The translations under genes were made by a program, and so were the position numbers. Shown one piece after another: positions 1 through 64,000 of a stretch of DNA of 64,000 nt (positions within the stretch are counted from its first letter, which is position 1; each line of letters begins with the position of its first letter). Source of the stretch: Klebsormidium nitens. Its lineage: Eukaryota; Plantae; Klebsormidiophyceae. The DNA lies in the NCBI GenBank assembly GCA_000708835.1, contig DF237315.1, positions 30,743-94,742 on the forward strand. Direction: 5' to 3'. The notes below the pieces were generated by a model. That model was given only the letters and a program-made list of their open reading frames with translations. It did no database searches and had not been told where the DNA came from.

Positions 1-375
1 AGTATTTATCGAGCTCCTACATCATCCTGGGTGAGGACCCGGTTCTACTCGTCGCTCTCTGGCAGCGCGTGCCGCCGTCAGGAATCAGTCGCCTCTAGTC
101 ACGATCTACAGGCGTTTTGAAGAGGCCCTCACATGCAACGGGCGGAAAGACGTACCAGCGATAACACTCCCGTGCCGATATAGGATTAGTCGCTTCCGTT
201 CGTTCAGAATCTCTTCTGCTTGGCCTGGATTATGAACCGGAACAACCGTTCTACTGTTCCTGTGGCTTGTGCCGCTCCTCGCCATTACTTGGACGCTCCT
301 GAAGTGCCATCGGAGGCTTTTTCACGCACTCCGGACGCTCCTCTGCATAATTCGGACGCTGTCCCCTGTCCGCAG

Positions 376-632
376 GCCACACGGTGTCCGGCGTGACGGA
401 CCACTGGCCGTGCGACTACGAGCAGAAGGTGCGCGTCGCGGCGCTCGCGCTCGGGAGGCTCAAGAAGACGCCCCCCGCGAGCGCAGCAAGCTGGAAACCA
501 CCAACATGGCGCGCGCGCGCCACCTCTAGTTGCGCGCCGCCGCCGGTGCGTGGTCGCGCGTGCGTCGTGAGTCGTCGTCACGTCGCGTACGTTCCGGGAG
601 TACGGTCGTTGGACGGTCCGTTGGGGACCTAA
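376..632 (+). other. Possible GC3-rich coding exon fragment of unknown product, next to the assembly gap
   Basis: Polypyrimidine+CAG acceptor ends at 375, followed by an open GC3-rich frame (HTVSGVTDHWPCDYEQKVRVAALALGRLKKTPP...). No family recognised, and the frame is uncertain. Confidence 0.3.
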
Positions 633-784
633 NNNNNNNNNNNNNNNNNNNNNNNNNNNNNNNNNNNNNNNNNNNNNNNNNNNNNNNNNNNNNNNNNNNN
701 NNNNNNNNNNNNNNNNNNNNNNNNNNNNNNNNNNNNNNNNNNNNNNNNNNNNNNNNNNNNNNNNNNNNNNNNNNNNNNNNNNNN
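633..784. other. Assembly gap (152 N)
   Basis: Run of N. The sequence just after the gap (cctctagttgcgcg, 785-798) repeats 523-536, suggesting overlapping contig ends. Confidence 0.98.
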
Positions 785-2551
785 CCTCTAGTTGCGCGGC
801 CGGCCGCCCGGTGAGTTGGGTTGAGCTGCTCTGATAGTGTCACTGCATTCCGGAGAGGTCTTGAGGCTTGGGCAAATTGTCCTTCTCGGGCCCCTTAACC
901 TCGCACCAAACATGCTGTTTTCGACGAAGTGTTCGATAGCTACCGCAAAGGCGGGGAGGAAGGTATATCGTCGACTTCCGGAAAAAAGGCACCTACTGAA
1001 TTGCAGACTGGCCGTGCAACATCTTGGGTGCGACTTTAAGGGGCCCGAGCTTATAGCAGATAATCACTTCAATGTCCGTCGGCAACTTCAATAGTAGCTT
1101 AACAAGGCACTGCGACTTCCAGCAATCTCAAGTCATGGTGCTTAGTTTCAAGGAACGTTCCTTCTCGGTTTGTCAGGTCATCCCTTTCAGTCTGACGCCT
1201 CCCTGAGACTGCCGGCGCGCAGCTGCAGCCAGCCAAGGCCGGGATTGTGGTGCCAAGCCGGATATGGAGGCGCTATCTTATAACCGAGCCCGTATCCTGA
1301 AGCGGGCTCTTATATACGCCTATAAAGGCAGCATAGAGACTGTGCTTTGTGTGCACAGAGTACATATTACGAGGCGCCCTGGCATTCGGCGTTGACACCG
1401 GCAACCTGAGTGCGTTGCGAGTTTCCCGCCGATGTGTGGCTCCCATAGATAAGCTTGCATAGAGAATCCTGATATCTTTTGTGTTGCAAGTCCTGCTGGT
1501 CGGGTCTCGGTCAATAGGCAGTCGGCCAGTGTGTTTTATAAGTGTTTGATAAGGCCCCAGCCCGCTGGCTGCTTAAGTGTAAGTCCTTGGTTGAGATTGA
1601 GTCGTTTGCTATAAGCCCGGATTACACTAAGGTAACAGTTCAACAGGGTTTTTGGGTCGACAGGGTCCCGACTTGTCTCTGGCGGGCTCTTACAGAAGAC
1701 GTTTTTGGCGAGATCGATCGACGACATTTCCAGATGATGAAACACAAGCGACTGACTCGGCCCTCGGCCGGAAAAGGAATAGAGGTACTGTATACAATAG
1801 ACCAACTAAAAAGAGACAGTATAATACCTTGTTGCTAGAGGAATCGCTCGTCTTGCTAGAGCAGCTTTGGCAACGCGTTGGCACAAATAGCCGCGATCTG
1901 AACCACATAATACGTACAGAATACAGCGGTGCTCACGTACGTACATGCATGGGGCTCATGGGCTTTACTCACAATGGCCAGTATATGTACTTATAAATAG
2001 CTATAATCGTGGCGCAGCTAGTTAGCTCGTTGAAGTGTGGGTCAATTCCACTACTGATATGTGCCAGTCATCACAAATCCAGATGATCTAAGAATCACGC
2101 ATGTTCGCTCTGAGTACGTCCGCGTCCTTAGAGCACCGAACTGGTGAAGGGGCCGGCCCTACTTATATCTCTGAATCTTATTCCTTCACGGTCCGACGAT
2201 GGTGCCAGTGAGTTGGATTGACTGTAATCATTTGCAGCTAGCTATAGCTGTGAATTGAGTGCCATGCATGTACGTATATCGTATACATTTGCCTAATTGC
2301 CAATCACGGATTTTAGCGCAATACAATGCTTACCAAAAGGGCGTCGCCAACTATATTAGGCAAGCAAAACTAAACGTTGCAACAATTCGATCAGATGTAT
2401 CTACCGTCATTCAGCAACCGTGGCATGGGTCTCCTTGACCAGCCACAGACGAATTACATAGAGCATATCTTGGCTAGCAACCTAGCTTAGAGAACGACTT
2501 GCGTGCAGAATGTGAGTGACAATATATCTTGGACCCTGAAGAGCGCTTCTG

Positions 2552-5428
2552 CTACAGGGCTGTCCGTTTCCTTGCGGAGTTCATGTACGGCCGGATGACC
2601 CACTCATCCTCCGCCTCTGACTGATCCATCGTGCCTAGCTTTACTTGATACAGCCGGAGCTCAAACCTTGGTCCTACTTCCTTAAGCTCCACGGACTTGG
2701 CACCTTTCGGCTTTTCGTATATGTGGTGCCTGCAAGTATCACTTTTCAAAAATAAGCAGGAAACTCAACCGAAAGATGGTAGACTAGACACCAAAGTAGG
2801 AAGCAGAAAGGAAAGCTAGGAGCCTCATTGTAATTGATGCCGAAGCCCGCAAAGCCCGCAGAATCAAGTGTCGTGCAGCACGTGCCAGCAACCAACAGCA
2901 GTTCGAACACAGGGGAAGCGATTGTATGGAATGAGCCGCAAATTCTTACCTGAAGGAGATGTAGTCGCTCTGATTGGCAAAGGTGATTATCCGTTTTGAC
3001 TCATCCTTGGGGACGGGGAAGAGGAACTTGAGGATGTTCTGGGTTCGCAGTCCGAGCTGCAAAGGAAAGGGAACCATTTATCCTCCAGATCAAATGAGAC
3101 CGCTACGAGTTTAGGAATGGCAATTGCTGCGATCGAGTGGCAAGCCGGAGTTGTGAGCCAATCAATGGTCTGGTAAGCATGCAGAGCCGTTCGACAAGAG
3201 GACGAACTCAGCAAGCCGAAACAGCTTCCAGAAAATCAGCCTTCTCTTGGACAGGCGCCTTTCGCACAACCAGTAATCGAAGAACAGGATTCAGAAGAAA
3301 CAGCCATCAACGAGCGAGCCTCAGTGGCAGTCAAGTTTCAAACGGACGGGTCAACAATCCAATGTCCTTGACTCCTCTCAATTTTGTCGCTGACTGAACA
3401 TGTCCGGAAGCATTATACCCAACACCACAACAGGTCCCCGCACCGAACAAGACTCCATTGATTTTACTGTCGATCGCCCCTTCGACTTCACCGCGACCCC
3501 AAAAGGCGTTCCAGAAATTCTCCGCTTCTCCTCAACGTTCCTGATCGCCCTCCGATGCAGAATTCAAGCTCAGCCATGCAGTTGCCGAGAGGCCGCTGCT
3601 TCTGTTTGCGCGTTCAAACTAGACGCATGCGTGACCAAGTTCCCAGAGGGCCTCAAAGTTCGGCCGCATTTAGACAGATTTGAAACGAAGATAGCCTCAC
3701 CAGATCCTATCCCTCGTCCAGGATAGCACAGAAGCATACAGACAAACGTCTCAATCTCTCACCTTTGTGTTGAAATTGTTCAGGATCAGGTGCGGAAACG
3801 CTTCCGACATCGTCCCGACAGCCGCACGGTCCTTGATGTCGTGCCGCGTGACCACGTTGGACAGTCCGAAGTAGGCCGTCGGTCCGAACGGTAAGTGGCA
3901 CACGACCAGACCGTCCGGCTCCCCTCGGTGCTCGTGGACCATTACGATGTCGGTAAAATCGTTCGAGCGGCAGGCCTCGACAATCTGGGAGATGACTTGC
4001 CCGCCCCGATTGATGCGCTGGGCGTTCGGAAACACGATCTTGAGCTCCTGGTAAGGCAAACATGGTTGTTAGCTCAGTTTGGATCAAATTGGGGGCGCAC
4101 ATTCTTTCACAGTCAATCAGCAATAGCAATGATGCAACTCAGAGAGTTCTGTATCTGGTGGTCCTGACTTTAAGAAGCTTTGGAAGGTGATCCTAAGATT
4201 CGACCTGTGTGACAACTATGAAGGAGCTTCAACGACATCTTTGTTTGTCCGTGCGTTGGGATGGTGGCGTGCTCTGACACCAGAAAGCAGACAGGGCTGC
4301 AGTCATCCATGTAACCGCACAGCTTGAATCATGTCACAAAGCCAGACTGTCACTTCTGCAATGCGCTTCCCCCATCGCACACATCAAAAATGTGAATCAA
4401 TTCCAGCTTTGATCGGCACAGGTTCAGTCGTGTAATCTGCACCCATCAATGATAGGGTCCCGCGGATCGTGATGGTTTCTGCGCCCACCTTGACAAACTG
4501 CGTGAGGCGGCTGCTCGGATCCCTCGACGTTGTGAGCAAAATTTTGGGGTCCCTCTCTCCCGCCCTGGCATATTCATCATCTATGTGCGTGCGCTGCTCT
4601 GCTGTGACATCATCTTCTAACTCGATTTCTTGCCGCAGGGCCGCCTCCTCGTTCCGCAGCTCAGTTGGAATTGGCTTGCCCTCTGAAACAGAAGCGTAGG
4701 GTTCAGGCATGATTCTGAACATGCTCAATACAAAAGACGGGCCACATCATCCGGATCCAACCTATTTGGCCTCCATATGAGAACAGAGGACACGAAAGAG
4801 GACAGCGAATATCTGCACATTAAGTCCTTTTTTTAAACCATCTTAAAGAAAAGCCTGCTTCTTCTCTTACCACACCACGTTTGTTAAAAGAAGCCTGGTC
4901 TCTGCCTACCACCACCATGATTGCTAGGAACAAATCCTAGTTCTTTGCGTACCACCACTTGATGGGAGAATGTTCTGACCTGTCCTTAGAACCCCAAAGC
5001 TGATACGGGTGTTTTCAAGTTTCCAGTCTACAAAAAACTGCCTCAAACTCTGTGCTTGAAGAAGCATCTACGTGCGGTGCATATCTCTAGCCTGGTTCAC
5101 AACCGGTGGCGTCGGAAGAACCTCAAGTTTTAGGGTTTGGACAGGCCATTACCGTCCCCTCTCCCCAGACCGTCTTTCACCGACGGATTGCTGAATGCTG
5201 GCCTGAAACTGACTCTGAAACACTAGTTGCAGGAACAGAGCTCTTGGTTCGGGAAACTCGACAAGCAAAGAACAGCTCACAGAGGCCGCTAGACTTGACT
5301 TGACAACACGGCTTACCCGCAAGCGCCTCCCTGATCTTCCGCTTCCTTTCATAGACCGCTCGCTCCTTGCCCTCAAGGCTCTTCCTATAAAGGTACTCCC
5401 GTCGCAAGCGCGCGTTACGCCGCAGCAT
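2552..5428 (-). CDS. IMP4: U3 snoRNP protein IMP4 (Brix domain), 5 exons, 291 aa
   Basis: Exons 5428-5317, 4682-4489, 4047-3763, 3056-2950 and 2729-2552 have GT-AG ends and join in frame (876 nt). Typical motifs: MLRRNARLRREYLYRKSLE, DPKILLTTSRDPSSRL, HEHRGEPDGLVVCHLPFGPTAYF, FANQSDYISFRHH, EVGPRFELRLYQVKLGT. Confidence 0.96.
5128..5138 (-). promoter_or_regulatory. Telo-box (AAACCCTAA) in IMP4 intron 1
   Basis: ttttagggttt reverse-complements to AAACCCTAAAA. Telo-boxes are an established element of plant ribosome-biogenesis genes, but a single short motif can occur by chance. Confidence 0.35.
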
Positions 5429-5662
5429 GTCTGCCGTCAACCGCACCACTATCTTCCACAATTAATAACACTCAAAAAAGGTGGTGGCACAGTCGTTAAG
5501 GATCCTGCGTTTTGCAACTTTTAAATCTTACTGTGGAAACAAGCCAAACTGCCCGGAACGGAAGAAGAGCCTTGAAAAGTTTGGTAAGTTGAACAGTGAA
5601 GATGTCAGGGTAGGCGAAGCAGGCGAAGCTCAAAGCTTGTTGCAGCAAAATTTTGGGGTTTA

Positions 5663-5694
5663 GGTAAACCCCATTGCAGGTAAACCCCATTGCA
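5663..5694. repeat. Perfect 16-bp tandem duplication upstream of IMP4
   Basis: ggtaaaccccattgca x2 (5663-5678, 5679-5694), preceded by the inverted motif ggggttt. Confidence 0.85.
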
Positions 5695-6703
5695 AAAGCG
5701 AACCTGTCTACGCGCACTCTTTTGAATTCAAAACATGGTTTGGCAAAGTCGGGTTTGGTTTGCCCTGGCTTGCTGCATTTCTTCTTGCTCTTCTTCTTGC
5801 TCTTCTTCAAGTTGAACTTGCGTGCATCAGATTAGAGCTCGCTGCCTGATCCAGGTCTGTTTGGTCCTGAGATCTTTGAGCATCTGGCAGTGGTGGTTGG
5901 AGAAGCTCACGATTCTGGCGTCTTTGTGCCATCAGATCAAGCACATGCAGGGGGGCGGGTAGTGTCAGCGAAAGTCAGCTGATCTGAAGCATTTTAGTGG
6001 CTGCGGGAGTGACGTGGAAGTGCTTCCATCCCAAAGTGCAGCTCTTGAACGCAGAGCTATCGAGTACGAATGGAGCGCTGGCTAAACATGCACTAGATGG
6101 GTGCCAATTTTGCCGTGCAAAGCCACGATTCGCTGGCCCCTGATGAGGATGAGGCCTTGCCAACACGCTGGACTTACCAGGTCAGTTAGAGAGGAAGACG
6201 AGAGCTTGTGGTGCATATGGATTTTGAAGTGAAGGCGGATTTATGGATATCTCCATCTAGATCCAGCCTCAGGCTGGCTCCAAAAGGCTTTCCATTTTTG
6301 ACACCACCACAGTTCCCAAAAAGTTGCTGAAGTAGATCTACCGTACTTGCCCCATCAGTTTGAGGAAGGCAGCTGATGGCCATGTCAATAGACAACTTTT
6401 GGTGCTGACAAATGATGACTGGAGATCCATGACAGACACATCGGAGATGTTGGCAAACTGCGCAAGGGGATCAATCTGGAAAAGGCGGCAATCCGAATGT
6501 AGGCAGGCTGTTTGTAGCTTCCTCTGGCACCATTAATCAGATTAACAGAATCAGATACAGTATGTGGAGCCCTACAAGCTCTGGAGGAGGTGCATCATTT
6601 TGTATCCTATCTGTAGGGGGCTTACCTGGTTGACATGCTTGACTCACAGGTAAGTTTGTCGTCAGTAGCCTCTTGGCATGTACTCTAAAGGCTCAGCTTT
6701 CAG

Positions 6704-11997
<5,294 letters not shown>

Positions 11998-12992
11998 GTT
12001 GCTAGCGGTCCGGATATCCCCACCGCTTAGGAAAGGGATAGGAGCTTTGCAAAATGAAGATTCGAGCAGCCTTGTATGCTAGGTGCGCTGCAATCAGTAC
12101 TGGTAGGAGGTAGACGAAAGCTGCAAGTGATAGTCTTTGATTGACGGCTCCGACGTATGTCGGCCAATGAACGAGGTTCAACCGATTGAACTATCCAGTT
12201 ACTGCACGCGATTCTTTGTCCTAGGACACGACAACCTGAGCCAAGCAAAGTAAAGAACATACTTTCTGAGGCATTCGACGCTCGGAAGCAGTCAGTCCTC
12301 CAAGTATACAACACTTTGGGCTGTTGCTTTCCTAGAATTATCTTGCCAGCTGAAAAGTCTGTCATGCCTCGCAAGTTGAAGAAGTTAACATGGATACTCT
12401 CCTCTCCTTGAAACTCTGCACGTGGCGCGCGCTCCGTTGGTGTGCACGTTGGACGGGTGGCATATACTTTGATCGTTCATGACTCATGCCCAAATATTAG
12501 TTGGCTCATGATGGCACCTGTCACGCGTAAGGATTCTTCAATGAGTTACTCTACAGCTGCAACTTCGCGATAATCGTTGCTATAATGTTGTATGTATACC
12601 TGCCTTTTGATGCGCAATTTTTTGATGCGCAATTAAGCACTTTGCAGATCTCAATGATCGCCGGCTGGCCCATTCAATATCTAGCTACGTATATCTGTCC
12701 GTTCAGTGGCCGAACTAGAATAGGCGCGGAGTTGGGGCTGCTAAAACTCGTGGAATACTCGACTCATCGATATACATGATCCATTGCATGACAGCCACAT
12801 GTATAGGAAATGACGTACGTGAAAGTGTTTACTTGGAATGGCTAGGTTTGGACGTTGCAGGTTTTCATTGCTTCTAAAAGTGGCAATATGCGGGGGACTC
12901 GGGCTGCGCCATTTCTTTCCACATCCCCCATTGGGCAGTACTTAGCCGAGTCTTTTGCACAACAAGGCTTTGCCACCTGTACCCACTTGGCA

Positions 12993-15069
12993 CTACTTGC
13001 TCTGCTCTAGTACGCGGGTCTGCTCCGCGAGAATTTCCGTTATGGAGGTTGCTTCGGGGTCCTGCGAGACGCGAGCTAGTCCATATAAGCAAACGTACTC
13101 AAGATAAGCTACGCGGATCAACCACGCTTCATCGCGCTTTACATCTGCGCAGGACAGTACGTTGCAAACCCGACCACGTTTATCGAGCTTTGCATCTGCG
13201 CAGGACGATAAGTTGCAACAAACAGCGCTGTTGATTACCCGGTTAAAGATGCTTTGACAACGGTGAGGAGTAGTATGATAGCGTGACAATCAACAAGACC
13301 CTAAAGGCTCCTCTAGAGCGCAGAGGCTATAGAAGGCGAGCTGATGCGATACGCTCACGTGGCAAGCTCACCTGAACAAACTTGTCAATCGACTGCTGGT
13401 CGGGAAAGGGCGGTCCGTTGAAGCCGGCCCCGCACAACACCAGGTGAATCTCGCGCTCTCTGTCCAGTTGGGCAAACCTTATGCTCCTTTCCCGCTCGTG
13501 CGCCTCTAATGCATCCAAGATCAAGCGTTCCCACTCGGCGAGGCTCGGGCCTGACTCCGCCACAACGAAAGCCCGCACTGTCTCCAGGAAAGCGGTCGGC
13601 TCATCTGCGTCTAGCATTTTGACCACGCTCACCTCTGGCCTCCCTACTTTAAAGCTTCGGGAGTAGTCTTTGAAGGCTTTGTAATACTTGACATCCCCAA
13701 TCAGCGGAGAAGCTATTACTGTCACGGGCCAGACGCTCTTCAACTCCGCGAGTCTCCGCTCAATCTGTATGAGCTGATCTAGCGTCAGAGCCCTGACGAG
13801 CGGCCGTTCCGTTGCAGGGTCGAAGCTCCGCTCTCCGAGCATGAAGCGGATCGCGAAAGCGACGGCTTCCGCCGGATCCAACCGCAGCTTCGCCGGGAGA
13901 CACCGAAAGCAGTCCCAGTCTGAGCGATCCAGGTCGGGGGAAACCGGTGTGATGCAGGGGAAGCCAGCCATTCCGAGCACAAGGTGACCGGAAAGGCACA
14001 CGAATCCGGTCATGAGCATGTATCGTCCGTTGGCAAAGTTTGTCTCGTCCGGATTGTCTGCCCTGACATCCGCCAGAAGATGGTCGTAGGATTCCGCTGT
14101 GTAAGGACCGATAAAGGAGGAGTCGGGGAGAGGAAATGTCTGCGCGCCACAGTAGGGGCAAGCCGCGGCGAAGTCTTCGTCCAGCTCCGAAAAGTTACCG
14201 TATCCCACTCCTTCGTACTCGCTTGTTGGTGTTGTCGTCTCCTTCGAGCTGACCTCATTTTCCCCCTTTCCCGAATTCAAGCTGGTGTCTTGAGCGAAAT
14301 CGGGGGCTTCATCTTTCACCTCAAACAGCTCATACCCTCCCCCCCAATCCAAGTTCTCTTCACCCAGCTTCTCCTTCCGGTTCAGACACGCCGCTGCCCC
14401 GGTCGCTTGAGCGATCTCCGAGCGCTCAAAGTTTCTGAGCATGCCCCGAAACGGCAGGACGGGCGGCCGGGACACATACTCGTGCGTACCTTCCCGACGA
14501 AGCGCGGCGCGGTGGTACCTCTCACAGTACGACCGGCGCGCGACGAAGATCTCGTCTCCCCAAAAACGAGCGTCCAGAGACAGGGTCTGTCTCGCTTCTT
14601 CCCGCGAAACCCTGTGGAAACCTCTGGGCAGCTCTGTTTCGACGTGCCCCCGGCACTCGGTCCATTCGTACCGTCCCCATAGCGCGTCAGACTCCAACAC
14701 CGGCTCGAAGGTCGGGAATAGAATTCCCGGGCAGTAGACAAGCAGCTTGAACAGCCCCCTCCATCCGCCCGGGGGATCCCCCGCCCCTGGATCGTAGTAA
14801 CCCAGCTCCTCAACCAGCCCTGCTGCATGCGTCATGCACAGCTCCTTCCAGGTGACGTCATCCAAGATCTGACGCCACTCCTTGCAGACTGCTCCTAACG
14901 GGACAAGGTCTTTTGGATGGGGCCCTACTTTGGCAAAGACTCGCTGCAGGATGTCTGGGGCCAGATATGGAAGAGCACTGCGCGCTTCTGAAACGCCATA
15001 CTCTGCTTCAACATCTCCGGAAGAGGAGAAAAATGAGCAGGGATTGCGGAGCTGTGCGGTACGCTGCAT
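12993..15069 (-). CDS. EID1-like F-box protein, copy 1 (terminal zinc finger lost)
   Basis: F-box LAPDILQRVFAKV...LGAVCKEWRQIL. EID1/EDL-family blocks WKELC, GW..LFKLLVYCPG, FRG.LRNF..S, CPYC, FVCLSGH. Large exon 15069-13372 plus terminal exon 13061-12993 (DPEATSITEILAEQ...K*). The true start may lie in an upstream exon. Confidence 0.8.
13121..13218. repeat. Imperfect 52-bp tandem duplication in the copy-1 intron
   Basis: accacgcttcatcgcgctttacatctgcgcaggac...gttgcaa (13121) and accacgtttatcgagctttgcatctgcgcaggac...gttgcaa (13173). Confidence 0.8.
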
Positions 15070-15261
15070 GCTGGGATTTTCCTAGGGGATCAAGTTGTTG
15101 CCAGGTCTGCAAAACTTATCATACCGCTTGAATTTTCTGGCCTACCGGCGGCTTGCACTGCTCCGGGATGCTCCGGGATCCAGGTGTCGCCAAGATGTCA
15201 AAAGTTGAAAGGATTTCAAATCATGCTACAGCAACAAGTTTACGTCGCTCTAGCTGCGCGT

Positions 15262-15360
15262 CACGTGTGCGCGCAGTCACGCGACCGGAGCGCGAGGGTT
15301 TACGCGAGGTTCGAGGTTTCCTTCCGAACGCGGCCGCGAGACAGGCACGGCCGACATTTC
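15262..15360. promoter_or_regulatory. Conserved non-coding block in a divergent (bidirectional) F-box promoter, unit 1
   Basis: Shares gcgcgcagtcacgcg, agggtttac and gcggccgcg..acaggcac.gccgac with 20255-20370. CACGTG at 15262-15267 in this copy only. Confidence 0.5.
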
Positions 15361-15443
15361 TTGCTCGCGCGGGGCGCCTGCTCGATCATTAAGAGACTCA
15401 CGCGTGTCATCAAGTGCAGGCAAGTGTAGTCGAACAGCTGACC

Positions 15444-16790
15444 ATGGGGGGAAGTCAAGGGGGGCGGAAGCGCCGTCAAAGGGCGGCACGGAGCTCGAAC
15501 GAAGCCGGTCAAGCTGGTGACAGCGTCTTTGATGCATTATATCCAGAGCTTCTGGACTGCATCTTGCGGCGGGCGGCGGTCCACAGCTCGCGGGCTTGGA
15601 AACGGTTGGCTCTGGTGAACAAAGCCTTCCAAGACTCTGCACTGCGCTGCTCAGGAACCTTGGTGCTCCGCCGAGGGGGTCTGCTGACAAAGGGGCCGTT
15701 GAAGCTGCGACCTCTGCAGGGCGCAGAGGCGTGTGCTGCCCTTTCCAAAGAGATCGGCGCTCGGCCGAGGGTTTCGAGGCTGGTCCTGAAGGGGGACGTC
15801 AAGCTTGCTGCCGCTTTTTTGCCCGCCATTTTAGAGTTTGGAGCCCGCTGGATCTCCTTGGAGGTAGATGCTCCTGAAACACACTTTGCGAGATATTTGG
15901 ATCTACTTCCCAAACTGCAGGGATCTTTGAGACGGCTGAAGATCAGTATCAGACGATACTATAACGGTGACAGTGATAGGAGAAGCAACAGCAATGCACG
16001 CCTAGACTTAAGCGACGTCTTGAGGGAATTCCCGGACCTCGAGAGCCTCACCATCAAGGGTGGACAACCACTGGCACTTCCAGCAAGCAAGCAGGGAAAT
16101 GATCCGGACGCAGAGGACTGGGAACTGCCAAGCAGCAAGCTTCGTAGTCTAAGCATTAGCGAACCAGGTGTTTGGGATCTGCAGCAGTTCATCTCCTACC
16201 TCCCAGCTTGCGTTTGCAACCTGCGCTTGTTGAGGTTGCATTGTTCCGTCAGCTCTCAACGTATTTGGCACCGAGTCATAGCTCGGCACACCACCTTTTT
16301 GCCCCTGACTCAACTGCAGACATTGCAACTCGATGTACATTATGACAAGACGCTCTCGAGTGCCCTGCTGGAGGAGGTCACAGACCGGTGCACGTGCTTG
16401 CGCCAGCTTTTCCTTTTCTGCTACCCCCGTGTCTCTTACTCTTCGAGGCCCCCTCTGAAGCTTCCCAACTTTGCAGAGAAGTGTCCCGAATTGGAGCGCC
16501 TTGTAGTCAGTCAAGGCGGATCGGTTAATAGCTCTAGTGAGTTCGTACAGATTCTTCGCGAAAGAGGCGTAGCTGTACCTTCCAGAGCGCAGCAAAACAC
16601 CAAGATTCTGATTCTTGAAGACGAAGACAACGAACACGCAGAAAAAGTCGGCAAACGATGCTCCGTCACTTCTCTCACTTGCATCGGTTTGTTTTGGGCA
16701 ACTCCAATTAATCTGAACGATCCTGTAAATCGCAAGCGCGCTGTTGGGAAGCCTACAGCTGTTCAGAAGTGGTGCGACGCTTTTTTGTAG
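15444..16790 (+). CDS. F-box-like / LRR (RNI-like) protein, copy B1, intronless
   Basis: Uninterrupted ORF, first ATG at 15444. Basic RKRR NLS-like patch, F-box-like LYPELLDCILRRAA...W..LALVNKAF, repeated LxxLxL units (FPDLESLTIK, LRSLSIS, LQTLQLD, CPELERLVV). Confidence 0.75.
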   Translation: MGGSQGGRKRRQRAARSSNEAGQAGDSVFDALYPELLDCILRRAAVHSSRAWKRLALVNKAFQDSALRCSGTLVLRRGGLLTKGPLKLRPLQGAEACAALSKEIGARPRVSRLVLKGDVKLAAAFLPAILEFGARWISLEVDAPETHFARYLDLLPKLQGSLRRLKISIRRYYNGDSDRRSNSNARLDLSDVLREFPDLESLTIKGGQPLALPASKQGNDPDAEDWELPSSKLRSLSISEPGVWDLQQFISYLPACVCNLRLLRLHCSVSSQRIWHRVIARHTTFLPLTQLQTLQLDVHYDKTLSSALLEEVTDRCTCLRQLFLFCYPRVSYSSRPPLKLPNFAEKCPELERLVVSQGGSVNSSSEFVQILRERGVAVPSRAQQNTKILILEDEDNEHAEKVGKRCSVTSLTCIGLFWATPINLNDPVNRKRAVGKPTAVQKWCDAFL

Positions 16791-17789
16791 CAGACTGAGT
16801 ATTTGGATGATGGGAAGAGTAGCGCAAGCTGATACAAGAGACTATCCTGTTTCAAGCTGAAACCGATTGCGAATATTATCTTCTAACGAGTATGCCTTAA
16901 TTTCTCTTAGACAAGGTGCTGAAGAAGTGTCGTGTGATTACAGCAAGGACTCGAAGAACAAAAGATGGCAAAATGCAGCACTCCTGGATGTCAGAAGAGA
17001 GCCGGCACTCCTTTTCGCATTGAAGCGACGAAGGTTCAGGGCCAATATATATGCATGATGTAAAAGTAGCAAGATCTCATGTGTACCTGTTCCATGCACC
17101 TGGATTTGTTTGGTACCCACACGAGGGTACAAGAAAACGACTTGAAGCCTCATTCAGGTCCTCAAACGGCCGGGTAATTACTCAATCTCAAACGCGGCAT
17201 GCATAATTGATAACTGGCAGATTTAGCAACAATGTGTATTCTCCGCAGATGAGACGCAACATTTCTGGTCCGCCACGCCTATTATGATGCTTGTCAGTGC
17301 TTGATGGATACTTAATTAGTATGCTTGCCTCTTTTCAGGAGAACTTAGCGCTCATACAAAAGTGAGTACTCCCTTGGGCAAGCGCAATATGCTGGGGGAC
17401 GTTACAACCGCGACTCATTCCATTTGTCGTCTTATCAAAGAACTAGAAAACTCACGTGCAAGGCATGAAGTGCAAGCTAGCTTGAAGAAGCAGAACAATA
17501 CATGATCATCGCGGGAAAAAATGGCAAGTCCAACGAGCATATTTGGGCTTCAATAAATCTAGATGCATGCCTGTGGTAAAATGGCGCCAGCAAAGGTCAT
17601 ATTTCTACTCGGACTGTAGTGTGCAACTTCCAGAGGTGAACTGGATCGAAGAAAGTTCAGAGATGTTCGCCCTACTCAAGAATCATGTCAGATGGAGATT
17701 TGGATTTGTAATCGACCCGCCGCAAGTCAGACAACGTCCTCGTTTCTATGCATCCATAATAAAACACCCCCACTAATTGAAGAAGGCAA

Positions 17790-19900
17790 CTGCAACACGT
17801 CATGTAAGCTCGATCGGGGGCAGCGCTCTGCTGAGTTGTGTACAAAAGCTTAAGAGTCTGTGACCACTACGCACTCATTTCTCAATCTTTTGACTACGCG
17901 GACCTGCTGATCTAAAAACCTCCACCACGGAGATAAGCATGCAGTCCTGTAAAAGAAGCTGAAACCGTTAGCCTTGACAGCGCGCGACGCTGACCACCTT
18001 CACCTGTTCATTCGAGGCCGGTGAGAAATGACCTGTAGTATTCAATAAGCAACACGTTCATGAGTCAGTATCTGGAAAAGCAACTTCTGCTTGACGTTGA
18101 CCTTTTGAGTGGCCACACGACGCGACAGATTCAAAGATGGCTCCCCAATCCAGGACTGAGGAGCCTTTGGTCCAACAATAAAGGATGAAATGCTCAAACC
18201 TCAGTCCTCAACGGATCCGCAGGACCCCTTCTCGGCCTAAGCCTCTAACTGACCCGGAACCGTCTCAGACTTTCCACCCTCTTACAATCTCAAGAGTCGA
18301 GACAGAACTTCTAAAGTATGAGTCTTCTGACAAAGGATACCTCAACGAATGTACGCGCCCCACGTGGCATGAAACTCACCTCCATATTCGTTTCAACCGC
18401 TTGGTCCGGAACTAGGGGGAGTGGAAGCCGGCATCACGCATCGCTCGCTGGCTTCGGCAGTCCCTACTGCACGGGACATTTTTTGCTTCTCCTCACGCTC
18501 GTGCGTTTCAAAAGCTTCCAAGATTGAGCGCTTGCATTCGGCAGCGGTCATGCTTCCGGTCCCAACAAATGCCCCGACAATTTCCAAGAGATCGGCTGGA
18601 ACATTTGATCTTAGCACCTTCATTATGCTGCCGACGCTATAGCGGTGCGGATACATGAGATCCTCGAACACCTTGTAAGAAAGAAGGCGGCCTTTGTCGA
18701 GAGGCCAGATTTCTTTGAGCTGCGTAAGCCTCGCCTCAACGGCCATCACCGTTTCTAGCTCTAAGCTGCTGATGTATCGCTGCCCTTCTTCCCGTGCCAA
18801 GCCTTGCTCTCCGGCCATGAAACGGACCATGAAGGCGACCGCTTCCGCTGGCTGGAGCTGCAGACGGTCGCCGGAATGCGGCACCGCTAGACCGCGGCCG
18901 AAATTTGGATGGCCAGCAACCCCAAGCACCAGGTGGCCGGCAAGGCATACGAAGCCGGTAATCAGCAGAAACCTCCCCTTCCAAACGAAGCCCTCGACAT
19001 GAAAGTCGTTCACGACATCTGACGTCATCACGTCGTAGCTCTCTGCAGCGTACGCCCCCGGGAAGACTATGCTCGGGAGATGGAACGTCTGGCCACCGCA
19101 GTATGGACAGGGGCCGGCGTTTCGTGGGCTTGAAACCTCCGCTTTGGTTTCTTCCCCGCTAGATCCCCTCTGAGACTTGGCCCCTTCTTTCAACCCACTC
19201 TGCGATCCGTCACACGCTTTCCCAGCTACGTTCTCTTGGCTGAACTTGGACGTTGCAGCACTGACACGCATAATTTTGTCGGCTTCGACTTCGTTCTTCT
19301 CGGTCAGAAACGTAGCAGCCCCGGTAACTTCGGCAAGTCCCGAGCTTCTGAAATTCTTGACGACGCCTCTGCAGCAGAAGATGGGAGGGGGGTTGTATTG
19401 GCGCAACAAGCCGCGCTTGCAGGCGGCATCGAAGTGGCAGCACAGACGCGAAACAACAATCTCATCCTCCACGGAAAGGAACAGGGCCTTCTTCGACTCC
19501 ACCCCCTTGCGATATTCCCTGAGTTCTGACTGTACGTGCCCCCGGCCGTAGGTCCAATCGTACTTTGCTTTCAGGGTCTCAGACTGCAACACTGGCTCAA
19601 AGGTCGGGAAGTGAACCCCCGGGCAGTGGACAAGCAGCTTGAACAGCCCCCTCCATCCCCCTGGTGGATCACCCGCCCCCTGGTGGCAGTACCCGAGCTC
19701 CTCCACCAACCCCCCCGCGTACATCAGGCACAGCTCCTTCCAGGTGACGTCATCCAGGACCTGACGCCACTCTTGCAGAATGCTCCCAAGGGGCCAAGGT
19801 CCTTAGGATTGGGCCCTAACTTGGCGAAGATTCGTTGCAGGATGTCTGGGCCTAGATAGGGCAGCGCAGTGCGCGCATCTGCAACGGTACATACTGCTGC
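17790..19900 (-). pseudogene. EID1-like F-box copy 2, disrupted
   Basis: 1-bp deletion inside the F-box (TGC AAG AG TGG at ~19772 versus TGC AAG GAG TGG in copy 1). Further frame disruption near 18400-18450. Decayed terminal exon (…ECVVVTDS*) at ~17790-17947. Confidence 0.75.
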
Positions 19901-20254
19901 ACCAGTGTAGTCAGAAACAGCAGAGAGTGAGCAGGGATTTTGAAGGCTGTTTGGTGTGTTGCATGCTGGAGGGATCTTTGTAGGCGTTACTAACTTGTAA
20001 GTTGTCTGGAGGAGAGACGTTGTCACCATATTCAGAGAAGTGTCCATTTAGAAGGCTTATCTGCAGACTGCATCCACTACCATTGAAGGTCCATTAGTTG
20101 GCAGGCTAGCCCTTTGGCGCGTCTCTATCGTCTCTGGGAAAAGTCTCCGCCGATGCACGCCGTGAGCACGCCCCAGGGGTATTCTGCTCCGCCCTGACCA
20201 TTCGACTTAGTAAGCTAGTTAGTTCAAGCTTGTGAGCTACCGGCCAGCTAGTCC

Positions 20255-20370
20255 GACGCGCGGCGCGCAGTCACGCGGCCGCCCCCGGTCCGGCGCGAGG
20301 TTTGCAAGATCGGATGGTCAGGGTTTACACTTCTGAACGCATGCGGCCGCGGAACAGGCACAGCCGACGT
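20255..20370. promoter_or_regulatory. Conserved non-coding block in a divergent F-box promoter, unit 2
   Basis: Paralogous to 15262-15360 (gcgcgcagtcacgcg at 20263). Confidence 0.5.
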
Positions 20371-20557
20371 TTTGGAGAATGAAACAGGACGGTACGTCAC
20401 GTTTCGATCCCTCTCCAACGCCCTGGACGTCCCTGCTCATTACTGTAAAACTTAGACTTGAACTTCGCAGGTGGGCGCTTCTCAGACACGCACCATTTAA
20501 GGGTCTCTTTTAAGTGCAGGCGTGTTCCTCGTTTCAGCCTGCTCTTTGCGCCCTTCC

Positions 20558-21913
20558 ATGGCGGGTAGTCATGTAAGGCGAAAGCGCCGCCAGAGGGCGG
20601 CGGCTGAGAGCGCCGCAGCTGATCAACTTGGTGGCGACAGCATCTTTGATACACTTCTGCCGGAGCTTCTGGACTGCATATTGCGCCGCGCGGCGGGGCA
20701 GAGCTCGTTGGCCTGGAAACGCATATCCTTGGTTAACAGGGCCTTCCAAGAGTCTCTTATGCGCTCCTCAGAAACGTTGGTGATCCGCCGAGGGGGCCCG
20801 CTGACTAAGGGCCCGCTGAAGCTGCGACCGCTGCAGGGCGCTGATGCATGCGCTGCTCTTTCAAAGGAGATTGACGCAAGGCCGAGGGTTTCGAAGCTGG
20901 TCTTGAAGGCGGACGCCAAGACTGTTGCCGCTCATTCGCCCGCCATCTTAGAGTTTGGACCCCGGTGGATCTCGGTGGAGGTGGACGTTCCTGAGCCGCA
21001 CTTCACGGGTGTCATGGAGCTTCTTCCGAACCTGGAGAGCTCCATGAGACGACTGACCATCAGGGTTCGACAAAAGGTCACCGGTTACATGTATCAGGGC
21101 GGCAAGAGCATCGCACACCTGGACATAGGCGTCGTCGTGCGAGCTTTTCCGGACCTCAAGAGACTCAACATCAAAGGAGCATACCTTCTCCAAGTTCCAG
21201 CCAGCAAGAACGATGCATTAAACGCTGAGGACTCATTGAGCTGTAAACACAGTAGCCTCAGCATCCGCGAGCCAGGAGTTTGGGATTTGCAGCAGGGTTT
21301 GTCCTACCTACCAGCTTGCCTAACCAGCCTCCGCTCCTTGCGGTTGCAATGCGCGGACGCATTTCCTTTGCACGGGGTTCGAGCTCAGCATATCTCTTTT
21401 GCGCCCCTCATGCAATTGCAGACACTGCGGCTCGATGTGCGTCACAATATGACGCTCTCCAGTTCTCTGTTGGAGGAGGTCGCAGAGCAGTGCGTTTGCC
21501 TGCGGCAGCTTCTAGTTTTCGTCAGCCCGTGTGCCTCCTACGCTTCGAGGCCCTCTGCGAAACTTCCCAACTTTGCAGAGAAGTGCCCAGACCTAGAGCG
21601 CCTTGTAATCAGTCAAGGCGGGACGGTTGCCAGCCCTGGGTTTGTGGAGCTGTTCCGCGAACACGGCCTAGCTGTGCCTTCGAAGTATTCGAGCACGCAG
21701 CGAGACACCAAGATTGTAATCCTTGAAGACGGAGACACCGAACACGCGGGACGCTGCGGCAAGCGATGCTCCGTGGCTATTTTCACTTGCATCATCTCAA
21801 TCTGGGCAGACCCGGTCGATATCAACGATCCTGCGACCCGCAAGCGCGCTGTCGGGAAGCCCGCAACGGTTAAGAAGTGGTGTGACGCGTTCTGTGAGAC
21901 AGAAGGCCCTTAA
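20558..21913 (+). CDS. F-box-like / LRR (RNI-like) protein, copy B2, intronless
   Basis: Intact ORF, ATG at 20558, clearly paralogous to B1 (LLPELLDCILRRAA, GPLKLRPLQGA, KLPNFAEKCP.LERLV.SQGG, RKRAVGKP..V.KWCDAF). Confidence 0.75.
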   Translation: MAGSHVRRKRRQRAAAESAAADQLGGDSIFDTLLPELLDCILRRAAGQSSLAWKRISLVNRAFQESLMRSSETLVIRRGGPLTKGPLKLRPLQGADACAALSKEIDARPRVSKLVLKADAKTVAAHSPAILEFGPRWISVEVDVPEPHFTGVMELLPNLESSMRRLTIRVRQKVTGYMYQGGKSIAHLDIGVVVRAFPDLKRLNIKGAYLLQVPASKNDALNAEDSLSCKHSSLSIREPGVWDLQQGLSYLPACLTSLRSLRLQCADAFPLHGVRAQHISFAPLMQLQTLRLDVRHNMTLSSSLLEEVAEQCVCLRQLLVFVSPCASYASRPSAKLPNFAEKCPDLERLVISQGGTVASPGFVELFREHGLAVPSKYSSTQRDTKIVILEDGDTEHAGRCGKRCSVAIFTCIISIWADPVDINDPATRKRAVGKPATVKKWCDAFCETEGP

Positions 21914-23159
21914 GAATCATTGATAGGATGGAAGAGTAGTGCACGGTGGTGGAACAATCTGCCTTGGTGGCGCTTAAGACGGGTATCTTGGCTCGAAATG
22001 TGTATGCTTGTTTCCTCGGATTAAGGTGCTGAAGATTCCGGTGTGCTTTTTGTAGCAAGGATTGTACAAGATAGTTGGCACTAACTGCTACCATTTTCTG
22101 AAGAGAGCCTGCACTTGTGCTTCACATCGAAGCCTCAGATGCCCTGCATCACGTACTAAGATCGATTATATGCTCTATAGTTCTTCATGGATCTGGATAT
22201 TATTGAGTTTCACATTGCCATGCACCGATGTGACTTGAAGCATGTCAGCTCTATGCAGCTATGCAGAGCGCGTTGAGCAGAACATCGATACAAATATGAA
22301 CACGCGGTATGCATGGTTTTGAACCTGGCAGGTTTATCGATATTGCGCATATAATGGCTTCGCAAAGGAATGAGGGCGGTACGCAAATTGACCGCGCTGA
22401 CTATGCGCCTATGATTCCGTGCAAAGTCGATTAGATATCAATGAAACTTTTTCATGCCGCTTCCCAGAAAATTGCGCGGTGGCTCATGGTCAATCTCTGC
22501 CTGCATCATGACTTCAAGCTGGATGTAACTTGAGATGCTCGAGAACTGAAGTTATGATTGGATGGAGCATTATATAAGAATTATGATGCATAAAATTGAG
22601 TGACCGTAATTGGCCGTACTTCTTGCATGAGGAAGTACGGCCTCTGTACTGCACGTCGACAAAACGTGTACGGAATCAATCAAAACACTGCATTAAAAGT
22701 ACGTGCCATGCACCTTACATGGGATGGAATGCAAGCTGTTGCGGATGCACCTTCCCGTATAGGACAGGACAGGACTCAGAATGCATCCAAAACGACGGCC
22801 AGTCCAAATTCCATGCATCGGTATTGTCAGGTAGACAACCCTATAGTGCGTTGTTGTACGTCTTGATGCATGTCATCAGCAGGTTCCAGTTGAATCATCA
22901 GGACATCGCGGCATGATCTCAGAAATGACTTCTTTTATTCGTTCGATCATGTCTCCCTGAATCCTTATTGTATGCTGTTCAACCCTTGAACCGAACACTT
23001 TCGCGTGTTTCTCGAGGCAGCTCTGTCTCTCAGGACAAGTAACAACAGAGCTTCTCAGCTTGTTTGCCTTGGCGCCCTTGCGAGCCCGTGTCCTTCGCCG
23101 CCGCTACGAGAACAACCATTGGTATGCACCAGTTTCGACGATCACCAGCGGACTGCATT

Positions 23160-26100
23160 CTACTTCTTCCCTGACAACAGGTTGTCCAATCCGAGCATGT
23201 TCTTGACTTTGTCGATTCCTTTTTGCATCGACTCCATCCCCCACGACTCGCGCTCCACGTTGCCGAGGTCCGTCTGCGCCGTCTGCTTGTAGCTGGCACC
23301 CCCGCCGCTGCCCCCCTGGCCTGTGGCGTCATCGAGACCGCCTTCGCCCTTGGGACCTGCAAACAACGATAAAAAGGTTCAGACTTCGTCCCAAAAAAGG
23401 ACTGCGATGAACACAGGCGCAGACTTGCAGTGCAGTCTCTCACGTTCGTGGTCGTCATTGGAAGGCCCGACAGCAGTCCCACCGGCCGACTCTTTTAAAA
23501 GCAAACGCTGATATACGTGGAGACAACTTGGACACCCGCCAATTGCCACAACTACCCTCGTCCAAACGCCCCAAGTACTAGCCCTCAAAAGCCCTTCGCT
23601 TAGTTTGGTTCGATCAACGGCTGGCGAGAAACCTGGAAAGCCCGCTGTAAGACCCGTTCTTCATCCGTCCTTTTGAACGGCTGGTCTTCCGTAGCCGGTC
23701 ACTGTACTTGAGAATCTTCGAAGAGAACCTCTTACGTCTCGACAACCCGTACATCGAATGATTTCTTGAGAGAACAATGATTGACTTGATTTCTTCTCGG
23801 ATGAAAGTCTGAATAGATTCAAAATCAACGAGGGCCAACCTTTGCTTTCCATATGGCGACGAAAGGACGCCCCGAAGCCAGAAAGCCATCCTCGAGAAAG
23901 CAGGAGCGGAAAAGAACCCCAGATGACCACCCAGAAACAACAGCAATCCGTTTATAGGAACTCACCAATAGGGTTCATCATGTGCCCCAGCTGTCCATTG
24001 ACCCACTCGTACGCCGCTAGCGCGACAGGACCCTTTAGGAGCGGCCGTACCTGCACAACGAGCACGTCGGCAATTCATTACAGCTACGCTTTGCACCAAC
24101 ACTCCGTGTGTCTCAATTTGGGCCCCGTCGGAGCTGATTCGACTTGTGTTACAGAGGGTGGACGGCGCAAGCGGCACCTTCAACAATAGAGAAAACTGCG
24201 TGGACGAAGGCAGGTCCTCCGACCGTTCGGGGGGGAATCATTCATGCTGAACAAGATTCTTTGGCGGAGTCCTTCAAACGATTGTTGTCAGCTGATGCAT
24301 AAATTAATGTGACATGTAATGCAGACCCGAAGTAAGAGTCCACATCCTTCTCACATCGAGTCTTATCAAGACGGACAGGGCTGCGATGAGGAAGGGCACA
24401 AACACAATGCTGTTGTCAGACTGATCAGAAGTATTGTCCTTTTCCTGAGTGACCATGCAGTCAAGAGCAACCGAAGGGCTTGAGGCGTGTTTCTCAATCC
24501 GCCTGGAACTCTTGACAGAGAATCCATGCTTATTACTGACAGCATCGACCACAATCTGAAAAGCGCAAAGAGGTCGTCCAACACAATCATGCTCCTTTCG
24601 AAACCCCCAACTTGACTGACTTTCCGCGTATTCATTCCATCAAACTGGCAGTACAAACCAAGGCCCAAACATGCTCAATACGACCCCTACCCTTCCATGC
24701 CCTGTTCCTTCTGGCTCTGAGAGGAAGAGCACAAGCCTGGTTGACTTCATCAAGTTGACAGGCAGCCAGACGAGGTGGGGGCTATCTCAAACATGAGACA
24801 ACAGGCAATCCCACGGTAAAGAAAGACAAGCAACTCAAACAAAACTCAAGCAAATCGTTCTTCTTAGAGCAGGATTGCTACCAGAACATCCTGTTTGAAG
24901 TTCCGACTCTGTTCACTGGACTTTTTGAGTTGACTAGTTAACTCCTTCAAAAACTTGAAAGCGGTTCAGATCGAGATCGAATCGTCGTTGACCCTTGACA
25001 AAGGCCCTAAAAGCAGTTCAGGAACCCTGAACTGACTCCTCACCTCTTCCAGAAACTTGGTGTACTCTGGCCCCGCATACACATCGTTCATCTCCACAAA
25101 GCCGTCGTACCGCTGCCAAAAGTGGTAGACGCTTGGCTCATATGCGTCCTGGCTGCACTCGAACGCGCGCACCGGCGACTTGGAGTCTGCTACCTGGAGG
25201 GGGGGGAGAAAACGAGAAGTAATCTTAACACGGGCAATAAGAAAGACGTTTCACAAAGAGTCATCAGGACAGCTGGGCCTGGCACTCAGCCATATGATGC
25301 AACCAATCGATAGCCCCCGTTTGATGAGCTGTAATGCAGCCTGTACTCGCGTGACTGGAAAAAGAGACTGCGATGAGGGATAGATGCTGAAGGTTTTAAG
25401 ATGCGTGCGCAATTCATTTAGAGGAGGTTGTACAGCTCGTGTTCTAAGTATGTCATTATAAAAATGGTCACTAGAGGCGCCAGTACAATTATGGTATCTT
25501 ACACCAGAAGCACTTGCACAATCCACCCGGCTACTGAAAAGGAGAGCTTTGGTCAATGATGGTGTGAGGCTGCTAGACCAGAGGACTTGCTGCTTCCATA
25601 GGGGCCCCCAAAAAGGGGGCTGACTAAATGAGTAGAACAAGGAGGTATGCGAGTCAGTCAGTCCCAGGGACTGACATAATCCAGTCACGTCTGAGGTTTT
25701 TGTGAGTACTGCTGACAGAGAGTCTTACAATTCGTCTCAGAAAACTGGAGAAAGTGGACGAGTCTGCGGGTACAGTAAAGTAGAGATTAATAGCAGGTTA
25801 CGAAGGTATTAGTCAATAAACAACGCAGAGACGCGAAATGCTAAGATGATCCAAGAATTTTAAGGGGCTGGGTAAGTTGGATGCAAATATTGTGCTTCCG
25901 AAGTTAGGGGCTCTCTCTCCCATGATGGAAGAGGAGGAAGGAGGGCAGTATTGAAAATTGATTGGACATTAGCAAACCCTAATATGGCATTCTCCTAGGT
26001 GGTGGATATTCACCGGTGGTATTCTCATAATTGACCGAAGAACCTTCCTTGCACTGCTTGACTTCCGATAAACAAAGTGAAGGGGCATCATAAATGGATT

Positions 26101-27041
26101 CATATAACTGGACTTGATGCATCGTCTCCGGCACCAGACATGAATGTTGACTATCTCCGATTAACACGAACCGACAAAACTTGGGTAGCAATAGAGCATC
26201 CCCATGGGCCGCACCTTGATTGATGAAAAGGAACCGGCTTGAATGCTCTCACTAACAAAGGTTCAAAATAATGTCAGACTGATTTTGAGCTGCAGTCAGA
26301 AGCTTCTTGTCAGCGGTGATTGAAGTGAAGCAAGTCACAGATCCTAGTGCTTTTGTCAGTGCTGCTTCTGTCAGAGAGAGCAACTACAGTATCAGGGTCC
26401 TCCCTCGGGTACTTTCACAACGAAAGAAACGCAATGTTCATCAGAATCATATCCAAGTCTTCCCTTTTCAGAAAGAGGCCGTCGTGCTTCTGGAATCACT
26501 CAAATAAAGGATGGAAACCAGTTGCAAATGTGTCCAAGGAGTCCTTTGACAAACATGTGTATACCGAGCAGTTGGACAACACAGTCCGCAAATGAAAGCT
26601 TTGGATTTCTTTGTGCAATTGGCAGCCCTACACTGTCACGAAGACAAAAGCAAAAAGTGCACCACCCACCATCGGCCGGAAGTGCTCCACGATACCCCGG
26701 CACAACGCTTGCACCTTTTCCTCCTTGCCCTCCTCCGCAGCCAACGTCACTGTAAGCACCAGGCTCCGCTCTTTGTCCTTCCTCTTCGCCGCCTTGACCT
26801 CCAAACCCCGTCTTAACCTGTTCACTTCCCTCCTTGCGCTTGTGGCCGGCATTGCTATCCTTCTCCCCACATATGAGCTGCTGTACTGTGAAAGATGAGC
26901 CTCTGCAACGGCTTGCCTGCTACATCTCCTGCCAGGCAGCAGTGCCTGACTTCTACAATTCAGTGAAGGAGTAGAGGGAGTGGCATTCTTGAGCAACGAG
27001 GCTTGCCCTGCATTCTGCACTAGACTTTGGCAGGTGGCCAT
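23160..27041 (-). CDS. Putative plastid-targeted antibiotic-biosynthesis-monooxygenase-like (ABM/Dabb fold) protein, 4 exons, 267 aa
   Basis: Exons 27041-26670, 25193-25044, 24050-23966 and 23356-23160 join in frame with GT-AG ends (804 nt). Ser/Ala/Arg-rich transit-like N-terminus, then LVLTVTLAAEEGKEEKVQALC...AFECSQDAYEPSVYHFWQRY...PEYTKFLEEVRPLLKGPVALAAYEW...GPKGEGGLDDATG. The family call is from recalled similarity to green-algal ABM proteins. Confidence 0.75.
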
Positions 27042-27739
27042 GATTTCTGGCCCTGCTGATGGCAGAAATTGAGATTGTTAGTTTGCTGCGATTTGCGTGG
27101 GGTTTGCGTGCCGCTTTTCCAGGAGAAGAGAGATAATGGGTAATAGAATGATAGAAGCAGAATGTGCCAGAGACCCAAACCTGTCGGGAACGATTCCGCC
27201 GGGCAATCAAGATACAAGGTGGGCTTCTTCCAGGAAAGATACAACTTGGCCGAATGCAGACAAAGCGCACCTCTCTCGCTAATTGGAAGCTTGTCGCTTC
27301 TTGTATGTAATACCGGCCTAGCACATACGGTATCTCCTCGCCCTTCTCCCTCAGCTCTTCAGTGACTCTGAGAGAGGCAACTTGTCAAAGTCCAGATATC
27401 CAAATCTTGAAGCTTGCAAAATCTTGCACCAGCCAATCAGCTTGCAGCATTTCGAAGCCTTTCGGACAGATTCAACCCTTTATGACGATATTTTGAGCTT
27501 GTTAGCGTCCGAAACCGAGCGCTTTTGTCCGCAGGCTGGCAGTAGTAGGTATTACAGGTAGGTAGACCGTGACGTGCTAGCCATGTGCGAGGAGCCAGAG
27601 GAGAGTGCTCAGAACTTCCAAGTTTCTGCAAGCAATGCAGTCTGCAGAGCGCACGAGGGTGTTTTCAACAAGCCTTTTAGTTCGAAGGTCGCGCACCGAA
27701 ACCCTTCAGAAGGAAGCAGATCGACATGTGGTCGCGCCA

Positions 27740-30207
27740 ATGGCGAGGACCAAGCAGACGGCCAGGAAGTGCAGTGGTGGCGGAAGCAGGTTCCGAAGAT
27801 CGCCACCTCCCCTTGTGGCCAGTGACTCACGTCCAACGGGCAAGGCGTACTTAGAAGTGCTCAGGCAGCTCGAGCAGTCTCAGAGTCCCGTGTCCTCCGA
27901 GCACGTGACTGGTGTGGTTGCTGGAGTGATCGAGCAGAGCGTTTCGGACGCCCGCACCGCTCTGCCTGATCTGGGCCCCGACCTCCTCCAGCGCATCTTT
28001 GCAAAAGTGGGGCCGCATCCAAAGGACTTGGTTCCCCTTGGAGCCGTAAGCAAGGAGTGGCGTCAGGTTCTGAATGAAAGCACGTGGAAGGAGCTGTGCT
28101 TGGAGCATGCGGGGGGTTTGATCGAGGAGCTCGGGTATAGCAACAAGGCGGACGGGCCCCTGGGAGGATGGGCTGGGTTATACAAAGTCTTAGTGTATTG
28201 TCCAGGGTGTCACCTCCCAACATTTGAGCCTGTACTGCAAGCGGAAGCTTTGCGTGAGGACTACAACTGGACGCATGGCCGGGGCCATGTGGAAGCAGCT
28301 CCAAAGGGGTTTTGCAAGGGAAAGGAAGCGAAAGAGGCTCTGTATCTAGCAACCTCAGATGAGGTGGTCATCTCGCGCCTCTGCTCTCATAGACAGGCGG
28401 TTGAGATGTGCGATGCAGATGAGGCTTCGGCTCCTCCGATCCTGGCTTGCAGGGGCTTCGTCAAGTCCTTTGAGAGCTCAAAGCTTGCCCAAATGAGCGG
28501 GGCCGCTGCATTCTTGAGCAAGAGCATTGAGGCAGCGGGGGCGGCAAGCGGACCCGCAGAGTCTCCTCGCAAAGGAAGTGACCTGGAAGGAGCTGCGATC
28601 ACTTCTAATGTTGAAGGAATGGTAGATAAGGAGGATCTGGATGAGGAAGACTCAAATGCTTTCGACATAGATGACTCTGAAGAGTACTCCTTTGGGGACG
28701 AGGATGAAGGTAGAAGCGAAGGGGAAGCCAGCTCTGACTTGGAGGAAGCCAAGGAACTAGGGCCGCCATGTCTTTACTGCAGCAGCCCAATCTTCGCCCT
28801 GCCTCGCAAAGCCTTCGATCCTCTTTCGCATGTAGACTACGACGAGCTGCTATCAGAGTCTTTCTGTGATGCTTACGACAGGCATGAAGACGGCGATGAT
28901 TCGGAAGAGGACGAGCGCGATGACACAAAGTTTGTGCTAGCGTCGGGGTTTGTGTGCCTCAGCGGCCACATTGTTCTTGGGATGGCTGGATATCCCAAGT
29001 TGGTTGCACTTGGAGTGCCGCACTCTGGAGAAGCTCTGAAGCTTCCGCGTCCGCAAGCAATTGAGTTCCTGCTCAAGTTTTTGGTCGGGAAGCGAGGTTG
29101 GGACCACAGGGAGGGGCACCAGTTCATTCAGGGCCTTGGGCTAGATCAGCTGATCCAAATTGATGCCAGGCTCATGCAAAAGAGGAGGTCTGGCCTGTTG
29201 AGGAACGTGGAAAGTCGGACGATTACAGGACTTTCGGTTTTCTCTATAGAGGGCCGGAGTCTCCCGTGGGCATCGTTGACGTGCTAGAAGCAAAAGTGCC
29301 AGCGAGCCTCTTGGAAGTTGTGCAAGACTTTGTCCTGACGGGGAGTCCCGGCTTTGTCGAGTGCGAGCGGTCCATTTTCGACGCGTTTGAGGCTGTAGAC
29401 CGGAAAGAGGAAGAGGCGATGGCGTGTAGAAACAGAAGACAGGTGGTGGATGAGGCGTTACGCGGGGCAGGTGTAGGGTACCCCTTATGGCAGAATCTTC
29501 CCAAAGACCTGTCAAACACTCTGAAGGCTCATGTTGAAACAGGGAACCCAAGCCTTGCCGAGTGCAACAGTCTAATCCTGGAAGAGCGCGAGACGATCAA
29601 GCAAGAAGAGGAGCGGACCAGAGCTTTGGAACTCAGGATGAAAACAATCTCTGAGGCGTTGCGGCAAGCAGGCTTCGACTCCCAGTACCACCTGGTCCCA
29701 CACCAGCAGTCGCTGAGGGCGTACATAGACGTGAGTCTCACTGCTTTTGTCAATTCACTCAACAAATGATTGTATATACCGAAGAGAGACCCGTGCTATT
29801 ACCTCTGCTGATTGCAGCTTGCTTAGTTTGCATTCGCCTCCAAGCTGTTCTGCACGAATCTGAGCATCAAGAGCAGCTGCTGCATGTCTTCTCCAAATCT
29901 TGTGGTGCCTTGGTTGAGGCAAGGAGTTGGATGGTTTCAATTTGCTGTTTTCATTCATGCCCTAATGATACGCAATTGATGGTTGACTTTGACGTGCACT
30001 CCTTTTCAGGACCCGGGTTCGATTACTGTGGAGGAGGTCGTTGCGCAGCAAAGAGACGTGCGAGTGCAAAGCGGCAACTGTATTGGGGTCACAGACGGCA
30101 GACTTTGTGGAAACAAGGCGGCTCTTGCCTGCTCTAACAAACGTTGCGGGAACTGCTGCCGCAAACTTGTAGAACCCTGCCGTACGGCAAAGCATAGGAA
30201 GTCCTAG
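27740..30207 (+). CDS. EID1-like F-box copy 3 with H3-tail-like N-terminus and terminal Cys finger; one frameshift (pseudogene or homopolymer error)
   Basis: ATG at 27740 gives MARTKQTARKCSGG. Exon 27740-29730, intron, terminal exon 30010-30207. At ~29177-29184 the frame shifts (atgcaaaagaggaggtctgg); one extra A would restore MQKEEVWP, in register with the paralogues. An in-frame ATG also lies ~105 nt upstream. Confidence 0.75.
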
Positions 30208-31034
30208 GATAGACTCGATTGAAACCCAATAGGAGGTTCTACTCTGCCAGTCTTTCTCGAAGAGAGTCTTGCTTGGTTGCACTTCATCGACCGACTTACT
30301 AGAGCAAGTCAAGTGTGCGGGTGCTTTAAAGTTGTGATGGCAAATCTTGGGCCCATCGTGATTGGCTTGATGTACCGTATATTCGGTCGTCAGTGTATAC
30401 GCTTTAGACAACTTATGATGCGCCCACCTACCATACAAGGCCGAGGATATAACTTAAGCTCATGGCCTGTCGACGACCTCTGCATGCCTCATCAGTAGCT
30501 GCTTTCAGTACGTGAGCTTACGGGCTCAAGTGCATTGCAAATGCACATGACCGTCTTAACACGCATATGTATATATTCTAGATGCCACGATGTGCATTGC
30601 ATATAACTGCCACTTACATAGAGCTAAGCTACAATTATGCTCGACCGTCATAACATATGTGCAACTTTTGAATTATGCACTGAATGCATTGATTGATGCA
30701 TATTTACCCACCGCGCTAGACTCGATCACATCCATGCGTATCTCGCGTATGATCTGAGCTTCACCTCACGATGACCTTGCATGCTCCGATGTTAGACATA
30801 ATAGCATGCAATGCGGTGCATGTCGAGCCTTACATACAAGCACGTAGCCGAGCATGTGCACATGCCCGGCAGCGCCCCTGCCGCTTCCACGATTGTGTCC
30901 AAAATAAAGCCAACATAACCACCATTGCAGATAAACTGTGGCCATGAATTAAACCTCAACATTGAGATTGGATGACCGGCGAACTGAAATAATTGGAACG
31001 TCAACTAAAGATATTACTAAATAGCACAAGCATT

Positions 31035-31550
31035 TCATCGTATGTGGGACGCGTCCATTAATTGCAAGCCACTCAACACACTAGAGCCCCAGATTCGCTT
31101 GCAACATATAAGATCAAGCTGACCATCTCCCCTTCCTTCTACAATGCGTTGCTCGATTTGGAAGCGGCTGTGACGAATATGAGCTGGAGCAGGTGTGGCC
31201 CACCGCCTGCCCCGCACAGCGCGGCTACGTGTCACCCAAAGGATATCAAAGTTGGGCCTTCATTCCAAAGGTGCTGGTACCCTTAGCCTTCTTCATCCTC
31301 TGGTTCGAATTAAAGGGACTGGGAGGCTCGTCAATAGTACCCATGTACAAGCAATCCAGCGACGTTCGTCGGCGCCTCCGCTACAGGGTTGCCGTCGAGC
31401 TCTTCGACTTGAGCTTTCAGCTTCAGCCAGATTGCGCCTTCCGCGGATAGCCCCCCCGGATCATGAGAGCGGCTATCGCAACGACGATCACCACCACATC
31501 TTAGGTGATCTCAACCCAAGTGAACTGTGCTTCGTTCGGTAGTTGGCTGC
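31035..31550 (-). pseudogene. Relic of the last exon of the TVP38/TMEM64 gene (duplication unit I)
   Basis: Nucleotide similarity to 48084-48480 (e.g. gggttgccgtcgagctctt, ggtgatctcaaccca) with indels and stops. Confidence 0.75.
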
Positions 31551-32678
31551 TATGTTACGCCGCTGCATAACGAAAAACATTTATGGGGTCAGAAGCAATT
31601 AAAAGACTTCACACATGGGATTTGTTTGCCTCGTCCTTTACTTGGGTGTTGCACGAAAAAGTCTGAACACAGACTGCGGCAGCGGTGCGGATCCACGAAT
31701 TGTTCCGAAAATGAATAACCATCACAGTGGCCGCAACAGCTCGAGAGCAACGCACAAAGGCAATTGTCCGGTGACAACCTCCATTTCGATGCTACAGCGA
31801 TTCGAAGTTGGCATCCTTCTGAAGCCTGATAACAACAATTCAGTCGACGGAATTTGAGTGCAAGGAATCAGCGTTTGAGGACACTTCAAATAATCTATTG
31901 CAGCAAACAACTGCGCGTTTCGGTCAGGACTACGGCAAGGGAAACTCGAGCAAGTGCATTGTCAAGAGTCGTGAAAACAGGGATGAGCTTATTCTGACCG
32001 GAGGATCTTTCGAGGAAACGGTTCTCAATCGGACGTATTGTAACAGGCTATGCTGGCCAGGGTCCAATCGATGCGCGCTGATTATGATCTCTCTCCCTCG
32101 TCTAGAAAATGCATCCGTCAAGCACTTTCAAGCGACTGATCAGGTGATGGGGTGCCTAAGGTAAGAAGCATGCAAGATTTCCTTCCCGTACCTGACCTTT
32201 CATCACTTTTGTCCGGACGGCCTCGCCCGAAACTTTGAAGCCCATATAGAATAATCGAATGAAGCTTGCGAAAAGACGCTGATTCAGCATCGAACTGCGA
32301 GCTTTCGTGCCTTCAAAAAGCTAAACCATTGGCAAACAAAAGCGAACCCCTGTCCCGCTTATCTTGAAGCGGTCGTATCTCGGGTCCACCATTGAGAACT
32401 CTCACGAAGCCCACGATACCTCTTCACACCCCCCCTACGACACGAACAAACCTTCTCCAAAACCCCTCTTACGTTTCAGTAACCCCGTAGAAAGTCTCTC
32501 AGCCTGTAAATCAAGATTCCGCAGTGATATTCAGCCCTCGCAGACGTCAACTCCATCCTGAAGAACGCCCCTCAAACCCATCCAAAGCCCCCTCGATAAC
32601 CCTACAATACCCTGTCAGAACCCTTTCGGACACGTCATGAACCTGCCTAGCCAGTGGGAAACGCGACTTTTTTCCCAC

Positions 32679-32870
32679 CTGTAAATTCCAGCCCTCGTAG
32701 ACATTCGTGTCCATCCGCGGGTGGTGCGTGCGTGCGCTGATCACGTGCTCCGCCCGGGAATCCAGGACGATGACGTCAGCACGGGAGCCGGGCGCCAAGA
32801 CGCCTTTCCGGGGTAACAAAATGAAGGCCTGCGCGCTGCGCGACGGGTGAGACGCAGAGCTGTCAGTACC
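32679..32870 (-). pseudogene. Isolated dihydropyrimidinase exon fragment
   Basis: AQAFILLPRKGVLAPGSRADVIVLD...ISARTHHPRMDTNVYEGW followed by a GT donor. Matches the dihydropyrimidinase C-terminal PRKG.I..GSDAD...SHHS..DTNVYEG block. Frameshift near 32835, and no N-terminal exons nearby. Confidence 0.75.
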
Positions 32871-33564
32871 TGTGTCGCTTCGTCTTTTGTATCCTCTTCT
32901 CGTGCTTCGGTCTTAACTATTTTCTTGTTGGCCAAATGAAGTTGAGAAGCAACCTACCGCTGACTGCCGAGGAGCTGCAAAGAGAACAGGTGCCAATGCA
33001 GGATGCTAGTCGCTGCTGACTTGGGTGGCACCTCACACCGACTCATTCTGAGTTCCGCAAACCCATTCGACTTTGTGATTGGAGCTGCGTCCTGAATGCG
33101 ATTTAAGGGCGGGAGTCACAACTCTGTATCTTGCGATTATTTTTCGCTTTAAGGTCGATTACTAGGGGAATGACCAGTGACAGGCGTCAGGCGGTCTTAG
33201 TGCCGCTTCACTCATCGTCGTTTTGGAAAGCTCCAGCTTGGACAAAAGTGAGTTACGTGGACGTTCTCGTGTCTCATTCCAAGACGTGTGCCTAGATTGC
33301 CCCCAAAGTGGGGTTGCTACGAGAATCATGGTCACGTTCTTTCGAGTAAGCAACTCTTGAAGCGCCATGCTTTATTGTGTCGACGTTCCTTTCCGCCCTG
33401 CCACAGACGGATGCCTAATGACCGCCAAGACGGCTGTGAACAAACACCAAACTAGCAGTGCGGGCGGATTTCTAAACGGTGCCATGTGGACCCTACATGT
33501 CAGACGGACTCAAGACTGACAAGTCAGACAGAATAGGACCTGCAAGTCAGAGGATCAAAATTAC

Positions 33565-33667
33565 AGCGGAATAGTCACAATCGAAGCCCGCATACTCGTT
33601 GAAAGGGTTCCCTAGGTCGAAGCCCCGGTTGTTGTACATGCCGTACTCGAAGTCGATCAGAGCTTGC
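33565..33667 (-). pseudogene. Isolated ethanolamine/choline kinase exon fragment
   Basis: CAG acceptor, LIDFEYGMYNNRGFDLGNPFNEYAGFDCDYS, GT donor. This is the IDFEY..YNYRGFD.GNHFNEY kinase motif with the conserved His replaced by Pro and a frame disruption at the exon start. Confidence 0.8.
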
Positions 33668-34049
33668 CTGGAACCACAGATTACACGTGCGTCAGAAAGG
33701 GTGACCGTTCCGTTGAGGTTATAAGGCGGTTCTGGACCCTAACCCCTTCCGTTCTCAGTACATCTGGTCCTTTCAATCTCTTTTCTCCTTAAATCGACCC
33801 GCCAACACCCTCATAAGCCTGATTCAATACTGAGAGCCGGGCCATTTGATCGTAGGCACTAGAAGAAGCGGGGCATATAAAAGGATGGAGCGGATAAAGG
33901 TTGCCCTGTCAAACACTAACGCCATCAAAAAACTTAAAAGCAAGCGGCGTGTCTGCTAGGTGGCTCTTCGGCCGTTCACGCAACCTGACAGAGCAGGAAT
34001 CACCAATCGGAATGCAGAAAGTGGACGGAGTGCAAACTCAGACGCTGGA

Positions 34050-34950
34050 TGAGACTTTCCCGCTGACCTGTCCTAGTGCCGTACGAGTGACCCGTTCAAT
34101 GAAAAGCTTCTCGTCAACTGCCGCCCAAAACAGCACCAATCTTCAACACATACCAGGGGAACTTAAAGAAGATCGCCCGCTGACCTGTTTTAGTTTTCGC
34201 CTGAAAAGTTGCCCGACAGCAGGTCCTCTCGTAAGATGAACTTCTCAGCAGCAGAACTTACCGACTTTCCAGGGACACTTTGGAGGGAAAGAGATTGCTC
34301 CGCTGACCTGTTTTTGCTGTCGCACATAAAGTTGTGCGGACAGCAGGTCGTTGTGGCTGAAGACCACCGGCAAGGCGAGCTCGCCGCAGGTCGCTGAAGA
34401 ATCACTGAAGCAAGGGGGATCGGAGACGAGCGTTAGAAATGAAGAGAATCACTGAAGCAATGGCGAGAGGCTTAAAGACGATTGTCTAGGCGTTCTTGCA
34501 ATGCCTCATTCCAAATCGAAGGGGCGGCGCGAGATAGGGGTCCCTAAATCTGCGAAGCGAAATGATCGAGGCATCAGAGTCCGGCAGATGGTAGGTTCGA
34601 AGTTGAGGCATGTGTTCGCGTCTATAGCACACATCCGTCCAACGCATAAGTACAGCGGATTGGAAAGAGCAGGTCAAAATCCGTAACTTTGTCGCACATA
34701 CCCGTCAGGCGCGGAAGCACAGAACGGAAGGTCGATGCTTTTTGAGTGCGTAGCACACTTCCGTCGGAATGGTGATCACAGCATTTTAAAAAAAACAGAA
34801 GGTCAATAGTGTGTAACTATGTAGCACATTTCCGTTGGAATCCTAAGTACAGCGGATTTGAAACCAGAAGATCGATCTTCGTCACCTAGTAGCACACTTC
34901 AGTCGGATTCGTGAGCCCAGCAAATTTGAGCAGCAGGACAATTGACCGCC
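34050..34950. repeat. Diverged minisatellite-like array (~120-bp then ~60-70-bp period) with internal hairpins
   Basis: ccgctgacctgt at 34060, 34177 and 34300. gacagcaggtc at 34215 and 34339. tagcaca-initiated units at 34625, 34751, 34822 and 34890, plus tcgcacata at ~34692. Confidence 0.75.
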
Positions 34951-35159
34951 TCTTTGCCCGCGCCTATTTGTTGCTTGCCTATCCTTTCCCTCTTCCTTCC
35001 GTTCCAGATTTGCTCGTCAACCAAAAAATCAGGGATTATGCATCTCCGCACGAGGGATGCTAAGCTCGTCAAAAAATCATGCTTCGGGAGGGCTGCCAAC
35101 TTGGCAAGTCAAAGAGGAGGACACAAAAGGAGAGAGCGCAGAGTATGACTCGCTCTTAC

Positions 35160-35276
35160 CTTTAACTCTTTGATCTGTCCCTTCAATTTTGCAACGCCTG
35201 CGGCTTTGAAAGACGCAAAGCCTGCGGCTTCGAAAGAGGCCTGGTTCCTGGGGTCGTCAAACCGAGACGGTCGCAG
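35160..35276 (-). other. Orphan exon-like segment of unknown product
   Basis: CAG acceptor and AAG|GTAAG donor flank 117 stop-free nt (LRPSRFDDPRNQASFEAAGFASFKAAGVAKLKGQIKELK), containing an internal gcctgcggctt.gaaaga duplication. Confidence 0.35.
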
Positions 35277-36529
35277 CTGAAAACAGGTAGACAGCAGACT
35301 AGATCAGCAAATGGGTCCAGGTTTGATTGGAGTCATTGCAACTAGTGCTTTGTTCTAATATTCTGACCAGGATTCGAAGAACCGTAAGGACAATTCGCAA
35401 GTTTGGAAAAGACGAAACAGTTCCTGTTATTACGCCCTCGCTACGGTTCTTACTGAGAGCTGCGCGAGTTTCTCAGCTACAGAAGAGAGCATCTATTTCA
35501 CCTTACGGTTTCAAATGTACACAAAGCCTTTCAACAACTTTCTTTCTGCAACTTCTGCGCCCCGTTGCACTGAAACCAGCGGACCAGATTCTGTTTGCTT
35601 CCTAAGTTCTCCTTGAATCATCAAAATGCAGAAAAGAAGCATAAGGGAGATGGGCGCAGCTGACTGGCCCCACTCTCCTTATCTACAAGGCTAGACAGGT
35701 CAGACTCAACGCATTTGACAATCCAAGAACGTCTGAAATGATGCTAAGGTCGTACCCCTGTGCCTCTCCGCACTACTTGCGCCCCCCAGCTTGCCACAAA
35801 ACAAGTATCCATTTCCTCACCCATGTGCTTTTAGAAACTGTAGCTTTCAAAAACAAAGGTCTGAGCTTTTGAAGCGCCCAACTCATCATGAAACCACTCA
35901 ACAATATCCCATGTCAAATATTCGAGACCTGTAACTCTTGATTGAAGCAAGATTGCCTTACAGGGGCAAAAAGAAGCGACTTGCCGGGTCAACCCCAATG
36001 GATCCCGGCCATGAGACCACGATGCGAAGCCCTGCCACTACCCGCAGCAGCTCGGCAATCTGCATCAACCTGAAAGCAGCGGCAAAAGGTCTGATAAGTG
36101 CTTCTGAGAAGTAATGCTGGCCGCTGATGCTATAAGCTGCCTCGATATTCAAAAGCCCAATGTTTACTAACTGATGCTTCATGACAGTGCCCCAATCCTG
36201 GTCAATTTGTTCCGCACTGATGTTAAGTACGCGGCCCTGCTGCTCATACAATTTACACTGGGGTATACACGATTGCCAAAAGGATCTGACTTATGCATCA
36301 TTCGCTTCATTGCTGATCCTTGAAAAGACTCCACTAATCACGCTGACACCTGAGAGCTGGGGCAGTAGACGGGCTAAACTGGGAACGACAGGCAGATTGG
36401 TCGCTCCATTTCAACTTTCTGCAACAGCGATAACTTTTGACCTTGTAACCGGAGCAGCCAACAAAGTTTGTGCAGCTGGCGGCCCTATTTTATATATATG
36501 GAAAGTACAGCAAAGGTTGCACCACCCAC

Positions 36530-36740
36530 CATCGGCCGGGAGTGCTTCAAAGTGCCATGGCATAACGCTCGCCCCTTTTCCTCCTTGCCCTCCTCTCCTG
36601 GCAATGTCATTGTGAGAACTAAAGCCCGCTTCTCGTCCTTTCTCTCTGCCGTCCCAAGCTCCAAGCCCTGTCCTAACCTGTTTTGATTCTATCCTTTGCG
36701 CTTGTAGCCAGCATTGTTGTTGAAGGGACTGCGAAAAATT
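36530..36740 (-). pseudogene. Relic of ABM gene exon 1 (unit II)
   Basis: ALVLTMTLPGEEGKEEKGRALCHGTLKHSRPM|GT is homologous to 26670-26830. Frameshifted upstream, and no downstream ABM exons follow. Confidence 0.8.
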
Positions 36741-37059
36741 GCACCATGCGCTGGCAGCATTCCGGACGGCTTCAACACTTTTGGACGATGTCCTAAGCAT
36801 GTGACTCGCAGTGTCATTGTGAGCGTGAGTCCTCCAAGACGTGGACTTTGTGCAGCACTGCGGTCACTGCACTTTTGAAAGTTTCGTCCGCAGCTAAGGT
36901 AAAGAGATTCGCTAGGCAGGAGAGATGCACACATCTATCGATGCACAGAGCAGAAAAGACGCAAAATGGGTTGAGCAATGCAGCCCTCTTGAGCGCACGA
37001 GGGGTCCTCGCAATGCTGCAGCCTTTCAAAGGAGATTAGGTAGATTGACAGAGGCCGTG

Positions 37060-39480
37060 CCCTTAGCGGTGGTGGAAGCAAATTCGTAGACAACCACCTC
37101 CTCTTCTGCCCAGCGACTCGCCCAACGGGCAAGGCTTACTTAGAAGTTGCTCAGGCAAGCTCGCAGAGCAGTCTCAGACGCCCATTGCGTCGGAGCCGGC
37201 GGCGGCTGTAGTGGTCAAATGACAGGCATTTCGAACAGCCGCGGATCTTGGCCCCGACCTGCTCCAGCGCATCTTTGTGAAACTGGGGCCGCACCCAAAG
37301 GACTTGGTCCCCTTGGGAGCTGTCAGTAAGCAGTGGCGTCAGGTTCTCGATGAAAGCACGTGGAAGGAGCTGTGCTTGAGGTATGCGGGGGGGCTGGTCG
37401 AGGACCTGGGGTACGGCCATGGTGCAGACGCCTCCTTCGGCGGAGGATGGGCCGGGTTATATAAATTGTTAGTGTACTGCCCAGGGTGTCACTTCCCGAC
37501 ATTTGAGCCTGTGCTGCAGTCGGACGCTTTGAGTCTGAACTACGAGTGGATGCATGGCAGGGGCCATGTGGAAACAGTTGAAAAGGGGTTTTGTAAGGGG
37601 AATGAAACGAACGAGGCCCTGCATCTGGCGACACCAGATGAGATTGTCATCTCGCGCCTGTGCTCACATATCCAGGCGGTAGAAATGTGCGACATACATG
37701 ACGAGTCGGCTCTTCCGATCCTGGCTTGCAGAGGCTTCGTGAAGCGCTTTGAGGGCTCAGAGCTTGCCAAGATGAGCGGGGCCGCCGCGCTTCTGAACCA
37801 GAGGAGGAAAGAATCCAAAGCTGAGGGGGCAGCCAGCTCTGATTCGAAGGAGCCCCAGGAGAAGCCACCGTGTCTTTACTGTGGCAGCCCGACGTTTGCC
37901 CTGCCTCGCCAGGCGTTTGACTCCCGCTTCTCAGACTACGACAATATGATGAGGGAGTCTGTCCATGAAGCTTACGAAAAGCTTGAACAGGGCCATTTCA
38001 CGGATGAGGCGGACGATGACGAAAACGACTCGGTGTTTACTTTAGGGACGGGCTTTGTGTGCCTCACTGGCCACATTGTGCTTGGGATGGCGGGATACCC
38101 CAAGCTAGTTGAAAGCGTACTGCCGCAATCTGGAGAGAGTCTGAAGCTTCAGCGTCCGCAAGCGGTGGACTTCTTGCTGAAATTTGTGGTTGGGGGTGAC
38201 ACTCTGGAACGCGAGGAGGGGCACGAATTCGTGCAAGGCTTGGGGTTAGATCAGCTGATTCAGATTGAGGCCCGGCTTGCGCGACTGAAGAAAGTCTGGC
38301 CGGTGGAGGAGAATAGGGAGTCTGAAAAGGAGAACGAGGGGCCTGCCGATGCAAACCAGGCCAAAAAAGATCCTGAGAAATCCCTTGAGGACAATGAGGA
38401 GATTAGATACAAAACTTTTGGATACATGTATCTGAGAGGCGACTCTCTTGCGGGAATTGTAGATCTGCTAGGAGCAAGCGTGCCAGCCGATCTCTTGAAA
38501 GCCTTGCAGGATTTCGTTCTGACAGGGAGTACGAACCTTGCGGAGTGTGAGCGTTTGGTTTTAGAGGAGTTCGAAACCCAGAGGTGCAAGAAGGAGGAGG
38601 ATAAGGCCCGTAGGTTCAAAAGTGCTGCGGCAGAGGAGGCGTTGCGTGAGGCAGGTTTTAAGCACCCCTTTCTGGATCTTCCAAGCAGCCTTTCGACTAT
38701 GCTGAAGGCTTTTGTAGAAACGGGTTTTCCAAGCCTTGCAGAGTACGAACGGCTGATTTTGGAAGAGCGCGAAGTGCATCAGCAGCAAGAGGAGCGGAAG
38801 AAAGTTTTGGAACTTAGAAAGAACACAGTCTATCTGGCATTGCAGCAGGCTGGCTTTACCCCCCCAATGGTTCCGCACCCGCAGTCGCTGAGTGCTTACA
38901 TCGGGGTGAGTGTGCCACTCATTCAGAATGTTGTTCTGAGTACCCTGTTTGTCGAACTCGAAGCAAGTAACCTGGTTTCAAACTCGAAGCACAGGCCCGC
39001 ACTGCTAAACGTGTTGATTGCAGCTTGCTAATTATGCAATTCAAGTTTGCGGTCGCTCTCGAAGTTGTCCTGCTGTTCAGATTGCATCCGAATCATTGCT
39101 ACCTGCCTATCTTGGTCGTTCAGTGCCTTGCCTGAAGCAAGCATCTGAGTTGTTTGGACCGATGCTTGCTGCTTAACAAAGTAACCCAGCAGTAGTTGTC
39201 TATGGCTGACTAGACATGCACGTTTTTGCAGGATTCCAGTGCAATCACTTTGGAGGAGGTCGTTGCGCAGCAAAAGAGCGCGCAAGTGCAGAGCGTAAAC
39301 GGAGTGGAGCTTGCTGCACCACGAACGAGTGCACAAGAGCAGAGCCACAAATGCGCAGTGGTCACAGACGGCAAAGGCTGTAAGCATCCGGCGGCTAAAG
39401 GGTGCTCCAATGGAGGGTGCGGGCCTTGCTGTCGTAAAGCTGCGGAACCCTGCCGGTTAGGAAAGCACAGGAAGACCTAG
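37060..39480 (+). pseudogene. EID1-like F-box copy 4: body and terminal finger intact, 5' end (ATG/H3-like tail) eroded
   Basis: Open frame 37223-38905 plus terminal exon 39232-39480. An in-frame TGA lies at 37220 just upstream of the F-box. The H3-like segment survives only as ...agcggtggtggaagc, without its ATG. The gene could still be expressed through an unrecognised upstream exon. Confidence 0.6.
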
Positions 39481-40339
39481 GGTGAACTTCCTCATTTGCG
39501 CATCCTCTTGATAAGGGAATCCTCTAACCGTTTTTCATCAATTGACAGACCTGCCACAGGCTTCCCCTGATCAAAGGAGTTATCGTTTGGCCGAAAACTT
39601 GACGTACTCGGGCCCCGACTTAAGTCAAGTGAACGGTTCTAATACCTCGATTGAGATGTAGACGGTATGCCGATCAAAAGCTGGTCCATTGACAGACGGT
39701 CACACAGCGACTGTACATGTATCATGATTACATTTGAAGCGCTTGTGCAAGTGAACTAGCATGCTGTGATTCACACCATATAACTCAGGGCCGTCCTTGT
39801 GGATATCTTAAAGCCTGGGCCGCGCGGCGGTCCTTTGGCACATATGTGTGCCAGCACCGTGACATGTACCATGAGCGGACGTGCGACGCGTGCCAATTAT
39901 GATGCTCAAATATCTCGCGCGCTAGCTCGACAATTCATAAAATTGTAGTGCCGATTTGTCAAAACCTTATAATGATGTGAATGATCGATCACTAGCTGGC
40001 TACACATGGTTACTAGAGCGCTCGATCGTAGTATATAAGTGCTCAGATCGTCAGTATGAATACTATGCTACGTATATATTATACAGCCATATAGCTATAC
40101 TGCCGCAATTGCAGAGGTGCTTCCAATTGCATACTGCAGCCACATCCGACCGACCGTGAAGTATGATCACTCATTCACTGCCCTGCAGGGCATTGCATGC
40201 CTTATACCAACTTTAGGCGCGGCGGTATAGGTGGACTGCACTCATGTGCATAGTCGCACCGGTGGTCACTTACCGAAGGATGAAGATGCAATATTGTGGA
40301 TTCACCATCCAAACCTCTTGACAATATGCGCGCATTCAT

Positions 40340-43100
40340 TGGAAATTACATGGTGACTCGTCCAGCATCCAGTCGCGAGCCAGTCGAAAGAAGAGCCTTC
40401 AGGTTTGCTTGCGGCGGATACAAACGTCGGGCCTTCGCTACAAAGCTACAAAGAAGCTGGTGCCCTTCGCTTTCCTTATCCCCCGATCCAAAAGGGAGGG
40501 AATGGGGGGCCCGTCCTTTCATCCTATGTACAGGCAATCCAACGACGTTTGGCAACGCCTCCCCTACCGGGTGGGCCGTCGGGCTCAGCCTCCGCGAGAG
40601 CGCGCCTCCCGTAAACAGCCCCCCCGATTACGAGAGCTATTGCCACGATAATACCCCCGACGTTGAAGGTGATCTCGACCCAGGTGATCTTAGGCTTCCC
40701 TCTGTGCTATGTCCCGCCAAAGAAAGCCACTGCAGAACCGACGAGGAATTAAACGCCGCCACGAATACAGCGTCAAGGACCTGCCGGCCTCGTTTTAGTA
40801 TGCCTGGAAATGTTGCAAAAATCTGCAGGATATGGACATCCGCAACAGTGCGCAGGCGCACCAAACGCGACCTCGCAAGATACCCTACAGCCAAAGGAAA
40901 ATCTCTCACGACATCCGTCCCAATCCTCCCCCCCGGACGATCCTACAGAGGCCTGAAAGAGACGGCCCGACCTCCTTCGCTGCCATCTCAACCACGCAAA
41001 GTCCAATCTTCGAAGAAGCTCAGCAAACCCTGATCCTGGATTCGTTGAGCAGAGGGAAAAACGAAGGCGCCAGAACAGATCACATATGCGAAAAAGACAC
41101 GGATTTGAAGCAGGTGGGGCGCCCATCGAACTTACTCAAAGGAAACACGAAAGACGAACTGAAACACACGATGACGCCAACATCAATGTCGCCGGATTTA
41201 GAGTCTAGGCCATCAGCCGAGGGCCACATGTGACGTCCGCTCAAGGAAAGTTCACTTGCCGTCTTTGGGAAGAGGACGGCAGATCTCGGTGCGACAAGAA
41301 AGATTCCCTTTCAGCCATCCCTATTAGTTCTGATGAACCTCACAACGGTCACAGGTAGAGGCAAGACAGCTTTGTACCCAGCACGTGTTGACATGAAACA
41401 AGAATAGAACCGAATGACCGCGCCTTCACCTGTAGAGGGCCACGAAGATCTTCGGAAAATGCCTACGAGGGAGCTGGTGATGTAGGGCAGGTACTGGATC
41501 TTGGTCGTCGTGACCATTTAGTTGAAAATCGGGTAAGGCGGGAACGGTGACAGCCGGACGAGCGCGGCGACGCGGTACTGGCCCCAGGACCCGCTCTGCG
41601 AGCGCAGACGGAGAATCGTAATGAGTCTCAAGAAAGAATATAATTTGCCAAGGTAAATAAAAAGCCTCGACTAACACCAATATTTTCAACCTGCAAACTC
41701 ATCTGCTCCGCACCTGTGGTCAGCCTATCAGTTAAAATCCCCAAAGTCTACCCGTCTCAGTGCATTGACCTTGTCATATCTTAACGTAATAGTATCTTAC
41801 TTCAGATTGGTAGAAGTGAGCATTTTGGAGCCACTTGCTTCTTTACAGACCCATCAATCCCAGTCTAACGAGACCGGAATTGGGCACAAAGCGCCACTGT
41901 TATGCGGGCCCTCAAAGGAAGCTGTTCGAAGAGGCTTCTTTTGAGGGTTGCACTCGGACATGAGCAGTCGACAAACTTCTGAACAGATCGGAGAGAAAGT
42001 AGCGTGTGTTTTGTGTCGCATTATGAGTATCGGAAGATTGAAGTGTCACTCTTCAAAGTGCCCTTTGACATCTCTATCAAAGCACGAGTCCGCATCAGAA
42101 CGTGTTCACCGGCTAAATTCGGCACTTAGGCAGGAAGCATCTCTGAATGTGATCGCCAATCCGCTTCTACCACTCACCTGGTTGCAAGAATTTCGGCTTC
42201 GACACTAGCCACTTATGCACCCAGTCACTGGTGGAGAGCGCCGCCCAATGAAGTAGAACGCCGGCATTCCCAGCCCCATGTCAACCTGTGTCAGAACATA
42301 ACCCCAAGCATACCTGAGGGGCTCGACGGCGGATGAAAGATTGAAGAGATAGCGAGGCAGAAGTCTATGACAAAGATCAGCAGCGGCTTATTGACAGTGA
42401 TAACGGCCCACTCTCAAGGACAGGAATGACGGCCTGTAAGAACGGGTGTGACGATTTTGGTGGAGAGCTATGCGCTGACACTGAGTTATACTGCTTCAAA
42501 TTCGCTGGAGTAGGAACGCAAGGTAAAGTTCAGGGCGATTGAGTGCAAAAAAGCGACCTGCGAGTTTGGAATGAACTTGATTGACAAGGTTGTATATTAT
42601 CTGTCTCAAAACGCGAACCGTGCTTGTAACAGTCTTTCTGAAAAGGGAAGTAAGCGGCTCAGTCTAAGTGCAGTCAACGGACATCAAGCTTGCCAAGCTC
42701 GCCATGGTTAAGCCAACGACGAGACTCTAGTCCTCCAAGTCAATCACACCAGTTCTAAACTGATCTTGTTACGGAAGGCATCGTCAAGCACAGAGAAAGC
42801 TTGAGGGCAATGATCGCACTTGTATGGCCCACACTATCCTCCTCTGAGAAACTAGACATGTCAGTTACGCACTTTATCTGGACGCTACAAGAAAATCAAC
42901 CCTGTAACACTGTTTCTAAGCACCCCCAACTCATCCTGACTTGATCCACCCTAATGCTCACCTCAATGCCTTCAGATCTATTATAGACCTTGATCAGAAC
43001 AAAGATGCTTTGAAGGGGCAGAAGCAAGCGGCTTGCCTGGTCAATGAGGATGGAACCCAGCCCCAAGACTGCTATGCCCAGCGCCACCACCAGCTACTAG
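40340..43100 (-). pseudogene. Multi-exon relic of the TVP38/TMEM64 gene (unit II), lacking exon 1
   Basis: Decayed homologues of exon 5 (~40340-40750), exon 4 (~41440-41600), exon 3 (~42225-42440) and exon 2 (~43010-43100), in the same order as the intact gene. Confidence 0.85.
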
Positions 43101-43567
43101 GCCCGGCAAGGAGCAGTCCGGATCCACCTAAAAATAGTGGCAGACAGTCTGACTGTGTGCTTTTGAAGTATAAGAATCCCTGCTGACGAGAAGCTGACTC
43201 CCATTCAAATAGCTAGCGTTAGTGACCAACACGTCAAAGGAGAGCGGCTCAGTACGTTCCTGCTGATGACAAGTGTGCAGCCCTGATGAGAGATGGTTTG
43301 CAGCTAGGCTACAAAAAGCTGGCCAAAACAATGAAGATGCGTCACTCGCTTCATTGCCAATCCTTGCAACAGCACCGAGGATCAGTCTGAAACATGACAG
43401 CTTGGGCAGTAGACTGTCTAAAAACAGAGAGGCAGATTGGTCGTTTCATATCCAACTTCTGACAGCGCCAGCTCTTGACATAACCTGGTCGGAGCAGCCA
43501 ACAAAGTTCGTGCAGCTGACAGCCCCAGTCATTCGTATGGAAAGTACAGCGAGATTGCACCACCCAC

Positions 43568-43917
43568 CATCGGTCCCGGAAGTGCTTCAAAGTGCCCCGC
43601 ACAACACTTGCCCCTTCTCCTCCTTGCCCACCTCCCCTGGCAATGTCACTGTGAGCTCAAAGTCCGCTTCTCGTCCCAAGCTCCAAACTCCGTTCTAACC
43701 TGTTTGATTCTACCCTTGCGCTTGTAGCCGGCACTGTTATCCTTCTCCCCCCGTATATGAGCTGCTCTGCTGAATATATGGGCCTCCGCGACGGCCTGCC
43801 TGCTACCTCTCCCGCCAGGCAAGAGCGCCTGACTTCTACAGCTCAGTGAAGGGGAAAAGGTCTTGAGCAATGCGGTCTGCCCCGCATTGCACACTGCCAC
43901 ATTCTGCAGGTGGCCAT
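43568..43917 (-). pseudogene. Relic of ABM gene exon 1 (unit III)
   Basis: ATG at 43917. LSCRSQALLPG.R.SRQAVAEAH is shared with the intact copy. Frameshifts, the same donor (ATG|GTGGG), and no downstream exons. Confidence 0.8.
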
Positions 43918-44624
43918 GGTTTCTGACCCTAGTGCTGACTACAAGACACAGTAGTCTCTTGTGAACTGCATTATGCGTGCAACTTCTGATAAAAATGAAA
44001 GCAGATGTTGTGGCCCATGGAATGATGAAGCAGGTTGTGCTAAAGACCCAGACCCCTCAGGAGCCGCTGTCGCTGGTGGATAACTCTACCGTTGTGTAAA
44101 TACCGTCTTGCACGTGCGGCTCATCAGCTGGAACTCGCAGACTAGCGTACGCCTCTAGGGCAGAGGTGGATAACTCTACCTTTCACAGTTTCTCCAGGAA
44201 AGTCGCTCAACGATACAGTCTTACAGAAAACGAAAGCGCACCTTGGTTCCTGCTGCAGAACCTGCATTCGCTGCCAGATTCAGCATTTTGAAGAATTTCG
44301 GACAGATTCAACACAATTTAAGTTTCGGCCATCTTCAAGTTCTACAGAGTCAGTTCGATTCAATGTAATAGTATTACAGTTAAACTGAACGTCCGCTACT
44401 GATGTTCTCTTCTCATAAGCCCGTACTGATCGTTTTTGTCCAATGGGAGGTCCGTTTATGTGGGAGTTCGAAAGTCTCTGAGCCGCACCCCGCCTGAGGA
44501 GAGCAGCCAGAATCTTTTGAGCAATGAAGCGCGCTTGAGCCCACAAGAGGGTCCTCATAATGCTGCAGAGGTTGCGCACCGCTTGAACACTTTGAGAGGT
44601 GATTCAAAAGTTAGCCGCAGGCCA

Positions 44625-47274
44625 ATGGCGAGGACCAAGCAAACTGCCAGGAAGTGCAGTGGTGGCGGAAGCAGGTTCCGGAAAGAAACCCCTCGTGTGG
44701 CCAGCGATACACGTCCCACAGGCAAGGCGTACTTGGAAGCGCTGAAGCAGCTTGCAGCAAAGTCTCAAAGTCCCCTTCCCACCGAGCAGGCGGCTGCTGA
44801 AATATGTGGGGCACCAAAGCAGAGCATTTCAGAGACCCGCACCGCCCTGCCTGATTTGGGCCCAGACCTGCTGCAGCGCATCTTTGCAAAACTGGGGCCG
44901 CACCCAAAGGACTTGGTCCCCTTGGGAGCTGTCAGTAAGCAGTGGCGTCAGGTCTTGAACGAAAGCACGTGGAAGGAGCTGTGCTTGAAGCATGCGGGGG
45001 GGTTGGTTGAGGAGCTTGGGTACAGCCACGGGGCGGATGGGCCCCCCGGAGGCTGGGCTGGGTTGTACAAACTAATAATATGCTGCCCAGGGTGTCACTT
45101 CCCAACCTTTGAGCATGTGCTGCAGGCAAACGCTTTGAGTGAGAACTATGACTGGAGGCATGGCCGGGGCCACGTGCAAGCAGCAACGAAGGGTTTTTTT
45201 AAGGGGAAGGAAGCGAAGGAGGCCCTGTACCTGGCAACCTCAGATGAGATCGTGATCTCGTGCCTGTGCTCTCATGGCCAGGCGGTCGAGATGTGTGACA
45301 TACATGAGGCTTCGGCTCCTCCAATCCTGGCTTGCAGAGGCATCGTCAAGAGCTTCGAGAGCTCAAAGCTTGCTGAATGGAGCGGAGCTGCTGCATTTGC
45401 AAACCAGAAGGGCGAGGCAGCGGGGATAGCAGGGGAGCCTGTAGACTCCTCGAGCACGCAGAATGAAGTGGTGGAAGCGGCGGGTGCTTCTGACGGGGAA
45501 CCGTCTGGCGGCGAGATGGGGGAAGAGGCGGACTTGGACGAGGAAGCTGCCTCTGAGTCCGAAGACTTTGAAGCTTACCCCTCGGGTAGTGAGGGCGAAG
45601 GCTCCGAGGGGGAAGTGAGCTCTGATACAGAGGAGCCCGAGGAAAAGCGGCCGCCCTGTGCTTACTGCGGCAGCCCAACGTTCGCCCTGCCTCCTAAGGC
45701 CTTCAATTCTCAGTTCTCGGATTACGATGATCTGCTGTCGGAGTCCTTCTGTGACGCTTACGACAGGCATGAGCAGGCCCGGTCAATGTATGAGTCGGAC
45801 GACTCGGAAGCGTCGAATAACGACTCCATGTTTGTGCTGGGAACAGGGTTCGTGTGCCTCGAAGGCCACATCGTGCTAGGGGTGGCTGGTTACCCCAAGT
45901 TGGACGAGGTTGCGGTGGTGGACTCTGGAGAAAGTCTGGAGCTCCAGCGGCCGCAAGTGGTGGACTTCTTACTCAAGTTCGTGGTTGGGGGCAAGACCTT
46001 GAGCCGGAAGCAGGGGCATCGATTCATTCGAGGCCTGTTGTTAGATCAGCTGATCCAGATTGAAGTGAGGCTTGTGCAGCTGGCAAAGATCTGGCCGGCG
46101 AAGGAGAAAGAGGGGTGTGACAAGGCGAATGAAGAGTCTGATGGGGCAGATGGGGAGTCTAGTGAGGTCATTAAGGAGCCTGATGAGGAGACTGAGGGAG
46201 TCAATCAAGAGAAAGAGTCCAAGGATTACAAACTTTTTGGATACATGTATAAGAGAGGCAACGATCCTGTGGGCATAGTCGACGTGCTCGGAGCGGGCGT
46301 GCCAGCCGATCTTTTAGAAGGCCTGCAAGCTTTCGTTTTGACAGGAGATCCAGGCCTTGCGGAGTGTGAGCAACCGATTTTGGGGGCGTTTGAGACTCAG
46401 GCGCGAAGAAAGGAGGAGGCGGTCGCCCGGAAGATCAGAAGTGATGCAATGGACAAGGCGATGCGCGGGGCAGGTTTCAAGCAACCCTTCTTTCGGGGCC
46501 TACCCAGCGACCTCTCGAAAACGCTAAAGGCTTTTATCGAAATGGGGGACCCGAGCCTGGCAGAGTGCGAACGTCTGATCCTGGAAGAGCGCGAGTCGCG
46601 CGAGCAGGCAAAGGCTTCGGAGTTGAGAAAGAACACAATCTATCAGGCGCTGCGGCAGGCAGGCTTCCACCCCCCTTCTGTTCCGCACCTGCAGTCGCTG
46701 TGCGCTTACATACAAGTGAGTCGTCACCCCTCTCGTAGATTTACCAGTTGTTGATAGTGAAGCAGAGGTACGGAATGCTAAACTTTCTTATTGCTAGTTG
46801 GTGATAACGCATCTCATGTTTGCAGTCCCTCTCCAGGTTTTTCGATGTTAGTTTTGTGCAACAGAGCAATCGCTGCATGCCTTACTAGTAGTGTTCTAAG
46901 TGTCTTGTCTGTAGCAAGGCTTTGAGCGTTCGGACTGTTGATGTCCAAGATGATAAAAAAGGTGTTAACTTGGTGGTACGCCGTCGAGGTCTTTGGCTGA
47001 CACTGTATGCACTCTCGTCCAGGACCCCGGTGCAATCACTTTCGAGGAGGTAATCGCACAACAAAGGAGCGCGCGAGTGCAAAACGTCGTAAGCAGAGTG
47101 GAGGTTGCCGCGCCGCGAACGAGTGCACAAGAGCAGAGCCACAAATGCGAAGTGGTCACAGACGGCAAAAGTTGTACGAATCAGGCGGCTAAAGGGTGCT
47201 CCAATGATGGGTGCGGGCCTTGCTGCCGGAAAGCTGCAGGACCCTGCCGTCTAGGAAAGCACAGAAAGACCTAG
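44625..47274 (+). CDS. EID1-like F-box copy 5, intact, 780 aa: H3-tail-like N-terminus, F-box, EID1-like domain with acidic insert, helical repeats, SHI-like Cys finger
   Basis: First in-frame ATG at 44625 (MARTKQTARKCSGGGSRFR). Exon 44625-46715 (2091 nt) plus exon 47023-47274 (252 nt) join in frame with GT-AG ends and no stops. Confidence 0.85.
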
Positions 47275-48085
47275 TGTGAACACGCTGGAAAATGAATAGA
47301 CATTCCTCTAACCGTGCTTCATGGATGGACAGACCTGCCACAGACTTCCTTGATTACACAAGAGTCATCTCTTGGCGGAATCCTTGACTTGGGCCTCGAC
47401 CTGGCTTGAGTGAACGGTTCTTAAATACCGAGATACAGACGGTATGCCAGTCACTACATAGAGATCGTCAGACAATCAGCGACTGTACATGTATGAAAGT
47501 ATGTTTGGAGCGCCTGCATATACGAGTCTTATTTCAGCACATGCTATGGTTCTCCTAAATGCAGTCCTTATATATAGTATGTATACGATCTTCTGATCGC
47601 TATGATTCCTCATATAACCTGGGGGTCGTACATGTGTGTGTGCACATGTGCACATACTGAGCATGCGGCCGCTAGGCCATGGCACATGTGCGCTTAAGCA
47701 TACTCTTCAAGCCAGCTATCATACAGCTAGCTTCAGCATGCTCCGAATTGTAGTGCGAAGTTCAATTAATCATCAACTGTGAACGTGTTAGTATATATGT
47801 AGGCTGCATATCGCTTGCAATTCCTACATCATAGCCATGGCTATAGGCCGCGCTTGCATGCCGACCAGGAGACTAGGGTGTTTCCGATTATACCGTAATC
47901 TATAATTGAAAGTTCAATCGATGCGTGCAAGGCACAGACTTGTTTACACCAGCTTTACTTGAAGGCGCGACAGTTTAGGTGGGCTGCACTTATGCATGGT
48001 CGCGGGTTGTCAGATGCCGAAGGATGGAAATGCAATGTTGCAGATTTCCCATCAACAACCTCTCCATAGTATGCGTGCATTAAAA

Positions 48086-51000
48086 TCACGTAGTATCTCG
48101 TTCAGCATCCAATTGCGAGCCAGTTAACATAGTAGAGCCTTCAGGTTTGCTTGCGGCAGATACTAACGTCGGACCTTCGCTGCAAAGAAGCTGGTGCCCT
48201 TCGCTCTCCTCATCCCCGGATCCAAAAGAGAGGGACTGGGAGGCCCGTCTGTTCATACTATGTACAGGAGATCCAACGACGTTTGGCAACGCCTCCCCTA
48301 CCGGGTTGCCGTCGAGCTCTTCTGAGTTTTCAGCCTCCGCGAGAACGCGCCTCCCGTAAACAGCCCCCCCGATTACGAGAGCTATTGCCACGACAATACC
48401 CACGACGTCGAAGGTAATCTCGACCCAGGTGATCTTGTGCTTCCCTCGGTGGTAGTCTGCTATGTCCCGCAAAAGAATGCCGCTGCATAACCGACGAGGG
48501 ATATCATTGTAAGCGGCAGAAAGGAATCAACGTTAAGGATCTGTCGGCCTCGATTTAACGAGTCTGAAAATGTTGCAAAACACCTGCTAGTTGGTTCGCA
48601 GGCAGATCCACCAGCCTCGTAAGGTCCCATACAACTCAAGGGGAAGTGCCTTAGGAAGACCGGTCCGTGCCTCCTCCCGGACGGTTTTTCAGAGGCCTAC
48701 GAGGGACGGCCCAATCTACTTAGCTTCCAGACTCTCAACCGTGCAGAATCCTCGAAGAAGCTGAGCAAATCCCGATCCTGGATTCGTTGGCCAAAGCAAA
48801 CTAAAAGACGAAGGCGCCCGAAGAAAACAAATATGCGGATAAAGACACATATTCTGAAGCAGATTTGGCGCCCGATGAACGCACTAAACGGAATCATGAG
48901 CGTTCATCAGCCGAGAGTCATACTTTTCCGAGAAGGAAGTAAGCGAGAAGGATGAGACAGACTAGGACACCAAGACCAACATCGCCGGATGCACATCTGA
49001 AGAGGCAAATGTGAATTCCGCATCAAAAGAGGTCCAATTGCCTTCAAACGGTGGCAATCTGTTTCGTAAGAATGCCTATCAGCGGAACAGAACCGTTTCT
49101 GACCGAACCTCACAAGTAGTCACAGGTAGATGCAAGACGTGCGTTTAAGCAGCACGTGTCAAACATGGTTTTTGGAAAAGCAAATGACCGTGCCTAACCT
49201 GTACAGCGCCACGAAAATCTCTGGAAAGATGCCTGTGAGGGAGCCGGTGATGTAGGGCAGGTACTGGATCTTGGTCATCGTGACCGCGTAGTTGAAGATG
49301 GGGTAAGGCGGAAAGGGCGACAGCCGGAAAAGCGCAGCGACGCGGAACTGGCCCCAGAAACCGCTCTGCAGAGGAGAACGGAGGAATGAGCACAAAAGGT
49401 TCGCTGCTGCATTTATGCCAATCATCGAAGCATGCGCTGGCGAGCCTTCTCTCTTCGCGCACCGCGGTGCCTCCAAAGACGTTCGCCTTGTACGAGATGA
49501 TTCGGAAGCATTACGATGATAGAACACCAAGGGTCAGGAAGGAGCAGTCAATTCGAGTCATGTCAGAGTTGCAAACATCAAGTATGACCCGACCTACAAC
49601 GGGAAAAGGATCGTCACAGGCCCACTTTCGAAGATGTGTTTGAATAGCATCGATGAACTGCGCTTCATCGGACATCTTCAATATTCTAGGAAGTTTCTGG
49701 CCAGCCAGTGGGGGTGATCGGGCTCTGCTGGTATCTTCGCCTTCGATCCATCCATCAACACCGCTTCGCTTTTCTCACTCACCTGGTTTGCCGCCCGCAG
49801 CAGCGCCACGTATCTCGGCTTCGAGTTGATCCACGTTTGCACCCGGTCGTGCAGTAATCGCCGCCCGATGAAGTAGGTTGCGGACATTCCCAGCGCCATG
49901 CCAAATAACGTCAGGACGTAACCCCAAGCGTACCCAAACGAGATGCCAGCTAGCCAGATGAGGGGGCTCGACGGGACGAGGAAGATCGGAAAGACGGCGA
50001 GGGAGATGACTATGACAAAGATCAGGAGCGGCTTGCTCAGGGTGGTGTCCGCCCATTCGAGCGCGGGGATGACAGCCTGTAAGAAACGGACAGAAGATTC
50101 TGTAAGCAGGACCAATCAGGTGGAGTCTTCTGAGATCAAATCAGAGGAAAGGACCCGATCGCAAATCGCTCCAGAAATGGTGAAGGATTGGAGGGCAACA
50201 GAGAGTCTAAGAATTAATCAAACTCGAGGAACAAGTCTGTTGCATACAGCCTGCCCTGGTCAGCGAATCTGTGTTTGCTGCAACAGACATAGATGAATGG
50301 AGCCACGTGCTTAATCTGCAGTACTCGCCACAACCAAACCAGCGAACGTTGCCCAGTCTTCCAAGTCAATCAGAAAGCTACCGTTTAGGCTAGACAGCTT
50401 CGACAGAGACGAGAGTCGATTGACGTGAAAGTCGATTGACGCGAAGTCTTTGAAAGTGTCGTTCTGCAACTTTTGTAGTCTATACAGAGACCCGCAGACA
50501 CTTTCTAACCCTCCTGATCTTCCATCGAGTGCAGTCCCACACGGAGAAGATGCTCGAGGGCAATGTTTGAAGCCATCTTGCCCGCTGACCCTTCCGAGGG
50601 ACTAAACAATACAGTCCAAACGACATTCATTCAACAACATAATAGATGGGAAGCTGCTAAGACTGTAAGCGGACCCTGCGCTTGTGGCATTCTTCGGCTC
50701 ATTGATCGAGCCAGCATAACGTCTCACCACTCCAACTTAAGACCTGTGACTCTTGATCGAGATGGATTCACTCTGCAGGGGGGAAAGGAAGCGACATACC
50801 TTGTCAATCACTATGGGACCCAGCCACGAGACTGCGATGCCCAGCGCAACCACCAGCCCCAGGAGAGTAGCAATCTGCACCCACCTAATAAGAACAGCAA
50901 ACAGTTTGGTTAGTCCCTGTAAGAATCAGGTGATGGCCGCCGATATCATAAGCCAACTCGTCCTTCAAAACAGCCAGCGTTCCCTGATCGAGAAGTCAAA

Positions 51001-51724
51001 GGACCTGGCCCAGTCACAGTCAATAGAGTCCATATGGTGGACAAAGGGGCTGTTTGAGTGAATTTATGGCTTGCAGGTGGGCCAGAAATGTTGCCCAAGA
51101 AGTACAGATGTGAATGTACGCTCAAAACCCGTTCTTATGACAGCACCACTGTTGACTAACACCTGACAGCTGGGGCAGAAGAGTGGCTAAGTAGAAAGAA
51201 TGACAGTCGCTCATATTCAACTTCCTGCGACACGCGCCAACCGCTGACTCGGTAGCTGGGGCAGACAATTAACTGCCTTGATTGTGATCAACAATGCCAC
51301 CCCCAACTCATCAATCTTGAACCTGCAATCGAAACCGCGAAACTGGCGGGCAAATCGAATGATAGTCAAACAGTCCGAGCCTCGCTTACCTCCAGGTACT
51401 CCGCCACCACGGCCGCTTGCTCCGCAGCAGCCACGTATCATCGACCTCCCCATCATGGTCGCTCAGATACTCATGCTCTGAGTGTCGTGCTTCGCTGTGG
51501 GAGCTTCGGATGCTGTCAACTCTTGCCATAGGCGCTCCCCCTCCCACAGGGGCTTCCCCTCTCATGGGAGCTTCCCTTGGCTCTCTGCTCATTTGAGACT
51601 GATTGGCAGCCCTCTCCTGCTGCTGAGACTCTTGTACAAGGGCGTGGAGGTCGATGCTTGTGTAGTCGAGTGGGTGGGAAGGCTCCCGAGTCTGGCTGAA
51701 AGGGAGGGCCATCCGTATGTCCAT
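48086..51724 (-). CDS. TVP38/TMEM64-family (SNARE-associated, VTT domain) membrane protein, 5 exons
   Basis: Exons 51724-51390, 50884-50800, 50076-49783, 49365-49199 and 48482-48086 are phase-consistent. Motifs: [61 protein letters not shown]. Confidence 0.88.
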
Positions 51725-52480
51725 GGCAGTGGTTGGCCGGCCCTTGCCTTCTGTTGAGCAGCCCTTCCGTTGTTGTGAGCTTTGATCTTTCAAGGAAGTA
51801 GCTATGGAGTCTGGGTCAGCACGATGGTCCTACATTACTTGCTGAGCACTGCATGAGGTGGGGGACCCCTTGACCAGCTCACAGATGACCGAAACATACT
51901 GCTTCCTTCTTGACAAGAACCAATCTAGGGAAGCCAGTGAAGTCACAAAATCGCTCAGCTGCAAAAAAGTCTCTGCAATCGTACAAGGAAGAATTGATTT
52001 GCAAGGTTGGGGCGGATTCTTGGAGAGGTCAACGAGATCGCTGCGAGAGCCCCTTCTCTGCGATAGCCGACACGGAGTGCCAAAAGAAGAGATGCCTTTC
52101 ATTCAGCTCCTGATGGCGATGGGCCAATGTGATGAGAATGCTATTATCAGAACGAAGGAGCTCGGCAGCTGCCACCTGCTTGCTGACCCCGTTCTGGCAT
52201 TCCGCTCCAATTTCAAAGATTTACAATTTGTCAATTTGCCATGCTCGCTTTTTCAGCAGGCTTGTTCGGGAACAGAGGATGAGCTACTCAGCCGCTGGAT
52301 ACGGGTGAAAATGCAGATACAACCGTCGATCGTTAATAAACCCTTGCCGACATGAAGACCCTTAAATCGACTGACCTTCCTCAGACCAATGAGCCCTTGG
52401 TAGCTACCTAGGTACAGGATTAGGGTTTGCAAATTGCAGGACGTTGAAAATTTCCTCAGGCTTCAGAAGGAGCAGGGAAA

Positions 52481-55400
52481 ATGGCGGCCAGCATGCAGCT
52501 CCTCACCAGGCAGCTTCAGCCTTCCTTACGCTGTCCCAGCTGCGGCAGTGGCCCTCAGGCTTCTGCAGGGGCCGCAGCGCCGCCGTTTGCAGCTTTTCAA
52601 GGAAATCGGCAGCCCCGCAGATCTGGTCAAGTTCTGCAGAAGTGGCGGGAGTATGCTTCCTGCCGTTCAATCGGAGGGAAAGCAGTTTCGCTGCAAAGCA
52701 GCAATGCTGCGAGGGGTCCGGTGGGCCAAAGAACAGGAGCGGCCAGGGCAGTGGCGTCAGAAGGAGACTCACGCCCCATTTATCAGGGGATGTATGGGCC
52801 GTGGTCCGTAGATGAAGCAGATGAACGGGAGGTGAGTGGTTCTTAAGGCTCAGCCCTGTTTCTACGTTTCTGTGGGAGTCTTACGATTTGCCCCGTCATT
52901 GTGCAGATTGGTCTCCTACTCTCTGGTTTGAGTCAGCAGTCCACAGACATTCCACAGATTGGGCTGTTGGAAGTCAGCAGCGAAAGAGAATGATCAGTCA
53001 ATCATCACTTACCCCGCCCTCCTTAGAATTTATCCTCCCATTCTTCCTTTCCTGATCTTTATCAGCTTTGGCAGGAATGCAGCATTCCCTATATTCAGAT
53101 TGGAGGAGAGAACCGCCACCTTCCAGCTTTTTGCAACACTTTCATTAACAAAACTTAAGAAGGGGCATCAGCTCATTATGACGACCACTCCAACCCAAAG
53201 CCGGGTAACTCTCTAAGCACAACGACACATACTTTAATCATGCCCGCTTATATTTACCCCCGCCCCCCCCTTCTTTACCCCCAGGTGTTCCTCTACCGAG
53301 CGGGCATCGTGACCTCTGCTGCCTGCTTCACACTCGGCGCCCTCGCTGCCTTCGTTCCCTCCGACAGCCCCCTCTCCCCCGCACTCCGCTCCCTTCTCGA
53401 CCCGCTCGCAGTGGTCGGCGCCGGGTCGCTCGGGCTGTCACTTGTGCTGGTGCACATGTACGTTACGCCCATCAAGCGCTTCATGCAGGTAGGCTTCTGC
53501 AACTGTGAAGTCTGTTCTTAGTGTCTAGAACTCAAATGTTCTTAGGTACATAGGTTTGTCCAAGTGTTTGCTTGCTTGGGAATCGATCAAGGAAGCTCGT
53601 CCAAAGGTAGGAATGTGATAGTGTCTATTGGTGGCATCTATGTCAGGTCGACTGACCGCTGTGGGTGGCAGTTGGAAATACCAGAGCAGAAAGTGTCTTT
53701 CATCCTGCATGTGTATGGCAGACACGAATATGCATACCGACCATTTGAATGCCTTATTCTCTGGTCGTGTTTTCTGGCTTTCAATTGTCACGTCCATCAA
53801 ACTCACGCACTCCGACTCCTGCGCTGTTGTCTTTGTTTGCTCGCAGCTACTCGGAATCTGTACGATCTCTTCCCTCCACCAACAATTGGTCATCAGACAT
53901 CCAACTCCTCCCAAGATGCCCTGTAAAATGAAAACTATTCAAGTATTTCCCTTCAGTCTCCCTCCGATCTTGGGTATCTCTTCCGCAACCACCTTGAGAT
54001 GCCCAACCGTCTCTCAAACCCCCCCGGGTCCTATTTCAGGCTCTCTGGGCCGTTGGTGTTTTCGGGTCAGTGCTGACAGCGCTCAACTTTGCGGCGCCCG
54101 AGGGGACCCCCCTCGCCGTTTATGTTGCGGAGCACCGAGGGGCGGTGTGGGCTGTGGGACCGCTCTTTGCGTCGCTGACAGGGCTGGCATTCAAGGAAGG
54201 TGCGCATACTCTTTTCCTTGCCGCAAGGAAAGTCCGTTTCCAAGTTTATGCCGTACGATTTGGACATTGCTTCATTGCAGCTAAAGGGACAAAGAACCAT
54301 TGGCGGTTACTGGGTGTACATGCTTGAAGGAAGGGCAACTAGGGCCTTGAAAAGCTACGGAAGTCAGAACGCTTTCGAGTAGCAAAATGGTTCTTTGGCA
54401 AAACATCAGACGACCGCAGAAGGAATGCTGTCGGCTGGGACGCCCCTTCTTGTCTTCGGTCGTTCTGATGATGAAACAATCTACCGCCTGCACATGTTCG
54501 TGAGAAAACAAGAAGGCAGGATAACGTCGGCCGATGACCGGTGTAGAAGTCGGTGTAGATGACCGGTGGGAATACCTTGAATCCGCTGAGCATGTTTGCT
54601 GGAGGTTTGTGGCGATCAACAACCGCACGGTTTTATCAAGTAGATTTCTGTCATTTCAACTCAAGTTTCTATTCTTTTCGGATTCGAAGCTTTCACTTGG
54701 ACGTAGTGGAAGCAGGGCACTCTGACCACTCTTGCCCAGTCTGACCACTCTTGCCCTGTCTTGCGTCTGCAGGCCTGTGCTATGGGAAACTAGAGGCGGC
54801 GCTCATGTTCCTGGTCATTCCAGCAACGCTGCTGGGCCATCTGGTGAGCGGTGTTTTGGACCTAAATTTGGGAAACAAACAGGCAAATAGAGAATCAAGA
54901 TAACAGGATCATGATTTTGTGCACCTGGATCTTTTACTGATCGTCTTGCATGCCGCCACCCATGGTCGACGCGTAACGAGCTTTGGGCACAAAGTTTGGC
55001 GCAGATCAGGGAATCGGACGGTCCAGATCACATGAAGCAGGTTCGAGATGGCACCTTATGCAAACATCTGTAGTTGGTTCCGGAGTTCCCAGGGCTTCGC
55101 TTCATCCGCTCATCTTTGCCCTCGTTACCATGTCCGCCAGGCTGGGGCCGACTCCAATGTCGAGCTTGGTCTGCTGGCGGTGTGGACGGCCCTGTATGTG
55201 GTATTCGCGAGCAGGAAGTTCACGCAGGCTGTCAAGGTAAGCAGGAGCCAGATTTCACGATTTCTTCCGGCTGTGAACATGCAAGGTTCTTTTGCCAATT
55301 CCCCCTCTTATTTGGGCCAAGCTCTATTCCGTTGTACCGCGAAGTTTGCACTCTCTCAGATTCAAGAAGTCCGCATATGGCACAGCATGCACGAACGGTA

Positions 55401-55616
55401 TTTAACCTTGCTTATTCGCTTGGCAAACCGGGCTTTATGAGGTCAGCACCATATGTCGACGAAGAGGAAGTCGACGAGCATTGTGGTTGCACTCAGCGCT
55501 TTGGTTCATTGCAGGATGACATCGGAGATAAGTCCGTCTTCATGTTCAACGATTTGTCAGAGGCCGAGAAGGAGAAGAGGCTTGCAGCGTTGGAGCAACA
55601 ACGTGGGGGCTTGTAG
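52481..55616 (+). CDS. Plastid-targeted DUF2301 integral membrane protein, 6 exons
   Basis: Exons 52481-52831, 53285-53488, 54040-54199, 54773-54843, 55141-55236 and 55515-55616. Transit-like N-terminus, then YQGMYGPWSV, VFLYRAG, VHMYVTPIKRFMQALW, GPLFASLTGLAFKEGLCYGKLEA, RKFTQAVKDDIGDKSVFMF. Confidence 0.88.
54721..54756. repeat. 17-bp direct repeat next to a splice acceptor
   Basis: tctgaccactcttgccc at 54721-54737 and 54740-54756. Confidence 0.85.
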
Positions 55617-57507
55617 CCACTTTGGGTCTACTTTGAGTTAAGCTTGAGCGGACGACTTTTGAGTATATGAGAAAGCAAGTCAGCAGGTTTGTCTTCTCAC
55701 GCAGCCCGCCATGACATATAGGCTGTACCATACAGGAGCTCCGTCGACAACATTGTTTTGAAATTGTTGGGTTTTGTTTGCAGAGAGTATTTCAAGATTT
55801 GGAAGCACTCATGCTGTCTTGGTACATCCCTTGCAAGATATGTGCCTCATGTAACATGCATCATTCAATTGTGCCTTGATGATAATCAACAACGACCAGC
55901 AGTTCAACGGTTGTGTTCGGCCGCATCCATGCATGCACTGAGCCTTAGTACGCACTGAAGCGCATATACCGCCGTGATGAACCTACCGTCAGCCTCGGCT
56001 ATACTATAGGGCTGAGCAGCAAGCTGCCGCTCATGATGTGGAGTCGGATGTATGAAGTGGTGGCACTTAAACTTGCTCAGCTGGCATGGCGCCATGATTT
56101 CCAAGTACAGACTTATACTAATACTAGCTAAGAGAACGATCTGCTATGTATTCAAACGAACAACTTATATCTGCATGAACTAAACGCATTTATCAATTAT
56201 GCATCATTGGAATGTTGCTGTCGACCGCATGTTGTCGGTTGTGCCATTGCAAGAGCTTGCTGTGCCATTGCAAGTTGCAGCTCATGATTGAGCTAGATCC
56301 AAATGATGTACTATGCAGACACGGCCCTGACACGTTGCATTACCGTTGTCAATCGAGCTGCCATCGCACTGATTGAAACGGTTTGTGTCTCGCGTGTGAG
56401 TCAGTGGCTCAAAATGTTTCACAAGGACGCAGACAATCACCGTCAAGAGCACACTGCCAGAGCCGCAAGCCCGCTTACCTTTCTGCAAAAGCGAGTCACA
56501 TAATTCCCATGCCCGTCATTACCTCTGCCCAGACCGATGACCTTGGTAGCCCGTACTTACAGTTACCTATGCCTTCTGCATCTCAAGGCTAAAGCATCAC
56601 AAACATTTCAGCAAGAAACTGTGCCCCTGACTTGGAGCTGTCCTCCTTTTCAAGCCGCGGTTTGCCCAATATTCACACCCTTTTGAGTGGTCCTACGCGG
56701 CGCTCGACCAGAGGGCCAGATCGACCGAGTGTGAGCTCAGTCGCAATCGGAGTGCAAAGAATTCTGTAAGGGAACGGGGGAACTTTACGTACGGACGACC
56801 GTAGTTGAGCTCTCGACATATTTGTCCCTGCAGAGTCGAGCGAAATGGAGGTGCTCAGTTGCGAGGAAGACCGGTAAAGGAAAGAGTTGTTCCTTTGCTG
56901 ATTGGAGAAAAAACGTCTTTTGTGGGGCAGCATTCGACCTTGATCCAAGCAACTCGGGCATTATCTCCACTATGTACTGATTTATCTTGTATACGGTTGA
57001 TACAGGTAGAAAACCGTTGATTAAGAAGAAACGACCAGGAAGGAAACTACTTTCAAAGATAAGTTCGAAACGAGGCACTCATGACTACCACCTCGCCAAT
57101 GTGCCGTCGTCGCTCGTGCCGCCAATATCGAAGCAGAACGGGAATCCCGACCAATTGCTGAATCTTTCAGGGCGCTGACGCAATCAGGGCCCGCACCACC
57201 AGCATGTGAGTGTTTCAACCGCCGCCCGACTTCTCGATCCTCCCGCGCTACCTCTTTCTTCCTTGGTGTTTATCGACTCGGTCAATGACCGCACGACAAC
57301 AGTCAGCAAAAACACGATTGATTTCCTGGATCTCGCTCCTTAATTCAGCGTCCTCGTCACTGCCTTTTGAAGTAAGTCCACAAACTCCATGACGTCCGTG
57401 TTGCCATCCCCTGTGGCGCCGAAAGCCGCCCTCATGCATTCAAAGACGAAGTGAGGGGAATGCGACATACTTCCGCTCTAAGTATCTCTTTACTAACATC
57501 TCCGTAC

Positions 57508-60500
57508 TCACTTGATGTCCACCAGCTTGATGACCGCCGCGTTCCCGATCCTGTGCAGCGCCACGATGCAGTCGCCCTTCTTGCACATGTTCTTCGCCTT
57601 GGCGTAGCTCAGCGCCGCGTTCAAGATGTCGTCCGTCGTGTCGGAATCCGTTGCACGGGCGGAACCCTCCGCGAGCAGCGGAATGAGCCCCCGGCAGACG
57701 AGGGCCTGCCGTGCGGGGCTCTCCTCGCTGATGTTCCAGGTTAGGTTATCCGTGGTTAGCACCGGGATAACCACGCTGAGGACGGGAACGGCGGGGCGGT
57801 ACTTGGCAACGAGCTTGGCGGTGGAGCCGCCCCGGGTGAGGACCACGATTAGGCTGGCGTTGACCTGGAAGCCAAAACGGGGGAAAAGGCAAAGAGTTTG
57901 AGAGAATGACCGAAGACGGTGCAGTGAAACTGCTTTCTTCAACATCAAGAGGTTGTGATAAGCTACGCAGTGGCTCACCAGACTGAGTTACAACCGTTGT
58001 CATATGGATCAGACAGACAAGTCGACATTACGGTGTCCGATGTGCAGCTCGTTCTTCGGAGCTGCGGAAATGCATCACGTCGGCTGAGAAAGTGGATTTG
58101 AAGACATGGCGTTCTGCCAGCGGCAGCAGCCAAGGTCTTCAGAGTCGTGTCAACAACGATGTGGCTCCACAACAAATCTTACGATCTCCTGGTGATCAGA
58201 GGAAGCTCCTCAGAACTGCGTTCTTCGCAACAGCATCTCTGCCTGACCTCCTAACGTTTACCGACGACTCGGGTCATGCGCTTTTCTCCCTCACCTTGTG
58301 CGCTGTCCGCACGGCTGAGGACGCCAGGCTCTCTAGGGGGCTCATGGGCAGGGGCGTTTGCTTCATGATGGTCTTGAAGAGCGCAAAGTAGTCCAGGCTC
58401 GCCTCCGCCTCGCGGCAGATCCGCGACATCACCTGCGCCCACCGTTTCACAGACTCCGTCAGCGACGTGCAAAAGGCAACGGGACGAACAGGAGTGACAG
58501 GAGGGACGAGAAATCCGCAGAAAACGCCACGTGTCGCCGTTTTGCCTATGGCTCGAGATGCATTTTCGCAGAGTCTGCGAGATTATTGCCGCAACAAAGG
58601 TGAATGAAGAAACGCCATTGTCGGCATTTGTTTTCTCTATTGCTCGAGATGCATTGCCGCAGAGTCTGCGCGAAGATTGCCGTGACAAAGATGGTCGGAA
58701 AAGCGAAGCCGGATTCGATCCAACATCAACTGACACATGAGCAACTTCGCATTATCGTGCGCCCACCTGCACCGCCTCCTCGGGCCACGACCCGGCCGCC
58801 GTCTCTCCGCTGAGCATGACGCAGTCGGTCCCGTCGAGGACCGCGTTCGCGACGTCGGTCGCCTCAGCACGGGTGGGACGGGGTGACTTAATCATAGACT
58901 CGAGCATCTGCAAGGGGTTTCGCCAAAGGGGTAAGCGAAAGGCTCGTGACGAGAGGGTCAACGGCTTGTGACGTCAGAATTGAACGTTTAGTTGGTTAAA
59001 AAACTAGGCAGGCTGGGCCGTCGCTTGGATCCATTGGCCAAGTTCTTCAGTGGTAGCCGACTAGGGGCTTCCCAATCAAGCTGACCATCCGATTCCCGTG
59101 TTGCATTCCAAACACAAATAGAGAGACAAAGCTTGCAATCGTAGCTTCCAACTGGTCCTTCCAACGCGCATGGAGTACAGAGACTTCACAGCAGCCCTCT
59201 CCCAAGGATCGCTTTATGATTGCTGAACAGAGAAGCAAGTGACCCTGCAGTTCCGCAGATACATCTCCAAGAAGAACGTTCTTGGACTGAGCGTTAGCCA
59301 GAAAGAGGACCGCCTCTTTTGTCGCACAGATGTTCCATCTATGTAATCCAAAGTCAGACTCATTTGCAAATCGGAACGAATCAAGAGTTGCCAACAGCTG
59401 TCGCCCAAACTCTACCAAGCTCTGTGCTGACCTGCGTGGCAGTGACGACAGGCTTGCCGGCCGTGTTGCACTTGTGGATCATCATCTTCTGCGCAAGGAA
59501 GATCTTCTCGGTGGGGATCTCCATGCCCAGGTCACCACGCGCCACCATGATCCCGTCCGTCTCACGCAGCACCTCGTCGAAGTTGACCAGGCCCTCCTGG
59601 TTCTCGATCTGGGAAAGTTACCGGGGGAAAGCAGTGTGAGGGCTTTGAGGACGTTCAGAACCAACGCCTCCTGCTTTTAAGAACGTTCAGAAACAAGGCC
59701 TTCTAGTTCTTGTAATCGGGAAAGAAGCAGAGCGAGTGGTTTGACAACAGTATGAACCACGCCGACCCGGATGTCAGCCGGGTTGGATTGGTAGGTAGGA
59801 GGAGGAGTCGAACTTTCGATGTGTCAGCAGGAAGAGGTTTTCCTAACCTCTTCGTGAAGATGAAGTAGGGTGAAACGAGAAGAAAGTTCTAAGAAAGACA
59901 ATGAAGAGGCCCTCTGGACACCATTGCAAGCAAGGCCCTCTTTGGACCTCGAATTCGGATGCGGAAAGCTGAGTGCTTCAAGGAAAATCCCACAAAGAGT
60001 TGGCAGCATCTCAACCTACTCATACAACCTTCAATAATGACAGTGAAAGTCCCACCTTGGAGATGATCTGAATGCTTTTTGCGTGCGTCCCCAGCAGCTT
60101 CCTGATGTTGATAAGGTCCAGGCCCTTGCGCACAAAACTGGCGGCGATGAAGTCAATCTGGTTGGGGACGCCCCAGTTCATAATGTCGTCCTCATCCTGG
60201 AAAACAGGAACAGAGTCCACTCACGCCAGTGGGTTGCAGATGCTGGTCACTCTTGTGACACGAAAGTGGACCGCTCAATTGTGATGTCCAATGGCCATAA
60301 GCCTCGTCAGAAAGAGCGTTCTTGCCGGCGTCAGGAGGGGAACGGAATTTGACACCGAAAGTGAGCGTGCCCTTATGCCGCAGCTTGTGTAGAACCGTCC
60401 AACAATTGCAGTCGGCTACAATCATACACCACCTGTTGTTTTGTTATTACTCATATGAGTAGCTAAGGGTCCTCAAATGTTGCCTGGCAGCTGACTGCAG

Positions 60501-62721
60501 AATCGAGGAGGCCGGTGCAACACCACAGCAGCGACTTGCTCAACCAACATAATTGCCGCCGCTCATGCATAAGGGGCCCGTATCGTCCACATTACATCAA
60601 ATTGTTTTGCGCATTGCCAGCCTTCACCCGCTGGAATCGCACAAAGAGCCACCACCTGCAGACTGCGTCGCATCAGCGAACCTCGAGGGTCGTTTCTGCC
60701 TGCAACACACCTTGGGCGTCACAGTCGGCAGGTCCACAATGACCCCGGGGAGATTCACGTTCTTCCGCTCCCCCAGCATCGCCGTGTTCTCGCACCGCGC
60801 CACCACGGTGCCTTTGTCGGGGTTGCAGGACACGACGGTGAGAGTGATGCTTCCATCGGCACAAAGAATGGTCTGCACAAGACCACAGAATTGTTTTTCA
60901 GCAGCGGCGAAGGGCCCTCATGCTGGCAAGCCAGTGGGTAGCATTTGGTAGTCACTTGGCAAGCAATTGTGCCAATCTTTGAAATTCTGCTGAGCGGGTT
61001 TGTGATCCAGTAAAATACATACTTTATCGGCGTTTTTGCTGTACACAGCGGCTCCAACATGAAAGTATCGGGGCCCGTGCGCATCTTGAGGCTGTCCAGG
61101 CGGGACTTGTATGTGTAAGTGCTTCTTCATTTGATTCCACCGTACGGCTGCGCAATGACTGATCTCTAGCCCTGACCTGGTTAACTGATACTAAGGCCCA
61201 AATCACTAGCAAGCGCAACGTGAGCGCACCAGCAGACCTGTCTCTTGTGTGTGTTTTGAAACGATCAAAAGATGGCGCACTAGCTTGTCGCAGTTGGAGG
61301 GGCCATCAGACTGAACTTCTCCTTCCCAGCTGTTTGGTAGATCCTTATTCATGAAAGGACAACGAAAATTCCACAAAAGCAATGCTGGCGCTCTTACCTG
61401 GCCCGGCCGCATATCCTCCGGCAGCTTTTTGTAGCTCATGGCGATTGTCGTCTCATCGCCCTGAATGGTATAGTCTGTGGAGATGGTGACCTCCTTGCCT
61501 TTCTCCAGCTTCACCGGCTTGCCACCTTTGAGCATCCCCGTCCGGATCTCGGGGCCCTGTTTGAAAAGACAAGATCTGGCCTCACTTGCTGATTTGACTG
61601 CTGACAACATCTTGCCAAGCAAGATTCCTCACAAATGTAACTGGACACAATGATTGTCACACAAAGATGCAAGCTTAAGCGATATGATATCAGCCACTCT
61701 GAATTTAGTAGAGCGCTGTTGCCACGGCATTGCGGGAGCAGCAGTCTTGCAACTACCATCTTTCATCAGCGGCGCTTACCGATGCTAAGCAGCATTCATC
61801 CATTACCCTTGGCACTAGCCGTAGACTCCCCAACTCAAGCCCTAAGCTTCTTGACTACAATATCTTTCCACTTACGGAACTCTGCGCTGCTCTGCATTGC
61901 CCAATCCTAGCATCTTGACAATGAGGAGTTTCGATATGCACCGCTGCGTCCGTATATGTTTCGATGTTCAATGCTGCTGCCAACGTGCTCTTAGCTACTC
62001 ATCTGTTTGAGGACAAAGATTGCTCTTTGGATAGAGCACTAGAGCCTCTGAAGACTCCAAAAGATTGCATTTTGAAGTGCAAGCGAGGCCTGACCTTTGT
62101 ATCGAGCAGCACGGCACACATGATCTGCGTGTTGGCCATTGCTTGCCGCAGTTTATCAAGGGTCTCCTGGTGGTACTCGTGGCTCCCGTGTGAAAAGTTG
62201 AAACGTGCCACATTCATGCCGGCCTGGAAAAGGGGGGCCATCAATGATCAGCACCTTGAAAGCAGTATAGAATGTGGAAGGATGAATCATGGTCCTTCTA
62301 AGAGTGAGCTCACACTCGACTCTCTGCTTCCATTGGCTTACGAGCAAGATCAGTGTCTCATCACTTCACTGAACAGGTTTTGATGACCTACCTTTAAGTA
62401 GATCCAAATAACAAATGCTCATCAAACTCACAGATCTCTAGACCTCCAGCATAAGCCAACAGAACAGGGGCAGAGCAAAAGCGAGTGGGATCTGGTGCCA
62501 TTGGATCTACCCCTGCAGACCGGTTTGCACACTTAGATCTACAGCGAGTCATTCTTCTGACCCCGAACCCACACCATATGCCAGCAGATTGGCCTTACGT
62601 GCAGAAGTTTCTCCAACATTGGCACCTCCCGAGACTTGGGCCCCAAGGTACAAATGATCTTTGTTTTCGAGAACGAATGCGGGACCCCATTGATGATCTT
62701 ATCTATGTCAAGGTTTGCCAT
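57508..62721 (-). CDS. PK: Cytosolic pyruvate kinase, 9 exons, 508 aa
   Basis: Exons 62721-62599, 62223-62095, 61556-61398, 60872-60711, 60196-60056, 59608-59432, 58907-58767, 58432-58295 and 57864-57508 total 1527 nt in frame. Motifs: [87 protein letters not shown]. Confidence 0.97.
58522..58690. repeat. Imperfect ~88-bp tandem duplication in pyruvate kinase intron 7
   Basis: aaacgcca...gctcgagatgcatt..cgcagagtctgcg...attgccg..acaaag at 58522 and 58610. Confidence 0.8.
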
Positions 62722-62963
62722 CCTGCGTGACGTAAATGCGACTGGCCCACAGCTGATATGAAAGCTTGAATGGACGGTATGGCAGCTCCAAATGAGAAGC
62801 AGACGAGCAGATTGGACCTGCTGCGAGTGCGAGTCAGACTCTGAACGACTCCGGGTGGCGCTGCACTTTCTCCCAGACTCTGAACTAAAGCCTCCTTGAA
62901 CTTCTCAAGGCTAAGGACTAGGACTACTAACCGAGTGTGTATGTTACAAGAGCGTAATGTGAA

Positions 62964-63010
62964 GAGCGTTACCGCGCGGCGAGCGTTACCGCGCGGCGAG
63001 CGTTATCGCG
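62964..63010. repeat. 17-bp tandem repeat (2.7 copies) upstream of pyruvate kinase
   Basis: gagcgttaccgcgcggc x2 plus gagcgttatcgcg. Confidence 0.85.
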
Positions 63011-63062
63011 TGTGCGTGGTGTGTCGAGTGTGTTATGCAATCGCCGGCGCAGACTAGACCAG

Positions 63063-63526
63063 GGTCGGGTTCACATTGGGCTTCTGGCCATAATTCGGTC
63101 TGCCTTGATTCACAATTGGAAGTACCCATGCTGACGTTTCAGCAGTTTCGGATTACGATGTTCAAAGTGGGTTCACATTGCAGATTGGTCCGTATCGTGA
63201 TTCAAAACTCTCGACCGCAACCACGTGATCGGCCATTGTGAACCAAGATGAGTACACTTGGTACACAATATCGTCAGCAAAGGCGGAGGCGTGACGATAT
63301 CAAACCTGTACTTATCGTGATTGGGCTATCCAAACGCGGTCGTCGACCGCGTTTCGATAGCCTCCCCGATTTGGGTAGGTTGAGGTCCAAACTTCGACTT
63401 CGATAAGTTTGGTTGTTCGAAGAATTGACCGTTAGCCCGCCGACTCTGGCGGGCTGACGCCGAGTGACGCAAGTCTACCTACGAATCACGATAAGAGTTT
63501 TGAGAAAGTCCAATGTGAACCCGACC
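63063..63526. mobile_element. Non-autonomous PIF/Harbinger-type MITE, 464 bp, 21-bp TIRs, CAG target-site duplication
   Basis: Left end GGTCGGGTTCACATTGGGCTT. Right end AAGTCCAATGTGAACCCGACC (20/21 match). CAG flanks both ends (63060-63062, 63527-63529). Internal gggttcacattg at ~63168 and inverted cttatcgtgatt/aatcacgataag subterminal motifs. No ORF. Confidence 0.85.
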
Positions 63527-64000
63527 CAGCTCCAAAACTGGGTTAACTGGTGATGACGTAAGCTTGTGATGACGTCAGCAGTCGGCTACAGGCTGCCACC
63601 GGTGTACCGGTGATCAGTCTCCGGGTGCATGGGACGAGCCTTGGATACTCGCCGCTCGGAACTCTCGGAGCGTTCAAGAATCAGTGTAGTGAATCGCGTG
63701 TAGGTTGCGAGCCCGTTGCGAGTTGATATAATATTGAATAACTTAGAGGGTGCGTGGAGGGTGCAATTCGATTGCTGACTGAATGTGTCTCTAATCATTT
63801 AATCAATCACGGTTGCCTTTAGGAAGAATTGAAAAAGGATTGAAAAATTGCATTGTGGAGCTGGCAAGCATGCATTGAACAAGCGGCGTAGGGAGAGCGG
63901 TCACGTTGCCACAATGCTTGTGCCTCGCTTGGGCTAGCTTCACAGCCAGTGTGATAAAACATGGCGGCACGTGATGTATATTTCAAAAACGAAGCTTGTG

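Follow-up and report, generated by a model that had tools for sequence, protein, structure and literature searches.

The alga Klebsormidium nitens encodes an F-box protein that begins with a near-copy of the tail of histone H3, and this H3-tailed protein is transcribed, conserved and old. Its gene, copy 5 (44625..47274, plus strand; 780 amino acids; NCBI GAQ87636.1), is the sole intact tail-bearing gene in the window, the 64,000-nucleotide stretch of DNA analysed here, which holds five paralogs of one F-box family. We propose that the tail is a histone-mimic docking handle through which proteins that read or write H3, or the site on chromatin where they sit, would be drawn to a nuclear SCF ligase, a reading to which we give an even chance on sequence evidence.

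An H3 tail at the first residue

Copies 5 (ATG 44625) and 3 (ATG 27740) both start MARTKQTARKCSGG. Aligned with the H3 of solved structures (MARTKQTARKSTGGKAP), the tail is identical at residues 1–9 and 12–13, that is, at 11 of 13 positions. A six-frame scan of the window for the 9-residue H3 motif, with up to three mismatches allowed, returned two sites only, 44628 and 27743, both without a mismatch and immediately 3′ of an ATG; scan and alignment together uphold the match noticed in the sequence-only reading. With the composition of the F-box family, 11 residues would agree at fixed positions by chance with a probability of ∼4e-14, or ∼3e-12 if any two positions may mismatch. Similarity to H3 stops by about residue 20–30.

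In copy 5 the Met and the 13 H3-like residues defined by this comparison (ARTKQTARKCSGG) occupy 44625..44666 (+), and the copy 3 tail (27740..27781, +) is identical. The block that is invariant between the two copies extends further, to 44681. Within codons 1–19 they differ at codons 6 (CAA in copy 3, CAG in copy 5), 7 (ACT, ACG) and 19 (CGG, CGA), all silently, and 35 bases are identical letter for letter (27761–27795 in copy 3, 44646–44680 in copy 5). The earlier count of three synonymous differences followed by divergent sequence is thus exact, about 50% of the linker behind the block being changed. ATG 44625 is also, as had been read, the first in-frame ATG of copy 5, and it is the start of GAQ87636.1. 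Two relatives from other records, P0002 and P0129, have gene calls that begin at this Met too, and in all four tail-bearing sequences the tail lies at the extreme N-terminus when copy 3 is read from the conserved ATG. The H3 tail is real and stands at an annotated and conserved start.

Transcription and the start codon

Four of 24 listed sequencing runs, from four studies, were compared with positions 27350–47349. The runs are not recorded as RNA, a status inferred from contigs that skip introns. Such contigs, found in all four runs, skip the GT..AG introns of copies 3, 4 and 5, which shows transcription and splicing of all three. In each of the four runs the contig of copy 3 starts at base 27766, with no cover upstream by depth arithmetic, a gap to which we attach no weight. 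At this base begins the earliest 31-letter word that distinguishes copy 3 past the 35 bases common with copy 5, so that a break here is expected if both transcripts include the second half of the tail; the transcripts of copies 3 and 5 therefore probably carry it.

An upstream ATG had been raised as something that might bury the motif in copy 3. Such an ATG exists, in frame at 27635 and 35 codons upstream, and is the start of NCBI model GAQ87632.1. However, the homologous ATGs open a 4-codon upstream reading frame in copy 5 (MKRA*; 44524..44538, +) and in copy 4 (MQPS*; from 36978), so the in-frame extension of copy 3 is probably derived. The alignment of copy 3 shows the stop of this short frame lost through a one-base gap.

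Protein architecture of copy 5

Copy 5 consists of exon 1 (44625–46715, +), a GT..AG intron (46716–47022) and a last exon (47023–47274), and its product is 100% identical to GAQ87636.1, annotated ‘F-box family protein’. Behind the tail lies a variable linker (residues 20–72; 44682..44840, +) with a better-kept segment at residues 29–43 and a helix predicted with low confidence at 33–46. The F-box follows (residues 75–122; 44847..44990, +), scoring above the Pfam cut-off for PF12937 (33.5 bits in copy 5 and 28.6 in copy 3, versus 24.3) and evolving with a dN/dS of 0.06 between the two copies.

Residues 123–425 (44991..45899, +) form an EID1/EDL-like domain according to ESM Atlas matches. The top matches are clusters of PF27778 EID2_C (scores 0.94, 0.92 and 0.92, with 186 shared features for the first), an annotation precomputed on P0006–P0008 and not on P0001 itself; structural rows 1 and 2 are also EID2_C, below the naming bar. 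The domain is split by a weakly conserved acidic loop at residues 261–342 (27 D/E and 3 K/R in 82 residues; 35 of 78 positions identical). A helical region separates it from the last exon, which encodes a Cys/His-rich, zinc-finger-like C-terminus common to copies 3, 4 and 5 and which gave no Pfam match in copy 5. The last exons of copies 5, 4 and 3 (47023–47274, 39232–39480 and 30010–30207) carry the motif C-x-N/H-x-AA-x2-C-x4-C-x2-CC-x6-C-x4-H, which we take to recall the RING-like finger of SHI/STY proteins.

Pfam scans of copy 5 to E 1 and E 5 returned no histone family, and the histone fold is absent. Together with the PF12937 score and the EID2_C matches, this upholds the description of the protein as an EID1-like F-box protein and not a histone. 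The AlphaFold model of copy 5 is poor (mean pLDDT 46.8, pTM 0.30); a Foldseek search with this low-confidence model found nothing at E 0.001, and residues 1–45 gave no usable ESM Atlas match.

Selection on the tail

Between copies 3 and 5, codons 2–19 contain no nonsynonymous change in 41 sites and three synonymous changes in 13 (Fisher P=0.012). The absence of replacements has a probability of 2e-4 at the rate of the rest of the protein, where dN/dS is 0.26 at a dS of 0.80, and of 1e-5 at the rate of the linker, where 27 of 52 residues are identical. The dN/dS of the tail, to which the sequence-only reading had looked as a check, thus came out on the side of constraint, with zero replacement against three silent changes. 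Silent changes in the tail are likewise rather few (pS 0.24 versus 0.49, P=0.05), which would be compatible with gene conversion.

P0002 is about as diverged from copies 3 and 5 as those are from each other and keeps residues 1–17 exactly, with identity at all 13 H3-matching positions as against 30 of 53 in the linker, a pattern not easily explained by gene conversion within the cluster of copies 1–5. In copy 3, copy 5 and P0002 the non-basic residues T3, Q5, T6, A7, G12 and G13 are as strictly kept as the basic ones. In copy 4, deletion of the tail coincides with frameshifts in the same copy. Judged by these substitution patterns, the tail is under purifying selection. Since the invariant block outruns the H3 match (G14-S15-R16), some of the constraint has a cause other than H3 mimicry.

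Relatives and origin of the tail

A profile search of 1.84 billion representatives yielded 63 members of the F-box family, many of them fragments. Two of the 63, copy 3 and P0129, have the tail motif, and it is lost or absent in three of the five copies in the window, so the tail appears dispensable for most of the family. P0129, which is 35–41% identical to copies 5 and 3, starts MARERITARKTTGGKAP (extended form MARERITARKTTGGKAPLHRL; pairwise E 3e-6). Of its first 20 residues 13 agree with H3, among them T11-G-G-K14-A-P (to P16), a stretch missing from copies 3 and 5; conversely it is without the T3-K4-Q5 that they keep, while retaining A1-R2 and TARK9. Its linker behind the tail is unalignable. 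Constant in the four tails (copies 3 and 5, P0002 and P0129) are A1, R2, T6, A7, R8, K9, G12 and G13.

That the P0129 tail is eroded differently argues for an ancient graft out of an H3 gene; since the two patterns of erosion complement each other, the simplest reading is a single old capture that took in 20 H3 residues or more. H3 residues 1–20 or more would have been captured by an ancestor of the Klebsormidium-type subfamily, eroded differently in two branches and lost in copies 1, 2 and 4. Trees of 8, 19 and 12 rows were built from the best matches, with fragments and distant land-plant-type rows omitted. The best tree places P0129 outside copies 1–5 (SH-aLRT 94), which implies loss of the tail in the branch of copies 1 and 2; a tree that unites the tail-bearers in one clade is borderline (p-AU 0.051). 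On these trees the tail may have been gained once and then lost, or gained twice independently. The expectation that orthologues would keep the tail was borne out in part, in P0002 (residues 1–17) and P0129 (13 of 20), but only two of 63 representatives carry it, and K4 and S10 vary.

In further searches, no short or fragmentary relative was recovered with residues 1–60 among 550 candidates, land-plant-type members of the 63-member family search had no H3 tail, and none of 27 pattern matches on viral contigs was a relative of the F-box family. A search for long H3-tailed proteins, with the H3 of locus L010 as query, gave 2125 matches; all 120 of those listed carry the histone domain PF00125, which makes the search uninformative about fusions of the tail alone. 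A metagenome scan for the variant tail found 10 loci, none of them an F-box gene and all with C-T-G-G; seven have a histone fold, one an early stop, one is cut by the contig end and in one the tail is fused to another domain.

The emphasis of the sequence-only reading on K4 and K9 held for one residue of the two: K4 is not constant, P0129 being without T3-K4-Q5, and the K9 context (TARK9) is kept. The loss of K4 from a tail that keeps A1-R2 and TARK9 suggests that K4 counts for less than the K9 context and the free N-terminus. The two tails, eroded in different ways, serve as a mutagenesis done by nature and suggest that A1-R2 and TARK9 are the residues that do the work. The idea that the S10-to-C change removes a phospho-switch is weakened, because P0129 has T, the residue at position 11 is a serine, and ordinary H3 proteins are found with C10 as well (2 of 38 viral loci). 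C10 is also present in the seven histone-fold metagenome loci, but there the scan pattern required it. With T in P0129 and C10 in ordinary H3, the change is no safe sign of design.

Histone-fold H3 proteins with Cys for Ser10 (ARTKQTARKCTGG) were seen at L001–L003, L006–L008, L010, L014 and L028, on metagenome and viral contigs. Three viral or metagenome loci have an H3 tail without the histone fold. L009 (3001–3705, +), on a metagenome contig, bears ∼37 H3-like residues with C10 on an unknown 234-residue protein; L027 (2501–2935, +), from a giant-virus bin, has 21 H3-like residues on a coiled, acidic-then-basic protein of 145 residues; and L040 (1598–2530, −), also from a giant-virus bin, reads MARTKQTARKS followed by four KKRGRPK repeats, which we presume to be AT-hook-like.

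A proposed docking handle and its alternatives

Removal of Met before Ala is established and human proteins that mimic H3 at their N-terminus bind PHD and Tudor readers in vitro (PMC8166343), PHD fingers depend on the amino group that residue 1 carries (PMC9757060), and Arabidopsis EDL3, which of the relatives studied is the nearest, interacts with ASK proteins and is strictly nuclear (PMC3223051). Met removal, this need of PHD fingers and the properties of EDL3 are the grounds for proposing a docking handle on a nuclear SCF adaptor, and copy 5 would by analogy be nuclear. Cleavage of Met before Ala would free Ala1-Arg2 for PHD fingers. Given the constant A1-R2, T6-A7-R8-K9 and G12-G13, the likely partners would be PHD fingers that read the N-terminus together with writers or readers of K9, and readers of K4 would be possible in the branch of copies 3 and 5 only. 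The F-box would bind SKP1.

The docked protein might itself be ubiquitinated, or it might mark the place, like an address, with substrate choice left to the EID1-like domain; we regard the two versions as about equally probable. Substrate binding in F-box proteins usually lies C-terminal to the F-box, and the tail of copy 5 is N-terminal to it, which speaks against the docking handle. One tentative and rather doubtful extension is a trap encoded by the cell, in which readers or writers of H3K9 or of the free H3 N-terminus bind the adaptor as they would a nucleosome and are ubiquitinated, their degradation tuning the chromatin machinery.

We consider it unlikely, though a serious rival, that the captured H3 piece is a nuclear-import signal only, replacing the basic tip of other family members. 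H3 tails do serve as import signals, residues 1–35 hold 10 K/R and 2 D/E, and P0129, having swapped TKQ for ERI, is still basic. Of the 63 relatives, five have other basic tips (M-x-x-K-R/P-x-T/G-R-S), at the start or within the sequence, and EDL3 is nuclear (PMC3223051). However, an import signal needs no invariant T3, Q5, T6, A7, C10, S11 or GGG over a silent divergence near 0.8, and TARK and GG persist at 35–41% identity. Moreover, K14 and K18/K23, which we take to be the importin-4 contacts of H3, are absent in copies 3 and 5. The five tips, of the form MASKRxTRS, belong to P0149, P0150, P0154, P0157 and P0186; P0150 is a named K. nitens protein.

Alternatively, the tail could be a sensor on the adaptor, marked by histone enzymes so as to control the stability or activity of the F-box protein, with readers not being substrates. 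This we find improbable, and the same holds for the particular case in which the tail folds back onto the protein's own acidic loop. F-box proteins do turn over via auto-ubiquitination, and a basic tail and a strongly acidic loop (27 D/E in 82 residues) are joined in one chain. PAF15 offers a precedent, its H3-like N-terminus being itself ubiquitinated by the docked enzyme (PMC9757060). Against this, lysines matching H3 K14, K18 and K23 are missing in copies 3 and 5, the loop is poorly kept (35 of 78 identical) and the structure model is too weak for any contact (mean pLDDT 47).

A passenger of an old H3 capture that merely supplies the start codon, with the sameness of copies 3 and 5 due to gene conversion or to constraint on DNA or RNA, has a low probability in our judgement: the 35 identical bases and low silent divergence (P=0.05), the perfect tail of a frameshifted copy 3, the loss of the tail in copy 4 and its erosion in P0129 all fit, but none of the three differences within 19 codons changes a residue (Fisher P=0.012), P0002, a separate record at paralog-level divergence, keeps residues 1–17, and P0129 retains 13 of 20 H3 residues in front of an unalignable linker.

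Relation to known histone mimics and F-box proteins

Influenza NS1, LIG1 and G9a have internal or C-terminal short H3-like motifs that engage histone enzymes or readers. NOP16 and SetDB1 likewise have short H3-like motifs in non-histone proteins with such partners. The motifs of all five look convergent and are not N-terminal, whereas copy 5 looks like copied H3 at the true first residue.

Closer are the human H3TMs of PMC8166343 (VRK1, BCL11B, TSHZ1, MEF2C, PCLAF, MAPK8 and HIVEP1), which share with copy 5 a non-histone start of Met, small residue, Arg, x, Lys, and for which loss of Met and presentation of R2 and K4 to PHD fingers are predicted. Copy 5 and P0002 have the H3TM motif M-Z-R-X-K, as M-A-R-T-K, where translation is annotated to begin; the M-A-R-E-R of P0129 does not fit it. 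The H3TMs as described there are human and have a 4-residue motif, in contrast to the nine consecutive identical residues, K9 context and plant SCF adaptor of copy 5. Neither ‘FBX’ nor ‘F-box’ occurs in two supplement files of PMC8166343.

PAF15/PCLAF (PF15715, ‘PCNA-associated factor histone like domain’) resembles copy 5 as a non-histone with an H3-like extreme N-terminus, although no PF15715 match appeared in the Pfam scan of copy 5. The PHD finger of UHRF1 reads this N-terminus (VRTK) like H3, in a ubiquitin pathway (PMC9757060). PAF15 is an E3 substrate, whereas in copy 5 the mimic sits on an E3 adaptor.

Arabidopsis EID1 and EDL1–3 (PF27778; PMC3223051) have, like copy 5, an F-box and then an EID1-type domain with CPG, GH, CxYC and CxxGH. 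Unlike them, copy 5 is twice as long, has the H3 tail, acidic loop, C-terminal helical region and Cys/His-rich end, and belongs to a Klebsormidium expansion.

The sequence-only reading knew of no described F-box family with an H3 tail, and our literature search agrees, having found, in sources that mostly exclude subscription papers, no description of such a protein or of the copy 5 gene. In the accessible text of a survey of chromatin evolution (10.1101/2021.11.30.470311) ‘F-box’, ‘mimic’ and ‘Klebsormidium’ are each absent, and that of a review of viral histones (PMC9145170) describes no H3-tailed F-box protein. Two supplement files of a Klebsormidium phosphoproteomics study (PMC10783624) hold no Klebsormidium identifiers and are hence uninformative.

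The histone mimics known from cells are either ligase substrates or short motifs carried by chromatin proteins. An H3 tail of 13–20 residues opening a ligase adaptor, selected and transcribed in a streptophyte alga that is grown in laboratory culture, would directly link the histone code to targeted proteolysis.

The gene cluster and the other copies

Copy 1 (13327..15069, −) is a paralog without an H3 tail. Copy 2 (18393..20047, −) is frameshifted and has no recognisable tail; a possible remnant in its upstream DNA was not significant, its score being matched in 39 and 67 of 1000 shuffles. Copy 3 is a 515-residue reading frame (27740..29287, +) with tail, F-box and EID1-like domain, truncated by a frameshift near 29170–29200 that removes the C-terminal part. 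The frameshift is transcribed, falling within an ungapped RNA contig, and is followed by the homologous downstream frame and then by an intron (29731–30009). Model GAQ87632.1 spans it with an intron seen in none of the four runs. Because of this truncation copies 3 and 5 do not make a two-gene functional family, and the earlier view of them as one is weakened. Copy 4 (37050..39480, +) has lost ∼20 nucleotides near 37056, the ATG and most of the tail included, and has further frameshifts with a stop ahead of the F-box, yet is transcribed and spliced.

Each of copies 3, 4 and 5 is paired head-to-head with one copy of a small gene on the minus strand, which argues that the pair was duplicated in tandem as a unit. 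The partner gene is duplicated and spliced (40400–43925, 31000–36800 and about 49200–50910, all −), and its exons resemble, we presume, a small membrane protein of the TVP38/DedA type. A non-coding stretch of 32 bases, ∼300 bases upstream of the tail ATG, is 91% identical between 44281–44312 and 27445–27476 and is a candidate promoter element common with the head-to-head gene. A scan for plant histone-promoter motifs gave a single match, TGACGT, in copy 3 only.

Between the two head-to-head genes, ∼75 bases at 44075–44181 are flanked by two copies of a 16–17-base direct repeat. RNA contigs from other genome sites end at 44075–44181, some with a poly-T loose end at 44092–44098. From its sequence, the interval looks like a short retro-insertion with a target-site duplication. 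A repeat of about 300–900 bases, 74–79% identical, flanks units 4 and 5 (40326–41150, 48000–48900 and 31240–31555). Finally, a second duplicated gene pair lies between copies 1 and 2 (15444–16790 and 20558–21913, both +); without a Pfam match at E 1, it has a basic N-terminal RKRRQR and an F-box/LRR-like look.

Follow-up and report, generated by a model that had tools for sequence, protein, structure and literature searches.

SRS (SHI/STY) factors are regarded as plant-specific regulators that are defined by a finger and an IGGH domain. STY1 is a DNA-binding activator. We know of no structure of a SHI/STY finger, and to our knowledge the part of STY1 that contacts DNA has no structural resolution. 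F-box proteins bridge SKP1-cullin to substrates.

The SRS finger consensus is CX2CX7CX4CX2C2X6C (PMC9846857, PMC9386158), and the origin of the SRS factors has been placed in the streptophyte ancestor (PMC7027972). In the literature we found no paper on a DUF702-type finger in an F-box protein or on algal EID1-like proteins with such a finger.

The window analysed here is a 64 kb stretch of Klebsormidium nitens DNA, and all coordinates refer to it unless a contig is named. It holds a tandem F-box gene family, the fifth copy of which closes with a short Cys-rich exon. This exon is probably the genuine final coding exon of a long type of EID1-like F-box protein that is specific to Klebsormidium. 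It encodes a C-terminal module of about 39 residues, which is probably related, with divergence, to the SHI/STY/LRP1-type finger.

The tandem F-box array

The main ORFs of copies 1 and 2 were located on the reverse strand (13327-15069 and 18393-19724), and those of copies 3 and 4 on the forward strand (27740-29730 and about 37157-38905). The main exon of copy 5 (44625-46715, forward strand) encodes an H3-like N-terminus, an F-box-like domain (residues 80-122), an EID1-like body, an acidic linker, and two helical repeats. It showed 100% identity to the NCBI protein named 'F-box family protein' of Klebsormidium nitens, and copy 5 was the sole clean full-length gene within the window.

Copy 3 showed a 1-nt frame break near 29170-29180 when compared with its paralogues, after which another frame runs to the donor at 29730. 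The NCBI model P0003 spans this break with an intron (joining GKRG to PESPVG), and possible explanations of the break are a sequencing error, intronisation, and an early pseudogene. In copy 4, frameshifts and a stop at the 5′ end (36900-37270) disrupt both the H3-like N-terminus and the stretch that leads up to the F-box. In the NCBI model P0004, translation begins from an internal Met, and the F-box is missing. The finger exon of copy 4 is nonetheless intact. Interspersed among the EID1-like genes we also observed two paralogous ORFs of another family (15414-16790 and 20522-21913, both on the forward strand), which are possibly leucine-rich-repeat F-box-like proteins.

The EID1-like host protein

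The F-box of copy 5 matched PF12937 (F-box-like) with 32.8-33.4 bits against a cut-off of 24.3. With ESM Atlas features, residues 70-520 of the copy 5 model P0001 gave a value of 0.93 and 180 shared features with EID2_C (PF27778) clusters, and the matched clusters were named 'EID1-like F-box protein 2' and 'Phytochrome A-associated F-box protein'. The paralogues P0006-P0008 carried PF27778 EID2_C in the precomputed table, where it was marked faint. These results point to an EID1-like protein body.

Similarly to land-plant EID1/EDL proteins, the algal proteins have an F-box-like domain followed by what appears to be an EID-type body with the VCL.GH block. Compared with the land-plant proteins (233-385 aa), the algal proteins are longer (530-780 aa) and have in addition the H3-like N-terminus, the acidic linker, the two helical repeats, and the finger exon. 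The original prediction had described land-plant EID1/EDL proteins as ending without such a finger, and this agrees with the matched land-plant clusters of 233-385 aa, for which no finger was listed.

Copies 5 and 3 (44625-44681 and 27740-27796) start with MARTKQTARKCSGGG, a look-alike of the histone H3 tail. Residues 1-111 of copy 5 were matched, at 47% identity, by a divergent gene at L003:9380-9742. In the C-terminal half of copy 5 (45900-46700), after the EID-type body and ahead of the finger exon, two internal helical repeats were visible (VPADLL..L.AFV.TG.PSLAECE..IL), and these VPADLL-type repeats matched no Pfam family.

The terminal finger exon

The terminal exon of copy 5 lies at 47023-47274 on the forward strand, stop codon included, and is part of the NCBI model P0001. 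On its N-terminal side it encodes a short conserved stretch (DPGAIT.EEV.AQQ), which a variable linker connects to the Cys7His finger; the basic end (HRKT) comes last. The finger proper occupies 47146-47262 and has 39 residues, counted from its first Cys through the His. The corresponding exon of copy 4 lies at 39232-39480 (finger at 39352-39468; model P0004) and that of copy 3 at 30010-30207 (finger at 30079-30195; model P0003), both on the forward strand. Besides the finger, this exon encodes about 20-40 further residues, and in copies 3, 4, and 5 only RK[TS] stands between the finger and the stop codon.

The spacing C-x8-C-x7-C-x4-C-x2-CC-x6-C-x4-H, which the original prediction had read in these three terminal exons, was borne out by the translation of all three; the example finger quoted there is that of copy 3. 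A search of the whole 64 kb window in six frames with a loose core pattern (C-x4-C-x2-CC-x4..8-C) gave matches solely at these three exons.

The introns before the finger exons are 279-326 nt long in copies 3, 4, and 5 (29731-30009, 38906-39231, and 46716-47022; 307 nt with GTGAGT...CAG in copy 5). The donors read GTGAGT directly after a codon (at 46716, 38906, and 29731), and the acceptors read YAG followed by GA (at 47022, 39231, and 30009), with a pyrimidine-rich CAG or TAG directly before the finger ORF. The upstream exon closes on a full codon in all three copies, and the intron is therefore in phase 0. A separate phase-0 exon spliced to the F-box ORF had been predicted from the letters, and the NCBI models P0001 (780 aa), P0003 (712 aa), and P0004 (534 aa) make exactly these joins. 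The evidence for splicing consists of these gene models and conservation, and the spliced sequences are NCBI's own models. The genes on L001 and L003, found in the Logan assembly SRR23617307 of another Klebsormidium-like sample, showed the same intron position, splice signals, and finger exon, so that the phase-0 intron has the same position in five genes.

Conservation and loss of the finger

In the five Klebsormidium fingers the seven Cys, an Asp-Gly pair in the first loop, and a Ser-Asn pair after the third Cys were invariant. Over the 45-codon core, dN/dS was 0.20-0.56 (Nei-Gojobori), with synonymous sites saturated towards L003. Synonymous change was in excess, with a Fisher p of 2e-5 for two independent pairs, pooled. 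The finger exon is conserved and under purifying selection, and the copy 5, L001, and L003 genes are intact with the same architecture.

Copy 1 showed a different fate. Its terminal exon (12891-13061, reverse strand) has the same exon start, which is followed by a premature stop and a decayed finger remnant, and the model P0006 ends at that stop. The orthologue of copy 1 on L002 has an early stop too, with a decayed remnant at L002:7751-7900. A further decayed remnant was found at L002:3073-3255, downstream of another F-box gene. These remnants show that the finger was lost repeatedly, in the copy 1 lineage of both species and downstream of another F-box gene. Since remnants are present in the copy 1 lineage, the finger is ancestral to the F-box family and was not a recent gain by copies 3-5. 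The analysis brought up no donor gene for the exon shuffling that the original prediction proposed.

Similarity to SHI/STY fingers

The spacing from the second to the seventh Cys, C-x7-C-x4-C-x2-CC-x6-C, had been described as the same as in SHI/STY fingers, and it does agree with the SRS consensus and with 57 true SHI fingers. These 57 distinct fingers were obtained by scanning JGI metagenome contigs for back-translated CGNQAKKDC, which gave 120 loci of plant DNA (L005-L124). All of them come from genes with the exact CGNQAKKDC motif, and 23 diverse ones were used in the hhalign profile.

Both groups of fingers count seven Cys and one His and have the same C-x7-C-x4-C-x2-CC-x6-C core. Their first loops contain Asn and Ala, the third Cys is followed by a small residue and the CC pair by basic ones, and the terminal His by basic or hydroxyl residues. 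In the first knuckle, all five Klebsormidium fingers have C-x8-C with the invariant Asp-Gly in place of C-x2-C. The terminal spacing is C-x4-H in the three window copies and L001, instead of the C-x2-H of SHI/STY fingers, and C-x2-H in L003. The algal protein has neither the conserved KSTWVPA..RR extension nor the IGGH domain, and its finger forms the very C-terminal end of an F-box protein, compared with a position near the N-terminus of a transcription factor in SRS proteins. A resemblance of the first loop (TDGK) to a WRC domain was weighed and dropped.

In Pfam, the sole family matched at E <= 10 was DUF702 (PF05142), which has the RING-like SHI/STY/SRS finger as its N-terminal part. The matches covered positions 6-34 of the 151 in the profile, with 11.2-14.7 bits and E-values of 0.045-0.54. 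No Pfam match was obtained for two of the five Klebsormidium fingers, and Pfam zf-C3HC3H_KANSL2 gave no match at E <= 10. The sole NCBIfam match was TIGR01623 ('putative zinc finger domain, LRP1 type'), with 9.3-14.7 bits. All scores were under the curated cut-offs of 20.6 bits for PF05142 and 42 bits for TIGR01623, while true SHI finger regions alone reached 85-103 bits on DUF702; the algal finger scores about 85 bits beneath true SHI members. No I.GH (IGGH) motif was found in P0001-P0009, and a stop codon follows the finger. Membership of the SHI/SRS family was rejected on the sub-cut-off scores, the lack of the IGGH motif, and the C-x8-C that replaces the first CxxC.

In the profile-profile comparison with hhalign, the five Klebsormidium fingers matched the 23 genuine SHI fingers with a probability of 91.3% (E 9.4e-7, 38% identity over 29 columns). 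When three fingers from the metagenomic protein P0011, described below, were added, the probability was 95.3% and the match reached the His. In the control, in which the Cys columns were fixed and the others permuted, the mean score was 20.3 (sd 4.6) against the observed 30.9, and 4 of 300 permutations equalled or exceeded the observed score (p ~0.013). About two thirds of the hhalign score is thus Cys spacing alone.

Single fingers were also compared with Cys-fixed shuffles against an HMM of the 57 SHI fingers. The real score was reached by 2 of 500 shuffles for L001, 9 of 500 for copy 3, and 12 of 500 for copy 5. For copy 4 (192/500) and L003 (115/500) the real finger did not beat the shuffles. 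The similarity is mostly Cys spacing, with a modest but significant residue-level part on top (p about 0.01).

In the joint alignment of 32 sequences, six Cys and the His were invariant, the Asn and Ala of the first loop were at least 90% conserved, and the first Cys of the SHI fingers aligned with a Gly of the Klebsormidium fingers. One true SHI finger and L001 have the hexamer CSNRRC in common. The kinship with DUF702 put forward in the original prediction stood in part: hhalign probabilities of 91-95% and DUF702 and TIGR01623 as sole library matches speak for it, whereas the library matches are weak and the fingers fall outside the SRS family.

The mid-finger His of the 'C3HC3H' description was variable in the 57 true SHI fingers (H in 38, Y in 15, N in 3, and F in 1). 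The Asn of the alga is therefore within the variation of the family and is no argument against kinship. With Tyr, Asn, or Phe at this position in a third of the sampled true SHI fingers, the mid-finger His is unlikely to be an obligatory zinc ligand. The variation at the 'C3HC3H' His argues for a Cys7His ligand set, seven Cys and the terminal His, probably in both groups.

Two AF2 runs on the finger, with 8-row and 32-row alignments, gave weak models (pLDDT 59 and 65), and no PDB fold matched them in Foldseek against the PDB or in VIA-align wide. By sequence, the PDB gave chance-level rows only with the single sequence and the profiles (CDCA7 at E 0.32), and with the joint profile none at E <= 1.

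Relatives outside Klebsormidium

The Klebsormidium profile was searched against 1.8 billion representatives. The sole credible finger-bearing match outside Klebsormidium was P0011 (E 9e-4). The other outside match, P0010, is a C2H2 protein and was set aside as probably spurious. No SHI protein was recovered at E <= 0.001 in this set. With 45 residues, the profile is too short to give distant fingers a significant score among 1.8 billion sequences.

P0011 (ENA ERZ27247713, L004:1491-3638) is a metagenomic protein of 715 aa that combines a Fic domain and a RING finger with three fingers in tandem, all spaced canonically (C-x2-C-x7-C-x4-C-x2-CC-x6..8-C-x2-H). Its gene is intronless and adjoins a PAD_porph gene. 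With hhalign, the P0011 fingers matched the Klebsormidium fingers at 93.7% (E 2e-7) and the SHI fingers at 94.2%; the match of P0011 to DUF702 was sub-threshold (17 bits). P0011 has the same core as the Klebsormidium finger, with an invariant Asn next to the third Cys in both, and differs from it by the canonical C-x2-C and C-x2-H, the three tandem copies, and the Fic and RING host. By these profile matches, P0011 links the Klebsormidium and SHI groups of fingers. As the finger type is present in this non-plant-like Fic and RING protein, it is not a streptophyte invention.

A word search with the three-finger region of P0011 gave no match, and the locus search with the alignment A2 gave no relative in metagenomes. 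The ESM Atlas gave several matches, which are to be read as leads only: DUF702 clusters, a 'SHI RELATED SEQUENCE 4' cluster, and fungal Dus (Mucoromycota), Basidiomycota, and giant-virus clusters and KANSL2.

Discussion

The finger would hold eight metal ligands, seven Cys and one His, and in all likelihood these coordinate a pair of zinc ions. The Klebsormidium and SHI/STY/LRP1-type fingers have the core C-x-N-x-A-x3-C-x4-C-x2-CC-x6-C...H in common. In the algal finger, a C-x8-C loop with the invariant Asp-Gly stands in for the first CxxC knuckle, and the loop before the His has four residues in most copies. The F-box would recruit SKP1/cullin, and the finger, basic-flanked at the far end of the protein, may be the surface on which a target protein or nucleic acid docks. 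It is possible that the whole protein acts as a chromatin-directed E3 ubiquitin ligase, as the original prediction proposed.

The main competitor of SHI kinship is that the tail, although a genuine zinc- or metal-binding knot, has no relation to SHI fingers, in which case short Cys-rich motifs would have converged on the same Cys spacing. Such convergence would explain why the library matches are far under the cut-offs, why permutations with fixed Cys already average 20 of the observed hhalign score of 31, and why copy 4 and L003 score no better than shuffles. The different first knuckle and His spacing, and the lack of any SHI protein at E <= 0.001 among the 1.8 billion representatives, also fit it. 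It accounts less well for six identical Cys gaps, for an Asn and an Ala that all three groups of fingers keep at matching inner positions, and for the permutation p of about 0.013. P0011, in which the canonical spacing is complete down to C-x2-C and C-x2-H, matches both sides, and L003 has C-x2-H as well. We consider convergence rather unlikely on this evidence.

The damage within the array raises the question of whether partly pseudogenised genes carry the exon as a dispensable or decaying appendage that has no function of its own. The frame break of copy 3, the damaged 5′ end of copy 4, the loss of the finger by an early stop in copy 1 and its orthologue, and the other remnant at L002:3073-3255 are what such decay would leave. 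A dN/dS well under 1, the retention of all ligands in five genes of two species, and the intact copy 5, L001, and L003 genes of the same architecture speak against it, and we regard it as highly improbable. Scarcely more probable is that the basic Cys-rich end has a role in nuclear import, redox sensing, or metal buffering and not in target recognition, a reading that is compatible with a divergent SHI-type finger on an EID1-like protein. The basic end HRK[TS] and the RK past the CC pair could be a localisation signal, and the tail has no known binding partner; the fixed spacing and two conserved non-Cys positions suit a folded module better than a simple signal.

In a wider reading, the SHI-type finger might be a Cys7His module with two zincs that existed on its own in eukaryotes long before the SRS transcription factors. 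In Klebsormidium it would form the target-docking end of an SCF adaptor with a histone H3 tail mimic, giving a chromatin- or DNA-directed ubiquitin ligase, and the land-plant SRS finger would have been gained from such a module. We hold this full scenario to be speculative and unlikely to apply in all its parts.

A divergent finger on an F-box protein of an early-diverging streptophyte alga, together with a canonical-spacing version on an unrelated Fic and RING protein, suggests that the finger is a portable module that arose before the SRS family. The F-box and the Fic and RING hosts offer two new contexts for testing what the finger binds, and the Klebsormidium gene, which joins an H3-like N-terminus, an F-box, and a finger, is a concrete candidate for biochemistry.
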